Shown here: one piece after another, positions 1 through 36,255 of the stretch
Position numbering within the stretch: position 1 is the first letter of the stretch
Layout of the letters: each line of letters opens with the position of its first letter
Virus record (IMG/VR): IMGVR_UViG_2563366853_000005
Location: 1-36,255 of that record
Length of the DNA: 36,255 nt
From: a virus
Lineage: Duplodnaviria > Heunggongvirae > Uroviricota > Caudoviricetes
Strand: one strand, 5' to 3'
The notes under the pieces: generated by a model
Seen by the model: only the letters and a program-made list of their open reading frames with translations
Told to the model about the DNA's origin: nothing
The model's database searches: none
Position numbers and translations under genes: made by a program

Positions 1-1293
<1,293 letters not shown>

Positions 1294-1410
1294 TACCCAA
1301 TTTTTCTGAATCTAAAAAGCGCCTGCGGGCGCTTTAAGTAGAGGTTTAATCATTTGAAAATAAATGGATTTTATTTTTAAGTGTCCATATAACGTCCATC
1401 TTTGAATGCA

Positions 1411-1448
1411 AAAAGCCCACAGCTTCTATGCTGTGGGCTTTGTTTTTT
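1411..1448 (+). terminator. intrinsic terminator downstream of serS (bidirectional-looking)
   Basis: Stem GCCCACAGC (1415-1423), loop TTCTAT, stem GCTGTGGGC (1430-1438), followed by TTTGTTTTTT; A-run precedes the stem. Weaker hairpins also at 1316-1335 and 1483-1504. Confidence 0.7.
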
Positions 1449-1598
1449 GGTGTCCTCATGAGTGAGGGAACCAAAAAGAAAACCCGCAGTTTTTACGCTG
1501 CGGGCTTGTTGTTCACGTCAACTGGAAATAGGGTGCCTTTTCGACCTTTACCCTGGCAACCGATTGACGGGGAAGTTGCCTTCCCCGTCGCGGTTTCC

Positions 1599-1739
1599 TT
1601 ACTGCTTACACTGTAAGAACGCCGCAAACTCCGCTCCCCAGAAACTCATCCGTATTTCACACAGCGAACCGTGCAGCATCCAGATGATGAGGATTGCCGT
1701 CACGCAGAATGTGATGGCCGTAAGCGATTTTTGCGACAT
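1599..1739 (-). CDS. Hok/Gef-family type I toxin, 46 aa (hand-translated; below the ORF-track size cut-off)
   Basis: ATG at 1739 preceded by AAGGAG 8 nt upstream; translation MSQKSLTAITFCVTAILIIWMLHGSLCEIRMSFWGAEFAAFLQCKQ; single N-terminal TM helix followed by SLCEIR...AAFL, the hallmark of Hok family proteins (compare R1 Hok ...[21 protein letters not shown]). Confidence 0.65.
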   Translation of the reverse strand: MSQKSLTAITFCVTAILIIWMLHGSLCEIRMSFWGAEFAAFLQCKQ

Positions 1740-1842
1740 AGCGCTTGCTCCTTTTTCGGGGAGGCGCTAACCTATCACTTGCTAAGGGTAGATGGTTAGG
1801 GCCTCGGGTTAACGTTAAAGTTGACTCGGGGCCTTTCCACAT
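1657..1842 (-). CDS. mok-like overlapping reading frame (putative translational coupler for hok)
   Basis: 61-codon ORF in a different frame overlapping the 5' part of the hok-like gene; ATG at 1842 with GAAGG 4 nt upstream; this arrangement is characteristic of hok/mok/sok loci. The protein itself has no recognisable features. Confidence 0.4.
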   Translation of the reverse strand: MWKGPESTLTLTRGPNHLPLASDRLAPPRKRSKRYVAKIAYGHHILRDGNPHHLDAARFAV

Positions 1843-1930
1843 CTGGCCTTCGGGTATTCCCTCCGACCATCAGCCGAAAGGCACCCGCACGTAATCTATC
1901 GCTTTTTTGTTACTCCGGCAATTCTGCCTG

Positions 1931-2191
1931 TTAATTCTGAGATAAAGGCAAACTCATCTGATTGTTTCCCCTGTGTGAAGCTGGCAGATCATGCCACGGG
2001 ATACCTTCTGAAGAGTGAACGCCGGAGGCGTGTTTTGATGTGAATTTATGGAAAGCTTCCAGTGTTGAGAAGCATACGCCGCATTCCAGATTGTTACACT
2101 GGTAATACTTTTGCCGCACGGTGTTTGAATCATTTTCCGGACGACTGGTGCGGATACGGGCAGATGCGCCACAAAGCGGACAACGGAACAT
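1931..2191 (-). CDS. ogr: Ogr/Delta-family zinc-finger late transcription activator
   Basis: MFRCPLCGASARIRTSR...YYQCNNLECGVCF matches P2 Ogr (MFHCPLCQHAAHARTSR...YHQCQNVNCSATF), a C-x2-C...C-x4-C zinc finger; GGGAGG RBS 6 nt upstream of the ATG at 2191. Confidence 0.8.
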   Translation of the reverse strand: MFRCPLCGASARIRTSRPENDSNTVRQKYYQCNNLECGVCFSTLEAFHKFTSKHASGVHSSEGIPWHDLPASHRGNNQMSLPLSQN

Positions 2192-2231
2192 AGCGACCTC
2201 CCTTAACGTGGTGCTGCCTATTCTAAGTTGC

Positions 2232-3341
2232 TCACTCTGTTTCCGCTATCCATTCCGGGATTTTTGCCTCAAGCTCAAGCTGCGTGGTAAAGCCGCTGTT
2301 ATCAATGGTGTGCTCGGCTTTTGCAATGATCCAGTCCTGATTATCAATCTCGCTTTTAAATCCTGTTACCGTGCCATGCATTTCGGGGTAGAGTTCTGCA
2401 CGTCCACGCGCCAGCGTGATGGAGAATGATGCGGCTCCGCGTTGTAGTTGCTGCCACTTTGCCGCCGCTGCGCGTCTTGCTGCCTGCTCGTTCTGATAAG
2501 TCTTGCGTAACACAAACACATTGCCTTCCGCGCCTTCCATATAATCACCTTCACGGCTGCTGCTTTTCTCCTTTTTGGGTTTTGGCGGTTTACGGCGTTT
2601 CACGCTGACTTTTTTCTTTTTCCCGTAATTAAGATCAAGCCAGTAGGCGCGTACCCCCGTATACGCCTCGCGGTCAGCAATGCGGAACTGATGGCGATCG
2701 CCGCTGCTGCGTGTAATGGCGAACGAGGGCAACGGCTGGCCCTGTGCGTTCACGCCACCACCTGGCATGATGAATAACAGATTACCGCTTTTTACCGTGG
2801 TGATTGCGCCCAGCATTTCCGCCATGCGCGTAAGGAAGGACATGTCGCTTTCTTCGGTCTGGTCGGCGTGGTCGATTTCGATATCCATCAGCATTTCGCT
2901 GATTTGCGGTTTCAGGCCGTACCGATGAGCGATGGCGGATACCACACGCTCAACGGTCACATCATGCCAGGACACCTCACGTTTAACGTTAAATTCATCC
3001 CGAAAATCTGCGCTTCTGGCTGAAACAGTCAGCCTGTCCGGCGGTCCTTCGTGAGCGATTTCATCAACAATGTAAGTGCCTTTTTCTGTCAGCGGTTCTC
3101 CTTTCCAGCCAATGAGAACCGTCAGGCGCGCGCCCCGTGGCGGTAGCTGCAACTGACCATCCGCATCATCCAGCGTGATGGTGAGCTGGTCCGCGTCAAA
3201 TCCCCGGTTGTCGGTCAGTGACAGGCTCATCAGGCGCTCTGCCACGCCTGACAGCGTTTTACCCTCCGCGAGAATATCAAAATCCGGCATTTTCACGGGG
3301 TCTGTGCCCTGACTGAGCAATTGCATGGTGGTGTCGGTCAT
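2232..3341 (-). CDS. D: tail protein gpD
   Basis: Similarity to P2 gpD along the ORF; start chosen at the ATG at 3341 (MTDTTMQLLSQ...), preceded by GGGAGGGAACAG; the ORF track's longer 413-aa version begins upstream with no RBS. Confidence 0.85.
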   Translation of the reverse strand: MTDTTMQLLSQGTDPVKMPDFDILAEGKTLSGVAERLMSLSLTDNRGFDADQLTITLDDADGQLQLPPRGARLTVLIGWKGEPLTEKGTYIVDEIAHEGPPDRLTVSARSADFRDEFNVKREVSWHDVTVERVVSAIAHRYGLKPQISEMLMDIEIDHADQTEESDMSFLTRMAEMLGAITTVKSGNLLFIMPGGGVNAQGQPLPSFAITRSSGDRHQFRIADREAYTGVRAYWLDLNYGKKKKVSVKRRKPPKPKKEKSSSREGDYMEGAEGNVFVLRKTYQNEQAARRAAAAKWQQLQRGAASFSITLARGRAELYPEMHGTVTGFKSEIDNQDWIIAKAEHTIDNSGFTTQLELEAKIPEWIAETE

Positions 3342-3498
3342 CTGTTCCCTCCCTGTGCGGCATGGTCGCATGTGCGTGCGGAGGGGGTTACTGCTTTTTG
3401 TTGTCGCCGTGGCGGGAGAACGTCGCAGGGGTGAGATTACGCGCGTGGTGGGTGATGATTGTTGCCGAATCATTTAACGGATACAAGGGGCTGAAGCT
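3342..3498. promoter_or_regulatory. divergent intergenic region between D and FI (left junction of the inverted tail block; presumed late promoter region)
   Basis: 157 bp between two divergent late-gene starts; no perfect TGT-N12-ACA Ogr dyad found by eye. Confidence 0.35.
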
Positions 3499-4683
3499 AT
3501 GAGTGAAACTCGTTTTCATGGTGCCCGTGTTACGGAAAGTACCGACCTGGTAACAGCGATTAATGATGTTGATTCCAGTGTTATCGGTATCGTGGCAACG
3601 GCGGATGATGCGGATGCGGAGCTGTTCCCGCTGAACAAGCCCACACTGCTGACCCGCGTCAATGACGTGCTGGGAAAATGCGGAACAACGGGGACGCTTT
3701 ATCGTGCGCTTAAGGCCATCGCAGACCAGGTGAGCACAAAGGTGATCGTCGTTCGCGTGGCTGAACACAAAGAAGAAGACGGAAAAACGCAGGATCAACT
3801 GGTTATCGGTGGTTCTGAATCTGACGGCAGCTATACGGGGATGTATGCGCTGCTTGTTGCAGAGCAGGATGAAAGCATCGGATACCGTCCGCGTATTCTG
3901 GCCGCGCCGGAGCTGGACACGGAGGCGGTAACAAAATCCCTGTGCGTGATTGCAGGTAAACTGCGCGCGTTTGTGTATGCCTCATGTCACGGCTGTAACA
4001 CGATGGCTGAGGCGATTACCTACCGCCAGAAATTCAACGAACGTGAGGTGATGCTCTTATGGCCGGACTTCATCGCCTACAACCCGAAAAGTGGCAAAAA
4101 CGAAACGTTCCCCGCGCCTGCCTATGCGTGCGGCCTTCGTGCGTACATTGACCATGAGCAGGGCTGGCACAAATCGCTGTCCAACGTTCCGGTTAAAAAT
4201 GTGCTGGGGATGTCCAGTCATGTGTTCTGGTCGTTGCAGGCCGAAGACAGTGATGCCAACAGCCTCAACAACAAAGAAATCACGACCATTATTCGTCGCA
4301 ACGGGTTCCGCTTCTGGGGCAACCGCACACCGGAAACGAACGCCTACATCTTTGAGGTGTATACCCGAACCGCACAGGTGCTGGCTGATTCAATTGCGGA
4401 AGCGCAGTTTGAAACCATCGACAGTCCACTGACGCCTGCGAACGTGAAAGATGTTATCAGTGCCATCAGGGCAAAACTGGATTCACTGGTTACTGCCGGG
4501 AAACTGATTGGGGCGTCGTGCTGGTATGACGTGGTGGATAACGGCACCACGAATTTACGTCAGGGGCGCGTGCGTATTCGCTACAAATATACGCCTGTTC
4601 CCCCGCTGGAAGACATGGAGCTTTACCAGTCGTTTACTGATGAATTCTTTGGTCCCGCATTTGCGGTGCTGGGAGGTGCCTGA
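3499..4683 (+). CDS. FI: contractile tail sheath protein gpFI
   Basis: 394-aa ORF with the expected size and similarity to P2 FI tail sheath; stop overlaps the FII start (TGATG). Confidence 0.9.
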   Translation: MSETRFHGARVTESTDLVTAINDVDSSVIGIVATADDADAELFPLNKPTLLTRVNDVLGKCGTTGTLYRALKAIADQVSTKVIVVRVAEHKEEDGKTQDQLVIGGSESDGSYTGMYALLVAEQDESIGYRPRILAAPELDTEAVTKSLCVIAGKLRAFVYASCHGCNTMAEAITYRQKFNEREVMLLWPDFIAYNPKSGKNETFPAPAYACGLRAYIDHEQGWHKSLSNVPVKNVLGMSSHVFWSLQAEDSDANSLNNKEITTIIRRNGFRFWGNRTPETNAYIFEVYTRTAQVLADSIAEAQFETIDSPLTPANVKDVISAIRAKLDSLVTAGKLIGASCWYDVVDNGTTNLRQGRVRIRYKYTPVPPLEDMELYQSFTDEFFGPAFAVLGGA

Positions 4684-5195
4684 TGGCTGTACCAAAACAT
4701 CTTCGCTTTTTTACGCTGTTTGTGGATGGTGAAAACGAAGTGGGTAAGGTGACGTCCGTCACTCTGCCTAAGCTGACGCGCAAAACCGACAGCTACCGGG
4801 GTGGTGGCATGATGGGTGCGGTAAGTATTGATCTCGGTCTGGACGACTCCGCGCTTGATGCGAGCTTTGTCATGGGGGGCGCAGTTCGTGCGCTGTTCCT
4901 TAAGTATGGCGGCACGATTGACGGCACGCTGCTGCGTTTTGCGGGTGAATACTACACCGATGCAGAAAGCGACCTGTATGAAGTCGAAATGCGCGGACGT
5001 GTGACGGAAATTGATATGGGGGAAGCCAAACAGGGCGAAGCCACATCACACACTTACGCCATTAAAAACACCTACTACAAGCTGAGTGTTAACGATCGCC
5101 CGTTGTGGGAGATTGACCTGCTGAACTTCATTTACCGGAAGGACGGCAAGGACATTGTGCCCGATCGCATCCGTTCCGCGCTCGGGCTTGGCTGA
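4683..5195 (+). CDS. FII: tail tube protein gpFII
   Basis: 170-aa ORF, translationally coupled to FI; matches P2 FII in size and position. Confidence 0.9.
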   Translation: MAVPKHLRFFTLFVDGENEVGKVTSVTLPKLTRKTDSYRGGGMMGAVSIDLGLDDSALDASFVMGGAVRALFLKYGGTIDGTLLRFAGEYYTDAESDLYEVEMRGRVTEIDMGEAKQGEATSHTYAIKNTYYKLSVNDRPLWEIDLLNFIYRKDGKDIVPDRIRSALGLG

Positions 5196-5250
5196 TAAGT
5201 AATATGCAGGCGGCGCAGTGCGTCGCCTCTGACTGAAAAGGAGACAACTG

Positions 5251-5625
5251 ATGAAAGACATCGATACTGAAACCCGGAATAACACCGTGGCGGATGATGT
5301 GACGGCAGGTGAGGATATGGCTGTCGAACGTGGCGTAAAACTGACCCGACCAATTGAGCGTGGTGGCGAAAAAATCACGTATGTGGAGATCACCGGGGCT
5401 ATTGAACAGGCTGGATCCCTGCGTGGTCTGTCGCTGTCTGATGTGCTGAATCTGAAAGCGGATACCATGTTCACGCTGTTGCCTCGCGTGACCTCGCCAC
5501 GACTGGATGAAGTGATGATTAAAAAAATGTCGTCACGCGATTTTATTCAGTTGTGCGCTGTGGCTGTAAATTTTATGAGCGAGCCAGACTCTGGCGCGAA
5601 GAGCGTGCAGGAGACGGCAGCGTAA
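5251..5625 (+). CDS. E: tail assembly chaperone gpE
   Basis: 124-aa ORF between the tube and tape-measure genes; the conserved position of the frameshifting chaperone pair. Confidence 0.8.
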   Translation: MKDIDTETRNNTVADDVTAGEDMAVERGVKLTRPIERGGEKITYVEITGAIEQAGSLRGLSLSDVLNLKADTMFTLLPRVTSPRLDEVMIKKMSSRDFIQLCAVAVNFMSEPDSGAKSVQETAA

Positions 5626-5789
5626 TCACCCTGGTGTGCTTTGAGCACATCGAAGATCTGGTGGCAGATATCGCCGCCATTTTTAACTGGTCGCCTGCCG
5701 AAATCTTCATGATGACGCCCGGCGAAGTGGTTAGCTGGCGTGAGCGGGCGGCACTTCGCAGCGGGAATGCAGACAATGAAGACTCTTGA
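5251..5789 (+). CDS. gpE+E' programmed -1 frameshift product (fusion of E N-terminus with the -1 frame ORF ending at 5789)
   Basis: The -1 frame ORF (5553..5789) overlaps the 3' end of E; the slippery heptamer A_AAT_TTT at 5568-5574 is in the correct phase relative to the E frame; the E/E' pair is conserved in P2 and analogous to lambda G/GT. Confidence 0.55.
5568..5574 (+). promoter_or_regulatory. candidate -1 ribosomal frameshift slip site AAATTTT
   Basis: X_XXY_YYZ heptamer with zero-frame codons AAT-TTT; the shift would give ...AVAVN then KFYERARLW... Confidence 0.45.
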
Positions 5790-8583
5790 CATCCGGGTCG
5801 CTTTCAGCGCCGTTGACAGGCTGACCCGGCCTGCCGAAAACGCCCGCCGCCTGATGGGGCAGTTTGGTGACTCCATCCAGCGAACGCAGGGGGCGATCAA
5901 AAATCTCGAGCGTCAGGCGCGTTCATTTGAGCGCGCCCGTGACGCTGTCAGTAAAGCGGATGCTGGCATATTGAAAGCACGACGCCAGCTTAACGCCCTT
6001 AATCAGTTACAACGCACGGGTACAGTGCTCAGCGAAAAACAACAAAAGCTGATGCAGCAGTTAAGCACCCGGCTTGAACGCCTGAATGAATCGCGCACAC
6101 GGGAAATTCAGAAAATGCGGGAGCTTGGCGGAGAGCTGAAACGCCACGGCATTTCCCTGACAGGCAGCGATAACACCATCCAGCAGGCCATCAGACGCAC
6201 CGAACAGTACAACAACCAGCTTGAACGCGAACGGCAGGCGCTTGCGCGTGTAACACGGGCGCGTGAGCGGTATTCGCGCGCGCAGGAAACAGCGGGAAAA
6301 CTGAAAACAGGTGGTGCGCTGGCAATTGGTGCGGCAACGGCGGGCGGCTATGCTGCCGGGCGTTTTTTGCAGCCTGCGATCGGGTTCGGCAAAGAGATGT
6401 CCCGCGTTCAGGCACTGACGCGAATCGACCAGAACAGCCCGCAGTTTAAGGCGCTGCGTGAGCAGGCGTTAAAACTTGGCTCTGAAACACAGTTTACTGC
6501 GAGTGATGCCGCCAGTGGGCAGAGCTTTCTGGCAATGGCTGGTTTTACTCCGCAGGCCATTCAGGCCGCATTGCCCGGTGTTCTTAATATGGCGCTGGCA
6601 GGTGGCGTCGAACTCGGCGAGACGGCTGATATAGGCTCCAATATCCTCACACAGTTCAACCTGACAGCCGATCAAATGGACCGTGTTGGCGATACGCTGA
6701 CAGCAGCATTCACCCGGACCAATACTGATTTACGCGCGCTGGGCGAAACCATGAAGTATACCGGTCCGGTTGCCGCAAAACTTGGTATCAGTCTTGAAGA
6801 AGCGGCGGCCATGGCCGGGATGCTTGCCAATAATGGTCTTCGCGGAAGCGATGCTGGTACGGCCATGCGCGCAAGTCTGTCCCGCCTTGCATCACCGCCA
6901 AAAGCTGCGGCTGATGCACTGAAAGAGCTGGGGGTGTCAGTTGCTGACGCCAGAGGCAAAATGCGCCCGATGGAGGATGTGCTGCTTGATCTCTATAAGG
7001 CGACACAAAAATACGGACAGGTGGACCAGGTTTCCTTCTTCAAGGACATCGCCGGAGAAGAGGCGTTCGTTGGTTTGCAGACGCTTGTTGCGGCGGCTGG
7101 TTCAGGAGAGCTGCAAAAACTGACCAGAGAATTGCAGGGGGCAAGGGGAGAGGCCGATCGCGTCGCAAAAGTAATGGCCGATAATCTTGATGGGGACCTG
7201 AAAAATCTCGACAGCGCATGGGAAGGTCTTCGTATTCGCATCAGTGATCTGGTTGACGGTCCGCTGCGTTCTGTCACGCAGTGGCTCACGCGGGTGCTTG
7301 AAAAAATCACCTCGCTGGCGCAGGCCCATCCGGTACTGACGCGCCAGCTACTGATAGCAGGCGGTGCGTTGCTGGCAATGACTGCAACGATTGGCTCGTT
7401 GTCGCTGGTTATTGGGGTGCTTTACGGGAAGCTGGCCACCCTGCGTCTTGGTTTTGACATTCTTACCCGGTCAATGAATGTCGTCAGGGTGTTGCCTGCG
7501 CTGTGGGGAATGGTGACGGGTTCCGTTTCTTTACTGGGAGGCGCCATCGGGGCGTTGTTCAGTCCGGTTGGTCTTATCGTGGCTGCGCTTGCCGGAGCTG
7601 CCGTTCTTATCTGGAAATACTGGGATCCCATCAGGGCATTTTTTGCCGGGGTGTTCAGCGGGATTATGGAAAGGCTGACCCCGTTGCGCGAAACCTTTGA
7701 ACGGTTTGGTCCTGTTTTTGACACAATCGGAAGCGGGATCAGCCAGGTGTTTAACTGGTTTAAATCGCTGCTGTCACCGATGGAGTCCAGCAAGGAAACG
7801 CTGGATAAATGTACCAGTGCTGGCGAGATATTCGGTAACGTTCTTGGCGGTGCGTTACAGCTTGTTCTGACACCTGCAAAAATGCTACTGGATACGCTGG
7901 CGTGGATACTTGAAAAACTTGGCGTCCTTCCGGATGAAGCGGAAAGGGCGCGCAAGAAAATCGAAGACGCACAGCGTGCGGCCATTCTTCAGGACAAGGT
8001 TGCCTTGCTTCAGGGTGACCTGGCGAAAATCAATCCGCCGAAGCCTGTGGAAAATGGCAATGGCACCGGAGGTAATAAACCCAAAGACAACAAACCGCTC
8101 ACAGACAGCAATACCGGGACGCTACGCAGACTCAGCAAAATTGCTGATAACACAGGTAAGCTGGTTGATGAGACGAAAAAACGCATTGGCCCCGGCGATA
8201 TTGTCTTTAAGAACCTGCCCCGCGCACTTGCTGTTCGTGGAGAGTGGCAGGAGCGGAAGATTGCGCAGGTCAGTAAGCCTGCCCCCGCAATTAATATCAC
8301 ACCCGTGGTCCCGGCTCCGCTGCCTCCGGCGCTGGTCCCTGTTGTTGCGGCCAGCTCCCGCCCGGTGGCGGAGGCCATACGATCTCCAGTGGCATCAGTT
8401 CCTGTAACTTCCCGTAACCGGGAGCCTGTTGCCTCCGGATTTGGTGGTGAAATTCATGTTCATCTGCATAACGTTGTTACGCAGAATCCCCGCGAACTGG
8501 CGAAACTGGTCGGTGAAATGGTCAGGGCAGAAATGGAACGGCGCGCCCGTGCCGGGCGTGGCAGTTTTTACGATAAAGATTGA
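5767..8583 (+). CDS. T: tail tape measure protein gpT (start uncertain: GTG 5740, ATG 5767 or ATG 5776)
   Basis: Roughly 940-aa protein with a long coiled-coil N-terminal half, a hydrophobic/Gly-rich middle and a Pro/Ala-rich C-terminal region; position after E/E'. Confidence 0.85.
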   Translation: MQTMKTLDIRVAFSAVDRLTRPAENARRLMGQFGDSIQRTQGAIKNLERQARSFERARDAVSKADAGILKARRQLNALNQLQRTGTVLSEKQQKLMQQLSTRLERLNESRTREIQKMRELGGELKRHGISLTGSDNTIQQAIRRTEQYNNQLERERQALARVTRARERYSRAQETAGKLKTGGALAIGAATAGGYAAGRFLQPAIGFGKEMSRVQALTRIDQNSPQFKALREQALKLGSETQFTASDAASGQSFLAMAGFTPQAIQAALPGVLNMALAGGVELGETADIGSNILTQFNLTADQMDRVGDTLTAAFTRTNTDLRALGETMKYTGPVAAKLGISLEEAAAMAGMLANNGLRGSDAGTAMRASLSRLASPPKAAADALKELGVSVADARGKMRPMEDVLLDLYKATQKYGQVDQVSFFKDIAGEEAFVGLQTLVAAAGSGELQKLTRELQGARGEADRVAKVMADNLDGDLKNLDSAWEGLRIRISDLVDGPLRSVTQWLTRVLEKITSLAQAHPVLTRQLLIAGGALLAMTATIGSLSLVIGVLYGKLATLRLGFDILTRSMNVVRVLPALWGMVTGSVSLLGGAIGALFSPVGLIVAALAGAAVLIWKYWDPIRAFFAGVFSGIMERLTPLRETFERFGPVFDTIGSGISQVFNWFKSLLSPMESSKETLDKCTSAGEIFGNVLGGALQLVLTPAKMLLDTLAWILEKLGVLPDEAERARKKIEDAQRAAILQDKVALLQGDLAKINPPKPVENGNGTGGNKPKDNKPLTDSNTGTLRRLSKIADNTGKLVDETKKRIGPGDIVFKNLPRALAVRGEWQERKIAQVSKPAPAINITPVVPAPLPPALVPVVAASSRPVAEAIRSPVASVPVTSRNREPVASGFGGEIHVHLHNVVTQNPRELAKLVGEMVRAEMERRARAGRGSFYDKD

Positions 8584-8589
8584 GGAGTC

Positions 8590-9084
8590 ATGGCCATGAT
8601 GATGATCTACGGCATGTTTGTTTTTGAGCTGCGCACGCTGCCGCATCAGCAGTTACAGCAAAACAAAAGCTGGCGGCATGTGAAAAATGAACGCGTTAAC
8701 CGTTCAGCAAGCTGGCAGTATATCGGTGCAGGTGATGATCGCATCGTTCTTTCTGGTGTGCTTTATCCTGAAATTACAGGTGGCGAAGTGTCGCTGTCGC
8801 TGCTGACCACGCAGGCGTATACAGGACGCCCCTGGCCTCTTATTGATGGCGTCGGGCAGATTTACGGCATGTATGTCCTGACCGAAACGAATACGACCCG
8901 TTCCGAGTTTGATCGCTACGGTAAGGCGAAAAAGATAGAATTTTCACTGACCCTTGAACGCTGTGATGAGGATTTGCGGGAGCGCCTGCAATCCTCATCG
9001 TTCAGCGATATGCTGTCCGGCTTCAAAGATAAAGTGACATCATCCCTTAACAGCGCGGCCAGTTCAGTTAAAGGGCTGTTCTGA
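8590..9084 (+). CDS. U: tail protein gpU
   Basis: 164-aa ORF immediately after T; size and position match P2 U. Confidence 0.8.
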   Translation: MAMMMIYGMFVFELRTLPHQQLQQNKSWRHVKNERVNRSASWQYIGAGDDRIVLSGVLYPEITGGEVSLSLLTTQAYTGRPWPLIDGVGQIYGMYVLTETNTTRSEFDRYGKAKKIEFSLTLERCDEDLRERLQSSSFSDMLSGFKDKVTSSLNSAASSVKGLF

Positions 9085-9435
9085 TTTAATGCTGGCCACT
9101 CATACCCTCATACCTGGTAATAAGTGGCCAGTCTTAACACTCACCATTTGATTGCACCAGTGTTAACGATTTGTTACTGGACATCAGACACGCTGGATAG
9201 CCAGTAGAAACATACCATTAAAATTATTACAATAATTGGTCACATGATTATCTTATGCTGAATAATAGAGATATGAATATTAATGAACTTAAAGATTGTA
9301 TTCACTATGAAGTAATCGGTAGCGAGCGTCCTTTCTCCTGGCGAAAGGCAATTGTTCGCGCAATAATGTCACAATAGGTGCTCATGCATTGGTATTGCAT
9401 GATATTCCAGATGATTCAACATTCATCACTAAATT

Positions 9436-10053
9436 TCAGTCTGAAGTTATCTGCTCGTCCTCCCGCACATAACCCTGATTCATCAGCTCTGGCCATACGA
9501 TATCCGGAGCTGTACTGGTGTCAATTCTACTCACTAATACTCTGTATTTTCTCCAGGAATCCAGTTGTGAATTTTCCTCGTTTGTTGCTATTTCAAGATT
9601 AACTGCATCCTGCAGAATTGCGATGTTATCTGTTGCTTCCTGGATCAACCTTGCCTTTTTCTCTTCCGCTTCCCGTATCCGAAACAGTTTTTCTGCTTCC
9701 TCATCCTTCACCCAGGATACGCCGTCCCACTTCTGATACTCCCCTGCTGGCGACAACCAGGTGACATTCTCTGGTAGCGGTCCGGGTTCAGAAATAAACA
9801 ACGCGTCCCCCGATACCACGTCATAGACCGTTTTACCACGATGGTCTTCAACAATATTCCACGATTCATTTTCACTGTTAAAAACTGCCACAAAGCCAGC
9901 AGGAATTTCCGGTGGGGCGATATCTGTAGAATTGGCTGGCAGCCCTGTATGAGGTGGAATATATGCGTCACCTTCACCAATAAACTCATTAGTTCCGGCC
10001 AGCAGGTTATAAATTTTTACAGTACGTGATTGTTCACTCATTCTGAATGCCAT
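9436..10053 (-). CDS. G: tail fibre assembly chaperone (gpG / Tfa)
   Basis: C-terminal ...[25 protein letters not shown] resembles the P2 G C-terminus ...[22 protein letters not shown]; start overlaps the H stop. Confidence 0.8.
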
Positions 10054-10500
10054 TATGCAAGCCTCACAATATAATTAAATGCGATGTTTTTAACGGTGTT
10101 TTCCGCGTTACCAGCAGCGTTAACGGTGATGGTGTGTCCATGTGAACCAATCGCAACAGAGTGCGTATGAGCGCCAATACCAACAGTGTGTGCATGTGCC
10201 CCAGCACTTGTAGCGGTACCTGATACTGAGTGGGTATGTGCGCCAGAAGAAGGCACAGTTCCATTCCCCACCACCGTGCCACTTGATGCACCATCAAGCC
10301 AGTCGAAATTCATACCTCCACTGTTTGGTCTCCTTAATGGAACGGTATGTGTATGTGCGCCAGCACTATTTGCAGTACCAGATACATTGTGGGTATGTGC
10401 ACCAGTGTTATTCGTTGATTTAGTACCGTAATCAAACGACGATGTGGTTTTCGTACCCAAATCCGTACTGGATGCGCTGGCACTGTGGGTGTGCGATTTA
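10053..10500 (-). repeat. tandem degenerate coding repeats in the tail fibre C-terminus (HxH boxes)
   Basis: Protein repeats [22 protein letters not shown] and [22 protein letters not shown] followed by [18 protein letters not shown]; the repeats are also visible at DNA level on the opposite strand. Confidence 0.6.
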
Positions 10501-12710
10501 ATGCCATCCTGTTCCTGAGACAATACGGCCCGACCACTGGCGGGTTTGCCCTTGATTGTCCAGCCGCGCATATCTGGAATAACACCAGAAGGATAGGCAA
10601 TAGCCAGTTTCGGATATGCTGCCTTATCAAACGTCTGCCCCTGCATGATTGCATAACCTGCAGGTGGCGTATCTGATGGCCACGGCAGCGGAACACCTGG
10701 CGGAAACGCTTCAATATTTGCCGAGCCGTCAAATTTTACGCCGTTAATTGTCCTTGCCGTTTTCAGCTTTGTTGCTGTAGCAGCATTGCCGGATAGTTCG
10801 CCAGAAAGACCACCGCTGAATGTCTGTTTCGCCGCCCATGTCTGAGCTTCGTCGATAATTGGCACACGTCTTGTCGTAATCGTGCGGCTTCCCGGATTTC
10901 CTGAAATGCGAACCATAAAAAAGCGGTAATTCGCTTTACTTGCAGTGCTGCGCCATACATGCATTGAGCGCCCCGTACCGAAATCATCACTCGGACCAAC
11001 TGCGATGTTTATCAGGTTGCCATCAATGACGCCCCAGTCCATACCGTCGGGAATATTGGTCATGTTATCAAGCCGAACGGTTATCAGACTGCCCGGCACA
11101 AAATCGTAGGTCTGCCAGTCCAGGCTGGTGAGTTTTGCCACTGCGCCACCGATCCCCATATTCAGGGGCAACGAAAAGGAGTTATACACTTCTCGCCATT
11201 CGGTCCATGTGCTCCCGGCGTAGACGCGCTCAAAAGTGCGCCCCTGTGTGGTTTCTGATTTCCCTGTGGTTGTGTAACGCTGCCAGACAGATACACCATC
11301 AAAACGCCTGATTACTTCCAGTATCCCAAGCAATGTCGCCCCAGCAGCGTCCAGCATCGGACCGTTTGTCGCCTTTCCTGTAACACTGTAAATACCGGGG
11401 TCGGTTAGAACATTCAAATCACCTTCGTAATAACGGCTCTCTGACTGATGACCGACTCTTAACCACGGTTCCCACTGCGGATTTGATGCATCCCAGCTTG
11501 CCGCAAGGCAGCGAACGTACATATTCCCACGACGAGTGGTATAACGTTGCGTTCTTCCATAATTCCCGCCTTCGAGGATCTCAAGCGTCCCCTGAGCAAA
11601 GCCGCCTTCCTCTGGATAATTGCGTTCATATGAAGCTATAGCCGAGCTACTGTTACGCCATAAACCAAGATGCTCAGCGGCTCCAAGCGTATTCAGGTCT
11701 ATAGTCGTACTCAAAGGGCGGGTAGCTGATTGAGTGTGACGCCATACGCCCCACGGACCATCAGTGCCATTCCACTTATTGGCGAGTTTACGCATGTATA
11801 CATTGCCGTCTCTCGTGATAAAACGTTGCGTGCCTGCAAAATTGCCAGCTGCAAAAACCTCAAGCACACCGACAGCATTATCTTCCGGGAAATTTTTCTC
11901 CAGTGTTGCGTTGGTGGATGTTGCTTTAGACCAGATGCCAAGATAAGCCTTAACGGGACCAAATGTATTCAAGTCAGCATCAAGCGGCATTTCGCCATTG
12001 TTTTTCATAAACGTCAGGCTGGTAACGCCAACATTGTCCAGAAAAGCGCCCTTATCTGGAATATCGTCACCGTTCTGGTCTTTCTGCATACGTTTTTCAG
12101 CATTGTCATAGGCTGCTTTTACTGCCTTTGGCGTTGCCGCCAGCTCTTCACTGGTGCTGTTTGTTGCGCTACTTAACTGAGTAAAACCTTTTTCTGTCAG
12201 CGTGGCGTCAGGATGGCGGCGGGACTGCTCATGCTCTGCGATTTTGTCATCGACGTAATCCTGCGTCGCCATCACTGTGCTGGCATCAATACTCAGCTCA
12301 ACGGACGCCACGTTGCTGACAATAATAACCATGCGGCAGGTCTGCGCGCGCCCGGAGCCTTCAGCGAGTTCAGGTTTATAGCTTTCCGCCATGTTAGCGA
12401 CCGCAATCAGTGTTCCGGCATCGTCATACAGACCCAGCTCACGCATCCAGAAGCCGCCCACTTCTGGCGGTACAACCAGTTCAGCCACGATATAGTTTTT
12501 ATTCTTGTTATCCACGCTGACTTTATTCAGAGCGTGACGCCAGACCTCATGCACCAGTTTCGTCTGACCGGCATCCGGCACCGGCAATTTGCCATTACCG
12601 TCACCCACGGCCATTGCAGACAGAGTTACTTTTTTCCCGCCGGGGACAGTGGCGGCTGCCAGCTTCGCGGCTCCGGCAGTAGTGATAACGGTTTTAAATT
12701 TCGTGCTCAT
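10053..12710 (-). CDS. H: tail fibre protein gpH with His-rich repeat tip
   Basis: 885-aa ORF; conserved N-terminal region and a C-terminal region with repeated G-A-H-T-H-x-V-S-G-T-A-x-S-A-G-A-H units. Confidence 0.9.
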
Positions 12711-12720
12711 TGTTTCTCAC

Positions 12721-13248
12721 TTATCCGGGATAAACAGTAATAACATCACCATCACAGACCACACCGCCTGTATACAGATAGCCAGGAATGTCCTGGATAA
12801 TGTTCAGGCCGATAAGGTGGCGACTTGCGGGTTTGGCATCGGCAATCAGCCGTTCCATTTCCAGATACATTTCCTCCGTCACGCCACTGTCCAGCGTGCC
12901 GACTTCAACGGTAAATGTTCCCGGTTCTCCGCCGAACTCCCACCACTCAGACACGCGAATGAGGTATCCCAGCGGCTCAATGGCCCGGCGCAGTGCGCTG
13001 ATGGTCCCTTTGTGTCGGTGTATCAGCCATGCATCACGAATAACCTGTCGCTTTGTCTCTTCCGGCCAGTTGCGATCCCAGCGGTCAACGGAAAACGCCC
13101 AGGCGAGATAAGGCAGCAGATGCACCGGGCAGGTGTCCGGCGACCACAGCGTGTTGAGGTCTACCGGAATGTCTGTAATGCGTGTTCCGACGGCTTCGGC
13201 ACAACGCATGAAATTGCTGGCTGATGGTGGTAACAACGAATTACTCAT
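12721..13248 (-). CDS. I: baseplate assembly protein gpI
   Basis: Start at MSNSLLPPSAS (ATG at 13248, GAAGGTGG RBS upstream), 2 nt after the J stop; similarity to P2 I. Confidence 0.8.
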   Translation of the reverse strand: MSNSLLPPSASNFMRCAEAVGTRITDIPVDLNTLWSPDTCPVHLLPYLAWAFSVDRWDRNWPEETKRQVIRDAWLIHRHKGTISALRRAIEPLGYLIRVSEWWEFGGEPGTFTVEVGTLDSGVTEEMYLEMERLIADAKPASRHLIGLNIIQDIPGYLYTGGVVCDGDVITVYPG

Positions 13249-14137
13249 TGCGTCCACCTTCGCTGATGGTGAATGACTCACAGCGCGCCGCCTGTATGTC
13301 GCTGATGGCCATATTCTGTGTGGGTTCGATTATTTCCACGCGTTGCACACCGTGCACATGCAGTGCGGCAGCAATGGCGGACAACGCCACGTCCTGACCG
13401 ATAAGCCCCTGTTCAGCCAGCCACTTCCTGAATGACGATTCAGCCGCAGCCAGAATAGGTTCGGATTCCGGGCCGGGGTAAAAGTACAGTTTTGCATTCA
13501 GCCGCCATGTCACGATTCTGGCGCTCTGTACGGTCAGGCGGTCGGCCACCGGGCGGGTATCCTCTGCATTCAGAACGGCGCGAACGGTATTAAGCAACGC
13601 CTCCGTTGCTGTGCCGTCGCCTTCAGTGGACAGAATGGAAACCGTCACATTTGCCGGAGACGGACTGATAGCCCGCGCATCACGCACCAGACCGCTGGCG
13701 CTGCTGGCAAAATACTCGTATGCACCTGACGGGCCAGCAACACTCAGGCCGTCGTACGCCCGCTGCGCCCGCAGTCTCAGCGAGGTGTCGCTCTCCATCA
13801 CCGCGTCGGTGGTATCCGTTGCCGGAGTGATAACCAGGCGCTTTGTGTTCATATTGCCCGCGAGGTTGTCCAGGTCTGTCCCGGCGCTGTGGCTTAACAT
13901 GCAGGCGCGTGCACCCTCATTGACCCGCTGGCGTAACAGCATTTCACGAAAAGACATGGTTTGAGCGATAACGTTCAGTGGTTCTGATTCCAGTTCCAGC
14001 GCGGTGGAGACGGCTTCACGCTGTTCGGCGGGATAAGCCGCAATCATCATGGCCTTTGTGTCAGCCAGAATTGCTTCAAAGTCAGGCTCCGCGATGATGG
14101 CGGGTTCCGGTAACTGTGAAAGGTCAACGGCGGGCAT
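13241..14137 (-). CDS. J: baseplate protein gpJ
   Basis: 298-aa ORF; position and similarity to P2 J. Confidence 0.85.
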   Translation of the reverse strand: MPAVDLSQLPEPAIIAEPDFEAILADTKAMMIAAYPAEQREAVSTALELESEPLNVIAQTMSFREMLLRQRVNEGARACMLSHSAGTDLDNLAGNMNTKRLVITPATDTTDAVMESDTSLRLRAQRAYDGLSVAGPSGAYEYFASSASGLVRDARAISPSPANVTVSILSTEGDGTATEALLNTVRAVLNAEDTRPVADRLTVQSARIVTWRLNAKLYFYPGPESEPILAAAESSFRKWLAEQGLIGQDVALSAIAAALHVHGVQRVEIIEPTQNMAISDIQAARCESFTISEGGRNE

Positions 14138-14140
14138 GAT

Positions 14141-14491
14141 TTACTCCCTCAGCGTGATGGTTAATTCAACATTCTGCATGGTCTGCATGACAGTGCCCGA
14201 CAGCGTCACCCCGGCGCGGCCTCCCGCTTTCCAGACAACGTCGATGGCATCCAGGGCAATGCGGGGTTCCCATCGTGTCAGTGCAATCACGGCAGCACTC
14301 ATGCATTGCAGACGCGTGGTGTTATTCATGGGTTCGTCAATCAAATCAGGCACAAGGCTGCCATATTCCCGTCGCATAACCCGGCTTGCCAGCGGGGTGG
14401 TCAGGATATCCCTGACTGACTGTTTCAGGTGCTCCATATCGTTCAGGTTTCCCGTCCCGTCCGGATTCATTCCTGTGTAGCGGGTTGTCAC
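14141..14491 (-). CDS. W: baseplate wedge protein gpW
   Basis: 116-aa ORF; position and similarity to P2 W. Confidence 0.8.
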   Translation of the reverse strand: MTTRYTGMNPDGTGNLNDMEHLKQSVRDILTTPLASRVMRREYGSLVPDLIDEPMNNTTRLQCMSAAVIALTRWEPRIALDAIDVVWKAGGRAGVTLSGTVMQTMQNVELTITLRE

Positions 14492-15069
14492 TGCGGGCCT
14501 CCTGTCGAATCGCTGCCACCTTTAACGCCACCGTGCTTATGCGTATGCACTGTGATGCCGTTTGAGGTGAAATCGCCGCCGCTGTGCGTGATATTGCCGC
14601 TCATCTTTCCCCCTTTTGTGACGTCAATCTCGGCTGTTTTCAGAAGGTTTGTGCATTCCACGACGGGCGTATCCAGTGTCACGCTGACGGATGCCTGCAA
14701 AGTGGCCGTTTTCATGCCGCTGGCGCTCAGTGCGCCTGCGTCCGCGTCGTAGCGGAACACCGCGCCATCCGGCGCGCTGACCACGATTTCTTTCAGGCTT
14801 TTGCCGGGTGCCGGAATGGCATCACTCCACAGACTGCCAATTATCATGGCGGTTTCCGGGTTGCCGCCGATGCAGGCTATTACCACCTGTTCGCCGGGTG
14901 ATGGCGGCAACCACACATTGAAGGCACCCGCGCGCGTGGTGTTCCAGCGCAGCCAGCCTGTTTCCAGTTCGCCGCTGCGAACGCGCACGCGCCAGGACTT
15001 CTCATCAACTTCAGAGATGATCCCGGTGCGGATGATATTGCTCAGCAGTCGCATGAGTTCTGCGCTCAC
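14488..15069 (-). CDS. V: baseplate spike protein gpV
   Basis: 193-aa ORF; position and similarity to P2 V. Confidence 0.8.
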   Translation of the reverse strand: MSAELMRLLSNIIRTGIISEVDEKSWRVRVRSGELETGWLRWNTTRAGAFNVWLPPSPGEQVVIACIGGNPETAMIIGSLWSDAIPAPGKSLKEIVVSAPDGAVFRYDADAGALSASGMKTATLQASVSVTLDTPVVECTNLLKTAEIDVTKGGKMSGNITHSGGDFTSNGITVHTHKHGGVKGGSDSTGGPQ

Positions 15070-15710
15070 CGTACAGCCTCCGCAATCCGGCCCAGCACTG
15101 TGTTATAAATCAGGCGTTCATCTGCCTGACTGATGCCCAACAGCTCACGTACCGGGTAATCGGTGAAAATGCCCGGCGCAACCTGATCGCGCTCACCGAA
15201 CTGATGAACGCGGGCAATACGTGCGGCCACGCCGCTGTAACCCACCGTCACACCGGAAGCATCTGCACGGGCTTTCAGGTAGCGGGCGGTGCGCAGTTTT
15301 ACGAACATGGGGACGCGCTTTGTGCTGTCCTGGTTGATGCGCCGGGTGCGTATTTCCAGAAAGCGGTCGATGTCATCCCGGTAAAACGTGCGGATGCTGT
15401 TTTTATCCTCATCCCACCCGGTGATGGTTCGCCCGTATTTCCTCGTGTCGTGATGCCAGTTTTTCAGCGTGCGTGCTTCGTTATTCCAGATAAAGCGAAT
15501 GCGTTCCTGTATCCGGGTTACACGGCGTTTGCGTGGTGTCCATGCGGTCCCGTCCGGCGCTTTCTGTGACCGGATACGTGCCTGCTGGGCGCGACGTAAA
15601 TCCTGTGCCAGCTTTCTGGCGATGTTATTGATGGCCTGCTGATTCAGGCTGTCGCGGATGGCCTCAAAGGTTTCATCCACGCGGGTGAATGCCTTATCCA
15701 TCGCTTTCAC
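15066..15710 (-). CDS. S: tail completion / virion morphogenesis protein (gpS-like, longer than P2 S)
   Basis: Position between R and V; basic protein of 214 aa. Confidence 0.65.
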   Translation of the reverse strand: MKAMDKAFTRVDETFEAIRDSLNQQAINNIARKLAQDLRRAQQARIRSQKAPDGTAWTPRKRRVTRIQERIRFIWNNEARTLKNWHHDTRKYGRTITGWDEDKNSIRTFYRDDIDRFLEIRTRRINQDSTKRVPMFVKLRTARYLKARADASGVTVGYSGVAARIARVHQFGERDQVAPGIFTDYPVRELLGISQADERLIYNTVLGRIAEAVR

Positions 15711-16161
15711 CCCACGTCACATCCTGGAATACATGCGACCAGTCGCCTTCGGAAGAGGGCAGACGGGGTTTTGGCTCCGGCAGGTGTTCTGCCTGCGGTG
15801 TGCCCTGACTGCTGCGCGTGATGCGAACGCGTTCCCGCAGGGGGAGCGTAAACAGGAGATCGGCGCTGTCATCGTCATTGATAACGGCGGAGAATTTGAT
15901 GTCCTGATTACGCTCAGGGTTGAGCAACAACTGTGGCTGATTTTCGGATAACCACGCCAGCAGCGGCAGCGTGAGGTCGTCCAGCTCCCCGGCGTAATCC
16001 ATGACAAACATCACCATCTGATAGCGGTAAACAAACGAGGGAGTTTCTCCGGTCGTTTCAATGTTGCCGCTCTCCACGAAAATGGTGAATTTCTCCGGGT
16101 TGGCGTGACACCATCGACATGAACGGGTCATGGCTTCACGCAGGGAATCAGTTTTCAGCAT
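15694..16161 (-). CDS. R: tail completion protein gpR
   Basis: 155-aa ORF; position and size match P2 R. Confidence 0.7.
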   Translation of the reverse strand: MLKTDSLREAMTRSCRWCHANPEKFTIFVESGNIETTGETPSFVYRYQMVMFVMDYAGELDDLTLPLLAWLSENQPQLLLNPERNQDIKFSAVINDDDSADLLFTLPLRERVRITRSSQGTPQAEHLPEPKPRLPSSEGDWSHVFQDVTWGESDG

Positions 16162-16468
16162 GGCTGTTGTCCTCGTTGTTCAGTCGTTGCAGTCTGCGCT
16201 GCTCCAGTAATTCAATGGCCCGTTTATCCGCGTTACAGGTTTCCAGTGCATCCAGAAGGCGGTCGCCCCATATACCGAGATTTCCCCATGTGGGAGTGTC
16301 AGGGAAGGGGGGCGGCGTTACCGGTATGGTCAGCGTCTGCGGTATAAGCCGGACTGACGGCGCTGGCCGTGGCGCGTTCAGCGTGCCTGCGCAACCTGTC
16401 AGTAAAACGAGCATCAGGCAAAGCGTGGGCGCATTCATCTTTTGCAATATCGTTGCGTAGCTGTTCAC
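16148..16468 (-). CDS. o-spanin lipoprotein (LysC / Rz1-like)
   Basis: Signal peptide with lipobox LLTG-C (MNAPTLCLMLVLLTGCAG), Pro-rich; overlaps the 3' end of the i-spanin gene in another frame, as in P2 lysB/lysC. Confidence 0.6.
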   Translation of the reverse strand: MNSYATILQKMNAPTLCLMLVLLTGCAGTLNAPRPAPSVRLIPQTLTIPVTPPPFPDTPTWGNLGIWGDRLLDALETCNADKRAIELLEQRRLQRLNNEDNSHAEN

Positions 16469-16706
16469 GTCTGGCCTCTCCGTCCTGATTGCGTTGCTGA
16501 TTTTCCACGCGGAGTTGTGCCAGCACCTGCTGCATATCCTGTACCCCGGCGCTGATGATATTCAGGGTGTCGGCGGTACTTTTCAGGGTGCTGGCCTGCG
16601 CTTCGTTTCTGGCGTTCTCCCGGCCCAGCGACCACGACAGACGCATGGATGTTCCCCATGCGGCAATCAGAAGGAAAGCGACGCCCAGCGTGGGCCAGAG
16701 CTTCAT
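16299..16706 (-). CDS. i-spanin (LysB / Rz-like); start taken at the internal ATG at 16706
   Basis: MKLWPTLGVAFLLIAAWGTSM N-terminal TM helix then coiled-coil-like periplasmic domain; ATG overlaps the endolysin stop (ATGA). Confidence 0.6.
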   Translation of the reverse strand: MKLWPTLGVAFLLIAAWGTSMRLSWSLGRENARNEAQASTLKSTADTLNIISAGVQDMQQVLAQLRVENQQRNQDGEARREQLRNDIAKDECAHALPDARFTDRLRRHAERATASAVSPAYTADADHTGNAAPLP

Positions 16707-17095
16707 GCCGGATAGGCTCCGTGTGGTAACTGAAAATGCGGTCCGTCTTTCAGGGTCTTCCAGTCGCCGCCCCATTCCACCGGAATATTCAGTTCCCGGC
16801 TGGCCTGTCTGAATGCTGCTGCGATTTTTTCGTACAGCGGCCATTCCCATGACACCTGGCTGCCGATATAAGCCACAACATCCACGGCATGCCCCGTAAG
16901 GTGGCGGCTGTTCATGGTCTGGCTCTTACCCGTGGCCACCAGTTGCTTCTGGCGGTAACGGCTGCGCAACCCTTCGGTGATACCAAAATCCACTTCCGAG
17001 ATTTCCAGTGCCCGTCGGGTCACTTTCACCAGATCAGGATTTACGCCCTGCAAATTCTTTTCGCTCCGGCTGCTGAATTTAAATGTGTTGCTCAT
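16703..17095 (-). CDS. endolysin, peptidase M15 family (L-alanyl-D-glutamate peptidase type)
   Basis: Exact zinc-binding signature S-x-H-x-x-G-x-A-x-D (SRHLTGHAVD) plus a downstream His pair (PHFQLPHG); sits in the lysis cassette between holin and spanins. Confidence 0.75.
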   Translation of the reverse strand: MSNTFKFSSRSEKNLQGVNPDLVKVTRRALEISEVDFGITEGLRSRYRQKQLVATGKSQTMNSRHLTGHAVDVVAYIGSQVSWEWPLYEKIAAAFRQASRELNIPVEWGGDWKTLKDGPHFQLPHGAYPA

Positions 17096-17415
17096 TCGTC
17101 CTTCTCCTTCACCCTGCGATTAAAGGCCGCAATAACCTTGTCGCGTGCTTTCTCTGCACCCATAAAACCGATTGATGCGCCGATAAACGTCACGGCATCT
17201 TCAGGAAAACCGAAGAAGCGCAACGACCCGGCCACGGCCATGGCAAGAACGCCGCACGCCAGCGATCCCGTTACGGTCTGAACCAGAGTTCGTCCGTCAT
17301 AAAGACTCATCAGCGCGGAAATGCTGACCGCCGCGCCTACTGCATACACCGTTGGCAGGTGGTCAAAGAGCCACGCAATAACCTGCTCTGTGATCCCTGT
17401 TTGAATGGTGCTCAC
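17092..17415 (-). CDS. class I holin (three predicted TM segments, charged C-terminus); start taken at the GTG at 17415
   Basis: GTG preceded by GGGGGGAG 5 nt upstream; hydrophobic segments AVGAAVSISAL, SLACGVLAMAVAGSL, VTFIGASIGFMGA; C-terminal RRVKEKDE. Confidence 0.5.
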   Translation of the reverse strand: MSTIQTGITEQVIAWLFDHLPTVYAVGAAVSISALMSLYDGRTLVQTVTGSLACGVLAMAVAGSLRFFGFPEDAVTFIGASIGFMGAEKARDKVIAAFNRRVKEKDE

Positions 17416-17417
17416 TG

Positions 17418-17618
17418 CTACTCCCCCCACAACTGAATCATTTCTCGTTTCTTCTTCTCCGGCTCCGGCATCTCCACTTCCTGCCCGGCGTCCAGAAATA
17501 CCTGCTGACAGAGTCCGGGGTTGGCATCCAGCACCTTTTCGGTGACGCCCTGCGTCGTGCCGTAGTACCGGAAACAGAGCGAATCCACGGTGTCGCCTTC
17601 CAGTGCCTTCACTTTCAT
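17418..17618 (-). CDS. X: tail protein gpX
   Basis: MKVKALEGDTVDSLCFRYYG...ANPGL matches P2 X (MKVKALEGDTVDALCWRYYG...); ATG overlaps the L stop (TGATG). Confidence 0.75.
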   Translation of the reverse strand: MKVKALEGDTVDSLCFRYYGTTQGVTEKVLDANPGLCQQVFLDAGQEVEMPEPEKKKREMIQLWGE

Positions 17619-18112
17619 CAGCACAACTCCGCAAAGATTCGCGGGCGGCACAGAATGTCAGAGATGGCCCAGCTCACATCACGCCACAAATCCGATGTCT
17701 GTATATCCAGAGCGTCCGCCCGGCGGTCGCCCTTGTCCGTAGTGTCTGCATCACGATAACGCTCCAGAATCAGGGCGCGCGTGGCGGTATAAACAGCATT
17801 GCGCCAGTGCCATAGATTGACGCTTTCTCCGTTAATTACGGGTGCCGGAACATCGGCCAGCGTCTGATGGCCAGCCGCCTGCTGTTCCTGCTGCCATGCT
17901 TCCAGCTCGCGGGTAACGTGAGCCACGGCCCCGGTGGCAGTATGCAGCAGGCGGGAGGTGGTCACGCGGCCCGGCAGTCGTACCGCCAGACGCAGCTCGC
18001 GCAGCACAATATCCGGCCAGAATGCACCTGCTGAAATGCGAGTGTCGCCATCATCGGTATCGGTGATGTCGTCCTCTGCGGGTCTTGGTTCAGTTCTGGC
18101 AACCATACTCAT
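17618..18112 (-). CDS. L: head completion protein gpL (start at ATG 18112; track start 18121 is GTG)
   Basis: AGGAG 7 nt upstream of the ATG at 18112; position and size match P2 L. Confidence 0.75.
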   Translation of the reverse strand: MSMVARTEPRPAEDDITDTDDGDTRISAGAFWPDIVLRELRLAVRLPGRVTTSRLLHTATGAVAHVTRELEAWQQEQQAAGHQTLADVPAPVINGESVNLWHWRNAVYTATRALILERYRDADTTDKGDRRADALDIQTSDLWRDVSWAISDILCRPRIFAELC

Positions 18113-18126
18113 GGGGTTCACTCCTG

Positions 18127-18199
18127 AAAAAAATCGGGCGGTGGGTGCGCGGTGTAAACGGTCACGGAGTCAAACCGGAACACCGCGCACGCCGCCCGC
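18127..18199 (-). terminator. hairpin plus U-run between M and L (candidate attenuator or partial terminator)
   Basis: Perfect 11-bp arms GTGCGCGGTGT (18145-18155) and ACACCGCGCAC (18180-18190) with imperfect extensions; on the minus strand followed by T7 (18127-18133), then the L RBS. Confidence 0.5.
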
Positions 18200-18214
18200 T
18201 GACGGGGTCAGTCG

Positions 18215-19015
18215 TTAACCGCGCTTCGCTTTCTGCGTCGCGGTGGTTTTTCGTGTTGCAGGCTTCCGCGTTGTCTTTTTACTTTTGCTGCTTTCGTCCT
18301 GCGTCTGCTGTGTGCTGGCGTCTTCTGGTGCGGCTGCGGAATCGGCTTTTTTCAGGGCGCGGGAAAGGGTTGTAATCTCGCGTTTCACACCTGCGTTCTG
18401 GTTCAGGTGCATTGCTTCGCGCAGCAGCTTCAGTGACAGGGCCATGCTGTCCGCATCACTCAGACCACGACGGGCAAAGGCGCACGCCTTGCATAATTTG
18501 GCGCGCACTTCGTCCGGCATGTCCTGGTCGGTGACAATCTCCCGGAGGGTGTCCAGTGGTTCGATAAAGGCGGACAAATCCGCGTCGGCATCCGTCCCGG
18601 CCTGCGTCAGTACCGGGTTGCAGATTTCTTCGGTCAGCACTGTGGCAGCAGTACGGCCAAAGTTATCCGGCATGATGAGGTTGTGACGGACCACATACGC
18701 ACCAATACGCAGCGCAAGCGGAAGATCGCCACAGTCAATCGCCCACACCATCAGCGTGGCAATCACTTCATCCTGCTGCCCGCCGTCAGCCTCCAGCGTT
18801 CCCTCAATCCAGCCGGAAAAATCCGGCAACAACTCTTTTTTGATGGCGGCTTTCGCGCTTCTGGCCTGTACGCCCTTAAGCCGGGCCTGTGCCAGACGCA
18901 GACGATACAGCACCTCTTCATGCGCGGTACGCGCGGCGTGGTCCACGCCTTCATTCGCCCGGCCTGCGCGCTGTGCCATCACGTTCTGCCAGTGTTGTTG
19001 TGCAGGAGTAATCAT
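18215..19015 (-). CDS. M: terminase small (endonuclease) subunit gpM
   Basis: 266-aa ORF; position between N and L; basic Lys/Thr-rich C-terminus. Confidence 0.8.
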   Translation of the reverse strand: MITPAQQHWQNVMAQRAGRANEGVDHAARTAHEEVLYRLRLAQARLKGVQARSAKAAIKKELLPDFSGWIEGTLEADGGQQDEVIATLMVWAIDCGDLPLALRIGAYVVRHNLIMPDNFGRTAATVLTEEICNPVLTQAGTDADADLSAFIEPLDTLREIVTDQDMPDEVRAKLCKACAFARRGLSDADSMALSLKLLREAMHLNQNAGVKREITTLSRALKKADSAAAPEDASTQQTQDESSKSKKTTRKPATRKTTATQKAKRG

Positions 19016-19060
19016 TTTTTCTCTCCGTTACAGGCGGGCATGATGCCCGCCGTGAGTTGA

Positions 19061-20113
19061 TTAGCTGTCGGCGAACTTCAGGCCAGTAACCATCGCGCAC
19101 TTGCCATAGTCTTCAACGACATAAGCGTCATTGATGGACTGGTAGGTGGCGATGCGGTTGTATTCCGGCTCGTCTTTCATCAGGCGACGCATTGAACCTT
19201 TCTGCCAGTAAATCGACAGGTTGTTGAACGAGGTGATCAGCATCGTTGCATCCGGGAAGAACGGCGCAAGGAACACGCCCAGCCCGCCAATGGTGCGCGA
19301 TGACAGGATGAGCTGCCCGGCGAGTAATTCCGCATTGGGATTCTGGCCGCTGATGCTGTTCAGCACGGGCAGACGCAGCGAGTTAAACAGGTTGCGCCCC
19401 ATAATCACCACGAGGTCGTCAGCTTCCTTGTGCCATTCATCCAGCAGGGATGAACGCGCGTCCTGTACCAGTGCATCAGCGTTCGCATACTTACCCGCGT
19501 GCGCCACGGTGTTGTCCATGTTGCGGGAGGTCAGCGTCACGTCATTCATAACGCGTTCGCTGGCGTCGGTTCTGATGTGCTCCAGCCAGCCCACGTTAAC
19601 GTCCTGAAGTAGCTTGTTGGTGCTGAAGTTGGACTCATCCGCGTGAGACGTGCCGTTGAAACCGATCATGATGCGGTCAAGCGCCACCTGTCGGGCAATC
19701 TGTGCGCTGATGCGGGACTGAAAATCAGGGTGTGCCGACCAGGCATCAAGCTGCGGATACGAAATAAACGTGTCGTAGTTCACCTGTTCACACTGATATT
19801 TGCGGTTTTTCAGATCAACCACGTTATTCGGGTTACGGCGTTTTGTGCCGTCATAACTGGTATTCGTGCGCGCAATCGGTCCTGTGGTATCCAGGAGGAT
19901 TTTTTCGCCTTTCTGGTCGGTCACGCCGATCACGTTAATTCTTTTCGTAAATTCGGTACTTTCCTTTGAGGCGTTTTCAAAACGCTGCTGCACCGCGGGT
20001 TCCACGGTAAATCGCGACACCAGTGCAGATACCGGGATATTATTAAGCGACGCCTGCTGCGCCATATAGCAACCCAGCTTGTTGCGGGTAATATCTGACA
20101 TCACCAGATTCAT
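19061..20113 (-). CDS. N: major capsid protein gpN
   Basis: 350-aa ORF with blocks shared with P2 N (for example VVEDY near the C-terminus, LITSFNNLSIYW versus LITKLENLSIYY); GGAG RBS. Confidence 0.9.
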   Translation of the reverse strand: MNLVMSDITRNKLGCYMAQQASLNNIPVSALVSRFTVEPAVQQRFENASKESTEFTKRINVIGVTDQKGEKILLDTTGPIARTNTSYDGTKRRNPNNVVDLKNRKYQCEQVNYDTFISYPQLDAWSAHPDFQSRISAQIARQVALDRIMIGFNGTSHADESNFSTNKLLQDVNVGWLEHIRTDASERVMNDVTLTSRNMDNTVAHAGKYANADALVQDARSSLLDEWHKEADDLVVIMGRNLFNSLRLPVLNSISGQNPNAELLAGQLILSSRTIGGLGVFLAPFFPDATMLITSFNNLSIYWQKGSMRRLMKDEPEYNRIATYQSINDAYVVEDYGKCAMVTGLKFADS

Positions 20114-20136
20114 AAAAAATTTGCTCCTTTGTCTAA

Positions 20137-20973
20137 TCAGAAGTCGGCCAGCTGGTCGGAGGCTGCGCCCGTTGCGGTGAAGCGGTTCTGCGGATCGCCG
20201 TCCTGCGTGCGCAGTTTTTCCTTCAGTGCTGCCAGCTCTGTGGTCAGTGACGTAATTTTCTGGCGGTCCTGCTGATGGCGGGTTTCCAGCACATTAAAAC
20301 GGTCGATAATGTCGGCCTGTGACGTTGCGACGCCTTCCACCGCTTCCTGAATACGGGAAAAACTGGCGTCATCCGCTTTGCGGCCACGGCCAATAATCCC
20401 CATTACGCGGTTAAACCACTGGGTGCCTTCTTCCTGGCGTTGTTCTGCCATTTCGATGATTTCAGACTCGATGGCTTCGGAGATAAGCGGCGCTTCACCC
20501 TGGATACTGTTAAACGTCATCACCGCCTGACGTTGCTGTGCCGTGAATTTCAGGCGCTCAGTGCCCAGGCTTGCCGGGGTGTCGGTCATCGCCAGCCCGA
20601 CCAGATAGGCGCGCCCGTTAACGGAGAACTGCGGGTGCAGTTCGATACTGGAATAGATTTTCTTGCCGTCCGCAACAAGCTGCTTCATGCGCTCGGTCGG
20701 TTCGATTTCTGCATACAGCGCAGTACGTCCGGCCAGCGGACCTTCCGTAATGTCTTCCGTACTCAGTGCGGTGACATCGCCCATTGCGGAAAATTCGCTT
20801 GACGGGCATGGCGAGAGATAGTGCTCAACGTTCACGCGGGCAGCGTAAACATCCGGGTTGAAGTTCTCGGCGGCTTCACGCAGATGCACCGGACTGATTT
20901 CACGGCCATCAACAGTTGATCCGGAGACAGCCACGCGAAACTTTTTGCGGGATGTCTTTTTTTCATTAGCCAT
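20137..20973 (-). CDS. O: capsid scaffold protein gpO (start at internal ATG 20973)
   Basis: MANEKKTSRKKFRVAVSGSTVDGREI aligns with the P2 O N-terminus (MAKKVSKFFRIGVEGDTCDGRVI); GAGGGG RBS 8 nt upstream. Confidence 0.8.
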   Translation of the reverse strand: MANEKKTSRKKFRVAVSGSTVDGREISPVHLREAAENFNPDVYAARVNVEHYLSPCPSSEFSAMGDVTALSTEDITEGPLAGRTALYAEIEPTERMKQLVADGKKIYSSIELHPQFSVNGRAYLVGLAMTDTPASLGTERLKFTAQQRQAVMTFNSIQGEAPLISEAIESEIIEMAEQRQEEGTQWFNRVMGIIGRGRKADDASFSRIQEAVEGVATSQADIIDRFNVLETRHQQDRQKITSLTTELAALKEKLRTQDGDPQNRFTATGAASDQLADF

Positions 20974-21127
20974 AGTTTTTGCCCCTCTGACTGGTTCTTC
21001 AGTCATGATGGCAAAGCGTAACAGGCTGATACAAAGGGCTTTTGTTGTAAGAAAACGGCCAGAACAGAGGGTTAAGGAGAACAGTTTCGCGCGCGGGTAA
21101 TCTTCCTGTAATTACTCAGGGGGAGCA
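20974..21127. promoter_or_regulatory. divergent late promoter region between O and P
   Basis: Position equivalent to the P2 PO/PP divergent late promoters; no perfect TGT-N12-ACA found (closest is TGT-N15-ACA at 21046-21066). Confidence 0.4.
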
Positions 21128-22879
21128 ATGATTCAGGACGCTTTTGTGCGCCAGCGTGCGCGGCAACTTTACTGGCAGGGTTATCCGCCCGCAGAAATAT
21201 CACGTCTGATGGGAATAAACCCGAACACGATTTATGCGTGGAAAAAACGTGACCAGTGGGATGAAACGCCACCCGTGCAGCGTGTCACGCAGTCCATCGA
21301 TGCGCGCCTCATCCAGCTTACTGAAAAACAGAATAAAACAGGCGGTGACTTTAAGGAAATAGACCTGCTGACCCGGCAGCTTAAAAAGCTGCATGATGGC
21401 CAGCCGGATGTGATGGCCGCAGGAAAGAAAGGCCGGGCGAAAAAACTCAAAAATCATTTCACGCCGGAACAGATTGCCGCACTGCGGGAAAAAATCATCA
21501 GCAGGCTGGAGTGGCATCAGCGGGGCTGGTTTGACTCCCTGACCCTTTGCAGGGAAGCCGGGATACGTAACAGGATGATCCTGAAATCCCGACAGATTGG
21601 GGCGACCTGGTATTTTGCACAGGAAGCACTGCTGATGGCGCTGCGTGACGATGTGGCGCAACCTTACCAGCGTAACCAGATTTTTTTGTCTGCGTCGCGT
21701 CGTCAGGCGTTCCAGTTTAAAAGCATTATTCAGAAGGCCGCGGCTGAAGTTGATGTGGAGCTGAAAGGGGGCGATAAAATCATCCTCTCCAACGGCGCAG
21801 AGCTGCATTTTCTCGGCACTTCTGCTGCGTCGGCACAGTCCTATACGGGCAATTTTTATTTTGATGAATTTTTCTGGGTCAGTCGCTTTGCTGAACTGCG
21901 CAAGGTGGCTGGCGCTATAGCAACCCTCAGCGGACTGCGGCGCACCTACTTCTCCACGCCATCCACCGAAACGCACGAGGCATACGCCTACTGGAACGGC
22001 GACCGCTGGAACGAGAAAAAGGCCTCGCATAAACGCCAGCGTTTTTCTGTGGACTGGAAAACGCTGCATAACGGGCTTATCTGCCCTGACCGGACGTGGC
22101 GGCAAATTGTCACGCTGGAAGATGTGGTTAATCACGGCTGGAAACACACCGATATCGACGAAATTCGTGATGAAAACACCGAAGACGAGTTCCTCAATCT
22201 CTATATGTGTGAGTTTGTCCGCGAAGGGGAATCGGCATTTAACCTGAATATCCTGATTGGCTGCGGCGTTGACGGATACGACGACTGGAAAGACTGGAAA
22301 CCTTTTGCTCCCCGCCCGATGGGGAATCGTCCGGTATGGATTGGGTATGACGCAAACGGCAGCAGTGGCAACGGCGACAGCGGCGCTGTGTCCGTGGTGG
22401 TTCCTCCGTCTGTTCCTGGTGGCCGTTTTCGAACGGTGGAGACGCGACGCGTTCAGGGGCTGGAGTTTGAAGAACAGGCCAGAGTCATTGAAGAGTTCAC
22501 GTGTCGCTACAACGTGGAACACATCGGCATTGATGTGACGGGCGGGAACGGGGAGGCTGTTTATCAGATAGTGAAACGGTTTTTCCCTGCCGCTATTCCG
22601 TACACCTTCACGCTGTCATCAAAACGGTCGCTGGTACTGAAAATGCTGCAAATAATGCGTGCCGGGCGGTGGGAATACGATCGCGCCGAACGCGAGCTGG
22701 TCGCGGCCTTTAACGCCGTGCGTAAGGTGAAAACACCGGGCGGCTTTATCACTTACGAAACGGACCGAGCGAGGGGGATCAGCCACGGCGACCTTGCGTG
22801 GGCAACCATGCTTGCTGTCATTAACGAACCGATTGGCGGCGAAGGAGAAAACGAGCGTTTCACGGTTATGGAGTTCTGA
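21128..22879 (+). CDS. P: terminase large (ATPase) subunit gpP
   Basis: 583-aa ORF; position and size match P2 P; translationally coupled to Q (TGATG). Confidence 0.9.
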   Translation: MIQDAFVRQRARQLYWQGYPPAEISRLMGINPNTIYAWKKRDQWDETPPVQRVTQSIDARLIQLTEKQNKTGGDFKEIDLLTRQLKKLHDGQPDVMAAGKKGRAKKLKNHFTPEQIAALREKIISRLEWHQRGWFDSLTLCREAGIRNRMILKSRQIGATWYFAQEALLMALRDDVAQPYQRNQIFLSASRRQAFQFKSIIQKAAAEVDVELKGGDKIILSNGAELHFLGTSAASAQSYTGNFYFDEFFWVSRFAELRKVAGAIATLSGLRRTYFSTPSTETHEAYAYWNGDRWNEKKASHKRQRFSVDWKTLHNGLICPDRTWRQIVTLEDVVNHGWKHTDIDEIRDENTEDEFLNLYMCEFVREGESAFNLNILIGCGVDGYDDWKDWKPFAPRPMGNRPVWIGYDANGSSGNGDSGAVSVVVPPSVPGGRFRTVETRRVQGLEFEEQARVIEEFTCRYNVEHIGIDVTGGNGEAVYQIVKRFFPAAIPYTFTLSSKRSLVLKMLQIMRAGRWEYDRAERELVAAFNAVRKVKTPGGFITYETDRARGISHGDLAWATMLAVINEPIGGEGENERFTVMEF

Positions 22880-23925
22880 TGAGCAGAAAAAATAAAAAAG
22901 TGCGCATGAGTTCACGCATTGATCTCGCTGATGCGCTCAGGAAAGAATCATCGCTCAGTGCATTCACATTTGATGGTCCTTATCGCCTGACCGGGCATGA
23001 CCTGCTGGACAATATGTACTGTGCTGATAACGGGCGGTGGTATGAAACCCCGGTGGACTGGTACGGTCTGGCAAGAGCTGCCCGGCAAACGTCCTGGCAT
23101 CAGTCTGCGCTTTACTTTAAGCGCAATGTATTGCTCGGTTGCTACATCCCGCACCCGCTGCTTTCCCGGCAGGATTTCTCGGCGCTGGCGCTGGACTGGT
23201 TTGTGTTCGGTAACGCATTCCTTGAGCTTCGAAGCAATATGCTCGGCGAACCGCTTAAATTACGGCACGCACTGGCGAAATACATGCGACGCGGAAGCGA
23301 TCTTGAATCATGGTGGTATGTGCAGGATGGCAAGGATGCGTTTCAGTTTCGCCCAGGCAAAGTGTGTCACCTGATGAATCCTGACATTAACCAGGAAATC
23401 TACGGCATGCCGGAATATCTCGGCGCATTACTCTCGGCCAGCCTGTCTCATTCGGCGGACATGTTCAGAAAACTGTATTACGACAACGGATCCCACGCCG
23501 GGTGCATCATCTACATCGGTGCAGCGCAGGTAAACCGCGAAAGCATGGACTCCCTGAAAGAAACGCTACAGGGTGCGCGTGGTGGTGGTGCGTTTAAAAA
23601 CGTGCTCATTCATGCGCCCAACGGGGGCAAAGAGGGGGTGCAAATTTTGCCGTTCCAGCAGATCACCGCAAAGGATGAGTTCATGAATGTTAAGGCGGCA
23701 TCCCGTGATGATGTGCTGGCTGCGCACCGCGTTCCGCCGCAACTGATGGGGGCGATGCCGGGTGAAAAAAGTGCGTTTGGTGATGTGGAGAAGGCCGCGC
23801 GGGTTTACGCAATTAACGAGCTGATGCCCGTCATGGAGGCCATGAAGCACATCAATGACTGGCTTGGCGAAGAGGTGATCCGCTTTAACCCTTACGCACT
23901 GTTAGACATCCAGCCCACATCCTGA
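22879..23925 (+). CDS. Q: portal protein gpQ
   Basis: 348-aa ORF; position and size match P2 Q. Confidence 0.9.
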   Translation: MSRKNKKVRMSSRIDLADALRKESSLSAFTFDGPYRLTGHDLLDNMYCADNGRWYETPVDWYGLARAARQTSWHQSALYFKRNVLLGCYIPHPLLSRQDFSALALDWFVFGNAFLELRSNMLGEPLKLRHALAKYMRRGSDLESWWYVQDGKDAFQFRPGKVCHLMNPDINQEIYGMPEYLGALLSASLSHSADMFRKLYYDNGSHAGCIIYIGAAQVNRESMDSLKETLQGARGGGAFKNVLIHAPNGGKEGVQILPFQQITAKDEFMNVKAASRDDVLAAHRVPPQLMGAMPGEKSAFGDVEKAARVYAINELMPVMEAMKHINDWLGEEVIRFNPYALLDIQPTS

Positions 23926-23942
23926 CGCGCTTCGCTTGTCTG

Positions 23943-23965
23943 CTGCTTCGCCGGGGCATAAAAAA
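23943..23965 (+). other. perfect 10-bp-stem hairpin just after Q (cos-proximal region)
   Basis: GGGGCATAAA-AAA-TTTATGCCCC; no adjacent U-run on either strand. Confidence 0.4.
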
Positions 23966-24256
23966 TTTATGCCCCGACTCTCCAGCTCCTGTATCAGTCA
24001 GATAATTTCACGACGCTTTCCTGCTTATTGCCATCATCGACGGTCAGACTCTTACGCAATCCCACCGCGTTGACTGCATGTTCTTCGACGCCTCAGTGCG
24101 ATTTTGACGGCCTTACCTTTCACCCCATCAAATCAGAATCCCTCACGTCTTTTTCACACTCAGCGTGAGAAATACAGCCATTCTGTTGTGTTGCTGCGAC
24201 ATCGTTCAGGGGATGCTATTTACCCCCTGAAACGCGGGCTGTTCCCCCGTCACCTG

Positions 24257-24280
24257 CGCGCAGAAAAAGCGCGTTTTTTT
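24257..24280 (+). terminator. intrinsic terminator
   Basis: Stem CGCGC / GCGCG with loop AGAAAAA, followed by T7 (24274-24280). Confidence 0.6.
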
Positions 24281-24736
24281 GTGCACGCACGGATCCTTGA
24301 CGGATCCAGCCGCCACGCGGGCCGGAAGGGCAAAAAGTCGTTCAAAAAAATTGTGCAAATTTGTGCACTATTATGCAGTGTGTATCGTGCTGTTTTCTAC
24401 GTAAAGAACGGATGGTAAATTTGCTCGTAGCAGAGAAGATTTTAATGATCGCAAGATATGAAAAAAGATTCATAACCCTATTTGATGTGCATACTGTTTC
24501 AGGACTTGATATGTGACTGTATAACTGGGGCCACATCGTTGGAAGTTTTAAAGGACTAAGGTAATTATTATGGCATTCAATTAAAAACAATACTATATAC
24601 TATTTGATAACTATTTTTCAGCATGAAGAACCTTTAATTAATTATATGATTTTTTGTGATTGCAAATTTTTTAGATAAATAGCAAGATATCATAAATCAT
24701 TATTATTCGTTTGCTTTTTTAATGAGAGTGTTTGTT

Positions 24737-24742
24737 TATAAT
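24737..24742 (+). promoter_or_regulatory. candidate -10 element (TATAAT) for the KAP NTPase gene
   Basis: Perfect TATAAT 38 bp upstream of the ATG at 24780 in an AT-rich context; the -35 is not obvious. Confidence 0.3.
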
Positions 24743-24779
24743 GCTAATTTAATTTCAATAAGGAAAAAATGGAGTTACT

Positions 24780-26144
24780 ATGAATATAACTACTAATCAG
24801 AATGGTTTTGAGAATGGTTTTGATATTACATCTGACATATTTAATCGTAAGACATTATATGATCAAATGATACGGCTTATTATTAATGCTCCTGACTCAA
24901 ATTTGGTTTTTGCGTTAGATGATATATGGGGTAGCGGTAAAACATCATTTGTTAAGATGTTAAAATCAGAATTAGAATTAACTAATAGTGAATATATAGA
25001 TGTTGTTTATTTCGATGCATTTGAAAATGATTATCAATCAGATCCATTTATTTCAATATCATCTGAACTATATAATTTACTAAAACACAGAGGAGTAGAG
25101 GCCGAAGATGTAGCTGATCGCATTATTAAAACTGGTAAGAAAATAGGTGCAAAAATATTAATCGGAGGTGCAAAGGTAGCTATTACAACCCTGACAGCAG
25201 GTGTTGTGAATGGTTCTGCTCTTGATGAGGCAGGAAAAACAGTTAGCGATTCCATTAATAGTGAGTTAGAGTCTTTTGTTGAAGAGAAAATAAAATCCAT
25301 GGAGCAGGAAAAAAACTCAATTGCTGACTTTAAAAAAGCTTTAGAAGAAATATATACAAATACAAAGAGAAAAACCTTGATTATTATTGATGAACTTGAT
25401 CGAGCCCGCCCAGATTATTCTCTAGAGCTATTGGAAAAAATTAAGCATCTTTTTTCTGTGAAAGGTATGGTTTTCTTATTGGTAATGAATCGAGAGCAAT
25501 TTGAAAAGGGAATTGCATATAAATATGGTGATATCAATACTGGTCTGTACTTGAATAAATTTATTCATTATTGGTTTTCTTTGCCCAAAATAAATATGTA
25601 TGACTCTATGGTGTTACAAGCATCTAACAAAACAACGATTACAACGTATATTAAAAAAACTCTACAACAGAATCACTCTCTAGGTATTAATACAGATGGT
25701 GCTTTTGTAAGAGTCTTATCATGCTTGATTGAAACCAATAATTGCTCGCTGCGAGAAGTTGAACGATGTATTTCAACTATGCTTGTAGTGGATAATCATA
25801 CGTGTATAGCGAATAATGATGATAATTATTATATGATTGCATTAGCATTGGTTTGTTTCTTGAAAGTAACTTCTCCAGATATGTTAAATCGACTACTTAA
25901 GAAGGAAATGTCTTCTGAAGAGATATTAGAATTACTTAATATAAAATCTGATTATTTTTCATCAAAGACGGAAATTAAATTGCTTAAAGAACTATTGGAT
26001 TATTATTACATCGATAAAGAAACATTAAAACTATTACGTAATGAAAAGGGAAGTTATGTTCAGCGTATAGAAGGTGATTTTGCGTTTGAATATAACCATA
26101 TCTTTAATATTTCCACATCAATAGCTAATATGACTATAAAATAA
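24780..26144 (+). CDS. KAP-family P-loop NTPase (PifA-like), candidate anti-phage defence protein
   Basis: Walker A within DDIWGSGKTSF (aa 47-57, the WGSGK(T/S) form typical of KAP NTPases), Walker B LIIIDELDRA (aa about 199-208), a hydrophobic stretch GAKILIGGAKVAITTLTAGVV between them; GGAG RBS 5 nt upstream; visibly AT-rich relative to flanking phage genes. Confidence 0.8.
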   Translation: MNITTNQNGFENGFDITSDIFNRKTLYDQMIRLIINAPDSNLVFALDDIWGSGKTSFVKMLKSELELTNSEYIDVVYFDAFENDYQSDPFISISSELYNLLKHRGVEAEDVADRIIKTGKKIGAKILIGGAKVAITTLTAGVVNGSALDEAGKTVSDSINSELESFVEEKIKSMEQEKNSIADFKKALEEIYTNTKRKTLIIIDELDRARPDYSLELLEKIKHLFSVKGMVFLLVMNREQFEKGIAYKYGDINTGLYLNKFIHYWFSLPKINMYDSMVLQASNKTTITTYIKKTLQQNHSLGINTDGAFVRVLSCLIETNNCSLREVERCISTMLVVDNHTCIANNDDNYYMIALALVCFLKVTSPDMLNRLLKKEMSSEEILELLNIKSDYFSSKTEIKLLKELLDYYYIDKETLKLLRNEKGSYVQRIEGDFAFEYNHIFNISTSIANMTIK

Positions 26145-26364
26145 GAACTGTGAGTCATATTTAATCACTAAGATAATTGAAGCCTTAAATGATTGGACTT
26201 AGGGCTTTACTTATTTTTATTATTTGAAGTTGTTTAAGCCCACTATGTTACATAGTTTGTGGTCCATACCAATTTAATTTTATTGGCATTTCATAGATAC
26301 ACATGTTCTGTGTGAATATCCTTCTTTTATTTATCATTTGATTTTCAAACTCCGTTTCTTTTGA

Positions 26365-29127
26365 TTATTTGTTCCCACTCTTTACTCCTCTTCGCAGTAG
26401 GTCAGCTTTGTGGCAGGCGCGTTCGGTTGTTTCACAGATTCTTTGTGTGTGCTCTGTGTCGTGAATGGCGCGCAGCATGTCAGAAAGCACAGTAACGGGG
26501 GTTTTCATGGTGTTCTGGTCCTGCTGAAGTGTGGATGCCAGGCGTGCGGCGGCTTTGGGGTCTGATGCCCCCAGCTGTTCCAGATAGCTGGCGACCGGGT
26601 TATGGCGGATCTCCGTGCTGCTTACGCCGTGATTACGGCTCAGGCGCTGCCAGAGCTGCGTGATTCGGCTGTCCGGGCGGGTATCCGGTTTGCGTACAAT
26701 TTCAAATCCCTGCGGTGAAATGATGCTGCCGTCAACGTACAGACTGCCGCCCCGTAACAGGTGCTGCATCTGCTGTTCACCGATATGCAGGCCGAGAGAT
26801 TCAGCGGACTCCCGCCATTCTTTAGCGAGTAATTCGTGGTTATCAGGCAAAGGCCGCTGCTGTTTGCGGCTCTGTGTCCAGCTCTGCATTTCATCACTGC
26901 TGTTTTTTGCCTGTTTGTCACGCAGCGAACGCATCAGCGCCCGGCGTTCGTGCCGTTTCAGTGAGCGCATCCATTCATCCACATCAACGCCGTCAGGAAG
27001 CTGCGGCCACGGTGCTGGCCGTTCTTCCGGCTGTTCTGTCCCGTTGTTGTCCGTTTCCTGTACACGGGGACAGTTATTGCCACGAGTCCAAGGGGCGGCA
27101 GGGCCGCCCTGAAGGTCAAAACCATTTTCGCGGGCGCTGTCTTCCGCTTCCGGTTTGCGTCTTACCAGCTTCCAGTTATCCGGATGCGTGCACACACGGG
27201 AGGATTCCCCGATGAGTGGTGACCAGATCCCGTAAATCTGTACGCTCTGTTCGCCGTAATCGTTCAGCTCATCGGCGAGGTCGTAGGCGGTGCGAATCAG
27301 GTAGTCTTTGCGTGGAACAAGTACGCCGCCCTGTTTCTCTATGTAGGTGGCAAAACATCCTGCATCAGCGGCAGCGAGTACCGCATCCATTGCGTCATCC
27401 TTCAGCCGTTGCGGGCCTTCCGGGTTGCGTGCCATCTGGCTGGCAAGGCGGCGGAGTTCACGCCACACCTGACGGGAGGGGATGCCAAAGAACTGGAACT
27501 GGCGGACCCGGTGAAGGCGTGCCCAACCGATGGCGCGCTCCACGCTCTCGGCCATTGATTTTCCGGTTTCGTGGTCAACGCGTGGTTTGCCTGTTTTCTG
27601 GTCGATGCCATCCACGGCGCGGCTGTCCAGGTTTTTTCCGATGTAGGTGGCGATGTAGCTGGTTGGCGTGCCTTTTGAGCCGTCGACATACTCCGCCTTA
27701 AAGCGCGGAGTAATATCATCGCCCAGCTCGTGACGATCTTCCTGAATGGCAATATCGCGGGTGTGGGACACAATGGTGTCGATTTCTTCCGGATGAGCAA
27801 AGACCATCATATGCCAGTGCACGGTGCCGTCATGGTGAGGCTCCACCGTGCGGATGCCATACCAGCGCAGGCCGTCGCGGTTCAGTTTCTTGCGGACCGC
27901 TGCAAAAAACGTGTTAACCAGGTAATCGCTGGAGTCGCGCATGGTGGCCCCGTTCCATTTGGGATTCGGATGACCGTTCTCTGTTGTGGCGTGGTATTTT
28001 GACGGGCAGGTGACAGTCAGAAACACCGCTTTGTCGCCACGGGCTTCGGCCAGAAGTTCCAGCCCCTTCATGGTGGCCATCATTTCTGCCTTACGGTGAA
28101 CCGGGTTACTTACTCCCGCGTAATACACTGTCTCGAGATCAATCGTGAACCCGTCTTCGTTTTCCAGCATGAAACTTTTCAGGAAATCGCGTGTTTTCTC
28201 GCGCTGTGCGCGAAACTCGCTTAACGCGTCCTGGCTCAGATAGGGTGATGTTTTTCTGGAAACCAGACAGGCGGCGCGGAGTTGTTCTTCTCTCCACTCG
28301 CAACGTAACAGCCACAGTTTGCGTTTCCACCATTCCGCACAGGTCAGGCGAAGGATTGCGCCCGGCAGCAGCTCCGTGTCCGGTTCGTTCCTCCGGTCTT
28401 TATCTGTTGTCAGTGCGTCATAATGTGGAGGCATGATGTGCAGGTGTAACGCCATGCGGGCCAGCATCTGATACGCCTTCAGCGTTACATCCATGGTCAG
28501 TTCGCCATCGGTCGCGCCAAAGCCATCGCAGAGTTTTTCGAAGGTGCTGCTGAACATCGCCGCCGTCATGGTGGCCAGCGTCTGTATCTGGTGTTTGTTG
28601 AGCTGCGGCAGGTAAAGCAAATCGTCCAGGCGTTCGCGTCCGGCAAGGGAGCGATAACCCGGTGTCAGCCAGTGTCCGTCAGTGCGATCCAGACGTTCGA
28701 ATATTTTGCGCAGGGTTCCGCGTGCATAGCGTTCCGCCTGCCAGCTCTTTTTGCCTTTCCGGCGATCGGCTTCCTGTTTTTTGCGCAGGAAGGAGAGGTG
28801 GCGAATAAGTGGATCGCGCAGATAGGACGGCAGCAGGCGCAGCGAGGCCATGGCTTCATCCACCGCGCCGCGTGCCTGTTTTCTGGCGTCTCCTGCCAGT
28901 GCGATGGTTTTGTCCTGTTTTTCCTGTGCGTCCAGGCTTTTATTAATCAGGTTGCCCAGCGGCGTGGCGGAGAACGCCGCATCAGCCATTTTCTGGCGGC
29001 GCTCGTTCTCTGCCCGGTAGGCATCCAGCCAGGAGGAAAGCACGGATTCAGGAGCGGGGATCCCCGTTCCTTCACGCCCTACTGCGTGGCGCGGTTGTTG
29101 CCAGTCCCTGATGTACTCTGTCGTCAT
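26365..29127 (-). CDS. A: replication initiation protein gpA (rolling-circle HUH endonuclease); start uncertain, C-terminal extension relative to P2 A
   Basis: Blocks shared with P2 A including VEPHHDGTVHWHMMVF (P2: VEPHHDGTPHWHMML), FLTVTCPSKYH (P2: FITLTAPSKYH), YIATYIGKNLD (P2: YIAKYISKNID). Confidence 0.85.
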   Translation of the reverse strand: MTTEYIRDWQQPRHAVGREGTGIPAPESVLSSWLDAYRAENERRQKMADAAFSATPLGNLINKSLDAQEKQDKTIALAGDARKQARGAVDEAMASLRLLPSYLRDPLIRHLSFLRKKQEADRRKGKKSWQAERYARGTLRKIFERLDRTDGHWLTPGYRSLAGRERLDDLLYLPQLNKHQIQTLATMTAAMFSSTFEKLCDGFGATDGELTMDVTLKAYQMLARMALHLHIMPPHYDALTTDKDRRNEPDTELLPGAILRLTCAEWWKRKLWLLRCEWREEQLRAACLVSRKTSPYLSQDALSEFRAQREKTRDFLKSFMLENEDGFTIDLETVYYAGVSNPVHRKAEMMATMKGLELLAEARGDKAVFLTVTCPSKYHATTENGHPNPKWNGATMRDSSDYLVNTFFAAVRKKLNRDGLRWYGIRTVEPHHDGTVHWHMMVFAHPEEIDTIVSHTRDIAIQEDRHELGDDITPRFKAEYVDGSKGTPTSYIATYIGKNLDSRAVDGIDQKTGKPRVDHETGKSMAESVERAIGWARLHRVRQFQFFGIPSRQVWRELRRLASQMARNPEGPQRLKDDAMDAVLAAADAGCFATYIEKQGGVLVPRKDYLIRTAYDLADELNDYGEQSVQIYGIWSPLIGESSRVCTHPDNWKLVRRKPEAEDSARENGFDLQGGPAAPWTRGNNCPRVQETDNNGTEQPEERPAPWPQLPDGVDVDEWMRSLKRHERRALMRSLRDKQAKNSSDEMQSWTQSRKQQRPLPDNHELLAKEWRESAESLGLHIGEQQMQHLLRGGSLYVDGSIISPQGFEIVRKPDTRPDSRITQLWQRLSRNHGVSSTEIRHNPVASYLEQLGASDPKAAARLASTLQQDQNTMKTPVTVLSDMLRAIHDTEHTQRICETTERACHKADLLRRGVKSGNK

Positions 29128-29133
29128 ACTGAT

Positions 29134-29499
29134 TTACTTCGTCATACCGTTGAGGGTGTCACGGCAAACGGCAGCCAGCCGCTGAATTTCCAGCACGGTG
29201 TCTTCTGTGTCGGCATGGCGATGTGTGATGCGGATGCTGTCGGCAATCACATCGACGATTGCAGAGGATGGGCGCTGGTAAATGCCAATAACGGACGGGG
29301 TGCCACCTTCAATGCGGTAAAGCCTGTAATTTCCCTCGTGGCTGTCAATCATGTAGCGACCATCAATAACAATCTTTCCGTCAGCGAGCTGCGGTACAGG
29401 CAGGGATTTCAGGTACATGTCATAACGATCACGCACGCGAGCGGCAAGATCACGTTCTGTGTTGAGCAGATATTCAAGAAAGTCGTTGGCGAGAATCAT
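29134..29499 (-). CDS. hypothetical early protein (121 aa)
   Basis: ORF immediately upstream of and co-oriented with A. Confidence 0.55.
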   Translation of the reverse strand: MILANDFLEYLLNTERDLAARVRDRYDMYLKSLPVPQLADGKIVIDGRYMIDSHEGNYRLYRIEGGTPSVIGIYQRPSSAIVDVIADSIRITHRHADTEDTVLEIQRLAAVCRDTLNGMTK

Positions 29500-29571
29500 T
29501 GCGGCAATCCTCTTGTTACAGATGTGCGAAGGCCTCCCGCCGCAAGGTGCAGGAAAGGCCCGGAACAGGAA

Positions 29572-29802
29572 TTAATGGAGTTTGTTTTGCTGCTGGATGA
29601 GCTTTTGAAGCTCGCGCAGATCATCTGCCAGATAGCTGAAAACAGAGGCGGAATAGCTGTTCGATAGTGCGTGACTGCGTTCATGCAGCATATTGATGTG
29701 CATGATATGCGCGACGCGGAATGCGCGGAAAAGTCTGCGGTTGATTTCAGCCTGGATGTGACGACGCTCCGCGATAGCGCGGTGCTGTTTGCGGTTTGCC
29801 AT
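29572..29802 (-). CDS. hypothetical small basic protein (76 aa)
   Basis: GAAGAGG RBS about 9 nt upstream of the ATG at 29802; the longer overlapping 207-aa ORF in another frame was rejected. Confidence 0.5.
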   Translation of the reverse strand: MANRKQHRAIAERRHIQAEINRRLFRAFRVAHIMHINMLHERSHALSNSYSASVFSYLADDLRELQKLIQQQNKLH

Positions 29803-29848
29803 GGTGTTTGGCCTCTTCGTTTGTGAGTTTTTGGATACTCACCAACCA

Positions 29849-30045
29849 GAGTTGAGAATCTCGGGGTGGCGAGACGTACGGGGTTCTCAACACCGGCAAA
29901 CGAAGAAACCGGCCCGACCGAAGTCGGCCCCGTACGCCCCACCATAATTCTGATGCGAAAAAGACGTGGCAATACAGTACGCACAAAAAAACCGCTGGCG
30001 CGGTTGTGCGCTTCGTTTGTCAGCAGGTTGAGAATCCCGGCACCC
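29849..30045. repeat. cluster of GTTGAGAA(T/C)C-CGG motif copies (two direct, one inverted) in a structured non-coding region
   Basis: GTTGAGAATCTCGGGG at 29851-29866; inverted copy GGGGTTCTCAAC at 29882-29893; direct copy GTTGAGAATCCCGG at 30027-30040; CTTCGTTTG flanks the second and third copies in inverted orientation. Confidence 0.6.
29985..30005 (-). terminator. intrinsic terminator (minus strand)
   Basis: Stem AACCGC / GCGGTT (29990-30005) with loop TGGC; on the minus strand followed by a U-run (A-run 29985-29991 on plus). Confidence 0.5.
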
Positions 30046-30141
30046 GTTTTATGAGGTGCAGCAGAAATGTAACCTGACTGATTGCGGCATGGCAAGCGGT
30101 TTTTTTGTGAGAACGGCATACTAAAAAAATCCTGATACTGC

Positions 30142-30166
30142 TCCGGCCAGCGATTTTCACTGGCCG
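30142..30166 (-). other. 8-bp GC-rich hairpin just downstream of the SPFH gene
   Basis: CCGGCCAG-cgattttca-CTGGCCGG; a T-run on the minus strand lies about 12 nt further on. Confidence 0.45.
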
Positions 30167-30173
30167 GGTTTAA

Positions 30174-31004
30174 TTACTTCACCGGAACAAACGGAACAGC
30201 GGTGTTGCTGGTCATGTATTGCGGCAGCGTGCCGTTCCATTTGTTGATTGCTTCCAGCTCCATAACGCCGGGATTCTGGCGCAGAGCTTCACCGCGTAAA
30301 CGAATGGCGTCGGCTTCAGCCTGGGCTTTTGTGCGAATGGCATCAGCCTGTCCGGCAGCTTCTGCGCGCAACATGTTGGCTTCAGCTTCGCGTTGCTTGA
30401 CTTCCTGTTCGCGTTGCAGGGTTTTCTGGTTTGCCGTGACTTTGGCATTAATGCTGTCGATAACGGTTGACGGGTACTCCGGCTTACCCACATATGAGAG
30501 GCTCATTACCTGAATACCGATAGGTGTCATTTCCTCCTGAATGTCTTTAAGAGCTGCATCCAGTAGTTCAGATTTCCCGCCGTCGATAAATTTGTCGGTG
30601 GTCATTTTGCTGGCCAGTCGGTTGAGTGCATCGGCGATCTTCTGGCGCAGGTCAGTGTCGGTAATGTCATCCACGCCTTTGCGGTAGGTCTGAAACACTG
30701 TAGTAACTTTGGATGGATCAACCTTGTAGGCCACACCGATGTGATAGCCGATGGTTGTGCCGTCACTCATCTGGAAGCTGAACGGCTCATCGTAGGTCTT
30801 CATTTGTTTGAAGGTCGGGAAGATGTAAACCTCGGTATTCCAGCCAGTCCAGTAGCGGCCAACGCCAACCACTTCGCCGACGCCTTTGTCGTCGCCCAGT
30901 TTGTTGACTTTGATGCCCACATTACCTGGCTCAACGCGATCGCAACCAACCAGCAGGATGGCGGCAAAAAGCGGGATAATCTGAAAGAGTTTGAATTTCT
31001 TCAT
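30174..31004 (-). CDS. SPFH / band-7 (stomatin-prohibitin-HflK/C-like) lipoprotein
   Basis: Lipoprotein signal MKKFKLFQIIPLFAAILLVG-C; SPFH-like core followed by an Ala/Glu-rich coiled coil (QREQEVKQREAEANMLRAEAAGQADAIRTKAQAEADAIRLRGEA); ATG overlaps the stop of the upstream small membrane protein gene (ATGA). Confidence 0.75.
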   Translation of the reverse strand: MKKFKLFQIIPLFAAILLVGCDRVEPGNVGIKVNKLGDDKGVGEVVGVGRYWTGWNTEVYIFPTFKQMKTYDEPFSFQMSDGTTIGYHIGVAYKVDPSKVTTVFQTYRKGVDDITDTDLRQKIADALNRLASKMTTDKFIDGGKSELLDAALKDIQEEMTPIGIQVMSLSYVGKPEYPSTVIDSINAKVTANQKTLQREQEVKQREAEANMLRAEAAGQADAIRTKAQAEADAIRLRGEALRQNPGVMELEAINKWNGTLPQYMTSNTAVPFVPVK

Positions 31005-31204
31005 TGTTTGATTTCCTTGATGTACTTACTGAAAAGGCGAACAACGCCTGCCGGGTACAGCATGGCAATGAAAATGCCCAGCAATACCAGGAAGGAGCTG
31101 TCTGATGAAATCATTCGGGGGAGTAGTCCTGCATACAGAATGAGAGAAACGAGGACGCATACCAGCGCCCACATGTATGCGCGAAACCAGGTCTTTTTGT
31201 TCAT
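31001..31204 (-). CDS. small two-TM membrane protein (67 aa), partner of the SPFH gene
   Basis: AAAGGA RBS 8 nt upstream; hydrophobic segments WALVCVLVSLILYAGLL and FLVLLGIFIAMLYPAGVV; translationally coupled to the SPFH gene. Confidence 0.6.
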   Translation of the reverse strand: MNKKTWFRAYMWALVCVLVSLILYAGLLPRMISSDSSFLVLLGIFIAMLYPAGVVRLFSKYIKEIKQ

Positions 31205-31215
31205 ATCACGGTCCT

Positions 31216-31515
31216 TTACTGGTTAAGGAAGAAATCAAAAACCTTGTCGATGCGTTGCAGTAGCTCTCGTTGCATTGCTTCCGGTGTTTCCGGTTCGCCA
31301 GGTGAACCCAGCGTTGCGCAGAAATCAGCGATTTCATGATGGAGCGTCAGGCGAATGGCTGGAGCCATGGTTCTGGCGTGCTCCAGCTCATCCAGCAGTG
31401 CCAGCACAGCAGACGGCGAGAGCATTGCGCGAAACGCCAGTAATTTTTGATGCGTTGCCATTCGTTGCAGGTCAGTCGCCAGTTCGCGTAGCTTCTGGTG
31501 GTTGATGGTGCTCAT
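31216..31515 (-). CDS. hypothetical early protein (99 aa)
   Basis: ORF in the tightly packed early operon; 4-nt overlap with the upstream gene. Confidence 0.55.
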   Translation of the reverse strand: MSTINHQKLRELATDLQRMATHQKLLAFRAMLSPSAVLALLDELEHARTMAPAIRLTLHHEIADFCATLGSPGEPETPEAMQRELLQRIDKVFDFFLNQ

Positions 31516-31757
31516 GCTCTGGCTTCCTTCAGTAGCTGGTTAAACATGCGGGTGAGTGGGTTGCTGCACCCGAACGGCATCGGGTTTACCTGGTAAGAGA
31601 ACCGACCGCCTGTTTTGCGTTCTTCTCTGATGACTAAGCCGTCGCGCCAGAGTCGGCGTAACTCCGCATTAATGGTTGTGGTTGGGGTATTCAGTGCTGC
31701 GGCGATTTCTCCACCGCTACAACCCGGATTGGCGGCGATGTAGTCCAGAATGGTCAT
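31512..31757 (-). CDS. small winged-helix-like DNA-binding protein (81 aa)
   Basis: Segment GGEIAAALNTPTTTINAELRRLWRDGLV resembles a winged-helix recognition region; operon position. Confidence 0.55.
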   Translation of the reverse strand: MTILDYIAANPGCSGGEIAAALNTPTTTINAELRRLWRDGLVIREERKTGGRFSYQVNPMPFGCSNPLTRMFNQLLKEARA

Positions 31758-31975
31758 CTGCGTGACTCCTGTACCTGTCGGATAAGGTTCACCCGCGCCA
31801 CATTCGTGGCGCAGAAGTAAGTGCCGTCAGTGAGATAGATGTGATGTGCATCTTTTTCTGAACGGTGTTTGTCGATAGTGGTAATCAGGCGTTCGTCGAC
31901 CTCGTATTCGCGCCCTCTGGAGGTAAAGCGAACGACGGGAAAATGCTTAATTGCCATTACGCTCTCTTTGTCCAA
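31754..31975 (-). CDS. hypothetical early protein (73 aa)
   Basis: ORF with 4-nt overlap to the downstream gene. Confidence 0.5.
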   Translation of the reverse strand: MDKESVMAIKHFPVVRFTSRGREYEVDERLITTIDKHRSEKDAHHIYLTDGTYFCATNVARVNLIRQVQESRR

Positions 31976-31980
31976 TAGCC

Positions 31981-32391
31981 CTATGCGTTAAATACGGCAC
32001 GTTGCGTGCCATCAATGAATGCGGCCTGAGTGCGTTCTATCAGGCGGAGATTTGTCAGAACTTCTGACTCTCTTACGGGGTAAGGGGTAATCAGGTATTT
32101 GTCCTGCAATTCGGCGATAATGATGTATTGCTGTAGCTCCGAGCCAATAATATGAATAAGGTGTCCAATGTCAGATAAATTCAGTCTGGTGGTTGGTTGT
32201 GTTTTGAGAACCGTTAGTTCAGCATCCTGTTTTTCGATGATTTCGGCTGCTTCGGCGGTTACTCTTGTTATCATCATGGCCGTGGTGGCAGGCCCAATCA
32301 TTCCTGCATTTGTTGCATCCTGAATGGCTCTGTTTGCGGTCTCCGATATATTTTTTAGCGCAGTTACAATGCCTTTTTCTTTTGCGTTCAT
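31981..32391 (-). CDS. hypothetical early protein (136 aa)
   Basis: ORF in the early operon. Confidence 0.55.
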   Translation of the reverse strand: MNAKEKGIVTALKNISETANRAIQDATNAGMIGPATTAMMITRVTAEAAEIIEKQDAELTVLKTQPTTRLNLSDIGHLIHIIGSELQQYIIIAELQDKYLITPYPVRESEVLTNLRLIERTQAAFIDGTQRAVFNA

Positions 32392-32484
32392 TTTTGTATC
32401 TCCATTATTTACGTGTGTGAATGCCTCCGTTAATTCGGATGGTTTTCACGTTTTCTTATTTAATCTGGTGTTTTATTTGTGCTG

Positions 32485-32598
32485 TTATTCGTCAGAGAAA
32501 AAACGCTCAATCTTTTTCACTGAATGAATAATTCGCATAATGCCAATAGCGCAGATCACCGAAATAATCAGAACAAGCCACGAGATAAATATACTCAT
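32485..32598 (-). CDS. candidate small single-TM peptide (37 aa; hand-translated, below ORF-track cut-off)
   Basis: ATG overlaps the stop of the upstream 80-aa gene (ATGA); translation MSIFISWLVLIISVICAIGIMRIIHSVKKIERFFSDE, a hydrophobic helix followed by a basic tail. Confidence 0.3.
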   Translation of the reverse strand: MSIFISWLVLIISVICAIGIMRIIHSVKKIERFFSDE

Positions 32599-32837
32599 GC
32601 GATATTCCCCAGCTTATACGGTTCAATATGTTCCCCGCATTCTGCGGCACAGATCAGCTCGGAAAGTTCGTTAAGTGCATCCAGATCATCAGCGTAAAAA
32701 GCCACGTCATACAGACTCCGGATTGCCCTGGTCAATGAGTCACGGGCTGCACGTTCAGCATGAGCGCCTGATGCACTTAAGCGAAAATAAAAACGCTCAA
32801 GTGCTTTGTTAATGAGAGTTTTATATTCTTTGCCCAT
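32595..32837 (-). CDS. hypothetical early protein (80 aa)
   Basis: ORF in the early operon. Confidence 0.5.
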   Translation of the reverse strand: MGKEYKTLINKALERFYFRLSASGAHAERAARDSLTRAIRSLYDVAFYADDLDALNELSELICAAECGEHIEPYKLGNIA

Positions 32838-32857
32838 TGTATTTTCCCGGAAAACAA

Positions 32858-33112
32858 TTAAACAAAATCTCTTAATGGTTTACCTGATTCAATGCGCTCA
32901 ATTGCATCGTTAATGGCCATGTATGCGGCGTGATCACCTGCATAGCGTGCGCATTCCTGTAGTGACTTTAATCCGCTGATAGTATCGCTTTTTGCTTCCG
33001 ATAAAGGTTTCACCGTATTTAATGCATCACGGGCATTATTATCTATGAGTCGGTGTATGATAAGAGTGTAGGCCGAGGCTATCTCTACCATGTTTTTTGT
33101 CGTTGTTGCCAT
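32858..33112 (-). CDS. hypothetical early protein (84 aa)
   Basis: ORF in the early operon. Confidence 0.5.
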   Translation of the reverse strand: MATTTKNMVEIASAYTLIIHRLIDNNARDALNTVKPLSEAKSDTISGLKSLQECARYAGDHAAYMAINDAIERIESGKPLRDFV

Positions 33113-33115
33113 TGG

Positions 33116-33466
33116 TTAATTCCCCCGTGGATGCTGAAAACTACGTCCTGCAATTAAGCGGTCAACCGTGCGTAGCGCTTCGTACAATGTAAAATCCTGT
33201 CCGAACTGATTGTCGCCGCAGCTCAATGCAAAAATGCGGTTTCCGGTAAACGGATTGCGTGGGCATTTGTGGACCACAATTCCAGCTTTCTCAATCAGCC
33301 AGGTATGCTCGCCGATTTGTTTTACTGGGTAGCCATCCGGCGTTGCGTGTGTTTCGCTCAGGCTGTAGCGAGAGTTGCTACGTGATGCACTGGTAGCGAA
33401 ACGGTTAGCGTGGCGTTCCGCACCGTTGCGGAAGCGCGGCTGTGAAGAATTGCGCTGTAGTTTCAT
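33116..33466 (-). CDS. hypothetical early protein (116 aa), first gene of a sub-operon
   Basis: ORF with a divergent intergenic region upstream (33467..33601). Confidence 0.5.
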   Translation of the reverse strand: MKLQRNSSQPRFRNGAERHANRFATSASRSNSRYSLSETHATPDGYPVKQIGEHTWLIEKAGIVVHKCPRNPFTGNRIFALSCGDNQFGQDFTLYEALRTVDRLIAGRSFQHPRGN

Positions 33467-33601
33467 ATTAAAACTCTGTACCTTCGGTAAGGTGTACTCG
33501 TGTCACCTTGTATTGATTTGTGGTATTTTTTGTGTGTCTAGGACTTGGACTGGCCGGTTCAGGTCCTGGCTTATGTTTAATTAAATTGTTTAGAGGTTTT
33601 C

Positions 33602-33793
33602 ATGTCAGAAGATAAAAAAGTTGTTAATTTGTTGAGTGACCTTAGTGCTGCTCTGGATAACATTAACCCTCCTAGGGTAAAAACGACGGGTGATAAAGAC
33701 GCATTAAACGCAGAGATTCATATATTACTGGCGTTAGTAACTGACAAAATTCAGCGTAAATACCCACCTGTCACACAACTGGTTGATTTTTAA
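33602..33793 (+). CDS. small hypothetical protein (63 aa) on the opposite strand, AT-rich
   Basis: AGAGG RBS 5 nt upstream; convergent with the 140-aa gene; hairpin 9 nt after its stop. Confidence 0.45.
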   Translation: MSEDKKVVNLLSDLSAALDNINPPRVKTTGDKDALNAEIHILLALVTDKIQRKYPPVTQLVDF

Positions 33794-33799
33794 TTTGAT

Positions 33800-34222
33800 T
33801 TATGCCGGGCTGCTCCCGGCATCTTCTAGCTGCCATAATGTCTCGTCACCTGATAGAGCAAAACGAAATGAGTGAAGTATATCCTCCCGAGAGAAGCTCA
33901 CGGCTACAGCTGCGGGAAAGTCAAATATAATCCCACCTTCATTTTTAAAACGATTACGCAATTGATAGGCTATCGGTTTGATTTGTGCAGGAAGAGTATC
34001 TATATCTCTTCCATTGACAACAGAATCTTTGTTTTCAAGTACTGATTTAGCGATTAGATATAGATGCCAGTAACTGGTTACAATTGTTACTCCTGTGATG
34101 TGTCGTAAATTAATTGCAATTCGTCCGTTATTATGTTTTTCCGCAAGGTATTTCAGGTTATCAATTAATGCTTGGTCATTTTTTGAAATAGTTATTGTGA
34201 AATCTGACGTGTTTGTTTTCAT
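33800..34222 (-). CDS. hypothetical protein (140 aa), AT-rich moron immediately downstream of cox
   Basis: AGAGG RBS about 11 nt upstream; starts 4 nt after the cox-like stop; visibly AT-rich. Confidence 0.6.
   Translation of the reverse strand: MKTNTSDFTITISKNDQALIDNLKYLAEKHNNGRIAINLRHITGVTIVTSYWHLYLIAKSVLENKDSVVNGRDIDTLPAQIKPIAYQLRNRFKNEGGIIFDFPAAVAVSFSREDILHSFRFALSGDETLWQLEDAGSSPA
33802..33822. other. GC hairpin between convergent genes (possible bidirectional terminator)
   Basis: AT-GCCGGG-ctgct-CCCGGC-AT; overlaps the last codons of the 140-aa gene; no clear U-run. Confidence 0.35.
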
Positions 34223-34226
34223 ACGA

Positions 34227-34748
34227 TTAGTTGCCTCTGTTGTTTCTGAGTTGGTTCAGTTTTGAGCTTCTGCCTGTATAAACTCGCTTACCGTTAATGG
34301 TCTGGCAGTCTTCTTTATTAGCTGGAGAGAACTTCCTTTTCTGGCGGTCATACGTCCAGTAACTTTTCCAGTTGTGCCATTCTGGGGGCTCGTGCTCTGG
34401 TAGCTCATCAGCCAACTTGTCCCACTCTTTGGCGTTAAACCACCATACTCCGTCTGAGTTTTCATCTTCCGGGTTTGTGCGCGTCTTGTGTCCCGGCATT
34501 TGACCGCGATGAATGGCTACGCGCAGTGCAGATTTTGTTAGCCCAATATATGCCGCGCCTTTTTCCAGAGAGCAAAGCCCGGCGATCGGACCATCCAGCC
34601 GTAAAGTCGCTCCTTTTTTGTAGGAACGCTTTTTCTTGTTTTCTTCGTGTTCGTCGTCGTTGGCGGCATCAATGGATCCGCTGAGTGTGTCACTTTCCTG
34701 AAGTGGTTGGTGGTCAGATAACTCTTTATCGGCAATGAAGTCCCGCAT
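34227..34748 (-). CDS. cox: Cox/Apl/AlpA-type excisionase-like HTH regulator with an acidic N-terminal extension (173 aa)
   Basis: HTH segment AAYIGLTKSALRVAIHRGQMPG followed by a Trp-rich region (GVWWFNAKEWDKL) as in excisionase-family proteins; AGAGGA RBS 7 nt upstream; divergent from the C repressor gene. Confidence 0.6.
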   Translation of the reverse strand: MRDFIADKELSDHQPLQESDTLSGSIDAANDDEHEENKKKRSYKKGATLRLDGPIAGLCSLEKGAAYIGLTKSALRVAIHRGQMPGHKTRTNPEDENSDGVWWFNAKEWDKLADELPEHEPPEWHNWKSYWTYDRQKRKFSPANKEDCQTINGKRVYTGRSSKLNQLRNNRGN

Positions 34749-34851
34749 TTGTTATCCTCTTGCGTTGGTGCGCTTGTTGCGCTTTGTGATGGTTTGTTTT
34801 GGTTTGTTTTCTTCACCATGTGGTGAAGAATGAAAAGAGGATACTCATCGT
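34749..34851. promoter_or_regulatory. immunity switch region between cox and C (candidate operators and face-to-face promoters)
   Basis: Tandem perfect direct repeat GGTTTGTTTT at 34791-34800 and 34801-34810; adjacent palindrome CTTCACCA-TG-TGGTGAAG at 34811-34828; P2 C is known to bind direct repeats flanking the early promoter. Confidence 0.6.
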
Positions 34852-35193
34852 ATGGTGAACATGTCAAGAGATTACGCCAAAAAACTAAAGGCGATCAGAA
34901 ATGCGGAAAAACTTACACAATCTCAGTTTTCGCAAGTAACGGGGGTTTCTGTAGGGACTATAGGAAATTATGAGTCTGGATATAAACCTGCGCGAATTGA
35001 GGTTGTAGAAAAAGTAATCCAAGTCGAGCGATTCGAAAAATACACTATGTGGATACTTCACGACAAAACATTTCCCGCTGCCGGGCAGGTTGCACCGGCT
35101 CTCTCTCTTGATGGCTCTATTCAGTCGGAGGGCGATCAGGTTTCAATCGGCATTACCCAAAAATCACCCCGATCAGGCCGCAATGTTGGCTGA
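34852..35193 (+). CDS. C: immunity repressor, P2 C-type
   Basis: ...LTQSQFSQVTGVSVGTIGNYESG... and FEKYTMWILHDKTFPAAGQVAPALS parallel P2 C (LSRQQLADLTGVPYGTLSYYESG..., FTKYTLWFMTNQIAPESGQIAPALA). Confidence 0.8.
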   Translation: MVNMSRDYAKKLKAIRNAEKLTQSQFSQVTGVSVGTIGNYESGYKPARIEVVEKVIQVERFEKYTMWILHDKTFPAAGQVAPALSLDGSIQSEGDQVSIGITQKSPRSGRNVG

Positions 35194-35262
35194 CTCTACA
35201 CATTGAGCGAATTACATATCGCAAGGAGTGTTTAGTTAATTTATCCGTTGGAGGGGCTAATC

Positions 35263-36255
35263 ATGTCGATTAAGCAACTCAAAGACGGACGTTATCAGGT
35301 CGATGTCAGACCGCAGGGGGCGGAAGGAAAGCGGATTCGAAAAATCTTTGCCCTGAAATCAAAGGCTCAGGAGTTTGAGAAGTATGTGTTACAGAACTTT
35401 CATGACAAGCCATGGCAGGCTAAGCCAGCTGATCAGCGGCGATTATCAGAGCTGCTTGATGCGTGGTGGATGCTTGATGGTCGTAATCAGGCTTACGGGG
35501 ATAGCTACAGGGTTAGGCTAGGGAAGGTTGTTCGTGAAATGGGAGATCCTCGCGCCAGTCAGATGACGCGAAAATTTATGCTTGAATATCGGTCAGAGAA
35601 ATTACAGGCTGGATTAATGCCGTCCAGTATTAATCGTGACTTATGCGTACTGTCTACCATGTTCACGGTGCTGATTGAAGCTGAGGTCTTTCACAACGCG
35701 AACCCTGTACGCGGTATACGAAAACTGAAAGTTCAGAACACAGAGATGGCCTTTCTTTCTGATGATGAGATTGAACGGCTTCTTGAGCGACTGGAGGGTG
35801 ATGCGCGTCGTGTTGCCATTCTGTGTCTTTCTACTGGTGCCCGATGGAGTGAAGCATCGGAACTACGTGGAGAGCATATCGTTGGCAACCGGGTGACGTT
35901 CTTTAACACCAAAAACGGAAAATCCCGTTCGGTTCCTGTGGCGGATTCGGTCGTGCCTCTGATTAAAACCCGTCGAACGGGGTTATTGTATCAGGTTGAT
36001 TATCTGAAGTTCCGGGAGATTCTTCAGGAGGTGAAACCGGATTTGCCGAAGGGGCAGGCTACGCATGTCATGCGTCATACATTTGCCACACACTTTATGA
36101 TGAATGGCGGAAATATTGTTACGTTGCAACGAATCCTGGGGCACGCAACGATTCAGCAAACAATGACGTACGCTCATTTTTCGCCGGACTTCTTACAGGA
36201 CGCGATCAACTTTAATCCGCTGGCTGAAAGTGTCCATAAACTGTCCATCGATTAG
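35263..36255 (+). CDS. int: tyrosine integrase, P2 Int family (start at ATG 35263; track start 35248 is TTG)
   Basis: MSIKQLKDGRYQVDVRPQG aligns to the P2 Int N-terminus (MAIKKLDDGRYEVDIRPTG); catalytic region ...HVMRHTFATHFMMNGGNIVTLQRILGHATIQQTMTYAHF with the conserved R, H-x-x-R and Y; GGAGGGG RBS 5 nt upstream; stop TAG at 36253-36255. Confidence 0.9.
   Translation: MSIKQLKDGRYQVDVRPQGAEGKRIRKIFALKSKAQEFEKYVLQNFHDKPWQAKPADQRRLSELLDAWWMLDGRNQAYGDSYRVRLGKVVREMGDPRASQMTRKFMLEYRSEKLQAGLMPSSINRDLCVLSTMFTVLIEAEVFHNANPVRGIRKLKVQNTEMAFLSDDEIERLLERLEGDARRVAILCLSTGARWSEASELRGEHIVGNRVTFFNTKNGKSRSVPVADSVVPLIKTRRTGLLYQVDYLKFREILQEVKPDLPKGQATHVMRHTFATHFMMNGGNIVTLQRILGHATIQQTMTYAHFSPDFLQDAINFNPLAESVHKLSID

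Follow-up and report, generated by a model that had tools for sequence, protein, structure and literature searches.

The closest described systems to the locus reported here are hok/sok (parB) of R1 and hokW-sokW of the Stx2 prophage Sp5. In the latter, the antitoxin RNA shows complementarity with the 5' UTR (71 nt), and both RNase III and Hfq are required (Takada et al. 2021, PMC8621323). Hok homologues have also been catalogued, in 61 clusters, by Escalera-Maurer et al. (bioRxiv 10.1101/2025.08.07.668861), where cluster 72, containing the sequences 72_1621 and 72_1589, is presented as a high-abundance Hok cluster. According to the text and Table S2 of this preprint, both sequences were cloned for arabinose-induced toxicity assays (72_1621 under the plasmid name LRP137), 72_1589 is the Stx-phage, lom-adjacent variant, and only 19_179, 60_1482 and 69_1540 are non-toxic among 45 tested homologues. 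That study leaves mok, Sok, the mRNA structure and the position relative to ogr and attP unanalysed, the omission of mok being explicit. Our locus lies near the left end of a 36,255-nucleotide stretch of viral DNA (the window, to which all coordinates refer), and is very probably a complete hok/sok-type type I toxin-antitoxin cassette (about 1472–1921), borne as a moron by a P88-like prophage, between its ogr and attP. Its promoters, the RNA ends, the action of Sok and a mok-independent control of the hok Shine-Dalgarno sequence are features that we infer.

The hok toxin gene (1599..1739, minus strand) encodes a protein of 46 amino acids, MSQKSLTAITFCVTAILIIWMLHGSLCEIRMSFWGAEFAAFLQCKQ, which consists of a single N-terminal hydrophobic helix followed by SLCEIR...AAFLQC. 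The 15-residue Kyte-Doolittle mean of the helix is 1.8–2.55 for windows beginning at residues 4–13. The original prediction, in which this frame was proposed as a Hok/Gef-type toxin gene absent from the ORF track, is borne out by the profile searches: residues 7–44 align with positions 5–42 of the 42 of Pfam HOK_GEF (PF01848), with 29.9 bits (E = 4e-7) exceeding the gathering score of 22, and PHROG 251 ("MokW-like host killing") matches over the full length with 80.6 bits (E = 1e-22). In RefSeq the peptide is entered as WP_000078916.1, "Hok/Gef family protein". By our reading, residues C12, T14, L26-C27-E28 and E37 are the counterparts of C16, T18, L30-C31-E32 and E41, which are conserved in the family logo, and the protein thus has the length of about 50 amino acids, the one helix with a cysteine and a threonine, and the L-C-E motif followed by a glutamate that characterise the family. 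The strong ribosome-binding site noted before is also present, as a Shine-Dalgarno sequence AAGGAG (1748..1753, minus strand) read from the sequence 8 nt 5' of the ATG and conserved in the alignment. Across homologues, the dN/dS of the frame is 0–0.54 (the value for ETEC1716 is meaningless, as a one-codon insertion shifts the comparison), and the gene is, as judged from these sequences, under purifying selection. An ORF of 102 amino acids (1462–1770) runs antisense to hok on the plus strand and was judged a by-product of the open frame.

The peptide is residue-for-residue the same as 72_1621 in Table S2 of the preprint, with no peptide-level difference. As 72_1621 is not one of the three non-toxic homologues named there, the text and Table S2 of the preprint point, by elimination, to its being toxic. 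The locus is a real and already catalogued Hok/Sok-type cassette, and an ordinary one, because its peptide carries an annotation in over a thousand genomes and was, according to the same source, cloned in a published toxicity screen. The sole mildly new point is the possibility of a mok-less regulatory variant.

On the minus strand, the hok promoter is predicted at 1893..1921, with the -35 hexamer TTGCCG (1921–1916), a 17-nt spacer and the -10 hexamer TAGATT (1898–1893). The hexamers are kept among the homologues (TTGCC or TTGCG, with TTGAT in one copy, and TA[GAC]A[TAG]T), and around them the flanks diverge completely in other genomic contexts. A consensus promoter scan returned no sites, the hok and sok hexamers both being under its threshold, and the two promoters were assigned by homology and conservation only. 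The predicted 5' end of the mRNA forms the tac element GGGUGCCUUUCGGCU (1872..1886, minus strand), with position 1 of the Rfam model RF01794 at 1886; it pairs with fbi and is invariant in 15 of the 16 homologues. It is followed by a ucb-like box GGAAAGGCCCC (1828..1838, minus strand), which pairs with tac in the minimum free energy structure of the truncated mRNA; in the RNAalifold consensus, positions 1–11 pair with 50–59. Next comes a GAGGC box (1801..1805, minus strand), which in the alignment coincides with the Shine-Dalgarno sequence of R1 mok, but without a start codon after it. The GCGCCUCC box (1760..1767, minus strand), equivalent to the R1 dcb, is an anti-Shine-Dalgarno sequence located within an invariant block of 13 nt, and can pair with either the hok Shine-Dalgarno sequence or the upstream GAGGC; its pairing probabilities switch among the full-length, truncated and Sok-blocked states. 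The hairpin GCGC-CUCC...GGAG-CAA-GCGC (1767–1741 on the mRNA strand), proposed earlier to enclose the hok Shine-Dalgarno sequence, is indeed there and has a predicted energy of -13.0 kcal/mol.

Directly 3' of the hok stop codon, a stem-loop with a perfect 10-bp stem (1566..1589, minus strand, arms 1566–1575 and 1580–1589) is found as described before, with -23.1 kcal/mol (z = -5.7) and compensatory double changes at four base pairs of the stem. The mRNA strand has no U-run after this stem-loop, and the role of terminator was rejected for it, as the intrinsic terminator is located elsewhere (1507–1480). Its predicted role is to protect the 3' end of the hok mRNA once this has been processed (truncated); an R1 analogue of the stem-loop has been described (PMC9841398). 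The fbi element GGUCGAAAAGGCACCC (1531..1546, minus strand) is complementary to the 5' end of the mRNA, pairs with nucleotides 1–15 in the minimum free energy structure and is the exact end of homology with the Stx-phage copies. The intrinsic terminator of the hok transcript (1472..1507, minus strand), found in a terminator scan, is made up of a stem (1507–1480) followed by UUUUCUUUUU; its fold has -16.3 kcal/mol (z = -3.9), and it is kept in P2-like copies and missing from the Stx-phage copies.

Positions 1–157 of RF01794 align end to end with 1886–1726 on the hok strand (E = 5e-8), although the 42.7 bits obtained in this covariance-model check remain under the family gathering score of 59. 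A plus-strand match had been expected of a "sok" model and was rejected, since the match is on the minus strand. Comparison with the R1-type sequence indicates that RF01794 was built in the sense of the hok leader, from tac to the hok AUG; the match therefore supports homology of the leader and not a Sok transcript as such. By this alignment, the hok leader appears as homologous to, but divergent from, the family.

For the full-length mRNA, a fold of -154.5 kcal/mol (z = -6.2) is predicted in which tac-fbi is closed and the Shine-Dalgarno hairpin is formed, while in the truncated mRNA there is a local tac stem, a GAGGC/GCCUC stem is present and the Shine-Dalgarno hairpin is dissolved. As in R1-type mRNAs, tac-fbi thus closes the predicted full-length molecule and a tac/ucb stem is formed after 3' truncation. 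The predicted tac-fbi pairing probability is 0.83–1.0 in all 16 homologues. The states could not be told apart by the unpaired probability of the Shine-Dalgarno sequence averaged over 7 nt, and they were scored instead by the explicit pairing probabilities of the anti-Shine-Dalgarno box with the Shine-Dalgarno sequence and with GAGGC. In nine of 16 homologues, the former pairing is predicted to fall from 0.34–0.71 to 0.05 or less upon truncation and to return when the Sok target is blocked. The predicted unmasking switch is clean in these nine, partial in two and weak or absent in five, a result that depends on the chosen truncated 3' end. Across the homologues, 12 base pairs of the RNA show compensatory double changes. 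As tac is invariant, true covariation does not back the tac-fbi pairing, whose support comes only from energy and from changes on one side.

On the plus strand, an antisense Sok RNA of about 60 nt is predicted at 1780..1840, not at 1800–1910 as first proposed, which is the sole positional error of the original prediction; its position is supported by the strand asymmetry of the fold and the R1-like position of its putative promoter, and its complement is covered by the RF01794 leader match. It contains a 5' tail of about 18 nt and a terminator hairpin of 16 bp (1798–1835), the terminator tail being UUU only. The region folds with -30.9 kcal/mol (z = -5.7) on the plus strand versus -15.3 kcal/mol for the complement, and in each of 15 homologues the plus-strand hairpin is the more stable one, by 5–17 kcal/mol. 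The putative sok promoter (1745..1773, plus strand) has a -35 hexamer TTGCTC (1745–1750), a 17-nt spacer and a -10 hexamer TAACCT (1768–1773), the last invariant in 15 homologues; its position and form are the same as those of TTGCGC-N17-TATCCT read from the R1-type sequence.

In the mechanism that we propose, a stable mRNA of about 415 nt would be made from the minus strand, starting at a weak promoter (transcription start at about 1886) and ending at the terminator 1507–1480. In the full-length RNA, the 5' tac would pair with the 3' fbi and the Shine-Dalgarno sequence would be locked in the GCGCCUCC/GGAG...GCGC hairpin, so that no toxin is made. Slow 3' trimming up to the stem-loop 1589–1566 would strip off fbi, upon which the 5' end may refold onto ucb and GAGGC (1805–1801) may capture GCCUC, freeing the hok ribosome-binding site. 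The short, unstable Sok RNA (about 1780–1840) from the plus strand would pair with the leader of the processed mRNA, at nucleotides about +47 to +110, leading to cleavage of the duplex and renewed masking of the Shine-Dalgarno sequence. When the supply of Sok stops, by loss of the prophage or by shut-off in induction or infection, the 46-residue Hok would be made and damage the inner membrane.

The same cassette could serve to speed host lysis on induction, or to abort infection by other phages, instead of post-segregational killing, a role that we regard as a realistic but not the favoured possibility. In Sp5, SokW is lost from hokW-sokW after mitomycin C, HokW precedes endolysin and phage release is doubled (PMC8621323). 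Hok genes are also four-fold enriched in prophages. Moreover, the sequence and the terminator scan reveal no terminator between D-ogr and hok; transcription through ogr would therefore enter hok and could outrun Sok. Against this role, HokW belongs to a different, HokD-like cluster (35, not 72), and no PADLOC model matches the Hok peptide or the cassette.

An overlapping mok frame had been suggested, and the ORF in question, of 61 codons (1657..1842, minus strand), does exist. Relative to hok it is in the frame of R1 mok, with codons beginning 1 nt ahead of the hok ATG. Neither conservation nor a match to the Mok family was found for it. Canonical R1-style regulation is nevertheless consistent with the ORF being open in our copy, with its frame, with its ATG, preceded by GAAGG, being kept in all 16 homologues, and with the predicted 3' end of Sok abutting this ATG at 1842. 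However, in 14 of 15 homologues the ORF starting at that ATG has only 1–24 codons and stops before the hok Shine-Dalgarno sequence (in two of them, the ATG is directly followed by TGA). These include Chuche and P88_4B11, with an identical Hok, and P88, with one residue different, none of which has a leader ORF reaching the hok Shine-Dalgarno sequence; the exception, of 40 codons, has a degenerate hok. A leader ORF that begins upstream of the Sok target and reaches the hok Shine-Dalgarno sequence is present in only three of the 15: two use a different ATG at +17, and one, that with the degenerate hok, uses the aligned ATG at +44. At the position of R1 mok (-58 from hok, after GAGG), a start codon is missing from all 15 homologues, while all six intact R1-type control loci have an ATG or TTG there, 7–9 nt downstream of the GAGG box. 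The 61-residue product gives no match to Pfam DUF5431 (PF17496, Mok) at E up to 10, versus 140 bits for R1 Mok, and none in NCBIfam and PHROG searches. The spacing between AAGG and the ATG is very short and the ATG is located inside the tac/ucb stem region; its conservation can be explained by the tac/ucb structure and the overlap with the complement of the Sok 3' tail. R1-style regulation is thus improbable, and the ORF in the present copy is probably fortuitous. We tentatively propose that the cluster-72 cassettes (P88-like, Stx lom-adjacent and those of several chromosomal islands) are mok-less hok/sok systems with a GAGGC anti-anti-Shine-Dalgarno sequence and direct gating, a reading that we consider quite possible. 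GAGGC, having lost its start codon, would compete with the hok Shine-Dalgarno sequence for the invariant GCCUCC box; no leader peptide would be involved, and hok translation would be under the direct control of both 3' processing and Sok binding. The Shine-Dalgarno sequence of R1 hok is just as strong, and yet that gene still depends on translation of mok (PMC9841398); direct initiation here is therefore something that we infer.

That the locus is a decayed, non-functional hok remnant, like several chromosomal hok loci of K-12, is very unlikely. The E110019 homologue does have a frameshifted hok along with a frameshifted ogr, some copies are interrupted by the insertion of a gene with a TM2 domain, and both promoters are weak by consensus. 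In the present copy, though, all elements are intact, the deposited phages P88 and Chuche carry the same cassette, selection on the frame appears purifying, compensatory changes are seen in the RNA stems, and the three homologues reported in the preprint text as non-toxic do not include the identical peptide.

The original prediction had placed the locus at the prophage attachment site. Comparison of the region downstream of serS with prophage-free strains puts the att core AAAGCGCCTGCGGGCGCTTT, which is the stem of the serS terminator, at 1316..1335. The same 20 bp are found at attL (in the window), at attR (NZ_CP023844.1, between int and dmsA) and at the empty attB of strain 2A; direct att repeats were not found within the window, as it ends at the int stop codon. 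DNA to the right of the core is phage DNA. The cassette (1531–1921) therefore sits inside the prophage, about 200 bp from its left end, and the idea of a prophage-end module stands, with the cassette between ogr and attP. Some match is present in 5424 of 5426 genomes, and homologous cassettes in 1756 of the 5426 complete E. coli genomes. The possibility that a hok homologue of the chromosome, independent of the prophage, resides downstream of serS, to which the intergenic position between serS and ogr outside any phage ORF might have pointed, is refuted by the attB/attL/attR mapping: in the listed prophage-free genomes the serS-side match ends at 1335, with dmsA directly after serS, and the cassette accompanies ogr both in prophages with another att site (ihfA) and in the genomes of free phages. 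The prophage is P88-like (Xuanwuvirus, P2-like) and integrated in the serS terminator, with the cassette within it, beside ogr. Phages P88, Chuche and P88_4B11 have the cassette adjoining ogr, as do prophages integrated at serS and ihfA, and homologous cassettes are also located beside lom in Stx phages. Homology with the Stx-phage and lom-adjacent copies spans exactly the hok -35 hexamer to fbi, and the cassette is, by this pattern of sequence homology, mobile as one unit among P2-like phages, Stx phages and islands.

The value for annotation is small: a frame removed by the length filter of the ORF track is a real toxin gene inside a prophage, and the limits of the cassette can be set as hok -35 to fbi. 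Such cassettes may stabilise prophages or tune lysis, which has a bearing on how temperate phages persist and are released in pathogenic E. coli. For specialists in type I toxin-antitoxin systems, it may be of interest that a Hok cluster described in the preprint as very abundant seems to be without mok.

When the cassette is compared with named systems, it is clear that the peptide is not HokA of E. coli K-12, although some databases name it "protein HokA": the HokA model (NCBIfam NF007290) is its top-scoring named Hok model, with 34 bits against an equivalog cut-off of 89. The hokW-sokW system of Sp5 is likewise a prophage-borne system of the hok/sok type, and phage databases put its name on our ORF through the PHROG label. 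HokW, however, has 51 amino acids (MKQQKAM...DYESEK) and belongs with HokD to cluster 35, while the present Hok belongs to cluster 72. The lom-adjacent locus of VT2-Sakai, which resembles the one in the window, lacks the sequence of the hokW primer; Sp5 therefore has two different hok loci, and the characterised one was rejected as an orthologue of the present hok. With R1 hok/sok, our cassette shares the small single-helix Hok with the LCE motif and a leader alignable over the whole RF01794 model. The predicted tac/fbi end pairing, the ucb, the GAGG box, the dcb and the protective 3' stem-loop are also shared, as is the predicted Sok, about 60 nt long, whose putative promoter (TTGCNC-N17-TAnCCT) lies within the ribosome-binding region of hok. 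Hok of R1 has 52 amino acids, versus 46 in the present protein, which ends in ...AAFLQCKQ; R1 has mok, whereas the present subgroup has neither a conserved mok nor a start codon after the GAGG box. Unlike R1, the present cassette has a separate intrinsic terminator after fbi, and it is borne by a prophage instead of a plasmid.

The 46-codon open reading frame at 1599–1739 (minus strand) encodes a peptide assigned by its profile matches to Hok, with 29.9 bits against Pfam HOK_GEF (gathering score 22) and 80.6 bits, over its full length, against PHROG 251 ('MokW-like host killing'). The best NCBIfam model is HokA; at 34 bits, below that model's cut-off of 89, the peptide is a Hok other than HokA. 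The Shine-Dalgarno sequence (SD), AAGGAG at 1753–1748, is located 8 nt 5' of the ATG. This frame, its SD, the SD hairpin, the stem-loop after the stop codon and an overlapping frame are all present as described in the original prediction, whose main claim of a Hok/Gef-type locus is correct and which made a good catch of a small reading frame. The frame is under purifying selection (dN/dS 0–0.54, 14 homologues), and at least 1000 Escherichia, Shigella and Salmonella contigs encode exactly this peptide. The gene is already known: RefSeq annotates it as 'Hok/Gef family protein' (WP_000078916.1), and the identical peptide is entry 72_1621, from the high-abundance cluster 72, in Table S2 of the Hok catalogue of Escalera-Maurer et al., cloned there as plasmid LRP137 (bioRxiv 10.1101/2025.08.07.668861). 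In this preprint, arabinose induction of 45 homologues left only 19_179, 60_1482 and 69_1540 as non-toxic. As 72_1621 is among the homologues tested and absent from these three, the proposed overexpression experiment has, by elimination, already been done in a published screen, with a positive result for toxicity.

The window opens with serS (1–1293, plus strand), downstream of which sits a P2-like prophage. Its ogr gene (1931–2191, minus strand, Pfam Ogr_Delta) and P2-like gpD gene (2232–3473, minus strand) are followed by tail sheath and tube genes, and a tyrosine integrase (35248–36255) is located at the right edge; the nearest deposited phages are P88, P88_4B11 (genus Xuanwuvirus, Peduoviridae) and Chuche. 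Some match to the region downstream of serS is found in 5424 of 5426 complete E. coli genomes. In prophage-free E. coli among the matches listed, similarity downstream of serS ends at window position 1335, and in one prophage-free strain dmsA directly follows serS. The window (attL) was aligned with the empty attB and with attR from a genome containing a closely related prophage at serS, the left end of which is 99.8% identical to the window. A 20-bp core, AAAGCGCCTGCGGGCGCTTT (1316–1335), is common to all three and equals the serS terminator stem. By this alignment, the DNA from 1336 rightward is phage DNA, which makes hok a cargo locus of the prophage, about 200 bp in from its left end. The suggested comparison with prophage-free strains thus places the attachment core, but not where the hok locus lies, as had been supposed; the alternative of a chromosomal hok homologue is rejected, since phage DNA starts at 1336, to the left of hok. 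In 293 genomes, at least 80% of the serS-to-ogr query is spanned by one match, consistent with the same junction.

The prophage uses the stem of the intrinsic serS terminator as its integration site. At attL this stem is restored, with the U-tract exchanged (GCGCTTTaagtag in place of GCGCTTTTTTTG). About 80 nt beyond the core, the phage arm contains its own strong plus-strand terminator, a 12-bp stem followed by GTTTTTT (1412–1448), which could halt serS read-through before it enters hok in antisense.

The Rfam model RF01794 ('sok') aligns end to end (model positions 1–157) with 1886–1726 (minus strand), with 42.7 bits and E = 5e-8. A covariance-model search had been proposed for Sok, the antisense antitoxin RNA; it yielded this full-length alignment, at a score under the gathering score of 59. 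The orientation of the model was read from control sequences of the R1 type (plasmid R1 hok/sok): it has the orientation of the hok leader, from the mRNA 5' end (the tac element) to the hok AUG. Read in this way, the match shows leader homology and places the putative mRNA 5' end at about 1886 (GGGUGCCUUUCGG). Matches to RF01794 land on the toxin strand and could mislead automated Sok annotation. Upstream of this 5' end, predicted promoter hexamers TTGCCG-N17-TAGATT (1921–1893, minus strand) are recognisable in every homologue, even amid unrelated flanking DNA. At the other end, the fbi element GGUCGAAAAGGCACCC (1546–1531, minus strand) is complementary to the first 15 nt of the mRNA and is followed by an intrinsic terminator (1507–1480, minus strand). 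The perfect 10-bp stem-loop at 1566–1589 (−23.1 kcal/mol) is rejected as a terminator, as no U-run follows its stem; it is the counterpart of the last stem-loop in the processed R1 mRNA, which guards against 3' exonucleases.

The RNA of 1886–1528 folds at −154.5 kcal/mol (z = −6.2), with its 5' and 3' ends paired and the hok SD held in a hairpin (GCGC-CUCC/GGAG-CAA-GCGC, −13.0 kcal/mol). When the RNA is truncated just past the perfect stem-loop, a local 5' stem forms between nucleotides 1–11 and 49–59 (the equivalent of the R1 ucb box), a GAGGC(82–86)/GCCUC(122–126) stem is present and the SD hairpin is gone. The two folds reproduce the alternative pairings known from R1 (tac with fbi, tac with ucb, SD with dcb; PMC9841398). 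Among 15–16 aligned homologues (73–99% identity), from P2-like prophages at serS and ihfA, phages P88, Chuche and P88_4B11, Stx phages (beside lom) and chromosomal islands, tac–fbi pairing has a probability of 0.83–1.0 in 16 of 16. RNAalifold finds compensatory double changes in 12 pairs, with four in the 3' stem-loop and others in the apical tac hairpin.

A 61-codon frame (1657–1842) overlaps hok in the −1 frame and had been taken for mok, the overlapping leader frame of R1. Its ATG at 1842 (+45) is kept in 16 of 16 homologues, a conservation for which its position can account, as this ATG falls both within the tac/ucb stem region and opposite the Sok 3' tail. The equivalent frames stop before the hok SD, after 24, 24, 19, 19, 17, 17, 15, 15, 8, 8, 8, 8, 1 and 1 codons; the short copies include Chuche and P88_4B11, with an identical Hok, and P88, with one residue different. 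In E. coli E110019 the frame has 40 codons, at a locus where hok is degenerate. None of the homologues has a start codon (ATG, GTG or TTG) at the R1 mok position after a GAGG box. As a positive control, seven R1-type plasmid loci (79–100% identity in the hok coding sequence) were used; in all six with an intact leader, a start codon preceded by GAGG and in the same frame is present at exactly −58 relative to hok. Against Pfam DUF5431, R1 Mok reaches 140 bits, while the 61-residue product gives no match at E up to 10. Given its length variation, the lack of a start at the R1 position and the lack of a DUF5431 match, the 61-codon frame is most likely fortuitous. Only the apparent absence of mok from the abundant cluster 72 might be worth further work.

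Without mok, the hok SD would be gated directly by competition between GAGGC and the SD for an invariant GCCUCC box (anti-SD), which can pair with either. In nine of the 16 homologues, predicted anti-SD/SD pairing falls from 0.34–0.71 in the full-length RNA to at most 0.05 upon truncation, as GCCUC/GAGGC pairing rises to at least 0.93; blocking the Sok target (+47 to about +110, including GAGGC) returns anti-SD/SD pairing to the full-length level. The switch is partial in two further homologues and weak or absent in the other five, for which reason we rate such control at slightly below an even chance. R1 also counsels caution: its hok depends on mok despite a strong SD (PMC9841398).

Sok had been expected on the plus strand at 1800–1910. 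Promoter-like hexamers, TTGCTC (1745–1750) and TAACCT (1768–1773) with a 17-nt spacer, are at the same position as TTGCGC-N17-TATCCT in R1, the −10 within a 13-nt invariant block, although a consensus promoter scan reports no site there. The predicted transcript, from about 1780, has a tail of about 18 nt, a 16-bp hairpin (1798–1835) and UUU. Its fold has an energy of −30.9 kcal/mol; the complement, in which three G-U pairs turn into C-A mismatches, reaches −15.3, and the same asymmetry is seen in 15 of 15 homologues. Promoter position and strand asymmetry fit the expected strand and point to a putative Sok at about 1780–1840 instead.

Homology with the Stx-phage copies starts at the hok −35 and stops exactly at fbi, which defines the mobile unit as 1921–1531. 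Of 5426 complete E. coli genomes, 1756 have a cassette homologous to this one, and among the matches listed all that cover the hok frame are annotated Hok/Gef. Two tandem cassettes of the window subgroup, both annotated Hok/Gef, lie between serS and ogr in a further P2-like prophage that occupies this serS site (strain STEC17-183, NZ_CP075652.1, 1501–2410). Three matches (e.g. NZ_CP195580.1, 1345301–1346095) consist of two pieces that together span about 790 bp; they occur in some genomes and one 129-kb plasmid, and the gene annotated between the pieces, for a 'TM2 domain-containing protein', suggests insertion into the hok locus. E110019 (NZ_CP035755.1, a 25-kb extrachromosomal record) carries a decayed copy of the ogr–hok arrangement, with hok interrupted after 15 codons and ogr frameshifted, adjoining a Com/methyltransferase pair as in Chuche.

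Elsewhere in the prophage, C4 antisense RNA (29862–29949, minus strand, 79.2 bits) and the Hfq-binding RNA isrK (29985–30059, minus strand, 62 bits) match Rfam above their gathering scores within the early/replication region. A 454-residue KAP-family P-loop NTPase (24780–26144, plus strand) scores 132.9 bits in Pfam and 254 bits against the PADLOC candidate defence family PDC-S20; its site, between the portal gene and a 920-residue frame (26365–29127, a putative replication gene), may be a P2-like cargo or defence hotspot.

The cassette may help lysis on induction, by analogy with hokW. No terminator was found between D-ogr and hok, so ogr transcription would run into the cassette, in keeping, speculatively, with a connection to the lytic programme. 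Alternatively, the cassette could stabilise the prophage by post-segregational killing or exclude other phages.

Enrichment of hok genes in prophages has already been published. The hokW-sokW system of prophage Sp5 (PMC8621323) is a functional analogue: HokW has 51 residues and belongs to cluster 35 with HokD, whereas the window Hok belongs to cluster 72. Orthology is rejected, the hokW primer sequence being absent from the lom-adjacent VT2-Sakai locus that resembles the window. In the Stx phages VT2-Sakai and Shigella phage 75/02 Stx, a cluster-72 cassette is located beside lom, between lom and L0129; older records (933W, VT2-Sakai) leave it unannotated, and it differs from the hokW that has been characterised. 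Sp5-type phages thus contain two different hok loci, only one of which has been studied. By architecture, the nearest characterised system is R1 hok/sok, and the nearest catalogued entity is Hok cluster 72.

Follow-up and report, generated by a model that had tools for sequence, protein, structure and literature searches.

A KAP-family P-loop NTPase gene as putative single-gene anti-phage cargo in the portal–GpA interval of a P88-like Escherichia coli prophage

PifA of the F plasmid, a 741-aa protein whose gene adjoins that of its repressor, pifC, contains a KAP NTPase module with an insert between Walker A and Walker B. It excludes phage T7 upon detecting gp1.2 or gp10. Exclusion is abortive and goes along with membrane depolarisation and nucleotide leakage, and the protein is reported to lack transmembrane helices (PMC13001434). 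EF_KAP, a Firmicutes protein predicted to have transmembrane helices and ending in a C-terminal region of 322 aa, and three metagenomic ORFs are single-gene KAP NTPases that confer up to 10^6-fold protection; this defence depends on Walker B, and abortive infection is reportedly not how EF_KAP works (PMC13552941). Reve, from a hotspot of P4 satellites, has been validated as giving 10^2- to 10^6-fold protection against Drexlerviridae (Moura de Sousa et al. 2026, PMC13586616). RdrA of the RADAR system (approximately 800–900 aa) works with the deaminase RdrB, and QatA, a KAP-like ATPase of approximately 600–650 aa, belongs to QatABCD. PifA has been known for decades, EF_KAP and Reve only since 2026. 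PADLOC further lists, under the label PDC ("phage defence candidate"), the single-gene candidate PDC-S20. We found no experiment on any PDC-S20 member and no paper naming PDC-S20 in the searchable literature, and the literature on KAP_NTPase/PF07693 in defence catalogues yielded nothing specific to it.

The window analysed here, that is the whole stretch of 36,255 nt, comes from a P88-like phage (Xuanwuvirus, P2 family) that is an E. coli prophage. Two backbone genes frame the region of interest: on the left, the portal gene (GpQ homologue; 22879..23925, + strand), which matches the portal protein family phrog_68 at 7.3e-153, and on the right, the replication gene A (GpA homologue; 26365..29127, − strand), which matches phrog_91, "nicking at origin of replication", at 3.1e-268. 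These assignments agree with a preliminary description of this DNA, which had placed the end of Q at 23925 and the stop of A at 26365. The portal protein is 100% identical to the P88 portal and to portals of E. coli prophages with different cargo, and comparison with the GpA proteins of P88 and 569R5 indicates that GpA has 920 aa here versus 940 aa, its C-terminus being 20 aa shorter than in P88. Next to the portal gene, a cos-like motif, CGCGGGCTGTTCCCCCGTCACCTGC (24232..24256), presumably a part of the phage backbone, is kept in divergent P2-like loci. It resembles the reverse complement of GGCGAGGCGGGGAAAGCAC, a 19-mer found in P4 fragments that we take to be the P2/P4 cohesive end.

Between the portal gene and cos on one side and gene A on the other lies an AT-rich cargo island (24381..26351; 1,971 bp, 29.7% GC), whose edges were determined by blastn against P88 and vB_EcoM-569R5. 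Homology to P88 ends at 24380 and restarts at 26352, which almost exactly matches the extent previously proposed (24380-26364). The GC content is 0.25–0.33 in the 400-bp windows spanning 24400-26399, versus 0.50–0.59 in both flanks and 53% in the rest of the window, and a windowed scan found values below 0.38 nowhere else in the whole window; likewise, GC3 is 0.22 in the KAP gene versus 0.62 in Q and 0.64 in A. The observation of an AT-rich island encoding a KAP protein, far richer in AT than its neighbours, is thus confirmed. Its sole long ORF (24780..26144, + strand; 454 aa) is intact and convergent with the 920-aa ORF at 26365..29127 (− strand), just as had been described. Direct or inverted repeats were absent from the flanks, and a transposon or insertion sequence origin of the island was rejected. 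Searches with Rfam gave no family match in the island, and a noncoding RNA or riboswitch was also discarded, the only candidates in the 399-bp leader or the 3' spacer being two sub-threshold chance matches to a eukaryotic miRNA family.

The portal-to-A interval behaves as a swap site in the P88-like lineage. The same portal (WP_000087812.1) is found with KAP, with ImmA/IrrE (plus a hypothetical gene) or with HTH+PIN cargo, and in P88 the interval between portal and A is occupied by the partition genes ParM/ParR. The left flank is common to 274 E. coli genomes and the island is found in one, out of 5,426 complete E. coli genomes; relatives with an identical portal and 97–99% identical terminase and capsid lack the KAP gene. 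The main documented defence hotspot of P2 is the corresponding GpA–GpQ interval (PMC13586616; PMC9122126). The P2 old/tin locus occupies the same genomic position, from gene A to cos, and the island had been assigned to this P2 tin/old hotspot; swapping does occur in the lineage, but the phage is P88-like and not P2 proper. On the P2 map, old reads from the cos side towards A and is convergent with A, as is the KAP gene, whereas the two proteins are unrelated, because Old is an OLD-family ATPase-nuclease.

The 454-aa protein was recognized from its motifs as a KAP-family member, and profile searches bear this out: the match to PF07693 reaches 132.9 bits, the cut-off being 20 (E = 1.8e-38; residues 27–337 against profile positions 5–289 of 293), and phrog_8614, annotated in PHROGs as "unknown function", matches at 1.3e-102. 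The Walker A and Walker B motifs noticed at the outset are both intact and invariant in 38 homologues. In Walker A (W50-G-S-G-K54-T-S56; codons 24927..24947, + strand), the invariant positions are W50, G51, G53, and K54, and at least 90% of homologues also share T55. Walker B (L200-I-I-I-D204-E205; codons 25377..25394, + strand), is followed by a conserved LDRARPD, and D204, E205, D207, R208, and P211 are all invariant, as are N237 and R325/R329, in homologues down to 35% identity. A dN/dS ratio of 0.10 against the homologue with 81% identity indicates, at the level of sequence, that the gene is under purifying selection.

Within the P-loop domain, an insert of approximately 90 residues (106–195; 25095..25364, + strand) is predicted by AF2 to form a helical hairpin, with helices at 106–139 and 152–195 and a Gly/Ala/Thr-rich, Lys-containing tip whose residues 127–163 have pLDDT below 50; G123 and K132 are each retained by no fewer than 90% of homologues. 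In many KAP-family members, the NTPase domain is accompanied by transmembrane helices. The preliminary description had reported a hydrophobic insertion between the Walker motifs. The insert is indeed there, but it contains no demonstrable membrane segment: a canonical transmembrane helix is not supported by the hydropathy of the insert across the 38 homologues (0.8–1.6). Since the top 19-mer reaches a Kyte–Doolittle value of 1.49, below the usual transmembrane cut-off of 1.6, and since K132 is conserved, we describe the insert as rather hydrophobic, with no clear membrane helix. The C-terminal domain (residues 336–454; 25785..26141, + strand), predicted to be all-helical, is the most variable part of the protein, and a structure search matched it to no solved fold. 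A Pfam-type domain search of the 454-aa protein recognized no effector domain, and searching PDB sequences, be it with the single sequence or with a profile, gave no relative with a solved structure; the AF2 model of the entire protein has a pLDDT of 80.3 and a pTM of 0.74.

The preliminary description had pointed to the defence catalogues as a check, and the best match there is PADLOC PDC-S20 (PDLC04959, 8.1e-76; residues 17–417 against profile positions 17–404 of 464), followed by further PDC-S20 models, PDLC04956 at 1.3e-60 and PDLC04957 and PDLC04958 at about 1e-25. The single-gene layout, the length of approximately 450 aa, and the KAP NTPase domain are all shared, and nothing structural distinguishes the family from the protein described here, which these profile matches identify as a member of the candidate family PDC-S20 and not as a new kind of system. 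PDC-S20 has thousands of members in Pseudomonadota, Bacteroidota, Campylobacterota and beyond, and about 4,450 clusters of proteins of approximately 450 aa share the full-length architecture (E ≤ 1e-30).

None of the better known systems is as close. The kinship with PifA proposed earlier holds insofar as both proteins contain the KAP module, including the insert between Walker A and Walker B, but PifA is only a distant relative. BLASTP gave 18% identity over 374 residues (E = 9e-10), confined to PifA residues 9–356; hhalign gave a probability of 96.5% (columns 33–378 against PifA residues 28–359), with PifA aligned through the insert region 106–195; and the PADLOC PifA model matched at only 1.3e-16 (positions 38–260 of 720). 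PifA is longer (741 vs. 454 aa), its C-terminal 380 residues or so being devoid of any counterpart, and orthology was rejected because the alignment is limited to the NTPase module, with 18% identity. Both proteins are encoded on mobile elements; PifA reportedly has no transmembrane helices, and hydropathy gives no clear one in ours. RdrA is the closest structural relative, with a sequence identity of 12–14%; membership in RADAR was rejected on scores and on the absence of the RdrB partner, no RdrB-like gene being present at this locus. Matches to QatA are weak (PADLOC, 3e-13; NCBIfam NF041923, 51.1 bits against a curated cut-off of 600) and qatB, qatC, and qatD are missing from the island, on which grounds this assignment was also rejected. 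Reve, whose DNA we recovered from the supplementary dataset of a preprint and translated into 586 aa, shares the Pfam pair PF07693 and PF13401, the single-gene layout, a GC content of about 30%, and a niche that is likewise a cos-adjacent hotspot of the P2/P4 pair. However, its spacing from Walker A to Walker B is much shorter, and it belongs to a different KAP subfamily; orthology was rejected (BLASTP, 25% identity over 126 residues, E = 0.07; no match to the family profile), and the Reve phenotype is not transferable to our protein because the two are not detectably related beyond the P-loop. EF_KAP, which we compared by its description, is also a single protein that combines a KAP NTPase domain with a C-terminal region of no known fold.

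Prophages of Escherichia, Enterobacter, Klebsiella, and Salmonella encode homologues of the KAP protein with 81, 69, 63, 47, and 45% identity, which lie in the same slot beside cos and read in the same direction, and others with 36–40% identity occupy this slot in Proteus and Providencia; altogether, six genera of divergent P2-like prophages carry a homologue (36–81% identity) there. Some homologues have co-cargo beside them, either IetA/IetS, AbiU, or RmrA (RosmerTA-like), but the gene is solitary here and in two other lineages (loci L015 and L018), in prophages of Klebsiella and Salmonella. The earlier view of a single-gene module is in keeping with this pattern of solitary genes and, elsewhere, varying neighbours, and it is highly probable that the gene acts by itself. 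Among more distant relatives, 5 of 20 immediate neighbours (in 4 of 12 loci) are restriction genes or other PADLOC defence genes, and one homologue with 38% identity sits in a relaxase-bearing element. The identity between KAP proteins does not track that of the portal, capsid, or GpA, for which reason vertical co-inheritance with the phage backbone was rejected. Composition, presence in a single one of the 5,426 complete E. coli genomes, and an identity pattern unlike that of the backbone together establish that the island was horizontally acquired, as the preliminary description had maintained.

We interpret the island as a single-gene cargo cassette in the portal/cos-to-GpA hotspot carrying a putative anti-phage defence gene, with a probability of roughly 70%. 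Alternatively, the fixed position beside cos might stem from a phage-related function, such as lysogenic conversion or a step of the phage life cycle (e.g., membrane-associated signalling that serves the prophage or its host), or a role at cos or in packaging that would explain the proximity to cos. The retention of slot and orientation across very divergent P2-like phages and the noncommittal PHROGs annotation would suit such a gene, and not all cargo of this interval is defensive, because P88 carries ParM and partition genes there. On the other hand, near relatives with the same portal and nearly the same terminase and capsid lack the gene, which is confined to one complete E. coli genome; the restriction and other defence genes next to its non-phage relatives, the IetAS, AbiU, and RosmerTA-like genes that neighbour it in the slot, and the match to a defence-candidate model also speak against such a role, which we regard as unlikely.

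A second alternative concerns the target. In their original description, by Aravind and colleagues in 2004, KAP NTPases are said to have been proposed as excluders of selfish replicons, and the protein might act on other mobile elements (plasmids, P4-like satellites, or P2-like phages that superinfect the lysogen) or stabilise the prophage as a toxic module of the addiction type. PifA is plasmid-borne, the 38% homologue resides in a relaxase-bearing element, and P2-like phages are parasitised by P4 satellites (PMC13586616), all of which is compatible with conflict between elements. We nevertheless consider this quite improbable, because the KAP proteins examined to date act against lytic phages, nothing at the locus points specifically to satellites, and the homologous loci display neither a conserved antitoxin-like partner nor an overlapping small ORF.

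A terminator-like hairpin with a T-run (24256..24281, + strand; six pairs, five of them GC) had been described as an intrinsic terminator bracketing the gene upstream. The hairpin and T-run are present, but they belong to the phage backbone and not to the cassette: they lie in DNA 96% identical to P88, which has no KAP gene, and abut the cos-like motif, and the terminator scan returned two such sites against 1.7 expected by chance. At the boundary between backbone and cargo, a TTGTGCA-repeat palindrome (I7) with a T-run (24344..24375, − strand) is terminator-like for leftward transcription, with a match on the − strand at 24368-24353 inside the palindrome; three other loci (L007, L011, and L015) have this motif at the corresponding boundary, and P88 homology stops just past it. 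The AT-rich leader that follows (24381..24779, + strand; 399 bp, 28% GC) contains the perfect TATAAT noted earlier (24737-24742), which does not rise above chance: its −35 match is 2/6, the island has two such hexamers on the + strand and three on the − strand against 3.8 expected per strand, and a promoter scan found nine sites against 11.8 expected, that is, no enrichment. A conserved promoter was rejected, the upstream regions of six homologous loci aligning only with the closest one. The GGAG at 24771-24774, 5 nt ahead of the ATG, constitutes a good ribosome-binding site. In the 3' intergenic spacer that separates the KAP gene from the convergent gene A (26145..26364), the scan called no terminator on either strand.

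In E. coli, DNA as AT-rich as this (30% GC) may undergo silencing, and the absence of promoter-like sites above chance, the lack of an effector domain, and the partner proteins needed by RdrA and QatA could suggest silent cargo not expressed in the lysogen, or an orphan of a multi-gene system (compare QatA without QatBCD, RdrA without RdrB), but this is very improbable. The gene is solitary in Klebsiella and Salmonella prophages too, and any neighbours it has elsewhere belong to known systems that differ from locus to locus and suffice by themselves. Decay is made unlikely by the strong purifying selection and by the invariance of the catalytic residues. Approximately 4,450 clusters have the same full-length architecture, and the QatA score of 51 bits is far under the curated 600.

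For the preferred reading, a defence gene, the most likely role would be to shield the lysogen from other phages, the KAP protein being both sensor and switch. A phage-derived trigger would be recognized by the variable C-terminal helical domain, and the conserved Walker A, Walker B, sensor-1, and arginine residues, on binding or hydrolysing ATP, would then drive assembly into a ring or oligomer, as modelled on RdrA and on STAND/ORC-type ATPases. As output, (a) the conserved Gly/Ala/Thr-rich hairpin of the ATPase domain might disturb the inner membrane, in analogy to the membrane leakage caused by PifA, or (b) a phage component might be trapped or remodelled at the expense of ATP. Either particular output is doubtful, and membrane insertion is speculative because the hairpin falls below transmembrane hydrophobicity and has a conserved Lys. 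A bolder and distinctly less probable idea is that the "minimal KAP" family of approximately 450 aa (PDC-S20/phrog_8614) is a complete immune protein with no enzymatic effector, in which sensing by the C-terminal domain would set off ATP-driven ring assembly, and the rings would bundle their conserved, heptad-patterned Gly/Ala/Thr/Lys hairpins into a membrane-active or pore-like structure. If true, this would be a novel output among AAA+/STAND-like immune ATPases and perhaps a simple model for PifA.

Overall, the interpretation given in the preliminary description is supported, every part of it that could be tested computationally having held, with anti-phage activity as a putative function and abortive infection as a hypothetical mode of action. 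For E. coli genomics, the locus adds a further case of fast cargo exchange at the portal–GpA site of the P2 family, here in a P88-like genus. Because the KAP gene is solitary in a well-understood E. coli hotspot, with conserved catalytic residues and a confident structural model, it is easily testable. If it protects, it would provide the first functional evidence found for PADLOC PDC-S20 and a compact, 454-aa single-protein model for the KAP NTPase defence proteins.

The window is essentially a single prophage, lying directly downstream of the host seryl-tRNA synthetase gene serS (1-1293; Pfam Seryl_tRNA_N and tRNA-synt_2b); next to serS come P2-type genes for tail, head, and packaging, and the end of the integrase gene (35248-36255) coincides with that of the window. 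The 10 kb around the AT-rich island match Escherichia phage P88 and related phages (Peduoviridae, genus Xuanwuvirus) at 97% identity, so that the host phage is a P88-like member of the P2 family and not P2 proper, a correction to the preliminary description. Between the portal gene Q, which ends at 23925, and the replication gene A (26365..29127, 920 aa), windowed GC falls from 0.50-0.59 to 0.25-0.33 from about 24400 to about 26400, the sole trough of such depth in the window, which bears out the AT-rich stretch first noticed there. Homology to P88 and vB_EcoM-569R5, two related phages without the island, ends at 24380 and restarts at 26352, which delimits the island as 24381-26351 (1,971 bp, 29.7% GC vs. 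53% for the rest of the window). As described, it holds one long ORF convergent with A, at 24780..26144 (+), which encodes the 454-aa KAP protein; GC3 is 0.22 for this gene, whereas Q and A reach 0.62 and 0.64. No direct or inverted repeats were found flanking the island, and no Rfam family matched within it, which argues for cassette exchange by recombination; transposition is ruled out by the absence of flanking repeats. The right junction (26349-26367) is located within the 3'-terminal part of gene A. The replication protein GpA ends here in ...GVKSGNK*, whereas in P88 and vB_EcoM-569R5 it runs 20 residues further (...SGNKKQTETGLTNPANEQKTRSDI*), indicating that the cargo exchange trimmed its C-terminal tail.

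Two other genes to the right of A deserve mention. An SPFH/Band-7 domain protein (30174-31004, - strand; Pfam 1.8e-30), encoded between gene A and the immunity region, is annotated as "lipoprotein" in P88, has no PADLOC match, and is an accessory-looking membrane protein. A 140-aa ORF (33800-34222, - strand) adjoins the regulator genes inside a patch of 38% GC (33601-34200) and has no Pfam or PHROG match (thresholds 0.001 and 1e-5/0.001); because a minor P2 defence hotspot has been reported between integrase and primase (PMC13586616), this ORF could be another small piece of cargo.

On the left side, a cos-like motif at 24232-24256 (CGCGGGCTGTTCCCCCGTCACC / CGCGGGCTGTTCCCCCGTCACCTGC) lies in the backbone. 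CGCGGGCTGTTCCCCCGTCACC, once reverse-complemented, is similar to GGCGAGGCGGGGAAAGCAC, the P2/P4 cohesive end, a string found in P4 fragments. The record of a related phage, LR595891, begins near window position 24332 instead of at this motif. A terminator-like + strand hairpin with a T-run begins immediately at the motif end (24256-24281). It had been proposed as a terminator bracketing the gene, and it does exist, but it sits in backbone DNA common to P88, itself devoid of the island, and terminator-like sites number 2 vs. 1.7 expected. The perfect TATAAT at 24737-24742 is likewise present but not above chance (2 and 3 copies on the two island strands vs. 3.8 expected per strand; 9 promoter-like sites vs. 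11.8 expected), with a -35 matching at 2/6 positions, and neither signal carries weight. Comparison of the upstream regions of homologous loci revealed no conservation beyond the closest locus. Given these uninformative signals and a good ribosome-binding site (GGAG, 5 nt upstream of the KAP ATG), expression in the lysogen is plausible, if unproven. The exact switch point from backbone to cargo is a TTGTGCA-repeat palindrome at 24344-24375 (AAAATTGTGCAAATTTGTGCACTATTATGCA), and akin repeats occur at the same boundary upstream of KAP genes in three divergent P2-like loci (L007, L011, and L015). Because its - strand reading gives a hairpin and T-run, the palindrome could act as a terminator of the leftward early operon ahead of cos; alternatively, it could be the anchor at which recombination swaps cargo.

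P2-like prophages have their principal defence hotspot in the GpA-GpQ interval (PMC13586616; PMC9122126), and this interval acts as a swap site in the P88-like lineage too. Prophages with an identical portal protein hold other cargo, either ImmA/IrrE and a hypothetical gene or HTH+PIN with ParM remnants, and P88 holds ParM and a partition protein in the portal-A interval, in agreement with the hotspot initially proposed. In E. coli 2013C-3181, the HTH+PIN cargo adjoins what is left of parM and the partition gene as pseudogenes (8995-9146 of locus L024). This points to ParM/ParR as the earlier occupant of the P88-like slot, displaced through partial deletion when defence cargo came in. The left flank is common to 274 complete E. 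coli genomes, only one of which, APEC E12053, has the island (99.3% identical); its annotation there names the gene product a "KAP family P-loop NTPase fold protein".

KAP homologues at 81, 69, 63, 47, and 45% identity, from P2-like prophages of Escherichia/metagenomes, Enterobacter, Klebsiella, and Salmonella, occupy the same slot after portal and cos, in the same orientation and convergent with A; homologues at 36-40% occupy it in Proteus and Providencia. The genes between the KAP homologue and A vary. In three two-system hotspots (L004, 7551-10923; L007, 7550-9238; L011, 7637-9290), the KAP gene always lies on the cos side, and its co-cargo is IetA/IetS, AbiU, or a RosmerTA-like pair (RmrA-like M78 peptidase and DUF3368/PIN protein), while nothing separates it from A in L015, L018, or this window. 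KAP identity does not track backbone identity (81% in L004, where portal, capsid, and GpA share 70, 48, and 31%; 45% in L018, where the portal shares 32%), indicating that the gene moves between phage lineages yet holds its slot, with a GC of about 30-34% everywhere. Together with the GC/GC3 contrast and the single E. coli genome carrying the island, this upholds horizontal acquisition. A 38% homologue also occurs in a relaxase-bearing element of Pectobacterium (L020/L021, 7744-11168), directly upstream of a cluster of HxsD and two radical-SAM genes. In other phyla, restriction enzymes (Type I, IIG, or III) or further PADLOC entries make up 5/20 of the immediate neighbours of distant relatives (4/12 loci).

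The assignment to KAP-type P-loop NTPases held: PF07693 scored 132.9 bits (cut-off 20), with AAA_22 also matched, and W50, G51, G53, K54 (Walker A), D204, E205 (Walker B), D207, R208, N237, R325, and R329, a full set of ATPase residues, are invariant across 38 homologues with identities as low as 35%. The dN/dS is 0.10 relative to the 81% homologue. Searching 1.84 billion representatives with a profile returned 4,450 clusters at E ≤ 1e-30, and almost every one of the top 150 is a full-length protein of some 425-490 aa, pointing to a large, coherent family of ~450-aa architecture; the PHROGs family is phrog_8614. A 12-nt tandem repeat (AATGGTTTTGAG/AATGGTTTTGAT, 24802-24835) produces a duplicated N-terminal motif, NGFE-NGFD, whose second copy contains two residues that never vary across the family, G13 and F14. 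The AlphaFold2 model (pLDDT 80.3, pTM 0.74) comprises an AAA+/STAND-like core, an inserted helical hairpin (residues 106-195, with a low-confidence tip at 127-163), and an all-helical C-terminal part. The hydrophobic insertion noticed earlier is real as an inserted element, though no clear membrane segment: its top hydrophobic 19-mer reaches 1.49 (0.8-1.6 in the family), its pattern is heptad-like in Gly/Ala/Lys (IGAKILI GGAKVAI TTLTAGV), with G123 and K132 kept in at least 90% of homologues, and it does not read as a canonical membrane helix. Overall, the protein is an ATPase of RdrA/STAND-like fold, intact and under selection, whose inserted hairpin is conserved and whose variable C-terminal domain matches no known fold.

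The proposed check against a defence catalogue gave a clear match. By far the best PADLOC match is the single-gene candidate PDC-S20 (8.1e-76, residues 17-417), under which the protein is filed as a member of a candidate family only; a literature search found no paper on PDC-S20 by name. PADLOC PifA (1.3e-16) and QatA (3e-13) match the NTPase core only, and NCBIfam QatA scores 51 bits vs. a cut-off of 600. The suggested kinship with PifA (741 aa, next to pifC on the F plasmid) reduces to a distant one: the N-terminal NTPase module alone is common (18% identity over 374 residues, hhalign probability 96.5%), and the alignment extends through the insert region, PifA being said to have no transmembrane helices (PMC13001434). 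Reve, a single-gene KAP system of the P4 hotspot, protects 10^2-10^6-fold against Drexlerviridae (PMC13586616); its 586-aa sequence, recovered from the preprint's dataset, has no detectable relation to the KAP protein beyond the P-loop (E = 0.07, no match to the family profile), and this relationship was rejected. EF_KAP, reported as non-abortive, and three metagenomic KAP proteins have been validated as single-gene defences; they depend on Walker B, and their C-terminal regions lack a known fold (PMC13552941). Single-gene KAP defence is therefore already a known kind.

The initial observation is confirmed, and its interpretation, once corrected, is supported; from context, which is the main argument, we infer an anti-phage role with a probability of about 0.7, and the protein very probably acts on its own. 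The abortive infection initially suggested is no more than one possible mode of action. The protein contains no enzymatic effector domain. Its C-terminal domain could sense a phage product, and nucleotide-dependent oligomerisation would then switch it on. The hairpin might perturb the membrane, by analogy with PifA (PMC13001434), or a phage component might be trapped or remodelled in an ATP-driven manner; either output is a tentative and rather doubtful proposal. A non-defence lysogenic or lifecycle role is improbable, and competition with satellites or plasmids, or an addiction module, is a little more so, given the patchy distribution, defence neighbours, purifying selection, and recurrent solitary arrangement of the gene. 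The same four features make an orphan component or silent cargo the least likely explanation. As a putative defence gene, the KAP gene offers a clean experimental entry point into the very large candidate defence family PDC-S20.

Follow-up and report, generated by a model that had tools for sequence, protein, structure and literature searches.

An RNA-based immunity cassette of the IsrK-C4 type probably precedes an epsilon-like gene in a P88-like prophage

The window, that is, the whole 36,255-bp stretch of DNA analysed here, is a P88-like prophage (Xuanwuvirus, P2-like). The early operon is read from the minus strand in the order SPFH gene, RNA cassette, epsilon-like gene, 121-aa ORF and A, and phage P88 has a gene order like that of the window at the 121-aa ORF/A segment. 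The present analysis concerns the region 29803-30173, which separates the SPFH gene from the 76-aa epsilon-like gene. Public records leave this stretch blank, fill it with antisense 'hypothetical proteins', or place an 'ash family' pseudogene on it. A first-pass annotation of the window had described it as a non-coding region with iteron-like repeats and two terminator-like hairpins, either a protein-binding site or a structured small RNA, and was right not to take it for a replication origin. The features of the region and its neighbours are collected in Table 1.

Table 1. Features of the region 29803-30173 and of its neighbours in the window
Feature	Coordinates	Strand	Basis or remarks
Integrase	35248-36255	+	
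P2-C-type HTH repressor, 113 aa	34852-35193	+	
cox	34227-34748	minus	
SPFH/Band-7 lipoprotein, 276 aa	31004-30174	minus	Borders the region 29803-30173
Sigma-70-like promoter	30095-30066	minus	-35 TTGCCA 30095-30090, 18-nt spacer, -10 TACATT 30071-30066 (consensus scan)
IsrK / P4-SeqA-like RNA	30059-29985	minus	RF01394, 62.0 bits (gathering 50), model 1-77 of 77
a1 UUCUCAAC	30034-30027	minus	Loop of IsrK hairpin 2; complement of a' of C4
b1 CAAACGAAG	30019-30011	minus	Single-stranded linker of IsrK; complement of the C4 b' loop
Rho-independent terminator of IsrK	30005-29985	minus	Stem AACCGCGCCAGCGGTT 30005-29990 plus U-run (terminator scan)
C4 / P4-CI-type antisense RNA	29949-29862	minus	RF01695, 79.2 bits (gathering 45), model 1-87 of 87
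b' UUUCUUCGUUUG	29908-29897	minus	12-nt loop of the GCCGG/CCGGU hairpin, specificity element
a' GUUGAGAA	29891-29884	minus	Unpaired junction of C4, second specificity element
a2 UUCUCAAC	29858-29851	minus	Directly 3' of C4, copy extends to 29866; predicted target of a'
b2 CAAACGAAGAGG	29823-29812	minus	Predicted target of the b' loop; holds the Shine-Dalgarno sequence GAAGAGG
76-aa gene	29802-29572	minus	P4 epsilon-like 'derepression protein', putative anti-repressor; predicted regulated target
121-aa ORF	29499-29134	minus	phrog_3237, function unknown; downstream of the 76-aa gene, transcription unit shared
Replication protein A, 920 aa	29127-26365	minus	PF05840 Phage_GPA, 440 bits

Two short motifs recur in this region, and every copy of either in the window lies within it. 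An exact search of the whole window for GTTGAGAAYC gave three sites, 29851-29860 and 30027-30036 on the plus strand and 29882-29891 on the minus strand, with a chance expectation of 0.13 as estimated from 100 shuffles, none of which gave three. The motif CTTCGTTTG likewise has three exact matches in the whole window (29815-29823 and 30011-30019 on the plus strand, 29897-29905 on the minus strand), with a chance expectation of 0.45 and one shuffle out of 100 giving three. For each motif, two of the copies are thus direct and the third is inverted. The repeats that had been noticed earlier are thus real and far above chance; the second segment had been noted without coordinates, and its copies had been counted as two instead of three. 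When the region is read from the minus strand, the inverted copies fall into unpaired parts of C4, namely the b' loop and the a' junction, and the direct copies are their complements. The repeats are, in this reading of the sequence, the predicted RNA-RNA pairing sites a1/b1, a'/b' and a2/b2 of two known phage small RNAs.

These two RNAs were identified by scanning the whole window against Rfam, which returned exactly two gathering-level matches, isrK and C4, both in the region and both on the minus strand. The structured small RNA that had been offered as the second alternative was thereby borne out. The promoter-like site ends 7 nt ahead of position 1 of the isrK model, which coincides with the predicted transcription start at about 30059, and it is the counterpart of PisrK and of P4 PLE. 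Roughly 90 out of 101 related loci show a -35/-10 pair with its end 31 nt (28-32) ahead of a1; these pairs vary in sequence, and their conserved position supports a real promoter. At the other end of the RNA, the 3' hairpin of the Rfam isrK model coincides with an intrinsic terminator of canonical form, read from the minus strand. It is one of the pair of terminator-like hairpins reported earlier; the other, at about 30143-30168 just past the SPFH gene, has a good stem, but its T-run does not begin until about 12 nt away. Since the Rfam model of the a1 and b1 targets (c4-a1b1, RF03163) was absent from the window even at E values up to 10, the assignment of a1 and b1 rests on isrK homology and on complementarity. 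The match between a1 and a' extends to 30040 with one mismatch.

The C4 RNA consists of a long closing helix, a UUCG hairpin and a specificity hairpin. Across 75 distinct homologous sequences, 96.5% of the cells in the fold were paired and 18 of the 27 pairs had changed on both sides, compared with 36-48% paired in slid controls; helix 3 was invariant because the search pattern had fixed it. The covariation check across homologous loci that had been suggested earlier therefore supports the C4 fold. The closing helix is acceptor-like and is followed by a nearly invariant CCACC, an arrangement that resembles an RNase P substrate. Downstream of C4, the Shine-Dalgarno sequence contained in b2 is located 9 nt ahead of the ATG at 29802, which is the start codon of the 76-aa gene. 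The predicted b'-b2 duplex comprises 12 bp, including two G-U pairs, and has an energy of -21.7 kcal/mol, about 2.5 sd better than that of random window segments (-13.4 +/- 3.3 kcal/mol). The energies of b'-b1 (-14.4 kcal/mol) and a'-a2 (-15.7 kcal/mol) lie within approximately 1 sd of the random segments. Because duplex energies alone discriminate poorly, covariation was used as evidence for the intermolecular pairs.

The gene behind b2 encodes a protein related to the epsilon protein of P4. Against the PF25738 'Derepression' profile it scored 25.2 bits (E 1.4e-5), slightly short of the gathering threshold of 27, while P4 epsilon itself reached 170 bits. In a BLASTP comparison, the 76-aa protein and P4 epsilon were 27% identical over 66 aa (E 2e-6), and homologues of the 76-aa protein with 73-99% identity carry a precomputed PF25738 match and the NCBI name 'derepression protein'. 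The protein also matched phrog_3688 (E 5e-44), and NCBIfam gave no match for either the 76-aa or the 121-aa protein. In most related loci, the first gene past b2 is of the Rha/anti-repressor type (42 loci) or resembles epsilon (16 loci). The 76-aa protein is 91% identical between the window and P88, whereas the C repressors of the two share only 33% identity, so that the epsilon-like protein does not co-diversify with the C repressor. Consequently, if C is the target, the feature that is recognized must be a conserved one.

Related loci were collected with a degenerate DNA pattern of C4, which was found in more than 120 viral contigs. A stricter pattern with a fixed CTTCGG tetraloop and TTTC had recovered one viral contig only and was replaced by the looser one. 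The resulting 100 non-redundant loci contained 40 different b' loops and 21 different a' segments in 51 combinations. Using one representative per type, an exact complement of at least 7 nt was sought at the expected position, either for the locus's own element (self) or for those of other types (non-self). A complement of b' was present at the b2 position in 70% of the self comparisons versus 1.9% of the non-self comparisons, and a complement of a' was present at the a2 position in 90% versus 1.7%. At the upstream sites, the values were 48% versus 3.1% for b' and 81% versus 3.6% for a'. The positions of the sites are fixed. Counted from a conserved AACCC, a2 is found at +22/23 nt in about 100 loci and b2 at +53-57 nt, while most loci have a1/b1 some 95-120 nt upstream. 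In 67 out of 77 distinct loci, a start codon follows the 3' end of b2 at a distance of 9-11 nt.

The same behaviour was observed among close relatives, for which a set of 15 P88-like leaders with 90% overall identity was used. Nearly all substitutions among these leaders fall within the six sites. The pairs between C4 and a2/b2 were 91.7% paired, and nine of them had changed on both sides; taken separately, a'-a2 was 92.5% paired with compensatory change at four of eight pairs, and b'-b2 was 91% paired with compensatory change at five of 12. The pairs between a1/b1 and C4 were 96.1% paired, with 10 pairs changed on both sides, of which the b1-b' helix contributed six of its nine pairs while remaining 100% paired, and a1-a' contributed four of its eight. 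Slid controls in the same leaders gave 25-55% paired. In phage P88, the flanks are 93% identical to those of the window, and b' (GUUCUGUAGUUG) and a' (UUGUGGAA) are both unlike those of the window, each with matching targets. Copies with 93-94% identity are present in E. coli UTI89 and K88. The P88-like group as a whole contains at least eight a'/b' combinations, some of them recombinants in which one element is that of the window and the other is not. The six sites thus differ between phages yet stay complementary, and their pairing is maintained by compensatory change. As to the earlier condition that the repeats be absent or unconserved in homologous prophages, their positions proved to be conserved, and their sequences change, in a compensatory way. 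A strand-specific count of G-U versus A-C combinations, intended to tell RNA pairing from DNA repeats, gave 95 versus 11 for the b pairs and 3 versus 83 for the a pairs, an excess that comes from constant positions, namely the loop UU opposite the Shine-Dalgarno GG and a fixed C-A combination beside the stem, which makes this test uninformative.

The two RNAs are members of curated families, arranged in the textbook manner of P1 and P4. The immI region of P1 and P7 is laid out as P51 - a1 b1 - c4 - a2 b2 - icd - ant1/2. The window resembles it in having an RNA of family RF01695 with a' and b' complementary to a2/b2 where the first gene of an anti-repressor operon has its ribosome-binding site and with a1/b1 as an upstream duplicate, and also in that related phages have different specificities, just as P1 and P7 do. 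The cassette of the window differs from immI in that the gene predicted to be regulated encodes an epsilon-like protein instead of Icd/Ant, in that an IsrK-type terminator parts a1/b1 from C4 and would make them a separate short RNA, and in its location within the early operon of a P2-like phage.

The immunity region of P4 has the layout PLE - seqA - CI RNA/seqB - seqC - kil/eta - epsilon - cnr - alpha, and its control operates by premature termination. The P4 seqA region (8692-8615) matches the isrK model at 60.8 bits and the P4 CI RNA (8507-8420) matches the C4 model at 74.9 bits; epsilon lies downstream in the same operon and is followed by the replication gene alpha. The window shares with P4 the succession of a promoter, an upstream target copy, a processed antisense RNA (a predicted one in the window) and a downstream target copy, with an epsilon-family gene and a replication gene after them. 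Unlike P4, which is a satellite, the element that carries the cassette here is a full P2-like phage of the helper type. Furthermore, the epsilon-like gene follows the target site directly, without kil/eta, the replication gene encodes a P2-type A nickase and not the alpha primase-helicase, and the loop sequences differ. The CI RNA is the immunity factor of P4 (summarized in PMC4825925).

A further known system is Gifsy-1 of Salmonella, in which an isrK match of 79.3 bits is followed by a C4 match at 34214-34131 (69 bits) and then by an anti-repressor-like gene, and in which the RF03163 model overlaps isrK. The order isrK - STnc1160/'orf45' - anrP thus comprises the same two Rfam families as the window, in the same order, with an anti-repressor gene next, although in Gifsy-1 the context is lambdoid, by antQ, and the anti-repressor belongs to a different family. 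In Gifsy-1, IsrK is transcribed from a promoter of its own, and its terminator is leaky and allows read-through (Hershko-Shalev et al. 2016, PMC4825925); IsrK binds Hfq, a long mRNA isoform arises by partial read-through, and the RNA is described as a structural homologue of P4 SeqA (PMC4825925). STnc1160 is a stable processed RNA from read-through transcripts that lies downstream of IsrK and is complementary to it, and activation of the anti-repressor and induction of the prophage are IsrK-dependent (PMC4825925). The explanation given in that study is IsrK-driven refolding combined with translation of 'orf45', and not repression by C4, and constitutive STnc1160 did not counteract IsrK (PMC4825925). 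Hence even the model system leaves room for more than one direction and hierarchy of control.

Taking these data together, we consider it very probable that the region is an RNA-based 'immunity' cassette of a P88-like P2-like prophage, in which an antisense C4 RNA would keep an anti-repressor gene silent. The most likely mechanism is of the P1 immI/P4 type, with a processed antisense RNA that would block translation of the anti-repressor and with IsrK as a target mimic. This proposal is built on homology and anatomy, together with the covariation described above both within the fold and between the paired RNA segments, and its further steps are modelled on P1 immI, P4 and Gifsy-1. Some transcripts would read through the IsrK terminator, as C4 and the downstream mRNA would require if they are to originate from the PisrK-like promoter. 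From the read-through transcripts, C4 would be cut out by RNase P at its 5' end and by trimming at its 3' end. The free C4 RNA would then pair with a2/b2 and block ribosome binding on the epsilon-like gene, and the untranslated message would subsequently be terminated or degraded, so that the anti-repressor would remain silent in the lysogen. Polarity might conceivably silence the 121-aa gene and the replication gene A as well. No intrinsic terminator was found downstream of b2 by the terminator scan, and control of gene A is therefore speculative. The short IsrK RNA, which bears the same targets, would titrate C4 or refold the long transcript and thereby turn the gene on, and the epsilon-like protein would inactivate the P2-C-type repressor, leading to induction of the prophage.

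A different mode of action for the same two RNAs follows from the experimental model established for Gifsy-1 (PMC4825925). In this case, control would consist of activation by IsrK only: the long transcript would be silent owing to pairing in cis between its IsrK and C4 parts, the short IsrK would refold it in trans, and the C4 stretch would be a structural or translated leader of the 'orf45' kind. Two features of the window are consistent with it. The minimum free energy structure predicted for the leader (30059-29790) joins the a1/b1 region to a'/b' in cis, and a long frame that is also open in relatives begins with a conserved AUG (29945-29943) at the 5' end of C4. However, this frame runs to 29496, out of frame with the epsilon-like gene and with no stop near the epsilon start, and therefore translational coupling of the orf45 type, as between orf45 and anrP in Gifsy-1, cannot work as described. 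The C4 stretch also lacks codon periodicity while its RNA fold covaries strongly, and a2/b2 together with their covariation with a'/b' would be left unexplained. Moreover, the homologous RNAs of P1 and P4 are proven trans-acting repressors; for the P1 RNA, this was reportedly established by Citron and Schuster in 1990. We consequently regard activation by IsrK only as unlikely.

The repeats could also be DNA sites, such as iterons, operators or a partition site, for a phage protein, for example the neighbouring winged-helix or 76-aa product. They are of mixed orientation with spacings of 30-180 bp, regulatory and replication genes are adjacent, and the copies of each repeat change together between relatives. 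Since a co-evolving DNA-binding protein would also give covarying repeats, the argument for RNA rests on the placement of the sites in the fold and at the ribosome-binding site and on precedent. The inverted copies lie exactly in an unpaired loop and an unpaired junction of an RNA with covarying helices, and one direct copy is a ribosome-binding site. Iterons are expected as several, usually at least three to four, direct repeats in regular phase, whereas each motif here has two direct copies and one inverted copy at irregular spacing. In addition, the architecture recurs in phages of lambdoid, P4-like and P2-like type, where the proteins encoded next to it are unrelated, and the sites change whereas the adjacent 76-aa protein hardly varies. 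A protein-binding function of the repeats is accordingly very improbable, and the iteron or partition-site reading of the first-pass annotation is not supported.

Equally improbable is the reading that all or part of a 207-aa frame across the region is a real gene of the 'Ash' family (PF10554), to which the frame has a weak match of 22.4 bits (Phage_ASH, gathering 26), for which PGAP has an 'ash family protein' pseudogene at this locus in E. coli fS58a, and which is open in 15/15 P88-like leaders and in 70/75 C4 sequences: its variability at codon positions 1/2/3 is 0.27/0.26/0.28, without periodicity, 15/75 homologues differ by 1-2 nt in length inside the stretch, which changes the downstream peptide, the substitutions are compensatory for RNA pairing and not synonymous, and the 207-aa frame runs into the well-supported 76-aa gene in a different reading frame. 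The P88 annotation has no gene on the minus strand here, and in P4 a 'cI' ORF similarly overlies the CI RNA, which is the immunity factor in the literature. The 207-aa frame was thus rejected as a protein on its missing codon periodicity and its frameshifting indels, though it is open in relatives, in agreement with its earlier description as a shadow frame in a region with no credible ORF. A Pfam search gave no match for the small antisense ORFs across the region.

Regarding the RNA-based cassette, literature searches returned no description of it in P88-like or P2-like phages. According to these searches, its presence in P88-like P2-type phages, its position directly before an epsilon-like gene and A, and the reassorting of its specificities have not been described previously. 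What had been an unexplained cis element becomes a concrete and testable candidate switch, with coordinates for the promoter, the RNAs, the six sites and the gene predicted to be regulated. The setting is of interest as well, since a P2-like phage would here carry the RNA immunity and epsilon module that is best known from its own satellite P4, and pairing specificities are exchanged among close relatives. For annotation purposes, the intergenic stretch deserves to be labelled as two ncRNA genes.

On a broader and more tentative level, a P2-like phage of the helper type may use an RNA cassette of the satellite P4 type as a second, SOS-independent control of lysogeny. C4 would gate the epsilon-like gene and, through polarity, A, IsrK would trigger induction as a sponge, the a/b loops would form a reassorting 'heteroimmunity code' uncoupled from C, and the epsilon-like protein could derepress other resident P2-like prophages too. 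We consider this extended scenario possible, while doubtful as a whole. The cassette may also account for the induction of P88-like prophages in the absence of an obvious anti-repressor under LexA control. A search for LexA boxes (CTGT-N8-ACAG, one mismatch allowed) found none near the RNA module and thus no SOS link for it, and the number of boxes was at chance level (12 versus 10.8 expected). Phage P88 itself was obtained after mitomycin C treatment.

The Pfam family PF10554, named 'Phage_ASH', appears to have been built from translated isrK/C4 RNA genes. In Pfam profile searches, the old 'cI' CDS of phage P4, beneath which the CI RNA lies, matched PF10554 with 59.7 bits, and the 207-aa shadow ORF of the window matched the same profile with 22.4 bits, while the PGAP annotation placed an 'ash family protein' pseudogene on top of the isrK/C4 RNAs. 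A census of P4 satellites took PF10554 as the marker of epsilon, whereas the match of P4 epsilon itself was PF25738.

The 'orf45' region of Gifsy-1, situated between isrK and anrP, coincided with a C4 match. According to a review, the amino-acid sequence of 'orf45' is variable and its nucleotide sequence conserved, as is expected for an RNA gene. For the first ORFs after C4, beginning immediately 3′ of the downstream C4 target b2 (loci L004, L017, and similar loci), the PHROG profile matches started partway into the profile, with phrog_995 and phrog_3960 matched only from about position 100 and phrog_4908 only from position 47. Therefore, databases list many proteins of these anti-repressor families with about 50–100 aa too many, their starts probably having been called upstream, across the C4 RNA.

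Some viral contigs (L021, L013, and L101) carried tandem arrays of two or three isrK-C4 modules, each of them complete. The unpaired a′/b′ loops differed from module to module, with the targets matched within each module, and these arrays may represent stacked anti-repressor cassettes under RNA control. Between the window prophage and P88, the C repressors shared only 33% identity, with the AGQV-PAL segment conserved, the epsilon-like proteins shared 91% identity, and the RNA loops were also unlike. Consequently, the three regulatory determinants assort independently.

Coordinates of the features compared
Feature	Location	Strand	Remark
PF10554 stretch, 207-aa shadow ORF	window 29496-30119	-	
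PF10554 stretch, P4	L122 8168-8584	-	
PF10554 stretch	L123 1681-1953		
'orf45' region/C4 match, Gifsy-1	L124 34131-34214	-	Rfam C4, 69 bits
Tandem modules	L021 9709-11209	-	spacing 656-659 nt
Tandem modules	L013 4574-5421	+	spacing 656-659 nt
Tandem modules	L101 9082-10117	+	spacing 847 nt
C repressor	window 34852-35193	+	
C repressor, P88	L001 1170-1451	-	
Epsilon-like gene	window 29572-29802	-	
Epsilon-like gene, P88	L001 5282-5512		
SPFH/Band-7 lipoprotein gene	window 31004-30174	-	
67-aa ORF	window 31204-31001	-	overlaps SPFH gene start; 'membrane protein' in P88 record
Strong hairpin	window about 30168-30143	-	
A replication protein	window 26365-29127	-	920 aa; Phage_GPA domain, residues 179-503 only

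The SPFH gene, the 67-aa ORF, and the hairpin look like a cargo cassette (30109-31204, minus strand) just upstream of the RNA promoter, and the homology of several P88-like phages to the window was confined to positions below about 30109 (query position 192). The approximately 400 C-terminal residues of the window A protein gave no confident match in the Pfam search, and the A protein of P88 is of similar length.

Follow-up and report, generated by a model that had tools for sequence, protein, structure and literature searches.

The two overlapping genes described here appear to form a self-contained accessory membrane module, which is carried as optional cargo in the cox-to-A early operon of a P88-like prophage. 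They encode a 276-aa SPFH/Band-7 lipoprotein and a 67-aa partner with two transmembrane (TM) segments, and both are real genes under selection. Our preferred reading, which we put forward tentatively and rate as quite possible rather than probable, is that of an accessory membrane module with a periplasm-facing SPFH ring or cage that would condition the host inner membrane in lytic growth.

Locus layout and prevalence of the insert

The window, i.e. the whole stretch of DNA that was analyzed (36,255 nucleotides), is an E. coli prophage with a P2-like, P88-like backbone. The features relevant to the pair are as follows.

30110..31215, minus strand: whole optional insert, consisting of partner gene, SPFH gene and hairpin (alignment with the EDL933 prophage)
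31001..31204, minus strand: partner gene, 67-aa two-TM protein (ORF list)
30174..31004, minus strand: SPFH/Band-7 lipoprotein gene, 276 aa (ORF list, PF01145, phrog_200, AlphaFold2 model)
31001..31004, minus strand: ATGA overlap of the partner stop codon (TGA) with the SPFH start codon (ATG) (sequence)
30142..30166, minus strand: GC-rich hairpin just past the SPFH stop codon, within the insert (RNA folding)
29985..30059, minus strand: isrK-like sRNA of the prophage backbone, outside the module (Rfam RF01394)
34227..34748, minus strand: cox, same strand as the pair
26365..29127, minus strand: gene A, same strand as the pair

According to the ORF list and the sequence, both ORFs lie where the original prediction had placed them, on the minus strand and with the ATGA overlap, and the proposed location within the early operon was borne out by cox, the pair and gene A all sharing this strand. 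The two starts are each preceded by an AAGGA Shine-Dalgarno-like sequence, only 11 bp separate the pair from the upstream gene, and the overlap is predicted from the sequence to couple translation of the partner and SPFH genes. A 207-aa ORF downstream of the pair (29496..30119) was dismissed as a gene, because it overlaps matches to isrK and C4 RNA.

The limits of the insert were defined by the EDL933 prophage, which aligns to positions 29134-30109 and 31216-31757 and has 18 bp in place of the 1.1 kb between them. In the P88-like early operon this segment is flanked by an ead/Ea22-like gene on one side and the isrK sRNA on the other. It is absent from most prophages of the same backbone; the pair was present in 141-145 E. 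coli genomes, compared with 874-1299 genomes that contained the flanking backbone (about 11-17%). These counts and the empty site in EDL933 agree with the earlier claim that the pair falls outside the canonical early gene set of P2-like phages. In pathogenic E. coli, the pair also occurs in Stx-converting phages. Other prophages harbor HTH/DNA-binding protein genes (phrog_323) and a 48-aa ORF at the same site, and these alternative inserts, considered as a guide to function, say nothing about it. The classical defence hotspot of the prophage sits elsewhere and contains a KAP NTPase of the candidate defence family PDC-S20.

Transcription signals around the pair

The module had been proposed to end in its own hairpin and terminator, and only the first part of this claim stood. 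The hairpin at 30142-30166 is real and lies inside the insert, with an 11-bp stem, a folding energy of -23.4 kcal/mol and a z-score of -3.5. Its U-run begins about 11 nt past the stem, and it was not among the sites reported by the terminator scan; it is thus not a canonical intrinsic terminator, but may stabilize the mRNA or terminate weakly. The second element, at 29985-30005, was rejected as a terminator of the module, since it is the 3' end of the backbone isrK sRNA (29985-30059; 62 bits versus a Rfam gathering score of 50), which is also present in prophages lacking the insert. A terminator-like site (30005-29990) and promoter-like hexamers (30095-30066) were located near isrK. Upstream of the pair and on its strand, a consensus scan, which is crude and could let a weak or non-sigma-70 promoter escape, found no promoter-like site. 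On this basis, the pair is probably made together with the early lytic genes and not in the resting lysogen.

The SPFH lipoprotein

The original prediction of a lipid-anchored SPFH protein with a C-terminal Ala/Glu coiled coil held for each of its elements. The Band_7/SPFH domain (PF01145) was detected in residues 23-209 of the 276-aa protein with an E-value of 1.8e-30 and 106.7 bits, well above the curated cut-off of 23.6 bits, and the match spans positions 2-176 of the 176 in the profile. Among the PHROG profiles the protein matched phrog_200 (lipoprotein; E 8.5e-112), while its nearest characterized sequences were HflC/HflK and prohibitin-2. Scored against the PROSITE-type lipoprotein pattern, the predicted signal peptide has a basic N-terminal region and a lipobox, PLFAAILLVGC, that ends in LLVGC with its cysteine at residue 21 (within the allowed positions 15-35) and Asp22 at +2. 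Asp at +2 directs retention in the inner membrane in E. coli. From these features we infer that the SPFH protein leaves the cytoplasm, acquires a lipid at Cys21 and is held in the inner membrane via Asp at +2, with its domain facing the periplasm. Position +3 is occupied by Arg, whose effect on sorting by the +2 Asp is uncertain.

Among enterobacterial members possessing a lipobox, 95 of 99 exhibited the motif C-DR(V/A) at this point. In many distant homologues the +2 residue is Ser, Thr or Gly rather than Asp, and some lineages of the family carry a plain N-terminal hydrophobic anchor with no Cys.

The AlphaFold2 monomer model (pLDDT 92.9) contains the complete architecture of the cage formers, namely membrane anchor, SPFH domain, long helix, short helix and C-terminal tail. 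The long helix (residues 179-243, 65 residues) is coiled-coil-like and rich in Ala, Gln, Arg and Glu, and a short second helix follows at residues 245-255. The tail motif KW-x-G-x-LP is conserved across 96 family members, with W256 invariant and G258 and P261 retained in at least 90%. Foldseek searches with the model returned prohibitin, HflK/C, erlin and stomatin as top matches over the full length (E 6e-14 to 1e-11), in alignments covering 260-300 columns. From the monomer model and these homologues we infer that the protein assembles into a ring or cage.

The mature part of the protein evolves at housekeeping-like rates. Its dN/dS of 0.008-0.06 indicates very strong purifying selection, and it is 96-98% identical among P2-like, phiP27-like and P1-like phages.

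The two-helix partner

The small ORF is a real gene, as it matches phrog_1130 ('membrane protein', E 1.3e-22), its pN is well below pS in comparisons with homologues (dN/dS 0.17-0.45 where dS was measurable) and 174 protein clusters are related to it. The 67-aa product fits the earlier description of a small two-TM protein, with two hydrophobic segments at about residues 9-28 and 38-58 and positive-inside charges (+3 net at each end and a neutral loop). It is predicted from this pattern to adopt an N-in/C-in topology with a periplasmic loop. Within the loop, the motif P-x-[ML]-[IV]-S-[SA]-x-[SD] is conserved across 22 aligned homologues. No Pfam family, NfeD included, was matched at E <= 0.01 and there was no NCBIfam match, on which grounds an NfeD-like partner, as in SPFH-NfeD operons, was ruled out. 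Between phage types whose mature SPFH parts are 80-98% identical, the partner is just 21-48% identical, so any contact between the two proteins must use few conserved positions.

Distribution and linkage of the two genes

Of about 50,700 phage records, 384 contained members of the SPFH family. Among them are records of N4-like, rV5-like, Felix O1-like, LUZ24-like, crAss-like and jumbo phages, lineages that we take to be virulent. A scan of viral contigs yielded only near-identical relatives (at least 92% identity) and added no diversity.

The partner and the SPFH protein are probably functionally linked, as judged by adjacency, overlap and in-frame fusions. The partner gene lies directly upstream of the SPFH gene, usually overlapping it, in P88, phiP27, a P1-like phage, Fraca, the N4-like Pastis and the SSU5-like Cyrano; the ORF overlap seen here recurs in phiP27, the P1-like phage, Pastis and Fraca. 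In three of these six phage types the partner is unannotated, and in the rV5-like GAP31 it is one gene away. At bacterial-genome loci it was recognized in approximately 63 of the 77 that could be assessed (56 of 80 loci by HMM and about seven by eye). At least 16 of the 150 family representatives, and also P0001, have the two proteins fused in frame; in such fusions the SPFH domain comes after a two-TM domain, a basic linker and a lipobox. The partner is missing or replaced in Kapaibacterium, Myxococcaceae, LUZ24-like phages, phiEa104 and phiCbK.

Clustering of the neighbours at 80 genomic loci revealed no conserved third gene and gave only the partner. Other shared neighbours reflect lineage-specific synteny, e.g. 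the BlaI/BlaR-like and ribonucleotide-reductase-like genes (identified by eye from sequence) in Dyella, where the pair has a recurrent chromosomal setting with ordinary cellular genes on either side. No lysis functions were encountered among the annotated neighbours in Ab22, GAP31, phiEa104 and phiCbK, which presumably belong to virulent lineages; the named neighbours are mostly DNA- or RNA-metabolism enzymes, although in Ab22 and phiCbK hypothetical proteins make up the majority.

Comparison with known systems

Phage P88 (NC_026014 / KP063541) has the same two genes at the corresponding position of an equivalent early operon, as gp11 (membrane protein) and gp12 (lipoprotein/putative SPFH domain protein). 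The DNA is 95.6% identical over 1.2 kb and the SPFH proteins are 98.9% identical, with no difference of substance from the present pair, and neither the P88 annotation nor the literature searched assigns gp11 or gp12 a function.

The eukaryotic prohibitin, erlin and stomatin cages, as top full-length structural matches, share the order of SPFH domain, long helix and short helix. They are only 14-18% identical to the phage protein and act in other membranes on other clients, and the predicted lipid anchor is a feature of the phage protein. A weaker fold match was obtained with E. coli QmcA (Foldseek E 3e-8), which faces the cytoplasm, whereas the phage protein is predicted to face the periplasm. 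SPFH-NfeD operons such as QmcA-YbbJ (PDB 8z5g) and the Pyrococcus stomatin PH1511 with PH1510 likewise combine an SPFH gene with a small membrane partner, but the phage partner is a two-helix hairpin without an NfeD/OB-fold domain.

Proposed role and alternative explanations

In the conditioning of the host inner membrane that we favor, the SPFH protein would be exported, receive its lipid at Cys21 and stay anchored in the inner membrane with its domain towards the periplasm. There it would assemble, by analogy with HflK/C, prohibitin, erlin and stomatin, into a ring or cage walling off a membrane patch. The membrane-spanning part would come from the translationally coupled partner, whose conserved loop would touch the SPFH protein in the periplasm. 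Presumably expressed along with the early lytic genes and not in the quiescent lysogen, the module would condition the membrane by enclosing or organizing a conserved inner-membrane component, and the leading candidate client, by analogy with the closest characterized relatives, is FtsH. Action during lytic growth is suggested because early lytic expression is likely and close relatives occur in lineages regarded as virulent. In a bolder version, which we regard as rather unlikely, many unrelated phage types and some bacteria would possess a hitherto uncharacterized periplasmic SPFH nanocage with a dedicated two-helix partner. In infected cells this nanocage would seize or shield a conserved machine of the inner membrane (for instance FtsH, or a component of secretion or respiration), and would thus serve generally to take over the host or protect the membrane, as something distinct from both defence systems and lysis genes.

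A link to FtsH is plausible by analogy, while its specific form, in which the phage ring would take the place of HflK/C around the periplasmic domains of FtsH, join them there or imitate them, and so alter the turnover of membrane proteins, LpxC, sigma-32 or phage regulators, is also unlikely as it stands. This more specific version of the preferred explanation draws on HflK and HflC being the best matches among solved structures and NCBIfam models, on prohibitin and HflK/C leading the fold search, and on the same predicted periplasmic side; the phage protein shares with E. coli HflK/HflC the SPFH fold, long helix and C-terminal tail. Both prohibitin and HflK/C scaffold FtsH-type AAA proteases (PMC12048511). 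A universally conserved host target would also fit the very low dN/dS and the spread over unrelated phages. However, nothing pointed specifically to FtsH, and the NCBIfam scores of about 24 bits fell far below the equivalog cut-offs of 134-159 (HflC 24.3 versus 134.4 bits, HflK 23.5 versus 159.4 bits). HflK and HflC are two paralogues, each with an N-terminal TM helix, whereas the phage has one SPFH gene, whose product is predicted to be lipid-anchored and is about 17% identical to them; the gene next to it encodes the dedicated 67-aa two-TM partner without an SPFH domain, and no second SPFH paralogue adjoins it. The single reported HflK-FtsH contact is Arg191 (PMC12048511), and at 17% identity the HflK alignment is too weak to place this residue reliably. 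The pair need not act through HflK/C, because Dyella species keep it in a recurrent chromosomal context. Control of the lysis-lysogeny decision, the rationale originally offered for an FtsH connection, is weakened by this context and by the 384 phage records, since phages regarded as virulent have no such decision to tune.

Somewhat less likely still is superinfection exclusion, in which the periplasmic inner-membrane protein would block genome entry or the tail-tip enzymes of later phages, resembling T4 Imm/Sp or the lipoprotein Ltp of Streptococcus phage TP-J34. Lipoprotein exclusion factors are a known class, and an early, membrane-located accessory gene in temperate and virulent-type phages would suit such a role. 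Exclusion proteins tend to be specialized for particular routes of entry and to evolve fast, in contrast to the near-identity of mature SPFH in P2-like, phiP27-like and P1-like phages and its housekeeping-like constraint. The recurrent chromosomal context of the Dyella homologues, the lack of a defence-model match for the SPFH protein and its probable silence in the lysogen also argue against exclusion. On the other side, the SPFH-domain gene of a Vi01-like phage, compared by description, adjoins a gene annotated as superinfection exclusion protein (PMC3220722), and a role in adsorption or DNA entry has been speculated on (PMC13239085).

A lysogenic-conversion or virulence lipoprotein that alters the envelope or is released in vesicles, with effects on serum resistance, adhesion or innate immune signalling, appears improbable. 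Its precedent is Pasteurella multocida PM0222, an HflK/C-like, prophage-encoded SPFH protein of a Gram-negative pathogen, set beside the present family by description only, which was reported in outer-membrane vesicles as a TLR1/2 agonist and whose deletion attenuates virulence (PMC9872710). That study did not address the role of PM0222 for the phage, and in the full-text literature searched no other functional studies of phage SPFH proteins were found. The occurrence of the pair in Stx-converting phages is also consistent with conversion. Against it stand the location inside the early lytic operon with no own promoter found, the frequency of the family in phages of environmental bacteria and lineages regarded as virulent, and Asp at +2, which argues against outer-membrane or vesicle targeting. 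The presence of PM0222 in vesicles would, on the same comparison by description, clash with strict inner-membrane retention (PMC9872710).

The abortive response suggested initially, with the pair depolarizing or disrupting the membrane upon infection by another phage, is very improbable: membrane location, variable presence among prophages and a marginal match of the partner to PDC-M18B (E 0.0078) are outweighed by the absence of any PADLOC-DB v2 match for the SPFH protein or meaningful match for the pair and its neighbours, the many carrier phages regarded as virulent, the recurrent Dyella context, extreme purifying selection, the lack of a detected own promoter and a classical defence hotspot elsewhere in the prophage.

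Significance

The SPFH family (PHROG 200) is among the larger phage protein families without a known role and extends from P2-like prophages to crAss-like and jumbo phages; according to a 2026 paper, the reason for the occurrence of SPFH proteins in phages is still unclear (PMC13239085). The pair itself was already catalogued in phage P88 (gp11/gp12; PHROGs 1130 and 200). New are the conserved, dedicated two-helix partner, which is often unannotated and sometimes fused to the SPFH protein, the very strong purifying selection, and the relatives in 384 phage records and Dyella chromosomes. Several lines of evidence point to a position of the SPFH protein at the periplasmic face of the inner membrane. 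The clean 1.1-kb presence/absence difference in the E. coli P88-like prophage provides a natural isogenic comparison. If the client is indeed FtsH or another core membrane machine, the family would represent a widespread and so far unrecognized way in which phages handle the host membrane.

Genomic context of the gene pair

The prophage that makes up the window is P88-like (Xuanwuvirus, Peduoviridae) and comes from E. coli. As predicted for a cox-to-A early operon, the genes from cox through the small early genes and the pair to replication gene A follow each other on one strand:

34227..34748, minus, cox
31001..31204, minus, partner gene (67 aa, two TM segments)
30174..31004, minus, SPFH lipoprotein gene (276 aa)
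29985-30059, minus, isrK sRNA (Rfam match), directly downstream of the SPFH gene
29862-29949, minus, C4 antisense RNA (Rfam match), directly downstream of the SPFH gene
29572..29802, minus, 'derepression'-family protein gene (76 aa), downstream of both RNAs
26365..29127, minus, replication gene A

The claimed ATGA overlap of the pair is borne out by these ORFs, the TGA stop of the 67-aa ORF overlapping the ATG of the 276-aa ORF, and a Shine-Dalgarno-like AAGGA is located upstream of both starts. Strain JNE082640, in which the prophage adjoins dmsA, shares the 1.2-kb pair region at 100% identity; identity to phage P88, where the genes are gp11 and gp12, is 95.6%. The insert (partner gene, SPFH gene and hairpin) is separated from the upstream gene by 11 bp, and a promoter-hexamer scan found no promoter-like sites on its strand. 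Most simply read, the pair would be transcribed together with the early lytic operon and is probably expressed early in lytic growth.

The SPFH protein class had been described as foreign to the canonical P2 early gene set, and for the pair a comparison of E. coli genomes agrees. In EDL933, the P2-like prophage matches the window at 29134-30109 and 31216-31757, with an empty site of 18 bp versus 1,106 bp in the window, and in other prophages the site is occupied by HTH-protein genes. The flanking backbone was present in 1,299 of 5,426 complete E. coli genomes (874 at >= 80% coverage) and the P88-type pair in 141-145, roughly 11-17% of backbones, which makes the pair optional cargo of the P88-like backbone.

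A KAP-family P-loop NTPase gene (24780..26144, plus strand, 454 aa; PF07693, E 1.8e-38), whose product matches the PADLOC candidate defence family PDC-S20 (E 8e-76), was found between the portal gene and gene A, the position of the tin/old accessory genes in P2. JNE082640, identical in the SPFH region, carries ParM and partition genes downstream of gene A and no KAP NTPase gene there; this position is therefore a second variable site of the prophage.

Regarding the proposed end of the module, the hairpin at 30142-30166 is real but not a canonical terminator: its stem has no U-run directly behind it and was not picked up in the terminator scan. The proposed terminator at 29985-30005 is that of isrK, since the Rfam match spans it. 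Promoter-like hexamers precede both isrK and the C4 RNA. Across 29572-30095, these RNAs and the 'derepression' gene are arranged similarly to P1 immI (C4-ant) and to the Gifsy-1 isrK-antirepressor region, but in this case within the early operon of a P2-like prophage. The segment belongs to the backbone and also occurs in prophages without the SPFH insert. A 207-aa ORF (29496..30119, minus strand) spans both RNA matches, is without annotation in RefSeq and is almost certainly not a gene.

Features of the SPFH protein and its partner

The predicted Band_7/SPFH domain was found in the 276-aa protein with a Pfam match spanning the whole profile (E 1.8e-30, 106.7 bits), as was the lipobox: the N-terminus, MKKFKLFQIIPLFAAILLVGC followed by DR, conforms to the pattern of bacterial lipoproteins (Cys21, with Asp at +2). 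The protein belongs to PHROG 200 ('lipoprotein', E 8.5e-112), the 67-aa protein to PHROG 1130 ('membrane protein', E 1.3e-22). The latter matched no Pfam or NCBIfam family and is therefore not NfeD-like, a possibility the original prediction had raised. From its two hydrophobic segments, net positive ends and neutral loop it is predicted to be an N-in/C-in hairpin whose short loop lies in the periplasm.

In an AlphaFold2 model of the SPFH protein built from 96 family members (pLDDT 92.9), the β-rich SPFH domain is followed by a 65-residue helix (179-243), then by a short helix and a flexible tail. Foldseek against the PDB matched prohibitin, HflK/HflC, erlin and stomatin full-length (E 6e-14 to 1e-11), and QmcA, flotillin and major vault protein more weakly. 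In sequence, HflK, HflC and prohibitin-2 are the closest solved or curated relatives, but scores were far under their family cut-offs. The protein is therefore an SPFH scaffold of full architecture and not an HflK/HflC orthologue.

Conservation of the partner and natural fusions

The SPFH gene was also found in phiP27 and Stx2 phages, P1-like phage-plasmids, Fraca (Hendrixvirinae), the N4-like Erwinia phage Pastis and the SSU5-like phage Cyrano. In every one the gene is immediately preceded by a small two-TM ORF carrying the loop motif P-x-[ML]-[IV]-S-[SA]-x-[SD], and this ORF overlaps the SPFH start in Fraca and in three phages where the intact ORF (62-78 aa) is unannotated:

3304..3492, minus, phiP27 (locus L003)
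3809..4045, minus, P1-like phage MH422554 (locus L004)
3765..3968, minus, Erwinia phage Pastis (locus L006)

Some phages lack the partner or have other small proteins in its place. An exhaustive search of 1.84 billion representatives yielded 221 family clusters at E <= 1e-30, and in at least 16 of the best 150 representatives two-TM domain, basic linker, lipobox and SPFH domain are fused in frame (these 16, among representatives P0244-P0378, keep the internal lipobox). The 347-aa P0001 of the P1-like lineage also appears to be an in-frame fusion with an internal lipobox, which may reflect a sequencing frameshift.

Among 80 loci from species-representative bacterial genomes, a partner HMM placed the gene immediately before the SPFH gene in 56, about seven more were recognised by eye, and three had too little upstream sequence to judge; the partner was absent from the Kapaibacterium and Myxococcaceae loci. 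No third conserved gene was present around the SPFH loci examined. The SPFH protein thus has a conserved partner to which it is coupled and sometimes fused.

Distribution in phages and bacteria

By tblastn, relatives were detected in 384 of 50,697 phage records, temperate phages included. They occur in N4-like, rV5-like, Felix O1-like, LUZ24-like, phiCbK-like and crAss-like lineages, jumbo and Lak phages and Myxococcus Mx1, all of which we take to be virulent. In the four phages of these lineages that were inspected (Ab22, GAP31, phiEa104 and phiCbK) no neighbour of the SPFH gene had an annotated lysis function; neighbours with named functions were mostly enzymes of DNA or RNA metabolism, and the majority in Ab22 and phiCbK were hypothetical proteins.

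Bacterial members were found in Rhodanobacteraceae, Leptospira, Sutterella, Cupriavidus, Myxococcaceae and others. About two dozen loci of the Dyella group (Dyella, Rhodanobacter and relatives, among L093-L133, match at about 4001-4850 in each) share neighbours that look like ordinary cellular rather than phage genes (BlaI/BlaR1-like, hemerythrin-like and ribonucleotide-reductase-like, as judged by eye from sequence). This context points to a cellular role outside prophages, and the module therefore seems to have originated in cells and not to depend on any single phage for its working.

Selection and sequence divergence

Mature SPFH is 96-98% identical among P2-like, phiP27-like and P1-like copies at synonymous divergence of up to 0.4-1.0 (dN/dS 0.008-0.06), and 80-99% identical across phage types (window versus phage loci L002-L007). 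Constraint is sharply uneven inside the module, with identities of 33-55% for the signal peptide (P88 excluded) and 21-48% for the partner, in which pN is well below pS. Synonymous divergence from P88 is 0.02 in the partner versus 0.19 in SPFH, which suggests a recombination joint inside the module. In our judgement, constraint as strong as that on SPFH is unusual in a phage accessory gene; it fits many self-contacts, a conserved client, or both.

Proposed role

The instance and the kind of protein are known, as GenBank already lists the pair as P88 gp11/gp12 and existing PHROGs include both proteins. The presence of this SPFH protein in phages was called unexplained in a 2026 paper (PMC13239085). 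We found no description in the searchable literature of a lipid-anchored, periplasm-facing SPFH protein with a dedicated two-TM partner in place of the NfeD of SPFH-NfeD operons, of natural partner-SPFH fusions, or of any function for the phage pair.

Fold, lipobox, wide distribution and strong constraint characterise the SPFH protein. It probably resides on the inner membrane facing the periplasm, given the Asp at +2 shared by almost all enterobacterial members with a lipobox, the plain hydrophobic anchor in lineages without the lipobox Cys, and the topology of the fusions. Judging from the modelled fold, it may build a ring or cage.

The leading candidate for a membrane component handled by such a structure is FtsH, since the nearest characterised relatives scaffold FtsH-type proteases; by analogy this would match the original prediction, but we consider this specific version rather unlikely. 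Superinfection exclusion, also proposed originally, is a little less probable still: the location and timing of the pair would suit it, but it fits poorly with extreme conservation among phages of differing entry routes. A virulence or conversion role, as for Pasteurella PM0222 (PMC9872710), is improbable and unsupported for this insert. Abortive infection is the most improbable because the family is present in virulent-type phages and bacterial chromosomes, PADLOC gave no meaningful match for the pair, and the hexamer scan detected no promoter that would be its own.

Ahead of exclusion, conversion and abortive infection we tentatively favour, at somewhat less than even confidence, a self-contained module forming an SPFH microdomain on the periplasmic side, which would organise or enclose a conserved inner-membrane component and which phages may deploy during lytic growth.

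Follow-up and report, generated by a model that had tools for sequence, protein, structure and literature searches.

Introduction

In phage lambda, oop is a short unit convergent on cII, and its terminator lies within the 3' end of cII. In phage 186, the non-essential early genes cII, fil and dhr are located directly downstream of Cox/Apl, with cII coming directly after apl. A third kind of related arrangement is provided by the morons of P2-like phages (old, tin, Z/fun), which are stretches of AT-rich accessory DNA missing from close relatives and occupying slots with exchanged cargo. The hotspots described in P2-like phages are the gpA-portal interval (old/tin), the Z/fun position in the tail region and a third one flanked by a tail gene and CI (bioRxiv 10.1101/2024.10.15.618418). 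In a 2026 survey, the int-gpA interval accounted for 8% of the defence systems in P2-like prophages (PMC13586616).

Here we describe a conserved accessory cassette, recognised by sequence comparison, which two genes form directly behind cox in P2-like (Peduoviridae) prophages of enterobacteria. It consists of a gene for a 140-aa protein (the big gene) within the early operon and a gene for a 63-aa protein (the small gene) on the opposite strand. The cassette is of a familiar kind, in which a moron-like unit is joined by an early accessory gene in a slot of variable content, and both of its products are without Pfam, PHROG, PDB or fold relatives.

Like the P2-like morons, the cassette is AT-rich accessory DNA missing from close relatives, in a slot whose cargo is exchanged, and its small gene is a predicted self-contained unit set against the surrounding operon. 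Unlike them, it lies directly after cox and not in the gpA-portal or tail hotspots, its products resemble no known moron product in sequence or fold, and a lytic-operon gene consistently accompanies the moron-like small gene. With lambda oop/cII it shares a short convergent unit with a putative terminator inside the 3' end of an early gene, but here the convergent unit encodes a conserved protein of 60–64 aa, and any antisense role of this unit is hypothetical. The big gene resembles cII, fil and dhr of phage 186 in being placed directly downstream of Cox/Apl, whereas the convergent small protein gene has no known equivalent in 186. Finally, the cassette is similar to type II toxin-antitoxin (TA) systems in being a compact pair of genes, carried by a mobile element and including one for a small, acidic, helical protein, but it differs from them in that the genes are convergent, one partner belongs to a lytic operon and the larger partner also occurs in the absence of the smaller.

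The cassette is present in around 5% of complete E. coli genomes, including that of the uropathogenic reference strain UTI89 and those of many ST131 isolates. If its genes form a regulated pair, they would illustrate the way in which a temperate phage can render an early-lytic accessory protein harmless in lysogeny, and the post-cox slot would be a place in which to seek new genes of phage-host or phage-phage conflict. If they are two unrelated morons, the locus would be an instance of routine prophage mosaicism.

Results

Location and layout of the cassette

The window, by which we mean the whole stretch of 36,255 nt that was analysed, contains a P88-like prophage (Xuanwuvirus, Peduoviridae) inserted between serS and dmsA, as in UTI89. 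In the latter, dmsA comes after the integrase gene, and the studied region is 99.9% identical to that strain. The genes that delimit the window, the prophage early region and the cassette are the following:

1..1293, serS, with tRNA-synt_2b and Seryl_tRNA_N domains, at one end of the window
26365..29127, minus strand, replication gene gpA, as far as which the early operon reaches
33116..33466, minus strand, early gene with a DUF4761 domain (Pfam, E 1.4e-65), the downstream neighbour of the pair
33602..33793, plus strand, small gene, an ORF of 63 aa annotated by PGAP in UTI89 as a hypothetical protein (WP_001287827.1)
33800..34222, minus strand, big gene, an ORF of 140 aa annotated by PGAP in UTI89 as a hypothetical protein (WP_000856386.1)
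34227..34748, minus strand, Cox-family gene of 173 aa (Pfam Phage_Cox, E 1.9e-7; phrog_23196, E 4e-116)
34852..35193, plus strand, gene of a C-type HTH repressor (HTH_3, E 5.6e-10; phrog_147, E 3e-28)
35248..36255, plus strand, phage integrase gene, at whose stop codon the window ends

The first gene of the early operon, on the minus strand, is cox, the upstream neighbour of the pair and not part of it. The big gene is the second gene of this operon, with its ATG located 4 nt (34223-34226) past the cox stop codon, and the small gene converges on it, with 6 nt (33794-33799) between both ORF ends. The original prediction, made from the sequence letters, had proposed at this place an AT-rich moron of two convergent genes, of 63 aa on the plus strand and 140 aa on the minus strand, beginning 4 nt after a cox-like stop. 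Both ORFs are exactly as it described them and are annotated by PGAP, the four nucleotides can be read in the sequence, and the neighbour is identified as Cox by Pfam and PHROG. The AT-richness was also confirmed, as the GC content is about 0.33–0.385 across the pair (0.325–0.37 at 33900-34299 and 0.37–0.385 at 33500-33799) compared to about 0.5 in its flanks (0.49–0.53).

Predicted signals for expression of the small gene

Upstream of the small gene and past its stop codon, elements were found that would provide it with its own signals for expression:

33521..33529, plus strand, predicted extended -10 element TGGTATTTT, with the -10 hexamer at 33524-33529
33538..33569, plus strand, leader stem-loop (14 pairs, with G-U pairs counted) at the predicted 5' end of the transcript, with a U-rich stretch behind it, a terminator-like match in the scan
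33592..33596, plus strand, Shine-Dalgarno sequence AGAGG, read from the sequence, 5 nt before the ATG at 33602
33802..33822, GC hairpin ATGCCGGG-CTGCT-CCCGGCAT, located 8 nt past the small-gene stop codon, within the last ~7 codons of the big ORF

The TGGTATTTT element was not called by a consensus promoter scan, and no -35 element is present. Within the 150 nt upstream of the small gene, or of the cargo replacing it, exactly one TGnTAnnnT motif was detected at all nine of the loci (9/9), its distance to the ATG being 43 nt or 75–81 nt, in surroundings that are unalignable between lineages. By our estimate, chance alone would place about 0.15 such motifs in 150 nt, and for four unalignable lineages with a similar placement this gives a chance probability of ~5e-4 in a test that was post hoc.

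A comparison with the ST131 (JJ1886) prophage bears on the control of this putative promoter. The two sequences are near-identical in ~33300-34780 of the window and again from 35100 on, so that cox, the big gene, the small gene and int hardly differ, whereas the C gene and the operator region (34780-35100) have been swapped. In the small-gene promoter region, 2 additional T in the T-run immediately behind the -10 element are the sole difference, and this near-identity where C and its operators were exchanged argues that the promoter is independent of C.

The leader stem-loop folds at -21.5 kcal/mol on the plus strand (z -2.56) compared to -7.8 kcal/mol on the minus strand (z -0.59), and the repeat search did not return it as a DNA inverted repeat; stability on one strand only, together with this absence of a DNA repeat, therefore indicates an RNA element. 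Analogous leader hairpins were found at L009, L011 and L024-L027, and an Rfam covariance search of positions 32800-35300 at E<=1 produced no match for the leader or the hairpins.

As for the GC hairpin, which had been predicted to lie between the two genes, it does exist as an exact 8-bp inverted repeat (ATGCCGGG/CCCGGCAT) folding at -13.7 to -15.1 kcal/mol, but its position is not intergenic, as it is embedded in the 3' coding end of the big gene. It is probably the terminator of the small gene, and a weak one in the window, where termination is expected to be inefficient because the hairpin tail is only ATCTTCT. At KY174/L012 a homologous hairpin is followed by TTTTTCTTTT in the direction of the small gene, and at L024, L025 and L026 a hairpin plus T-run is found past the small-gene stop codon. 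In the direction of the early operon there is no T-run behind any of these hairpins, so early transcription should read through them.

Altogether, the small gene looks like a predicted autonomous unit on the opposite strand, comprising promoter, leader, Shine-Dalgarno sequence, ORF and a terminator inside the 3' end of the big gene. The ribosome binding site of its own that had been proposed for it corresponds to the AGAGG sequence. With regard to the properties expected of a moron, the cassette is absent from the syntenic relative P88 and has a deviant GC content; as to a promoter of its own, the small gene has the predicted extended -10 element and a hairpin with a weak tail, while the big gene rides in the cox operon.

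The original prediction had also pointed to near-palindromes, such as that at 33478-33497, in a divergent upstream region of the next early gene (33116..33466). The near-palindrome does exist but finds no support as a functional element: it was missed by the repeat search (6-nt seed / 8-nt repeat), its RNA fold is at chance level (z -0.15, no better than shuffles), and KY174, P88 and P88_4B11, the relatives inspected, do not preserve it. Moreover, the 33467-33601 spacer yielded no promoter-like site for the DUF4761 gene, so the downstream early genes probably rely on read-through.

Homologues, distribution and selection

A word-index homology search returned only near-identical E. coli copies. 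Of 5426 complete E. coli genomes, 272 contained the cassette, 268 of them with >=99% identity and the other 4 with 95–99%, and it was also present in three phage records, which are induced-phage or prophage-derived. Two true distant relatives of the big protein (30–34% identity) were recovered by a HMMER scan of 1.84 billion representatives, in which a repeat protein (P0015) was also matched and discarded as spurious. A profile search subsequently led to a dozen big homologues of 131–147 aa in E. coli and Salmonella, plus two fused ones (225 and 234 aa). These homologues belong to Salmonella/E. coli P2-like prophages and show identities of 17–35%. Two family-pattern scans over 185,579 GTDB species-representative genomes gave no relative, and the cassette is therefore strain-variable and of narrow range, apparently confined to E. 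coli/Salmonella-type prophages.

At each locus inspected, the big homologue was found downstream of cox or apl, with the small ORF a few nt away or overlapping it by 4 nt; such 4-nt overlaps between the 3' ends of both genes occur at L009, L024, L025 and L039. The small homologues encode proteins of 60–64 aa with the motif MxEDxKxIxLLKD...KYP, homologous to the 63-aa protein of the window. One of them converges on every intact big homologue inspected except that of L028, and all the small homologues found, in what is a small sample, adjoin a big homologue. The pair thus recurs in at least six diverged lineages (the window, KY174/L012, L009/L027, L024/L025, L026 and L039), between which the big proteins are 12–35% identical and the small proteins 25–45%. 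Its neighbours change from one lineage to another: the Cox/Apl types beside it are of at least four kinds (173–192 aa, 135 aa, 103 aa and an Arc+Apl-like arrangement), and the genes downstream of it also vary.

Between the main lineages synonymous differences are saturated (pS 0.6–0.9) and the proteins can still be aligned. Pairs at intermediate distance gave the following values:

big gene, KY174 versus L012, dN/dS 0.19
big gene, L024 versus L025, pN/pS 0.41
big gene, L026 versus L039, pN/pS 0.40
small gene, L024 versus L025, pN/pS 0.18
small gene, L026 versus L039, pN/pS 0.24

These ratios argue that both genes are coding and under purifying selection. In all the intermediate comparisons, evolution of the big gene had outpaced that of the small gene (87% versus 97% amino acid identity; pN 0.26 versus 0.06; pN 0.25 versus 0.14). 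Since homologues are recognizable at the protein level in diverged loci with saturated synonymous sites, and pN/pS is 0.18–0.41 in the intermediate pairs, chance cannot account for the two ORFs, which on this comparative evidence are real protein genes of small, fast-evolving families under purifying selection. The original prediction would have fallen if both ORFs lacked conservation or were routine early genes of known function; instead, both are conserved and neither is a known gene.

Variability of the post-cox slot

In P88, which lacks the cassette, the DUF4761 gene starts 37 nt after cox, and similarity between the window and P88 restarts at this gene, with a megablast match limited to positions 33162-33473 of the window. 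Other Xuanwuviruses have different small ORFs in the post-cox position. The slot comparison across P2-like prophages that had been suggested for this locus showed that the post-cox content varies and that the pair is present in at least six lineages. The proposal of an accessory module in a variable slot was sustained by the absence of the cassette from P88, its AT-richness, the swapping of cargo in relatives and the predicted promoter and terminator of the small gene.

The constituents of the slot can also be exchanged separately. At L028 (JNEC-KY172), where the big gene persists, the cargo behind this same promoter and leader is an unrelated 107-aa ORF, on which an additional 172-aa ORF of the early strand converges. 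At L011, the cargo is a 168-aa ORF behind an L009-type promoter and leader, and the big gene has been joined to the 3' part of the early gene that follows. One complete pair is followed by a second, fused big gene at L026. From L028, L011 and the second cassette of L026 it follows that the big gene can exist without the small gene. In addition, KY174 and L012 show a dS of 0.36 in the big gene compared to 0.026 in the small gene and 0.057 in cox, which are nearly identical, and this contrast implies that recombination uncouples the alleles of the big and small genes.

Predicted properties of the two proteins

The sensitive homology and structure-based searches that had been recommended gave no family or fold match for either protein. 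Neither of the window proteins had a match in Pfam, NCBIfam or PADLOC, nor in PHROGs at E<=0.01. Over all the family members, Pfam produced only scattered matches to single members (best E 0.0023), and PDB profile searches retrieved no sequence relative of the big or the small protein. The AF2 model of the big protein, built on a 9-sequence alignment, reached a pLDDT of 59 and predicts an alpha/beta protein, for which the fold search gave no match. For the small protein AF2 predicts an acidic two-helix hairpin (helices 3-21 and 31-53, pLDDT 69.5), and a Foldseek search of this model against the PDB gave zero matches. Literature searches by the RefSeq protein accessions retrieved no paper naming either protein.

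The big proteins are acidic (pI 5.5–6.4), and both partners are hydrophilic (GRAVY -0.16 to -0.88). Invariant residues in the big family are mostly hydrophobic (L23, L26, T49 and Y51) and hold no sign of catalysis, which would fit a binding protein better than an enzyme.

Several classes of known systems were considered for the pair and found no support. No component of catalogued anti-phage defence systems in PADLOC-DB v2 matched the big or the small protein at E<=1. The genes are convergent instead of forming the co-directional autoregulated operon of type II TA systems, and neither a toxin fold nor a DNA-binding antitoxin domain was recognized. Type I TA systems can be convergent and overlap at their 3' ends, as in txpA/RatA, but here both partners are hydrophilic conserved proteins, and not a small hydrophobic toxin peptide with its non-coding antisense RNA. 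A CII/pE module like that of 186, with an HTH activator and an unterminated antisense promoter that reads into the repressor and int genes, is disfavoured, as no HTH domain was detected and a hairpin plus T-run comes after the small gene at KY174/L012, L024, L025 and L026. Consequently, the functions that had been guessed at for the pair (anti-defence, exclusion or toxin-antitoxin) are left without support from PADLOC, Pfam, NCBIfam, PHROG or fold matches, or from classical TA features.

Discussion

Our best overall explanation for this locus, which we hold tentatively, is a conserved accessory cassette with an autonomous small unit and an inferred lysogenic check. As to how this check might work, it is possible, if on the unlikely side, that a small protein expressed by the prophage is paired with an early-lytic protein and that convergent transcription makes the two mutually exclusive. 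The small protein would be made from the repressed prophage; its promoter is probably active in the lysogen, since a promoter of its own is predicted and does not co-vary with C. The big protein would be made only once the early promoter, which C represses, fires, and convergent transcription, with an antisense overlap of up to ~290 nt, would separate the two expression states. In the lysogen, the small product could restrain the early protein, whether this came from leaky expression or from the copy of a superinfecting relative. When the strong early promoter reads across the small-gene promoter, the big protein would be freed to reach a target in the host or in a competitor.

The co-inheritance of both genes across deeply diverged lineages with different flanking genes speaks for such a pairing. 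Against it stand the big gene without a small partner at L028, the fused big genes of L011 and of the second cassette of L026, and the separate recombination of big and small alleles between KY174 and L012. An extension of the same idea, which we regard as doubtful, is that the post-cox slot is a hotspot of convergent pairs of a lytic effector, encoded in the early operon and directed at a target in the host or a competitor, and a lysogenic antidote, a silencer expressed by the prophage from the opposite strand. With the same doubt, the big/small pair would be the commonest of these, and further examples might be the 172/107-aa pair of L028 and a 259/103-aa pair of L009.

The alternative that survives best, also rather unlikely in our opinion but a serious one, is that two unrelated accessory genes share a permissive slot, the small gene being a lysogen-expressed moron and the big gene an early accessory gene, for example for anti-defence or host takeover. 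This would account for the replacement of the cargo under a conserved promoter and leader, both where the big gene was kept (L028) and where it was fused (L011), for the independent recombination of big and small alleles, and for the faster evolution of the big gene, which fits a protein engaged in an arms race; the share of P2-like prophage defence systems that the int-gpA interval holds (8%) agrees with it as well. What two unrelated genes explain badly is their co-occurrence in at least six lineages in which the proteins are 12–45% identical and the flanks different, the fact that no small gene was found without a big one, and the position of the small-gene terminator inside the 3' coding end of the big gene, or the 4-nt overlap of the ORFs. 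The embedded terminator or the overlap argues that both genes evolved as one block.

It is improbable that the locus is mainly a transcriptional or antisense device, insulating or timing the read-through from cox into the early and replication genes, with proteins of secondary importance. Such a device, which can be likened to the effect of lambda oop RNA on cII or to the face-to-face promoters of phage 186, is favoured by the conserved promoter element, by the strand-specific leader hairpin with its U-rich tract, and by the location of the small-gene promoter in the path of the early operon; that no promoter-like site was found for the DUF4761 gene, and that promoter and leader were kept when the ORF behind them was replaced, would also be consistent with it. 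Purifying selection at the protein level on both ORFs, the functioning of P88 without the cassette and the lack of any Rfam match argue against this reading.

A toxin-antitoxin or abortive-infection system appears quite improbable. The cassette does consist of two genes, is AT-rich and prophage-borne, and encodes a small acidic helical protein of antitoxin-like size, but no PADLOC or Pfam match was obtained, the genes are convergent and not in one operon, and no HTH, RHH or AbrB domain was detected. Moreover, the big gene belongs to the lytic operon and would be silent in a lysogen, and its occurrence without the small gene is the wrong way round for a toxin.

Finally, an establishment module like 186 CII/pE, in which the big protein would activate the small-gene promoter to produce an antisense transcript through cox into C and int, is very improbable: the big gene does take the position of 186 cII, directly after apl/cox, and the small-gene promoter faces C and int without a -35 element, as is often the case in activator-dependent promoters, but the big proteins are acidic (pI 5.5–6.4) with no HTH or other DNA-binding domain, hairpin plus T-run sequences follow the small gene at KY174/L012, L024, L025 and L026, a conserved protein is encoded behind the promoter, and the module is missing from P88.

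Regarding prophage genes in ST131, TraDIS data for strain EC958 (PMC11481867) give EC958_1050 as non-essential. Elsewhere in the window, at 24780..26144, PADLOC indicated a candidate of its own, a PDC-S20 KAP NTPase.

Convergent pairs and gene exchange around the cassette in related prophages

The cassette formed by the 140-aa gene of the early (cox) operon (big gene) and the convergent 63-aa gene (small gene) was compared across related P2-like prophage loci. By reading of these loci, the following features were identified:

L009 (Salmonella prophage) 4766..5804, convergent pair of a 259-aa ORF (early strand) and a 103-aa ORF (opposite strand)
L011 4001..5237 and L026 3001..3678, fused big-family genes
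L028 (E. coli JNEC-KY172) 1668..2487, 107-aa ORF and convergent 172-aa ORF, on opposite strands

In L009, a second convergent pair follows directly after the big/small pair; its two ORFs, 259 aa on the early strand and 103 aa on the opposite strand, share an overlap of 53 nt. The 103-aa gene also occurs in L026, where it lies next after the fused big gene. Together, the second pair in L009 and the 103-aa gene in L026 suggest that convergent pairs recur in the early region of these prophages. The big-family genes of L011 and L026 run on into the C-terminal part of the early gene downstream (259-292 aa), yielding fusion proteins of 234 aa and 225 aa, respectively. In L011, moreover, a 168-aa ORF occupies the place of the small gene behind the conserved predicted promoter and stem-loop leader. 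Similarly, the promoter and leader that precede the small gene in the KY174 prophage are followed in L028 by an unrelated 107-aa ORF. This ORF overlaps by 23 nt with a convergent early-strand ORF of 172 aa, and the big gene is still present alongside both. Neither of these two L028 ORFs had a match in Pfam or PADLOC.

Two further features were detected at these loci:

L009 4620..4740 and L011 5260..5380, near-identical spacer of ~100 nt upstream of the small-gene promoter
L027 229..633 and L039 3685..4080, ORF of 131-134 aa between cox and the big gene

The spacer, with the pattern GTACC.GGAT..CCCGCCCGGCTGG.TGCCGTGGTTTAGGCTGCGAACGGCGAGCAGCTTGTGCTATGTT, is nearly identical in L009 and L011 despite the different genes on either side, and may have a regulatory role or form a structured RNA. 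The inserted 131-134-aa ORF matched the GPO capsid-scaffold protease family weakly and below threshold (E 0.018), at the N-terminus of the family.

Repressor region and further genes of the window

Compared with the prophage of ST131 (JJ1886), the window is near-identical in cox, the cassette and int, and the replacement at 34780..35100 is limited to the gene for the C repressor and its promoter/operator region, with ~40% mismatches and a dS of ~1.0 for C. This difference is an immunity (repressor) swap in which the same Cox was retained.

Additional genes in the window were:

24780..26144, plus strand, KAP-family P-loop NTPase of 454 aa (PADLOC and Pfam matches)
30174..31004, minus strand, SPFH/Band 7 protein (E 1.8e-30), early operon
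32485..32598, minus strand, 37-aa hydrophobic ORF (MSIFISWLVLIISVICAIGIMRII...), RefSeq-annotated

The NTPase matched PDC-S20, a candidate defence family in PADLOC (E 8e-76), as well as KAP_NTPase in Pfam (E 1.8e-38). Its gene is flanked by portal (22879..23925) and gpA (26365..29127); in P2-like phages, this interval is the canonical old/tin defence hotspot. The 37-aa ORF, annotated as a membrane protein in the related phage P88, lies within a second AT-rich patch (0.36-0.37 GC at 32300-32600).

Follow-up and report, generated by a model that had tools for sequence, protein, structure and literature searches.

Predicted dyad-symmetric repressor sites and candidate Cox boxes in the P2-type immunity switch of a prophage of the UTI89 PhiECO5 type

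Introduction

The closest described relatives of the immunity switch reported here are found in the P2 family of phages. The C repressor of P2 forms a symmetric dimer resembling proteins that bind palindromes, yet the operators of the P2 family have been described as non-palindromic direct repeats (PMC2995052). In WPhi, 10-bp half-sites that are 34 bp apart (32 bp at the locus reported here) flank the −10 element of the early promoter Pe (PMC1904268). P2 Cox binds at least six phased boxes per target; those at the switch overlap the promoter Pc and lie between the operators and cox (PMC3936717). Like Cox, the Apl protein of 186 binds direct repeats that are spaced by one turn of the helix, at att as well as between the early promoters (PMC7498355). 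Prophage PhiECO5 of Escherichia coli UTI89 was tentatively placed in immunity class IX by Nilsson et al. 2011, who left its operators and function undefined and judged C-cox spacers to be unalignable; a larger Cox "group 2" has also already been noted there (PMC3448106).

In this report, we analyze the region between divergent C and cox-like genes in a 36,255-nucleotide stretch of DNA (IMG/VR record IMGVR_UViG_2563366853_000005), hereafter the window. This 103-bp gap is the lysis-lysogeny control region of an already catalogued P2-like prophage type.

Results

The genes on either side of the gap encode a P2 C-family repressor and a Cox-family protein (Table 1), as a preliminary description of this DNA had proposed, and the region is a P2-type immunity switch. 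The repressor is homologous to P2 C, matching the P2 C structures PDB 2XCJ/2L49 over amino acids (aa) 4-89 (E 7e-15, phmmer against PDB) as well as HTH_3 and phrog_147 (E 3e-28). Its closest characterized relative is WPhi C, with 47% identity. The cox-like product exceeds the Pfam threshold for Phage_Cox (PF10743, 31.2 bits versus a 27.5 cut-off, aa 58-129), is 31% identical to P2 Cox over 55 aa (BLASTP E 0.003) and has homologues named "Cox family DNA-binding protein" in RefSeq; a search of NCBIfam returned no match for it. The genes are ordered as int-C divergent from cox, the first gene of the early operon. Measured from the cox-like start (34748, minus strand) to the C start (34852), the gap has the 103 bp first given for it. 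The C start at ATG 34852 is kept in all the immunity types compared, and a start at the second ATG (34861) was rejected since that codon, unlike 34852, is not conserved in other types. The second ATG aligns with the start of P2 C and overlaps the TTGACA −35 element of the predicted Pe.

Table 1. Coordinates of genes, promoters and sequence elements in and around the immunity switch
Feature	Position	Strand	Details
Next early gene	33800..34222		Without family match
cox-like gene	34227..34748	-	173 aa, Cox family
Candidate Pc (weak)	34765..34793	+	-35 TTGGTG 34765-70, 17-bp spacer, -10 GATGGT 34788-93
Four phased 10-bp boxes (candidate Cox boxes)	34773..34812	+	CTTGTTGCGC TTTGTGATGG TTTGTTTTGG TTTGTTTTCT; consensus YTTGT-N5
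Perfect tandem repeat	34791..34810	+	GGTTTGTTTT x 2; copies 34791-34800 and 34801-34810
Predicted C operator, palindromic site	34811..34828		CTTCACC-ATGT-GGTGAAG; covaries with C helix; counterpart of P2/WPhi O2
Predicted early promoter Pe	34838..34867	-	-35 TTGACA 34867..34862, 18-bp spacer, -10 TATCCT 34843..34838
Predicted C operator, second site	34843..34860		ACTCATC-GTAT-GGTGAAC; counterpart of P2/WPhi O1
C immunity repressor gene	34852..35193	+	113 aa, P2 C family
P2-type tyrosine integrase gene, 3' of C in lysogenic operon	35263..36255	+	Pfam Int_N, Phage_integrase

The Cox-like protein had been singled out as unusually long, with an acidic N-terminal extension. Both features hold, but the length is no oddity of this locus: the protein matches the 174-position profile phrog_23196 over its full length (E 4e-116), and the long Cox family comprises 64 database clusters. 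Family alignments show an acidic N-terminal extension, a core at about aa 58-129 and a conserved Trp-rich C-terminal extension, the last of which the preliminary description did not mention. The core is predicted to be a winged helix. An AlphaFold2 model built from a 14-sequence alignment has a mean pLDDT of 45 and was left out of fold searches; at this low confidence, its order of elements at aa 58-113 (E-H-H-E-E-H) is compatible with a winged helix. Comparison of the Cox alignment profile with PDB sequences gave nothing at E <= 0.1. We infer that this protein belongs to the larger Cox group 2 of the literature.

With serS at the start of the window and dmsA at the end of related loci, the prophage is placed between the two genes. 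The att core is the serS terminator hairpin. The C protein is identical to WP_000247830.1 of the UTI89 prophage PhiECO5, and the switch DNA is 100% identical to that prophage over 132 bp. This immunity region is present in 323 of 5,426 complete E. coli genomes, which include ST131 and UTI89-type pathogens.

Operator-like elements had been reported in the gap, and they are indeed there. The tandem repeat, together with the preceding T, amounts to 21 bp (34790-34810; TRF: period 10, 2.1 copies, 100% matches). The palindrome CTTCACCA-TG-TGGTGAAG (34811-34828) extends further than had been noted, to perfect 10-bp arms (TTCTTCACCA / TGGTGAAGAA, 34809-18 / 34821-30), and overlaps the tandem repeat by 2 bp. 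Each element is very unlikely to have arisen by chance. The 36-kb window holds one perfect 2 x 10-bp tandem versus 0.037 expected from Markov-1 simulations, and three palindromes in which arms of 10 bp or more are separated by no more than 4 bp, versus 0.23 expected. Among 20,000 shuffles of the T/G-rich spacer, such a tandem was found in 0.035%, palindrome arms of at least 8 bp in 0.115%, and both in none. The gap and its right edge also contain two elements absent from the preliminary description, an imperfect second copy of the palindromic site (34843-34860) and a leftward continuation of the tandem repeat as phased YTTGT boxes, back to 34773.

For comparison, switch regions with long-Cox homologues were taken from E. 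coli, E. albertii, Yersinia enterocolitica, Salmonella and Serratia, giving 12 distinct spacers. These loci were gathered by exact-protein look-ups; scanning genome contigs with the Cox alignment yielded one locus only, in E. albertii and of P88 type. The predicted Pe, which would start near 34831 and read toward cox, has its −35 element within C codons 4-6, and its −10 element and the C Shine-Dalgarno sequence are reverse complements. In every one of the 12 loci the top minus-strand candidate fits the pattern TTGAC(A/G)-18-TA(T/A)NNT and occupies the same position (scores 10.9-14.9); its score in the window is 12.8 versus 6.6 for the best recurrent Pc candidate. This layout mirrors the P2 GenBank annotation, which puts the −35 where C starts, with O1 inside the spacer and O2 following the −10.

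The position of Pc is much less marked, and sigma-70 scoring over the 12 loci gave no strong, universally conserved candidate. The weak candidate listed in Table 1 has an upstream TG at 34785-86 and a predicted start near 34801. It recurs at the same position in half of the loci (6/12), its −10 is poorly conserved, and in the Yersinia locus L009 there is a TATAAT 3 bp upstream of that −10. Its position relative to the cox ATG resembles that of the annotated, also poor, Pc of P2 and, if it is right, its transcript would overlap that of Pe by ~30 nt, as with the face-to-face Pe and Pc of P2. We infer from this that Pc may lie at ~34765-34801. Alternatives, for example TTGTTT-16-AAGAAT (34804-34831), were rejected: transcripts from them would begin within the C ribosome-binding site, and their sequences are not conserved from type to type.

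The comparison also shows that the switch is made of two modules, Cox with the tandem-repeat side and C with the 18-bp sites, which vary independently between loci. In L001 (P88/ST131 type), where Cox is 99% and C 73% identical to the window's, the tandem-repeat side is retained but the two 18-bp sites have given way to others, the replacement operator being GATAACC-N4-GGTTATC. Conversely, in the Yersinia locus L009 (Cox 72%, C 96%) and in the Salmonella loci L016 and L017 (Cox 59-62%, C 82%), only the YTTGT cores remain of the tandem side, and the arms of the 18-bp sites (C[T/A]TCACC / GGTGAAG) are kept together with the window's recognition helix VSVGTIGNYESGY. The boundary of the exchangeable immunity module falls at the right edge of the tandem repeat.

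Read in another register, the tandem repeat is boxes 3 and 4 of the YTTGT array. TTTGT-N5-TTTGT occurs once in the window, at this site (0.15 expected), and the array yields the two top triple-box scores in the window (72 kb scanned). Nearly every main-group sequence retains the YTTGT cores in register; the 3' half of the boxes is variable. The 62 bp adjoining cox show 78.5% pairwise identity between distant pairs versus 60% at synonymous-like third positions of cox, which implies selective constraint. The 103-bp spacer contains no TTAAA and hence no match to the P2 cox box consensus TTAAA(G/C)NC(A/C). The most distant Cox group (Salmonella L014 and L018, 50-53% identity) has a 10-bp tandem of its own in the same place (GGCTTATGTC GGCTTATGCA); covariation of box and Cox recognition helix is not established in these two loci, in which the motifs overlap (TTGTC).

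In P2, a Cox site is annotated between the attP core and the int 3' end, and the P' Int arm sites overlap the int stop. In the relatives, the terminal part of int contains the Int arm-type sites TGTCCATA and TGTCCATC, and the equivalent att arm directly follows the int stop codon with three phased boxes, TTTGTGTTAA TTTGTTCCCC CTGTTTTGGC. Scored with a matrix derived from the switch, a test formalized after the pattern had been noticed, this arm has triple-box scores of 13.9-17.2, within the top 7e-5 of background (Bonferroni ~0.007 in two loci). The match is weak in L033 (Bonferroni 0.07) and, with a strict matrix, absent in the Salmonella loci L027 and L030. K-mers common to the att arm and the switch are enriched in five of six loci (p 0.002-0.04), including an 11-mer, TGTTTTGGCTT, in L001; those of L027 are not significant. 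We lean toward the view that the YTTGT boxes are the binding array of the long Cox, which would repress a weak Pc. The earlier suggestion of Cox operator sites in this region is plausible, the best candidate being the tandem repeat within the phased array, to which Cox would bind.

The boxes could instead be kept as core or upstream elements of Pc, or as an unstructured CA-rich cox mRNA leader (AAAACAAACC x 2) that would promote translation or stability of cox mRNA. We regard this as unlikely, though it is the alternative that survives best. The array encloses both the −10 and the start of the candidate Pc, and the predicted Pe leader folds at its 5' end into a hairpin, the palindrome, after which a CA-rich stretch remains single-stranded as far as the cox ribosome-binding site (MFE -22.6 kcal/mol, z -5.6). 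The region is conserved, and since the T/G-rich boxes lie in the cox 5' leader, their conservation could operate at the level of RNA. However, a leader role explains neither the exact 10-bp phasing nor the boxes in the att arm, which are outside the cox leader and at the position of the P2 Cox site. Promoter and leader roles would be compatible with Cox binding, as the Cox boxes of P2 likewise overlap Pc.

It is less probable still that the perfect tandem reflects recent replication slippage without a function of its own. Box 4 is the least conserved of the four, with relatives showing GGCTTGTAAA, AGTTTGTAAT, GATTTGTCTT or AACTTGTCAA as the second copy, and the right edge of the repeat coincides with the module boundary described above. 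Yet 8 of 10 distinct main-group sequences retain the YTTGT core and 10-bp register of box 4 (L013 and L017 have TTGC instead of TTGT), and the whole region evolves more slowly than synonymous-like sites, so it is only the perfection of the copy, and not the box itself, that may be accidental.

The other element, the palindrome, pairs with the copy at 34843-34860. The first site lies at about +4 to +21 of the predicted Pe transcript, with arms that extend over 34809-34830, and the second fills the Pe spacer and overlaps the C start codon. Their centers are 32 bp apart, and they are identical at 12 of 18 positions (shuffle p 0.005). In the 7-N4-7 frame the dyad symmetry is 7/7 for the palindrome and 4/7 for the second site, a poor value that counts against reading the latter as a dyad operator. 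All 12 loci have such paired 18-bp sites, the first just to the right of the tandem repeat and the second 31-34 bp further on. Dyad scores in relatives are 4-7/7 at the first site, leaving aside the type C loci, whose dyad is not captured by the fixed frame, and 4-5/7 at the second. The second site was compared at fixed geometry, automatic best-dyad picks having been dropped as spurious. Paired sites share 9-16 of 18 positions within a locus versus 3-10 between unrelated specificity types, and the within-locus match is significant in 10 of the 12 loci (shuffle p <=0.007), those for which it is not being L020 and L005.

These sites follow the repressor. Six recognition-helix variants pair with six arm sequences: VSVGTIGNYESGY with TTCACC-N4-GGTGAA, LSLATIRNYESGQ with GATAACC-N4-GGTTATC, LSLSTIRNYESGQ with ATCCCC-N4-G(G/A)GTAT, IP(V/M)NTQRYYETGR with TGTCGA-N4-TCGACA, VSYGFLKQYESGH with GTTACC-N4-GATAAC, and LSITTVKSYEGSK with GTAGTT-N4-AACTAC. 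The five loci that have the window's helix show constant arms, but no two of them share a central 4-bp sequence (ATGT, CTGT, GTGT, TTAT and GCAA). Constant arms around a variable center are the usual signature of a site for a helix-turn-helix (HTH) dimer. That the palindrome and its copy change with the C recognition helix and flank the Pe −10 indicates that they are operators to which C would bind. The gap had been said to contain both kinds of element, direct and inverted repeats; both are present, but they are partly one system, the two predicted C sites being direct repeats of each other and each internally dyad-symmetric.

The P2 analogy, which the framing of the preliminary description invites, would make the tandem 10-bp repeat the C operator and leave the palindrome for something else, for example Cox. 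The window C is a P2 C homologue, and the C proteins of P2, P2 Hy dis and WPhi bind direct repeats (PMC1904268, PMC2995052). However, the repeat is unchanged between heteroimmune prophages that share Cox and differ in C, and it is retained, either exactly or as YTTGT cores, despite a different C helix, while the palindrome and its copy switch with C. Moreover, its copies are adjacent (10 bp) rather than 22-34 bp apart and lie ~21-40 bp downstream of the Pe start instead of flanking the Pe −10. Because the repeat survives the exchange of C, it is, as judged from this comparison, not a C operator; the covariation data contradict the P2-like assignment, which we consider very improbable. The same data contradict, as the least credible possibility of all, a palindrome acting mainly as an RNA hairpin (stabilizing the 5' end of the early transcript or attenuating Pc read-through) and not as an operator: the very 5' end of the predicted Pe transcript is expected to form a 9-bp stem, but the second copy sits in the Pe spacer, which is not transcribed, the arms vary in sequence with the repressor helix and do not just preserve base pairing, several types have a downstream site that is only 5/7 symmetric yet repeated in the spacer, and no Rfam family matches (33000-36255, E <= 1).

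Discussion

The elements of this switch are likely to be assigned in the opposite way to what analogy with P2 suggests. Overall, the region is probably a P2-type switch of the UTI89 PhiECO5 type in which C acts on two 18-bp sites and Cox on the YTTGT array. According to this model, Pe would fire leftward into cox. C would occupy two directly repeated 18-bp sites that are three helical turns apart and bracket the Pe −10, most likely as one symmetric dimer per site because each site has 7-N4-7 dyad symmetry, and its occupancy would block Pe. The long Cox might in turn polymerize along one face of the helix over the four-box array, covering the spacer, −10 and start of the weak rightward Pc, which would shut off C and int. 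On a similar candidate array in the att arm next to int, Cox would direct excision.

What is mildly new here is the occurrence of dyad-symmetric operators in a P2 C-family system, together with a candidate Cox-box motif; this is otherwise an ordinary P2-type switch. It is conceivable, although we would stop slightly short of favoring it, that the repressors of this P2 C-family clade (113-115 aa, associated with a long Cox, in E. coli, Yersinia, Salmonella and Serratia) bind as symmetric dimers to direct-repeated 18-bp dyad sites, with a Cox that recognizes the new YTTGT box. If this is true, these repressors would use the canonical binding mode for which the P2 C crystal structure seemed built and which P2 itself does not use, and they would provide a natural series of at least six helix/operator pairs from which to read the recognition code of the family. 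In that case, the conserved Trp-rich C-terminal domain might also add to Cox a function that is absent from P2 Cox. Since P2 C is a standard symmetric HTH dimer acting on non-palindromic direct repeats, a relative with dyad operators offers a simple comparison. Furthermore, knowing the operators of an immunity region that is common in E. coli helps predict heteroimmunity and inducibility of prophages.

Comparison with known systems places the locus as follows. UTI89 PhiECO5 has the same integration site (serS/dmsA), the same C and the same switch DNA, with no difference at the level of sequence. Phage 186 has a CI of 192 aa, whereas the repressor here, at 113 aa, is of the P2 C type and not of the CI type. 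The mode of binding that we propose, one symmetric dimer per dyad site on two direct-repeated sites, is that of C.Esp1396I and P22 c2-type HTH dimers, binders of palindromes that P2 C is noted to resemble (PMC2995052); the sites of C.Esp1396I are spaced 15 bp apart rather than 32 bp, and homology is claimed for the HTH fold only. Non-palindromic half-sites are the hallmark of the seven P2-type classes studied, and those found here are of a different kind. The organization in WPhi is similar, with two repeats about three helical turns apart flanking the Pe −10 and a TTGACA −35 that overlaps the start region of C. However, the WPhi half-sites (GTCACCAATA) have been described as plain direct repeats, whereas each site is dyad-symmetric here, and WPhi has a different integration site and a short Cox (90 aa) without detectable similarity to the Cox reported here.

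P2 itself differs in several dimensions. Its operators are 8-bp non-palindromic repeats (GTTTAGAT) 22 bp apart, compared to 18-bp dyad-symmetric sites 32 bp apart. Its Cox boxes read TTAAA(G/C)NC(A/C) in place of the candidate YTTGT-N5, and its Cox (91 aa versus 173 aa) does not have the N- and C-terminal extensions. Its C has 99 aa versus 113 aa, and its C-cox spacer 114 bp versus 103 bp. Nevertheless, the plan is the same in both: int-C divergent from cox, a homologous C, a Pe −35 at the start of the C gene, a pair of repressor sites of which one lies within the Pe spacer and the other shortly after the −10, and phased direct repeats on the cox side of the operators. A candidate for a similar array is present in the relatives where P2 has its annotated Cox site, in the arm that separates the att core from the int 3' end.

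Results

In this prophage, the exchangeable immunity module begins at the right-hand end of the tandem repeat and reaches roughly codon 80 of the repressor gene C (coordinates of this and other features are tabulated below). The heteroimmune types of the window and of L001, a related locus of the P88/ST131 type, have int in common, as well as the tail at the C terminus of C (APALSLDGS...SGRNVG), which places the mosaic boundary within the repressor gene. A hybrid operator pair is found in the switch region of L020, a related locus from E. coli, where the site downstream of Pe—the predicted early promoter toward cox—is of type B (GATAATC-GTAC-GGTTATC) and the spacer site is type D-like (AATCCCC-AAAT-GAGTATC). 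Because 1–2 residues separate the type B recognition helix from that of type D, the two specificities may overlap.

The same 9-mer, in inverted orientation, forms the ribosome-binding region of cox and that of C, and the Shine-Dalgarno sequence of C is the reverse complement of the Pe −10 (TATCCT), which therefore gives one stretch a dual role. The predicted Pe leader has a minimum free energy of −22.6 kcal/mol (z −5.6). With a Pe start site near 34831, the operator palindrome would open the early transcript as a 9-bp 5′-terminal hairpin, and this hairpin could have mRNA stabilization as an additional role.

The best-conserved part of the long Cox protein across genera is its C-terminal extension, which ranks ahead of the winged-helix core. 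Length and sequence both vary in the acidic extension at the N terminus. Phased YTTGT boxes, which are candidate Cox boxes, also form a third cluster, and it ranks third in the window by triple-box score. It lies within a 330-bp gap in the early region, ~70–100 nt 5′ of a 63-aa ORF, and is followed by a hairpin with a 14-bp stem.

The prophage is located between serS and dmsA. Its att core is the terminator hairpin of serS, and the terminator is therefore regenerated on integration; in the related loci L001–L006, the core is found ~85–105 bp past the int stop. An IHF-like sequence adjoins the second pair of P2-type Int arm sites, a pair located in the arm near serS.

Features of the prophage and its integration site, in window coordinates
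Feature	Sequence	Position	Remark
serS		1-1293	first gene of the window
att core	AAAGCGCCTGCGGGCGCTTT	1311-1337	
Second Int arm-site pair	TGTCCATA, CGTCCATC	~1383-1402	opposite arm, close to serS
Third YTTGT cluster	CTCGTGTCAC CTTGTATTGA TTTGTGGTAT TTTTTGTGTG	33497-33536	+ strand
Hairpin		33538-33569	
63-aa ORF		33602..33793	+ strand
Cox C-terminal extension	EPPEWHNWKSYWTYDRQKRKF...	34227-34370	aa 117-173
Ribosome-binding 9-mer	AAGAGGATA	34753-34761, 34835-34843	
Immunity module		~34808 to ~35090	
Putative 5′ hairpin		34809-34831	minus-strand RNA
Int arm sites, P2 type	TGTCCATA, TGTCCATC	36231-36238, 36242-36249	within final codons of int

Discussion

By analogy with P2 Cox, which acts at the PLL promoter of P4, the third YTTGT cluster could be a further Cox target. 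The integration site is shared with PhiECO5, the UTI89 prophage, and the two arm-site pairs together with the IHF-like sequence match the layout of P2 attP.
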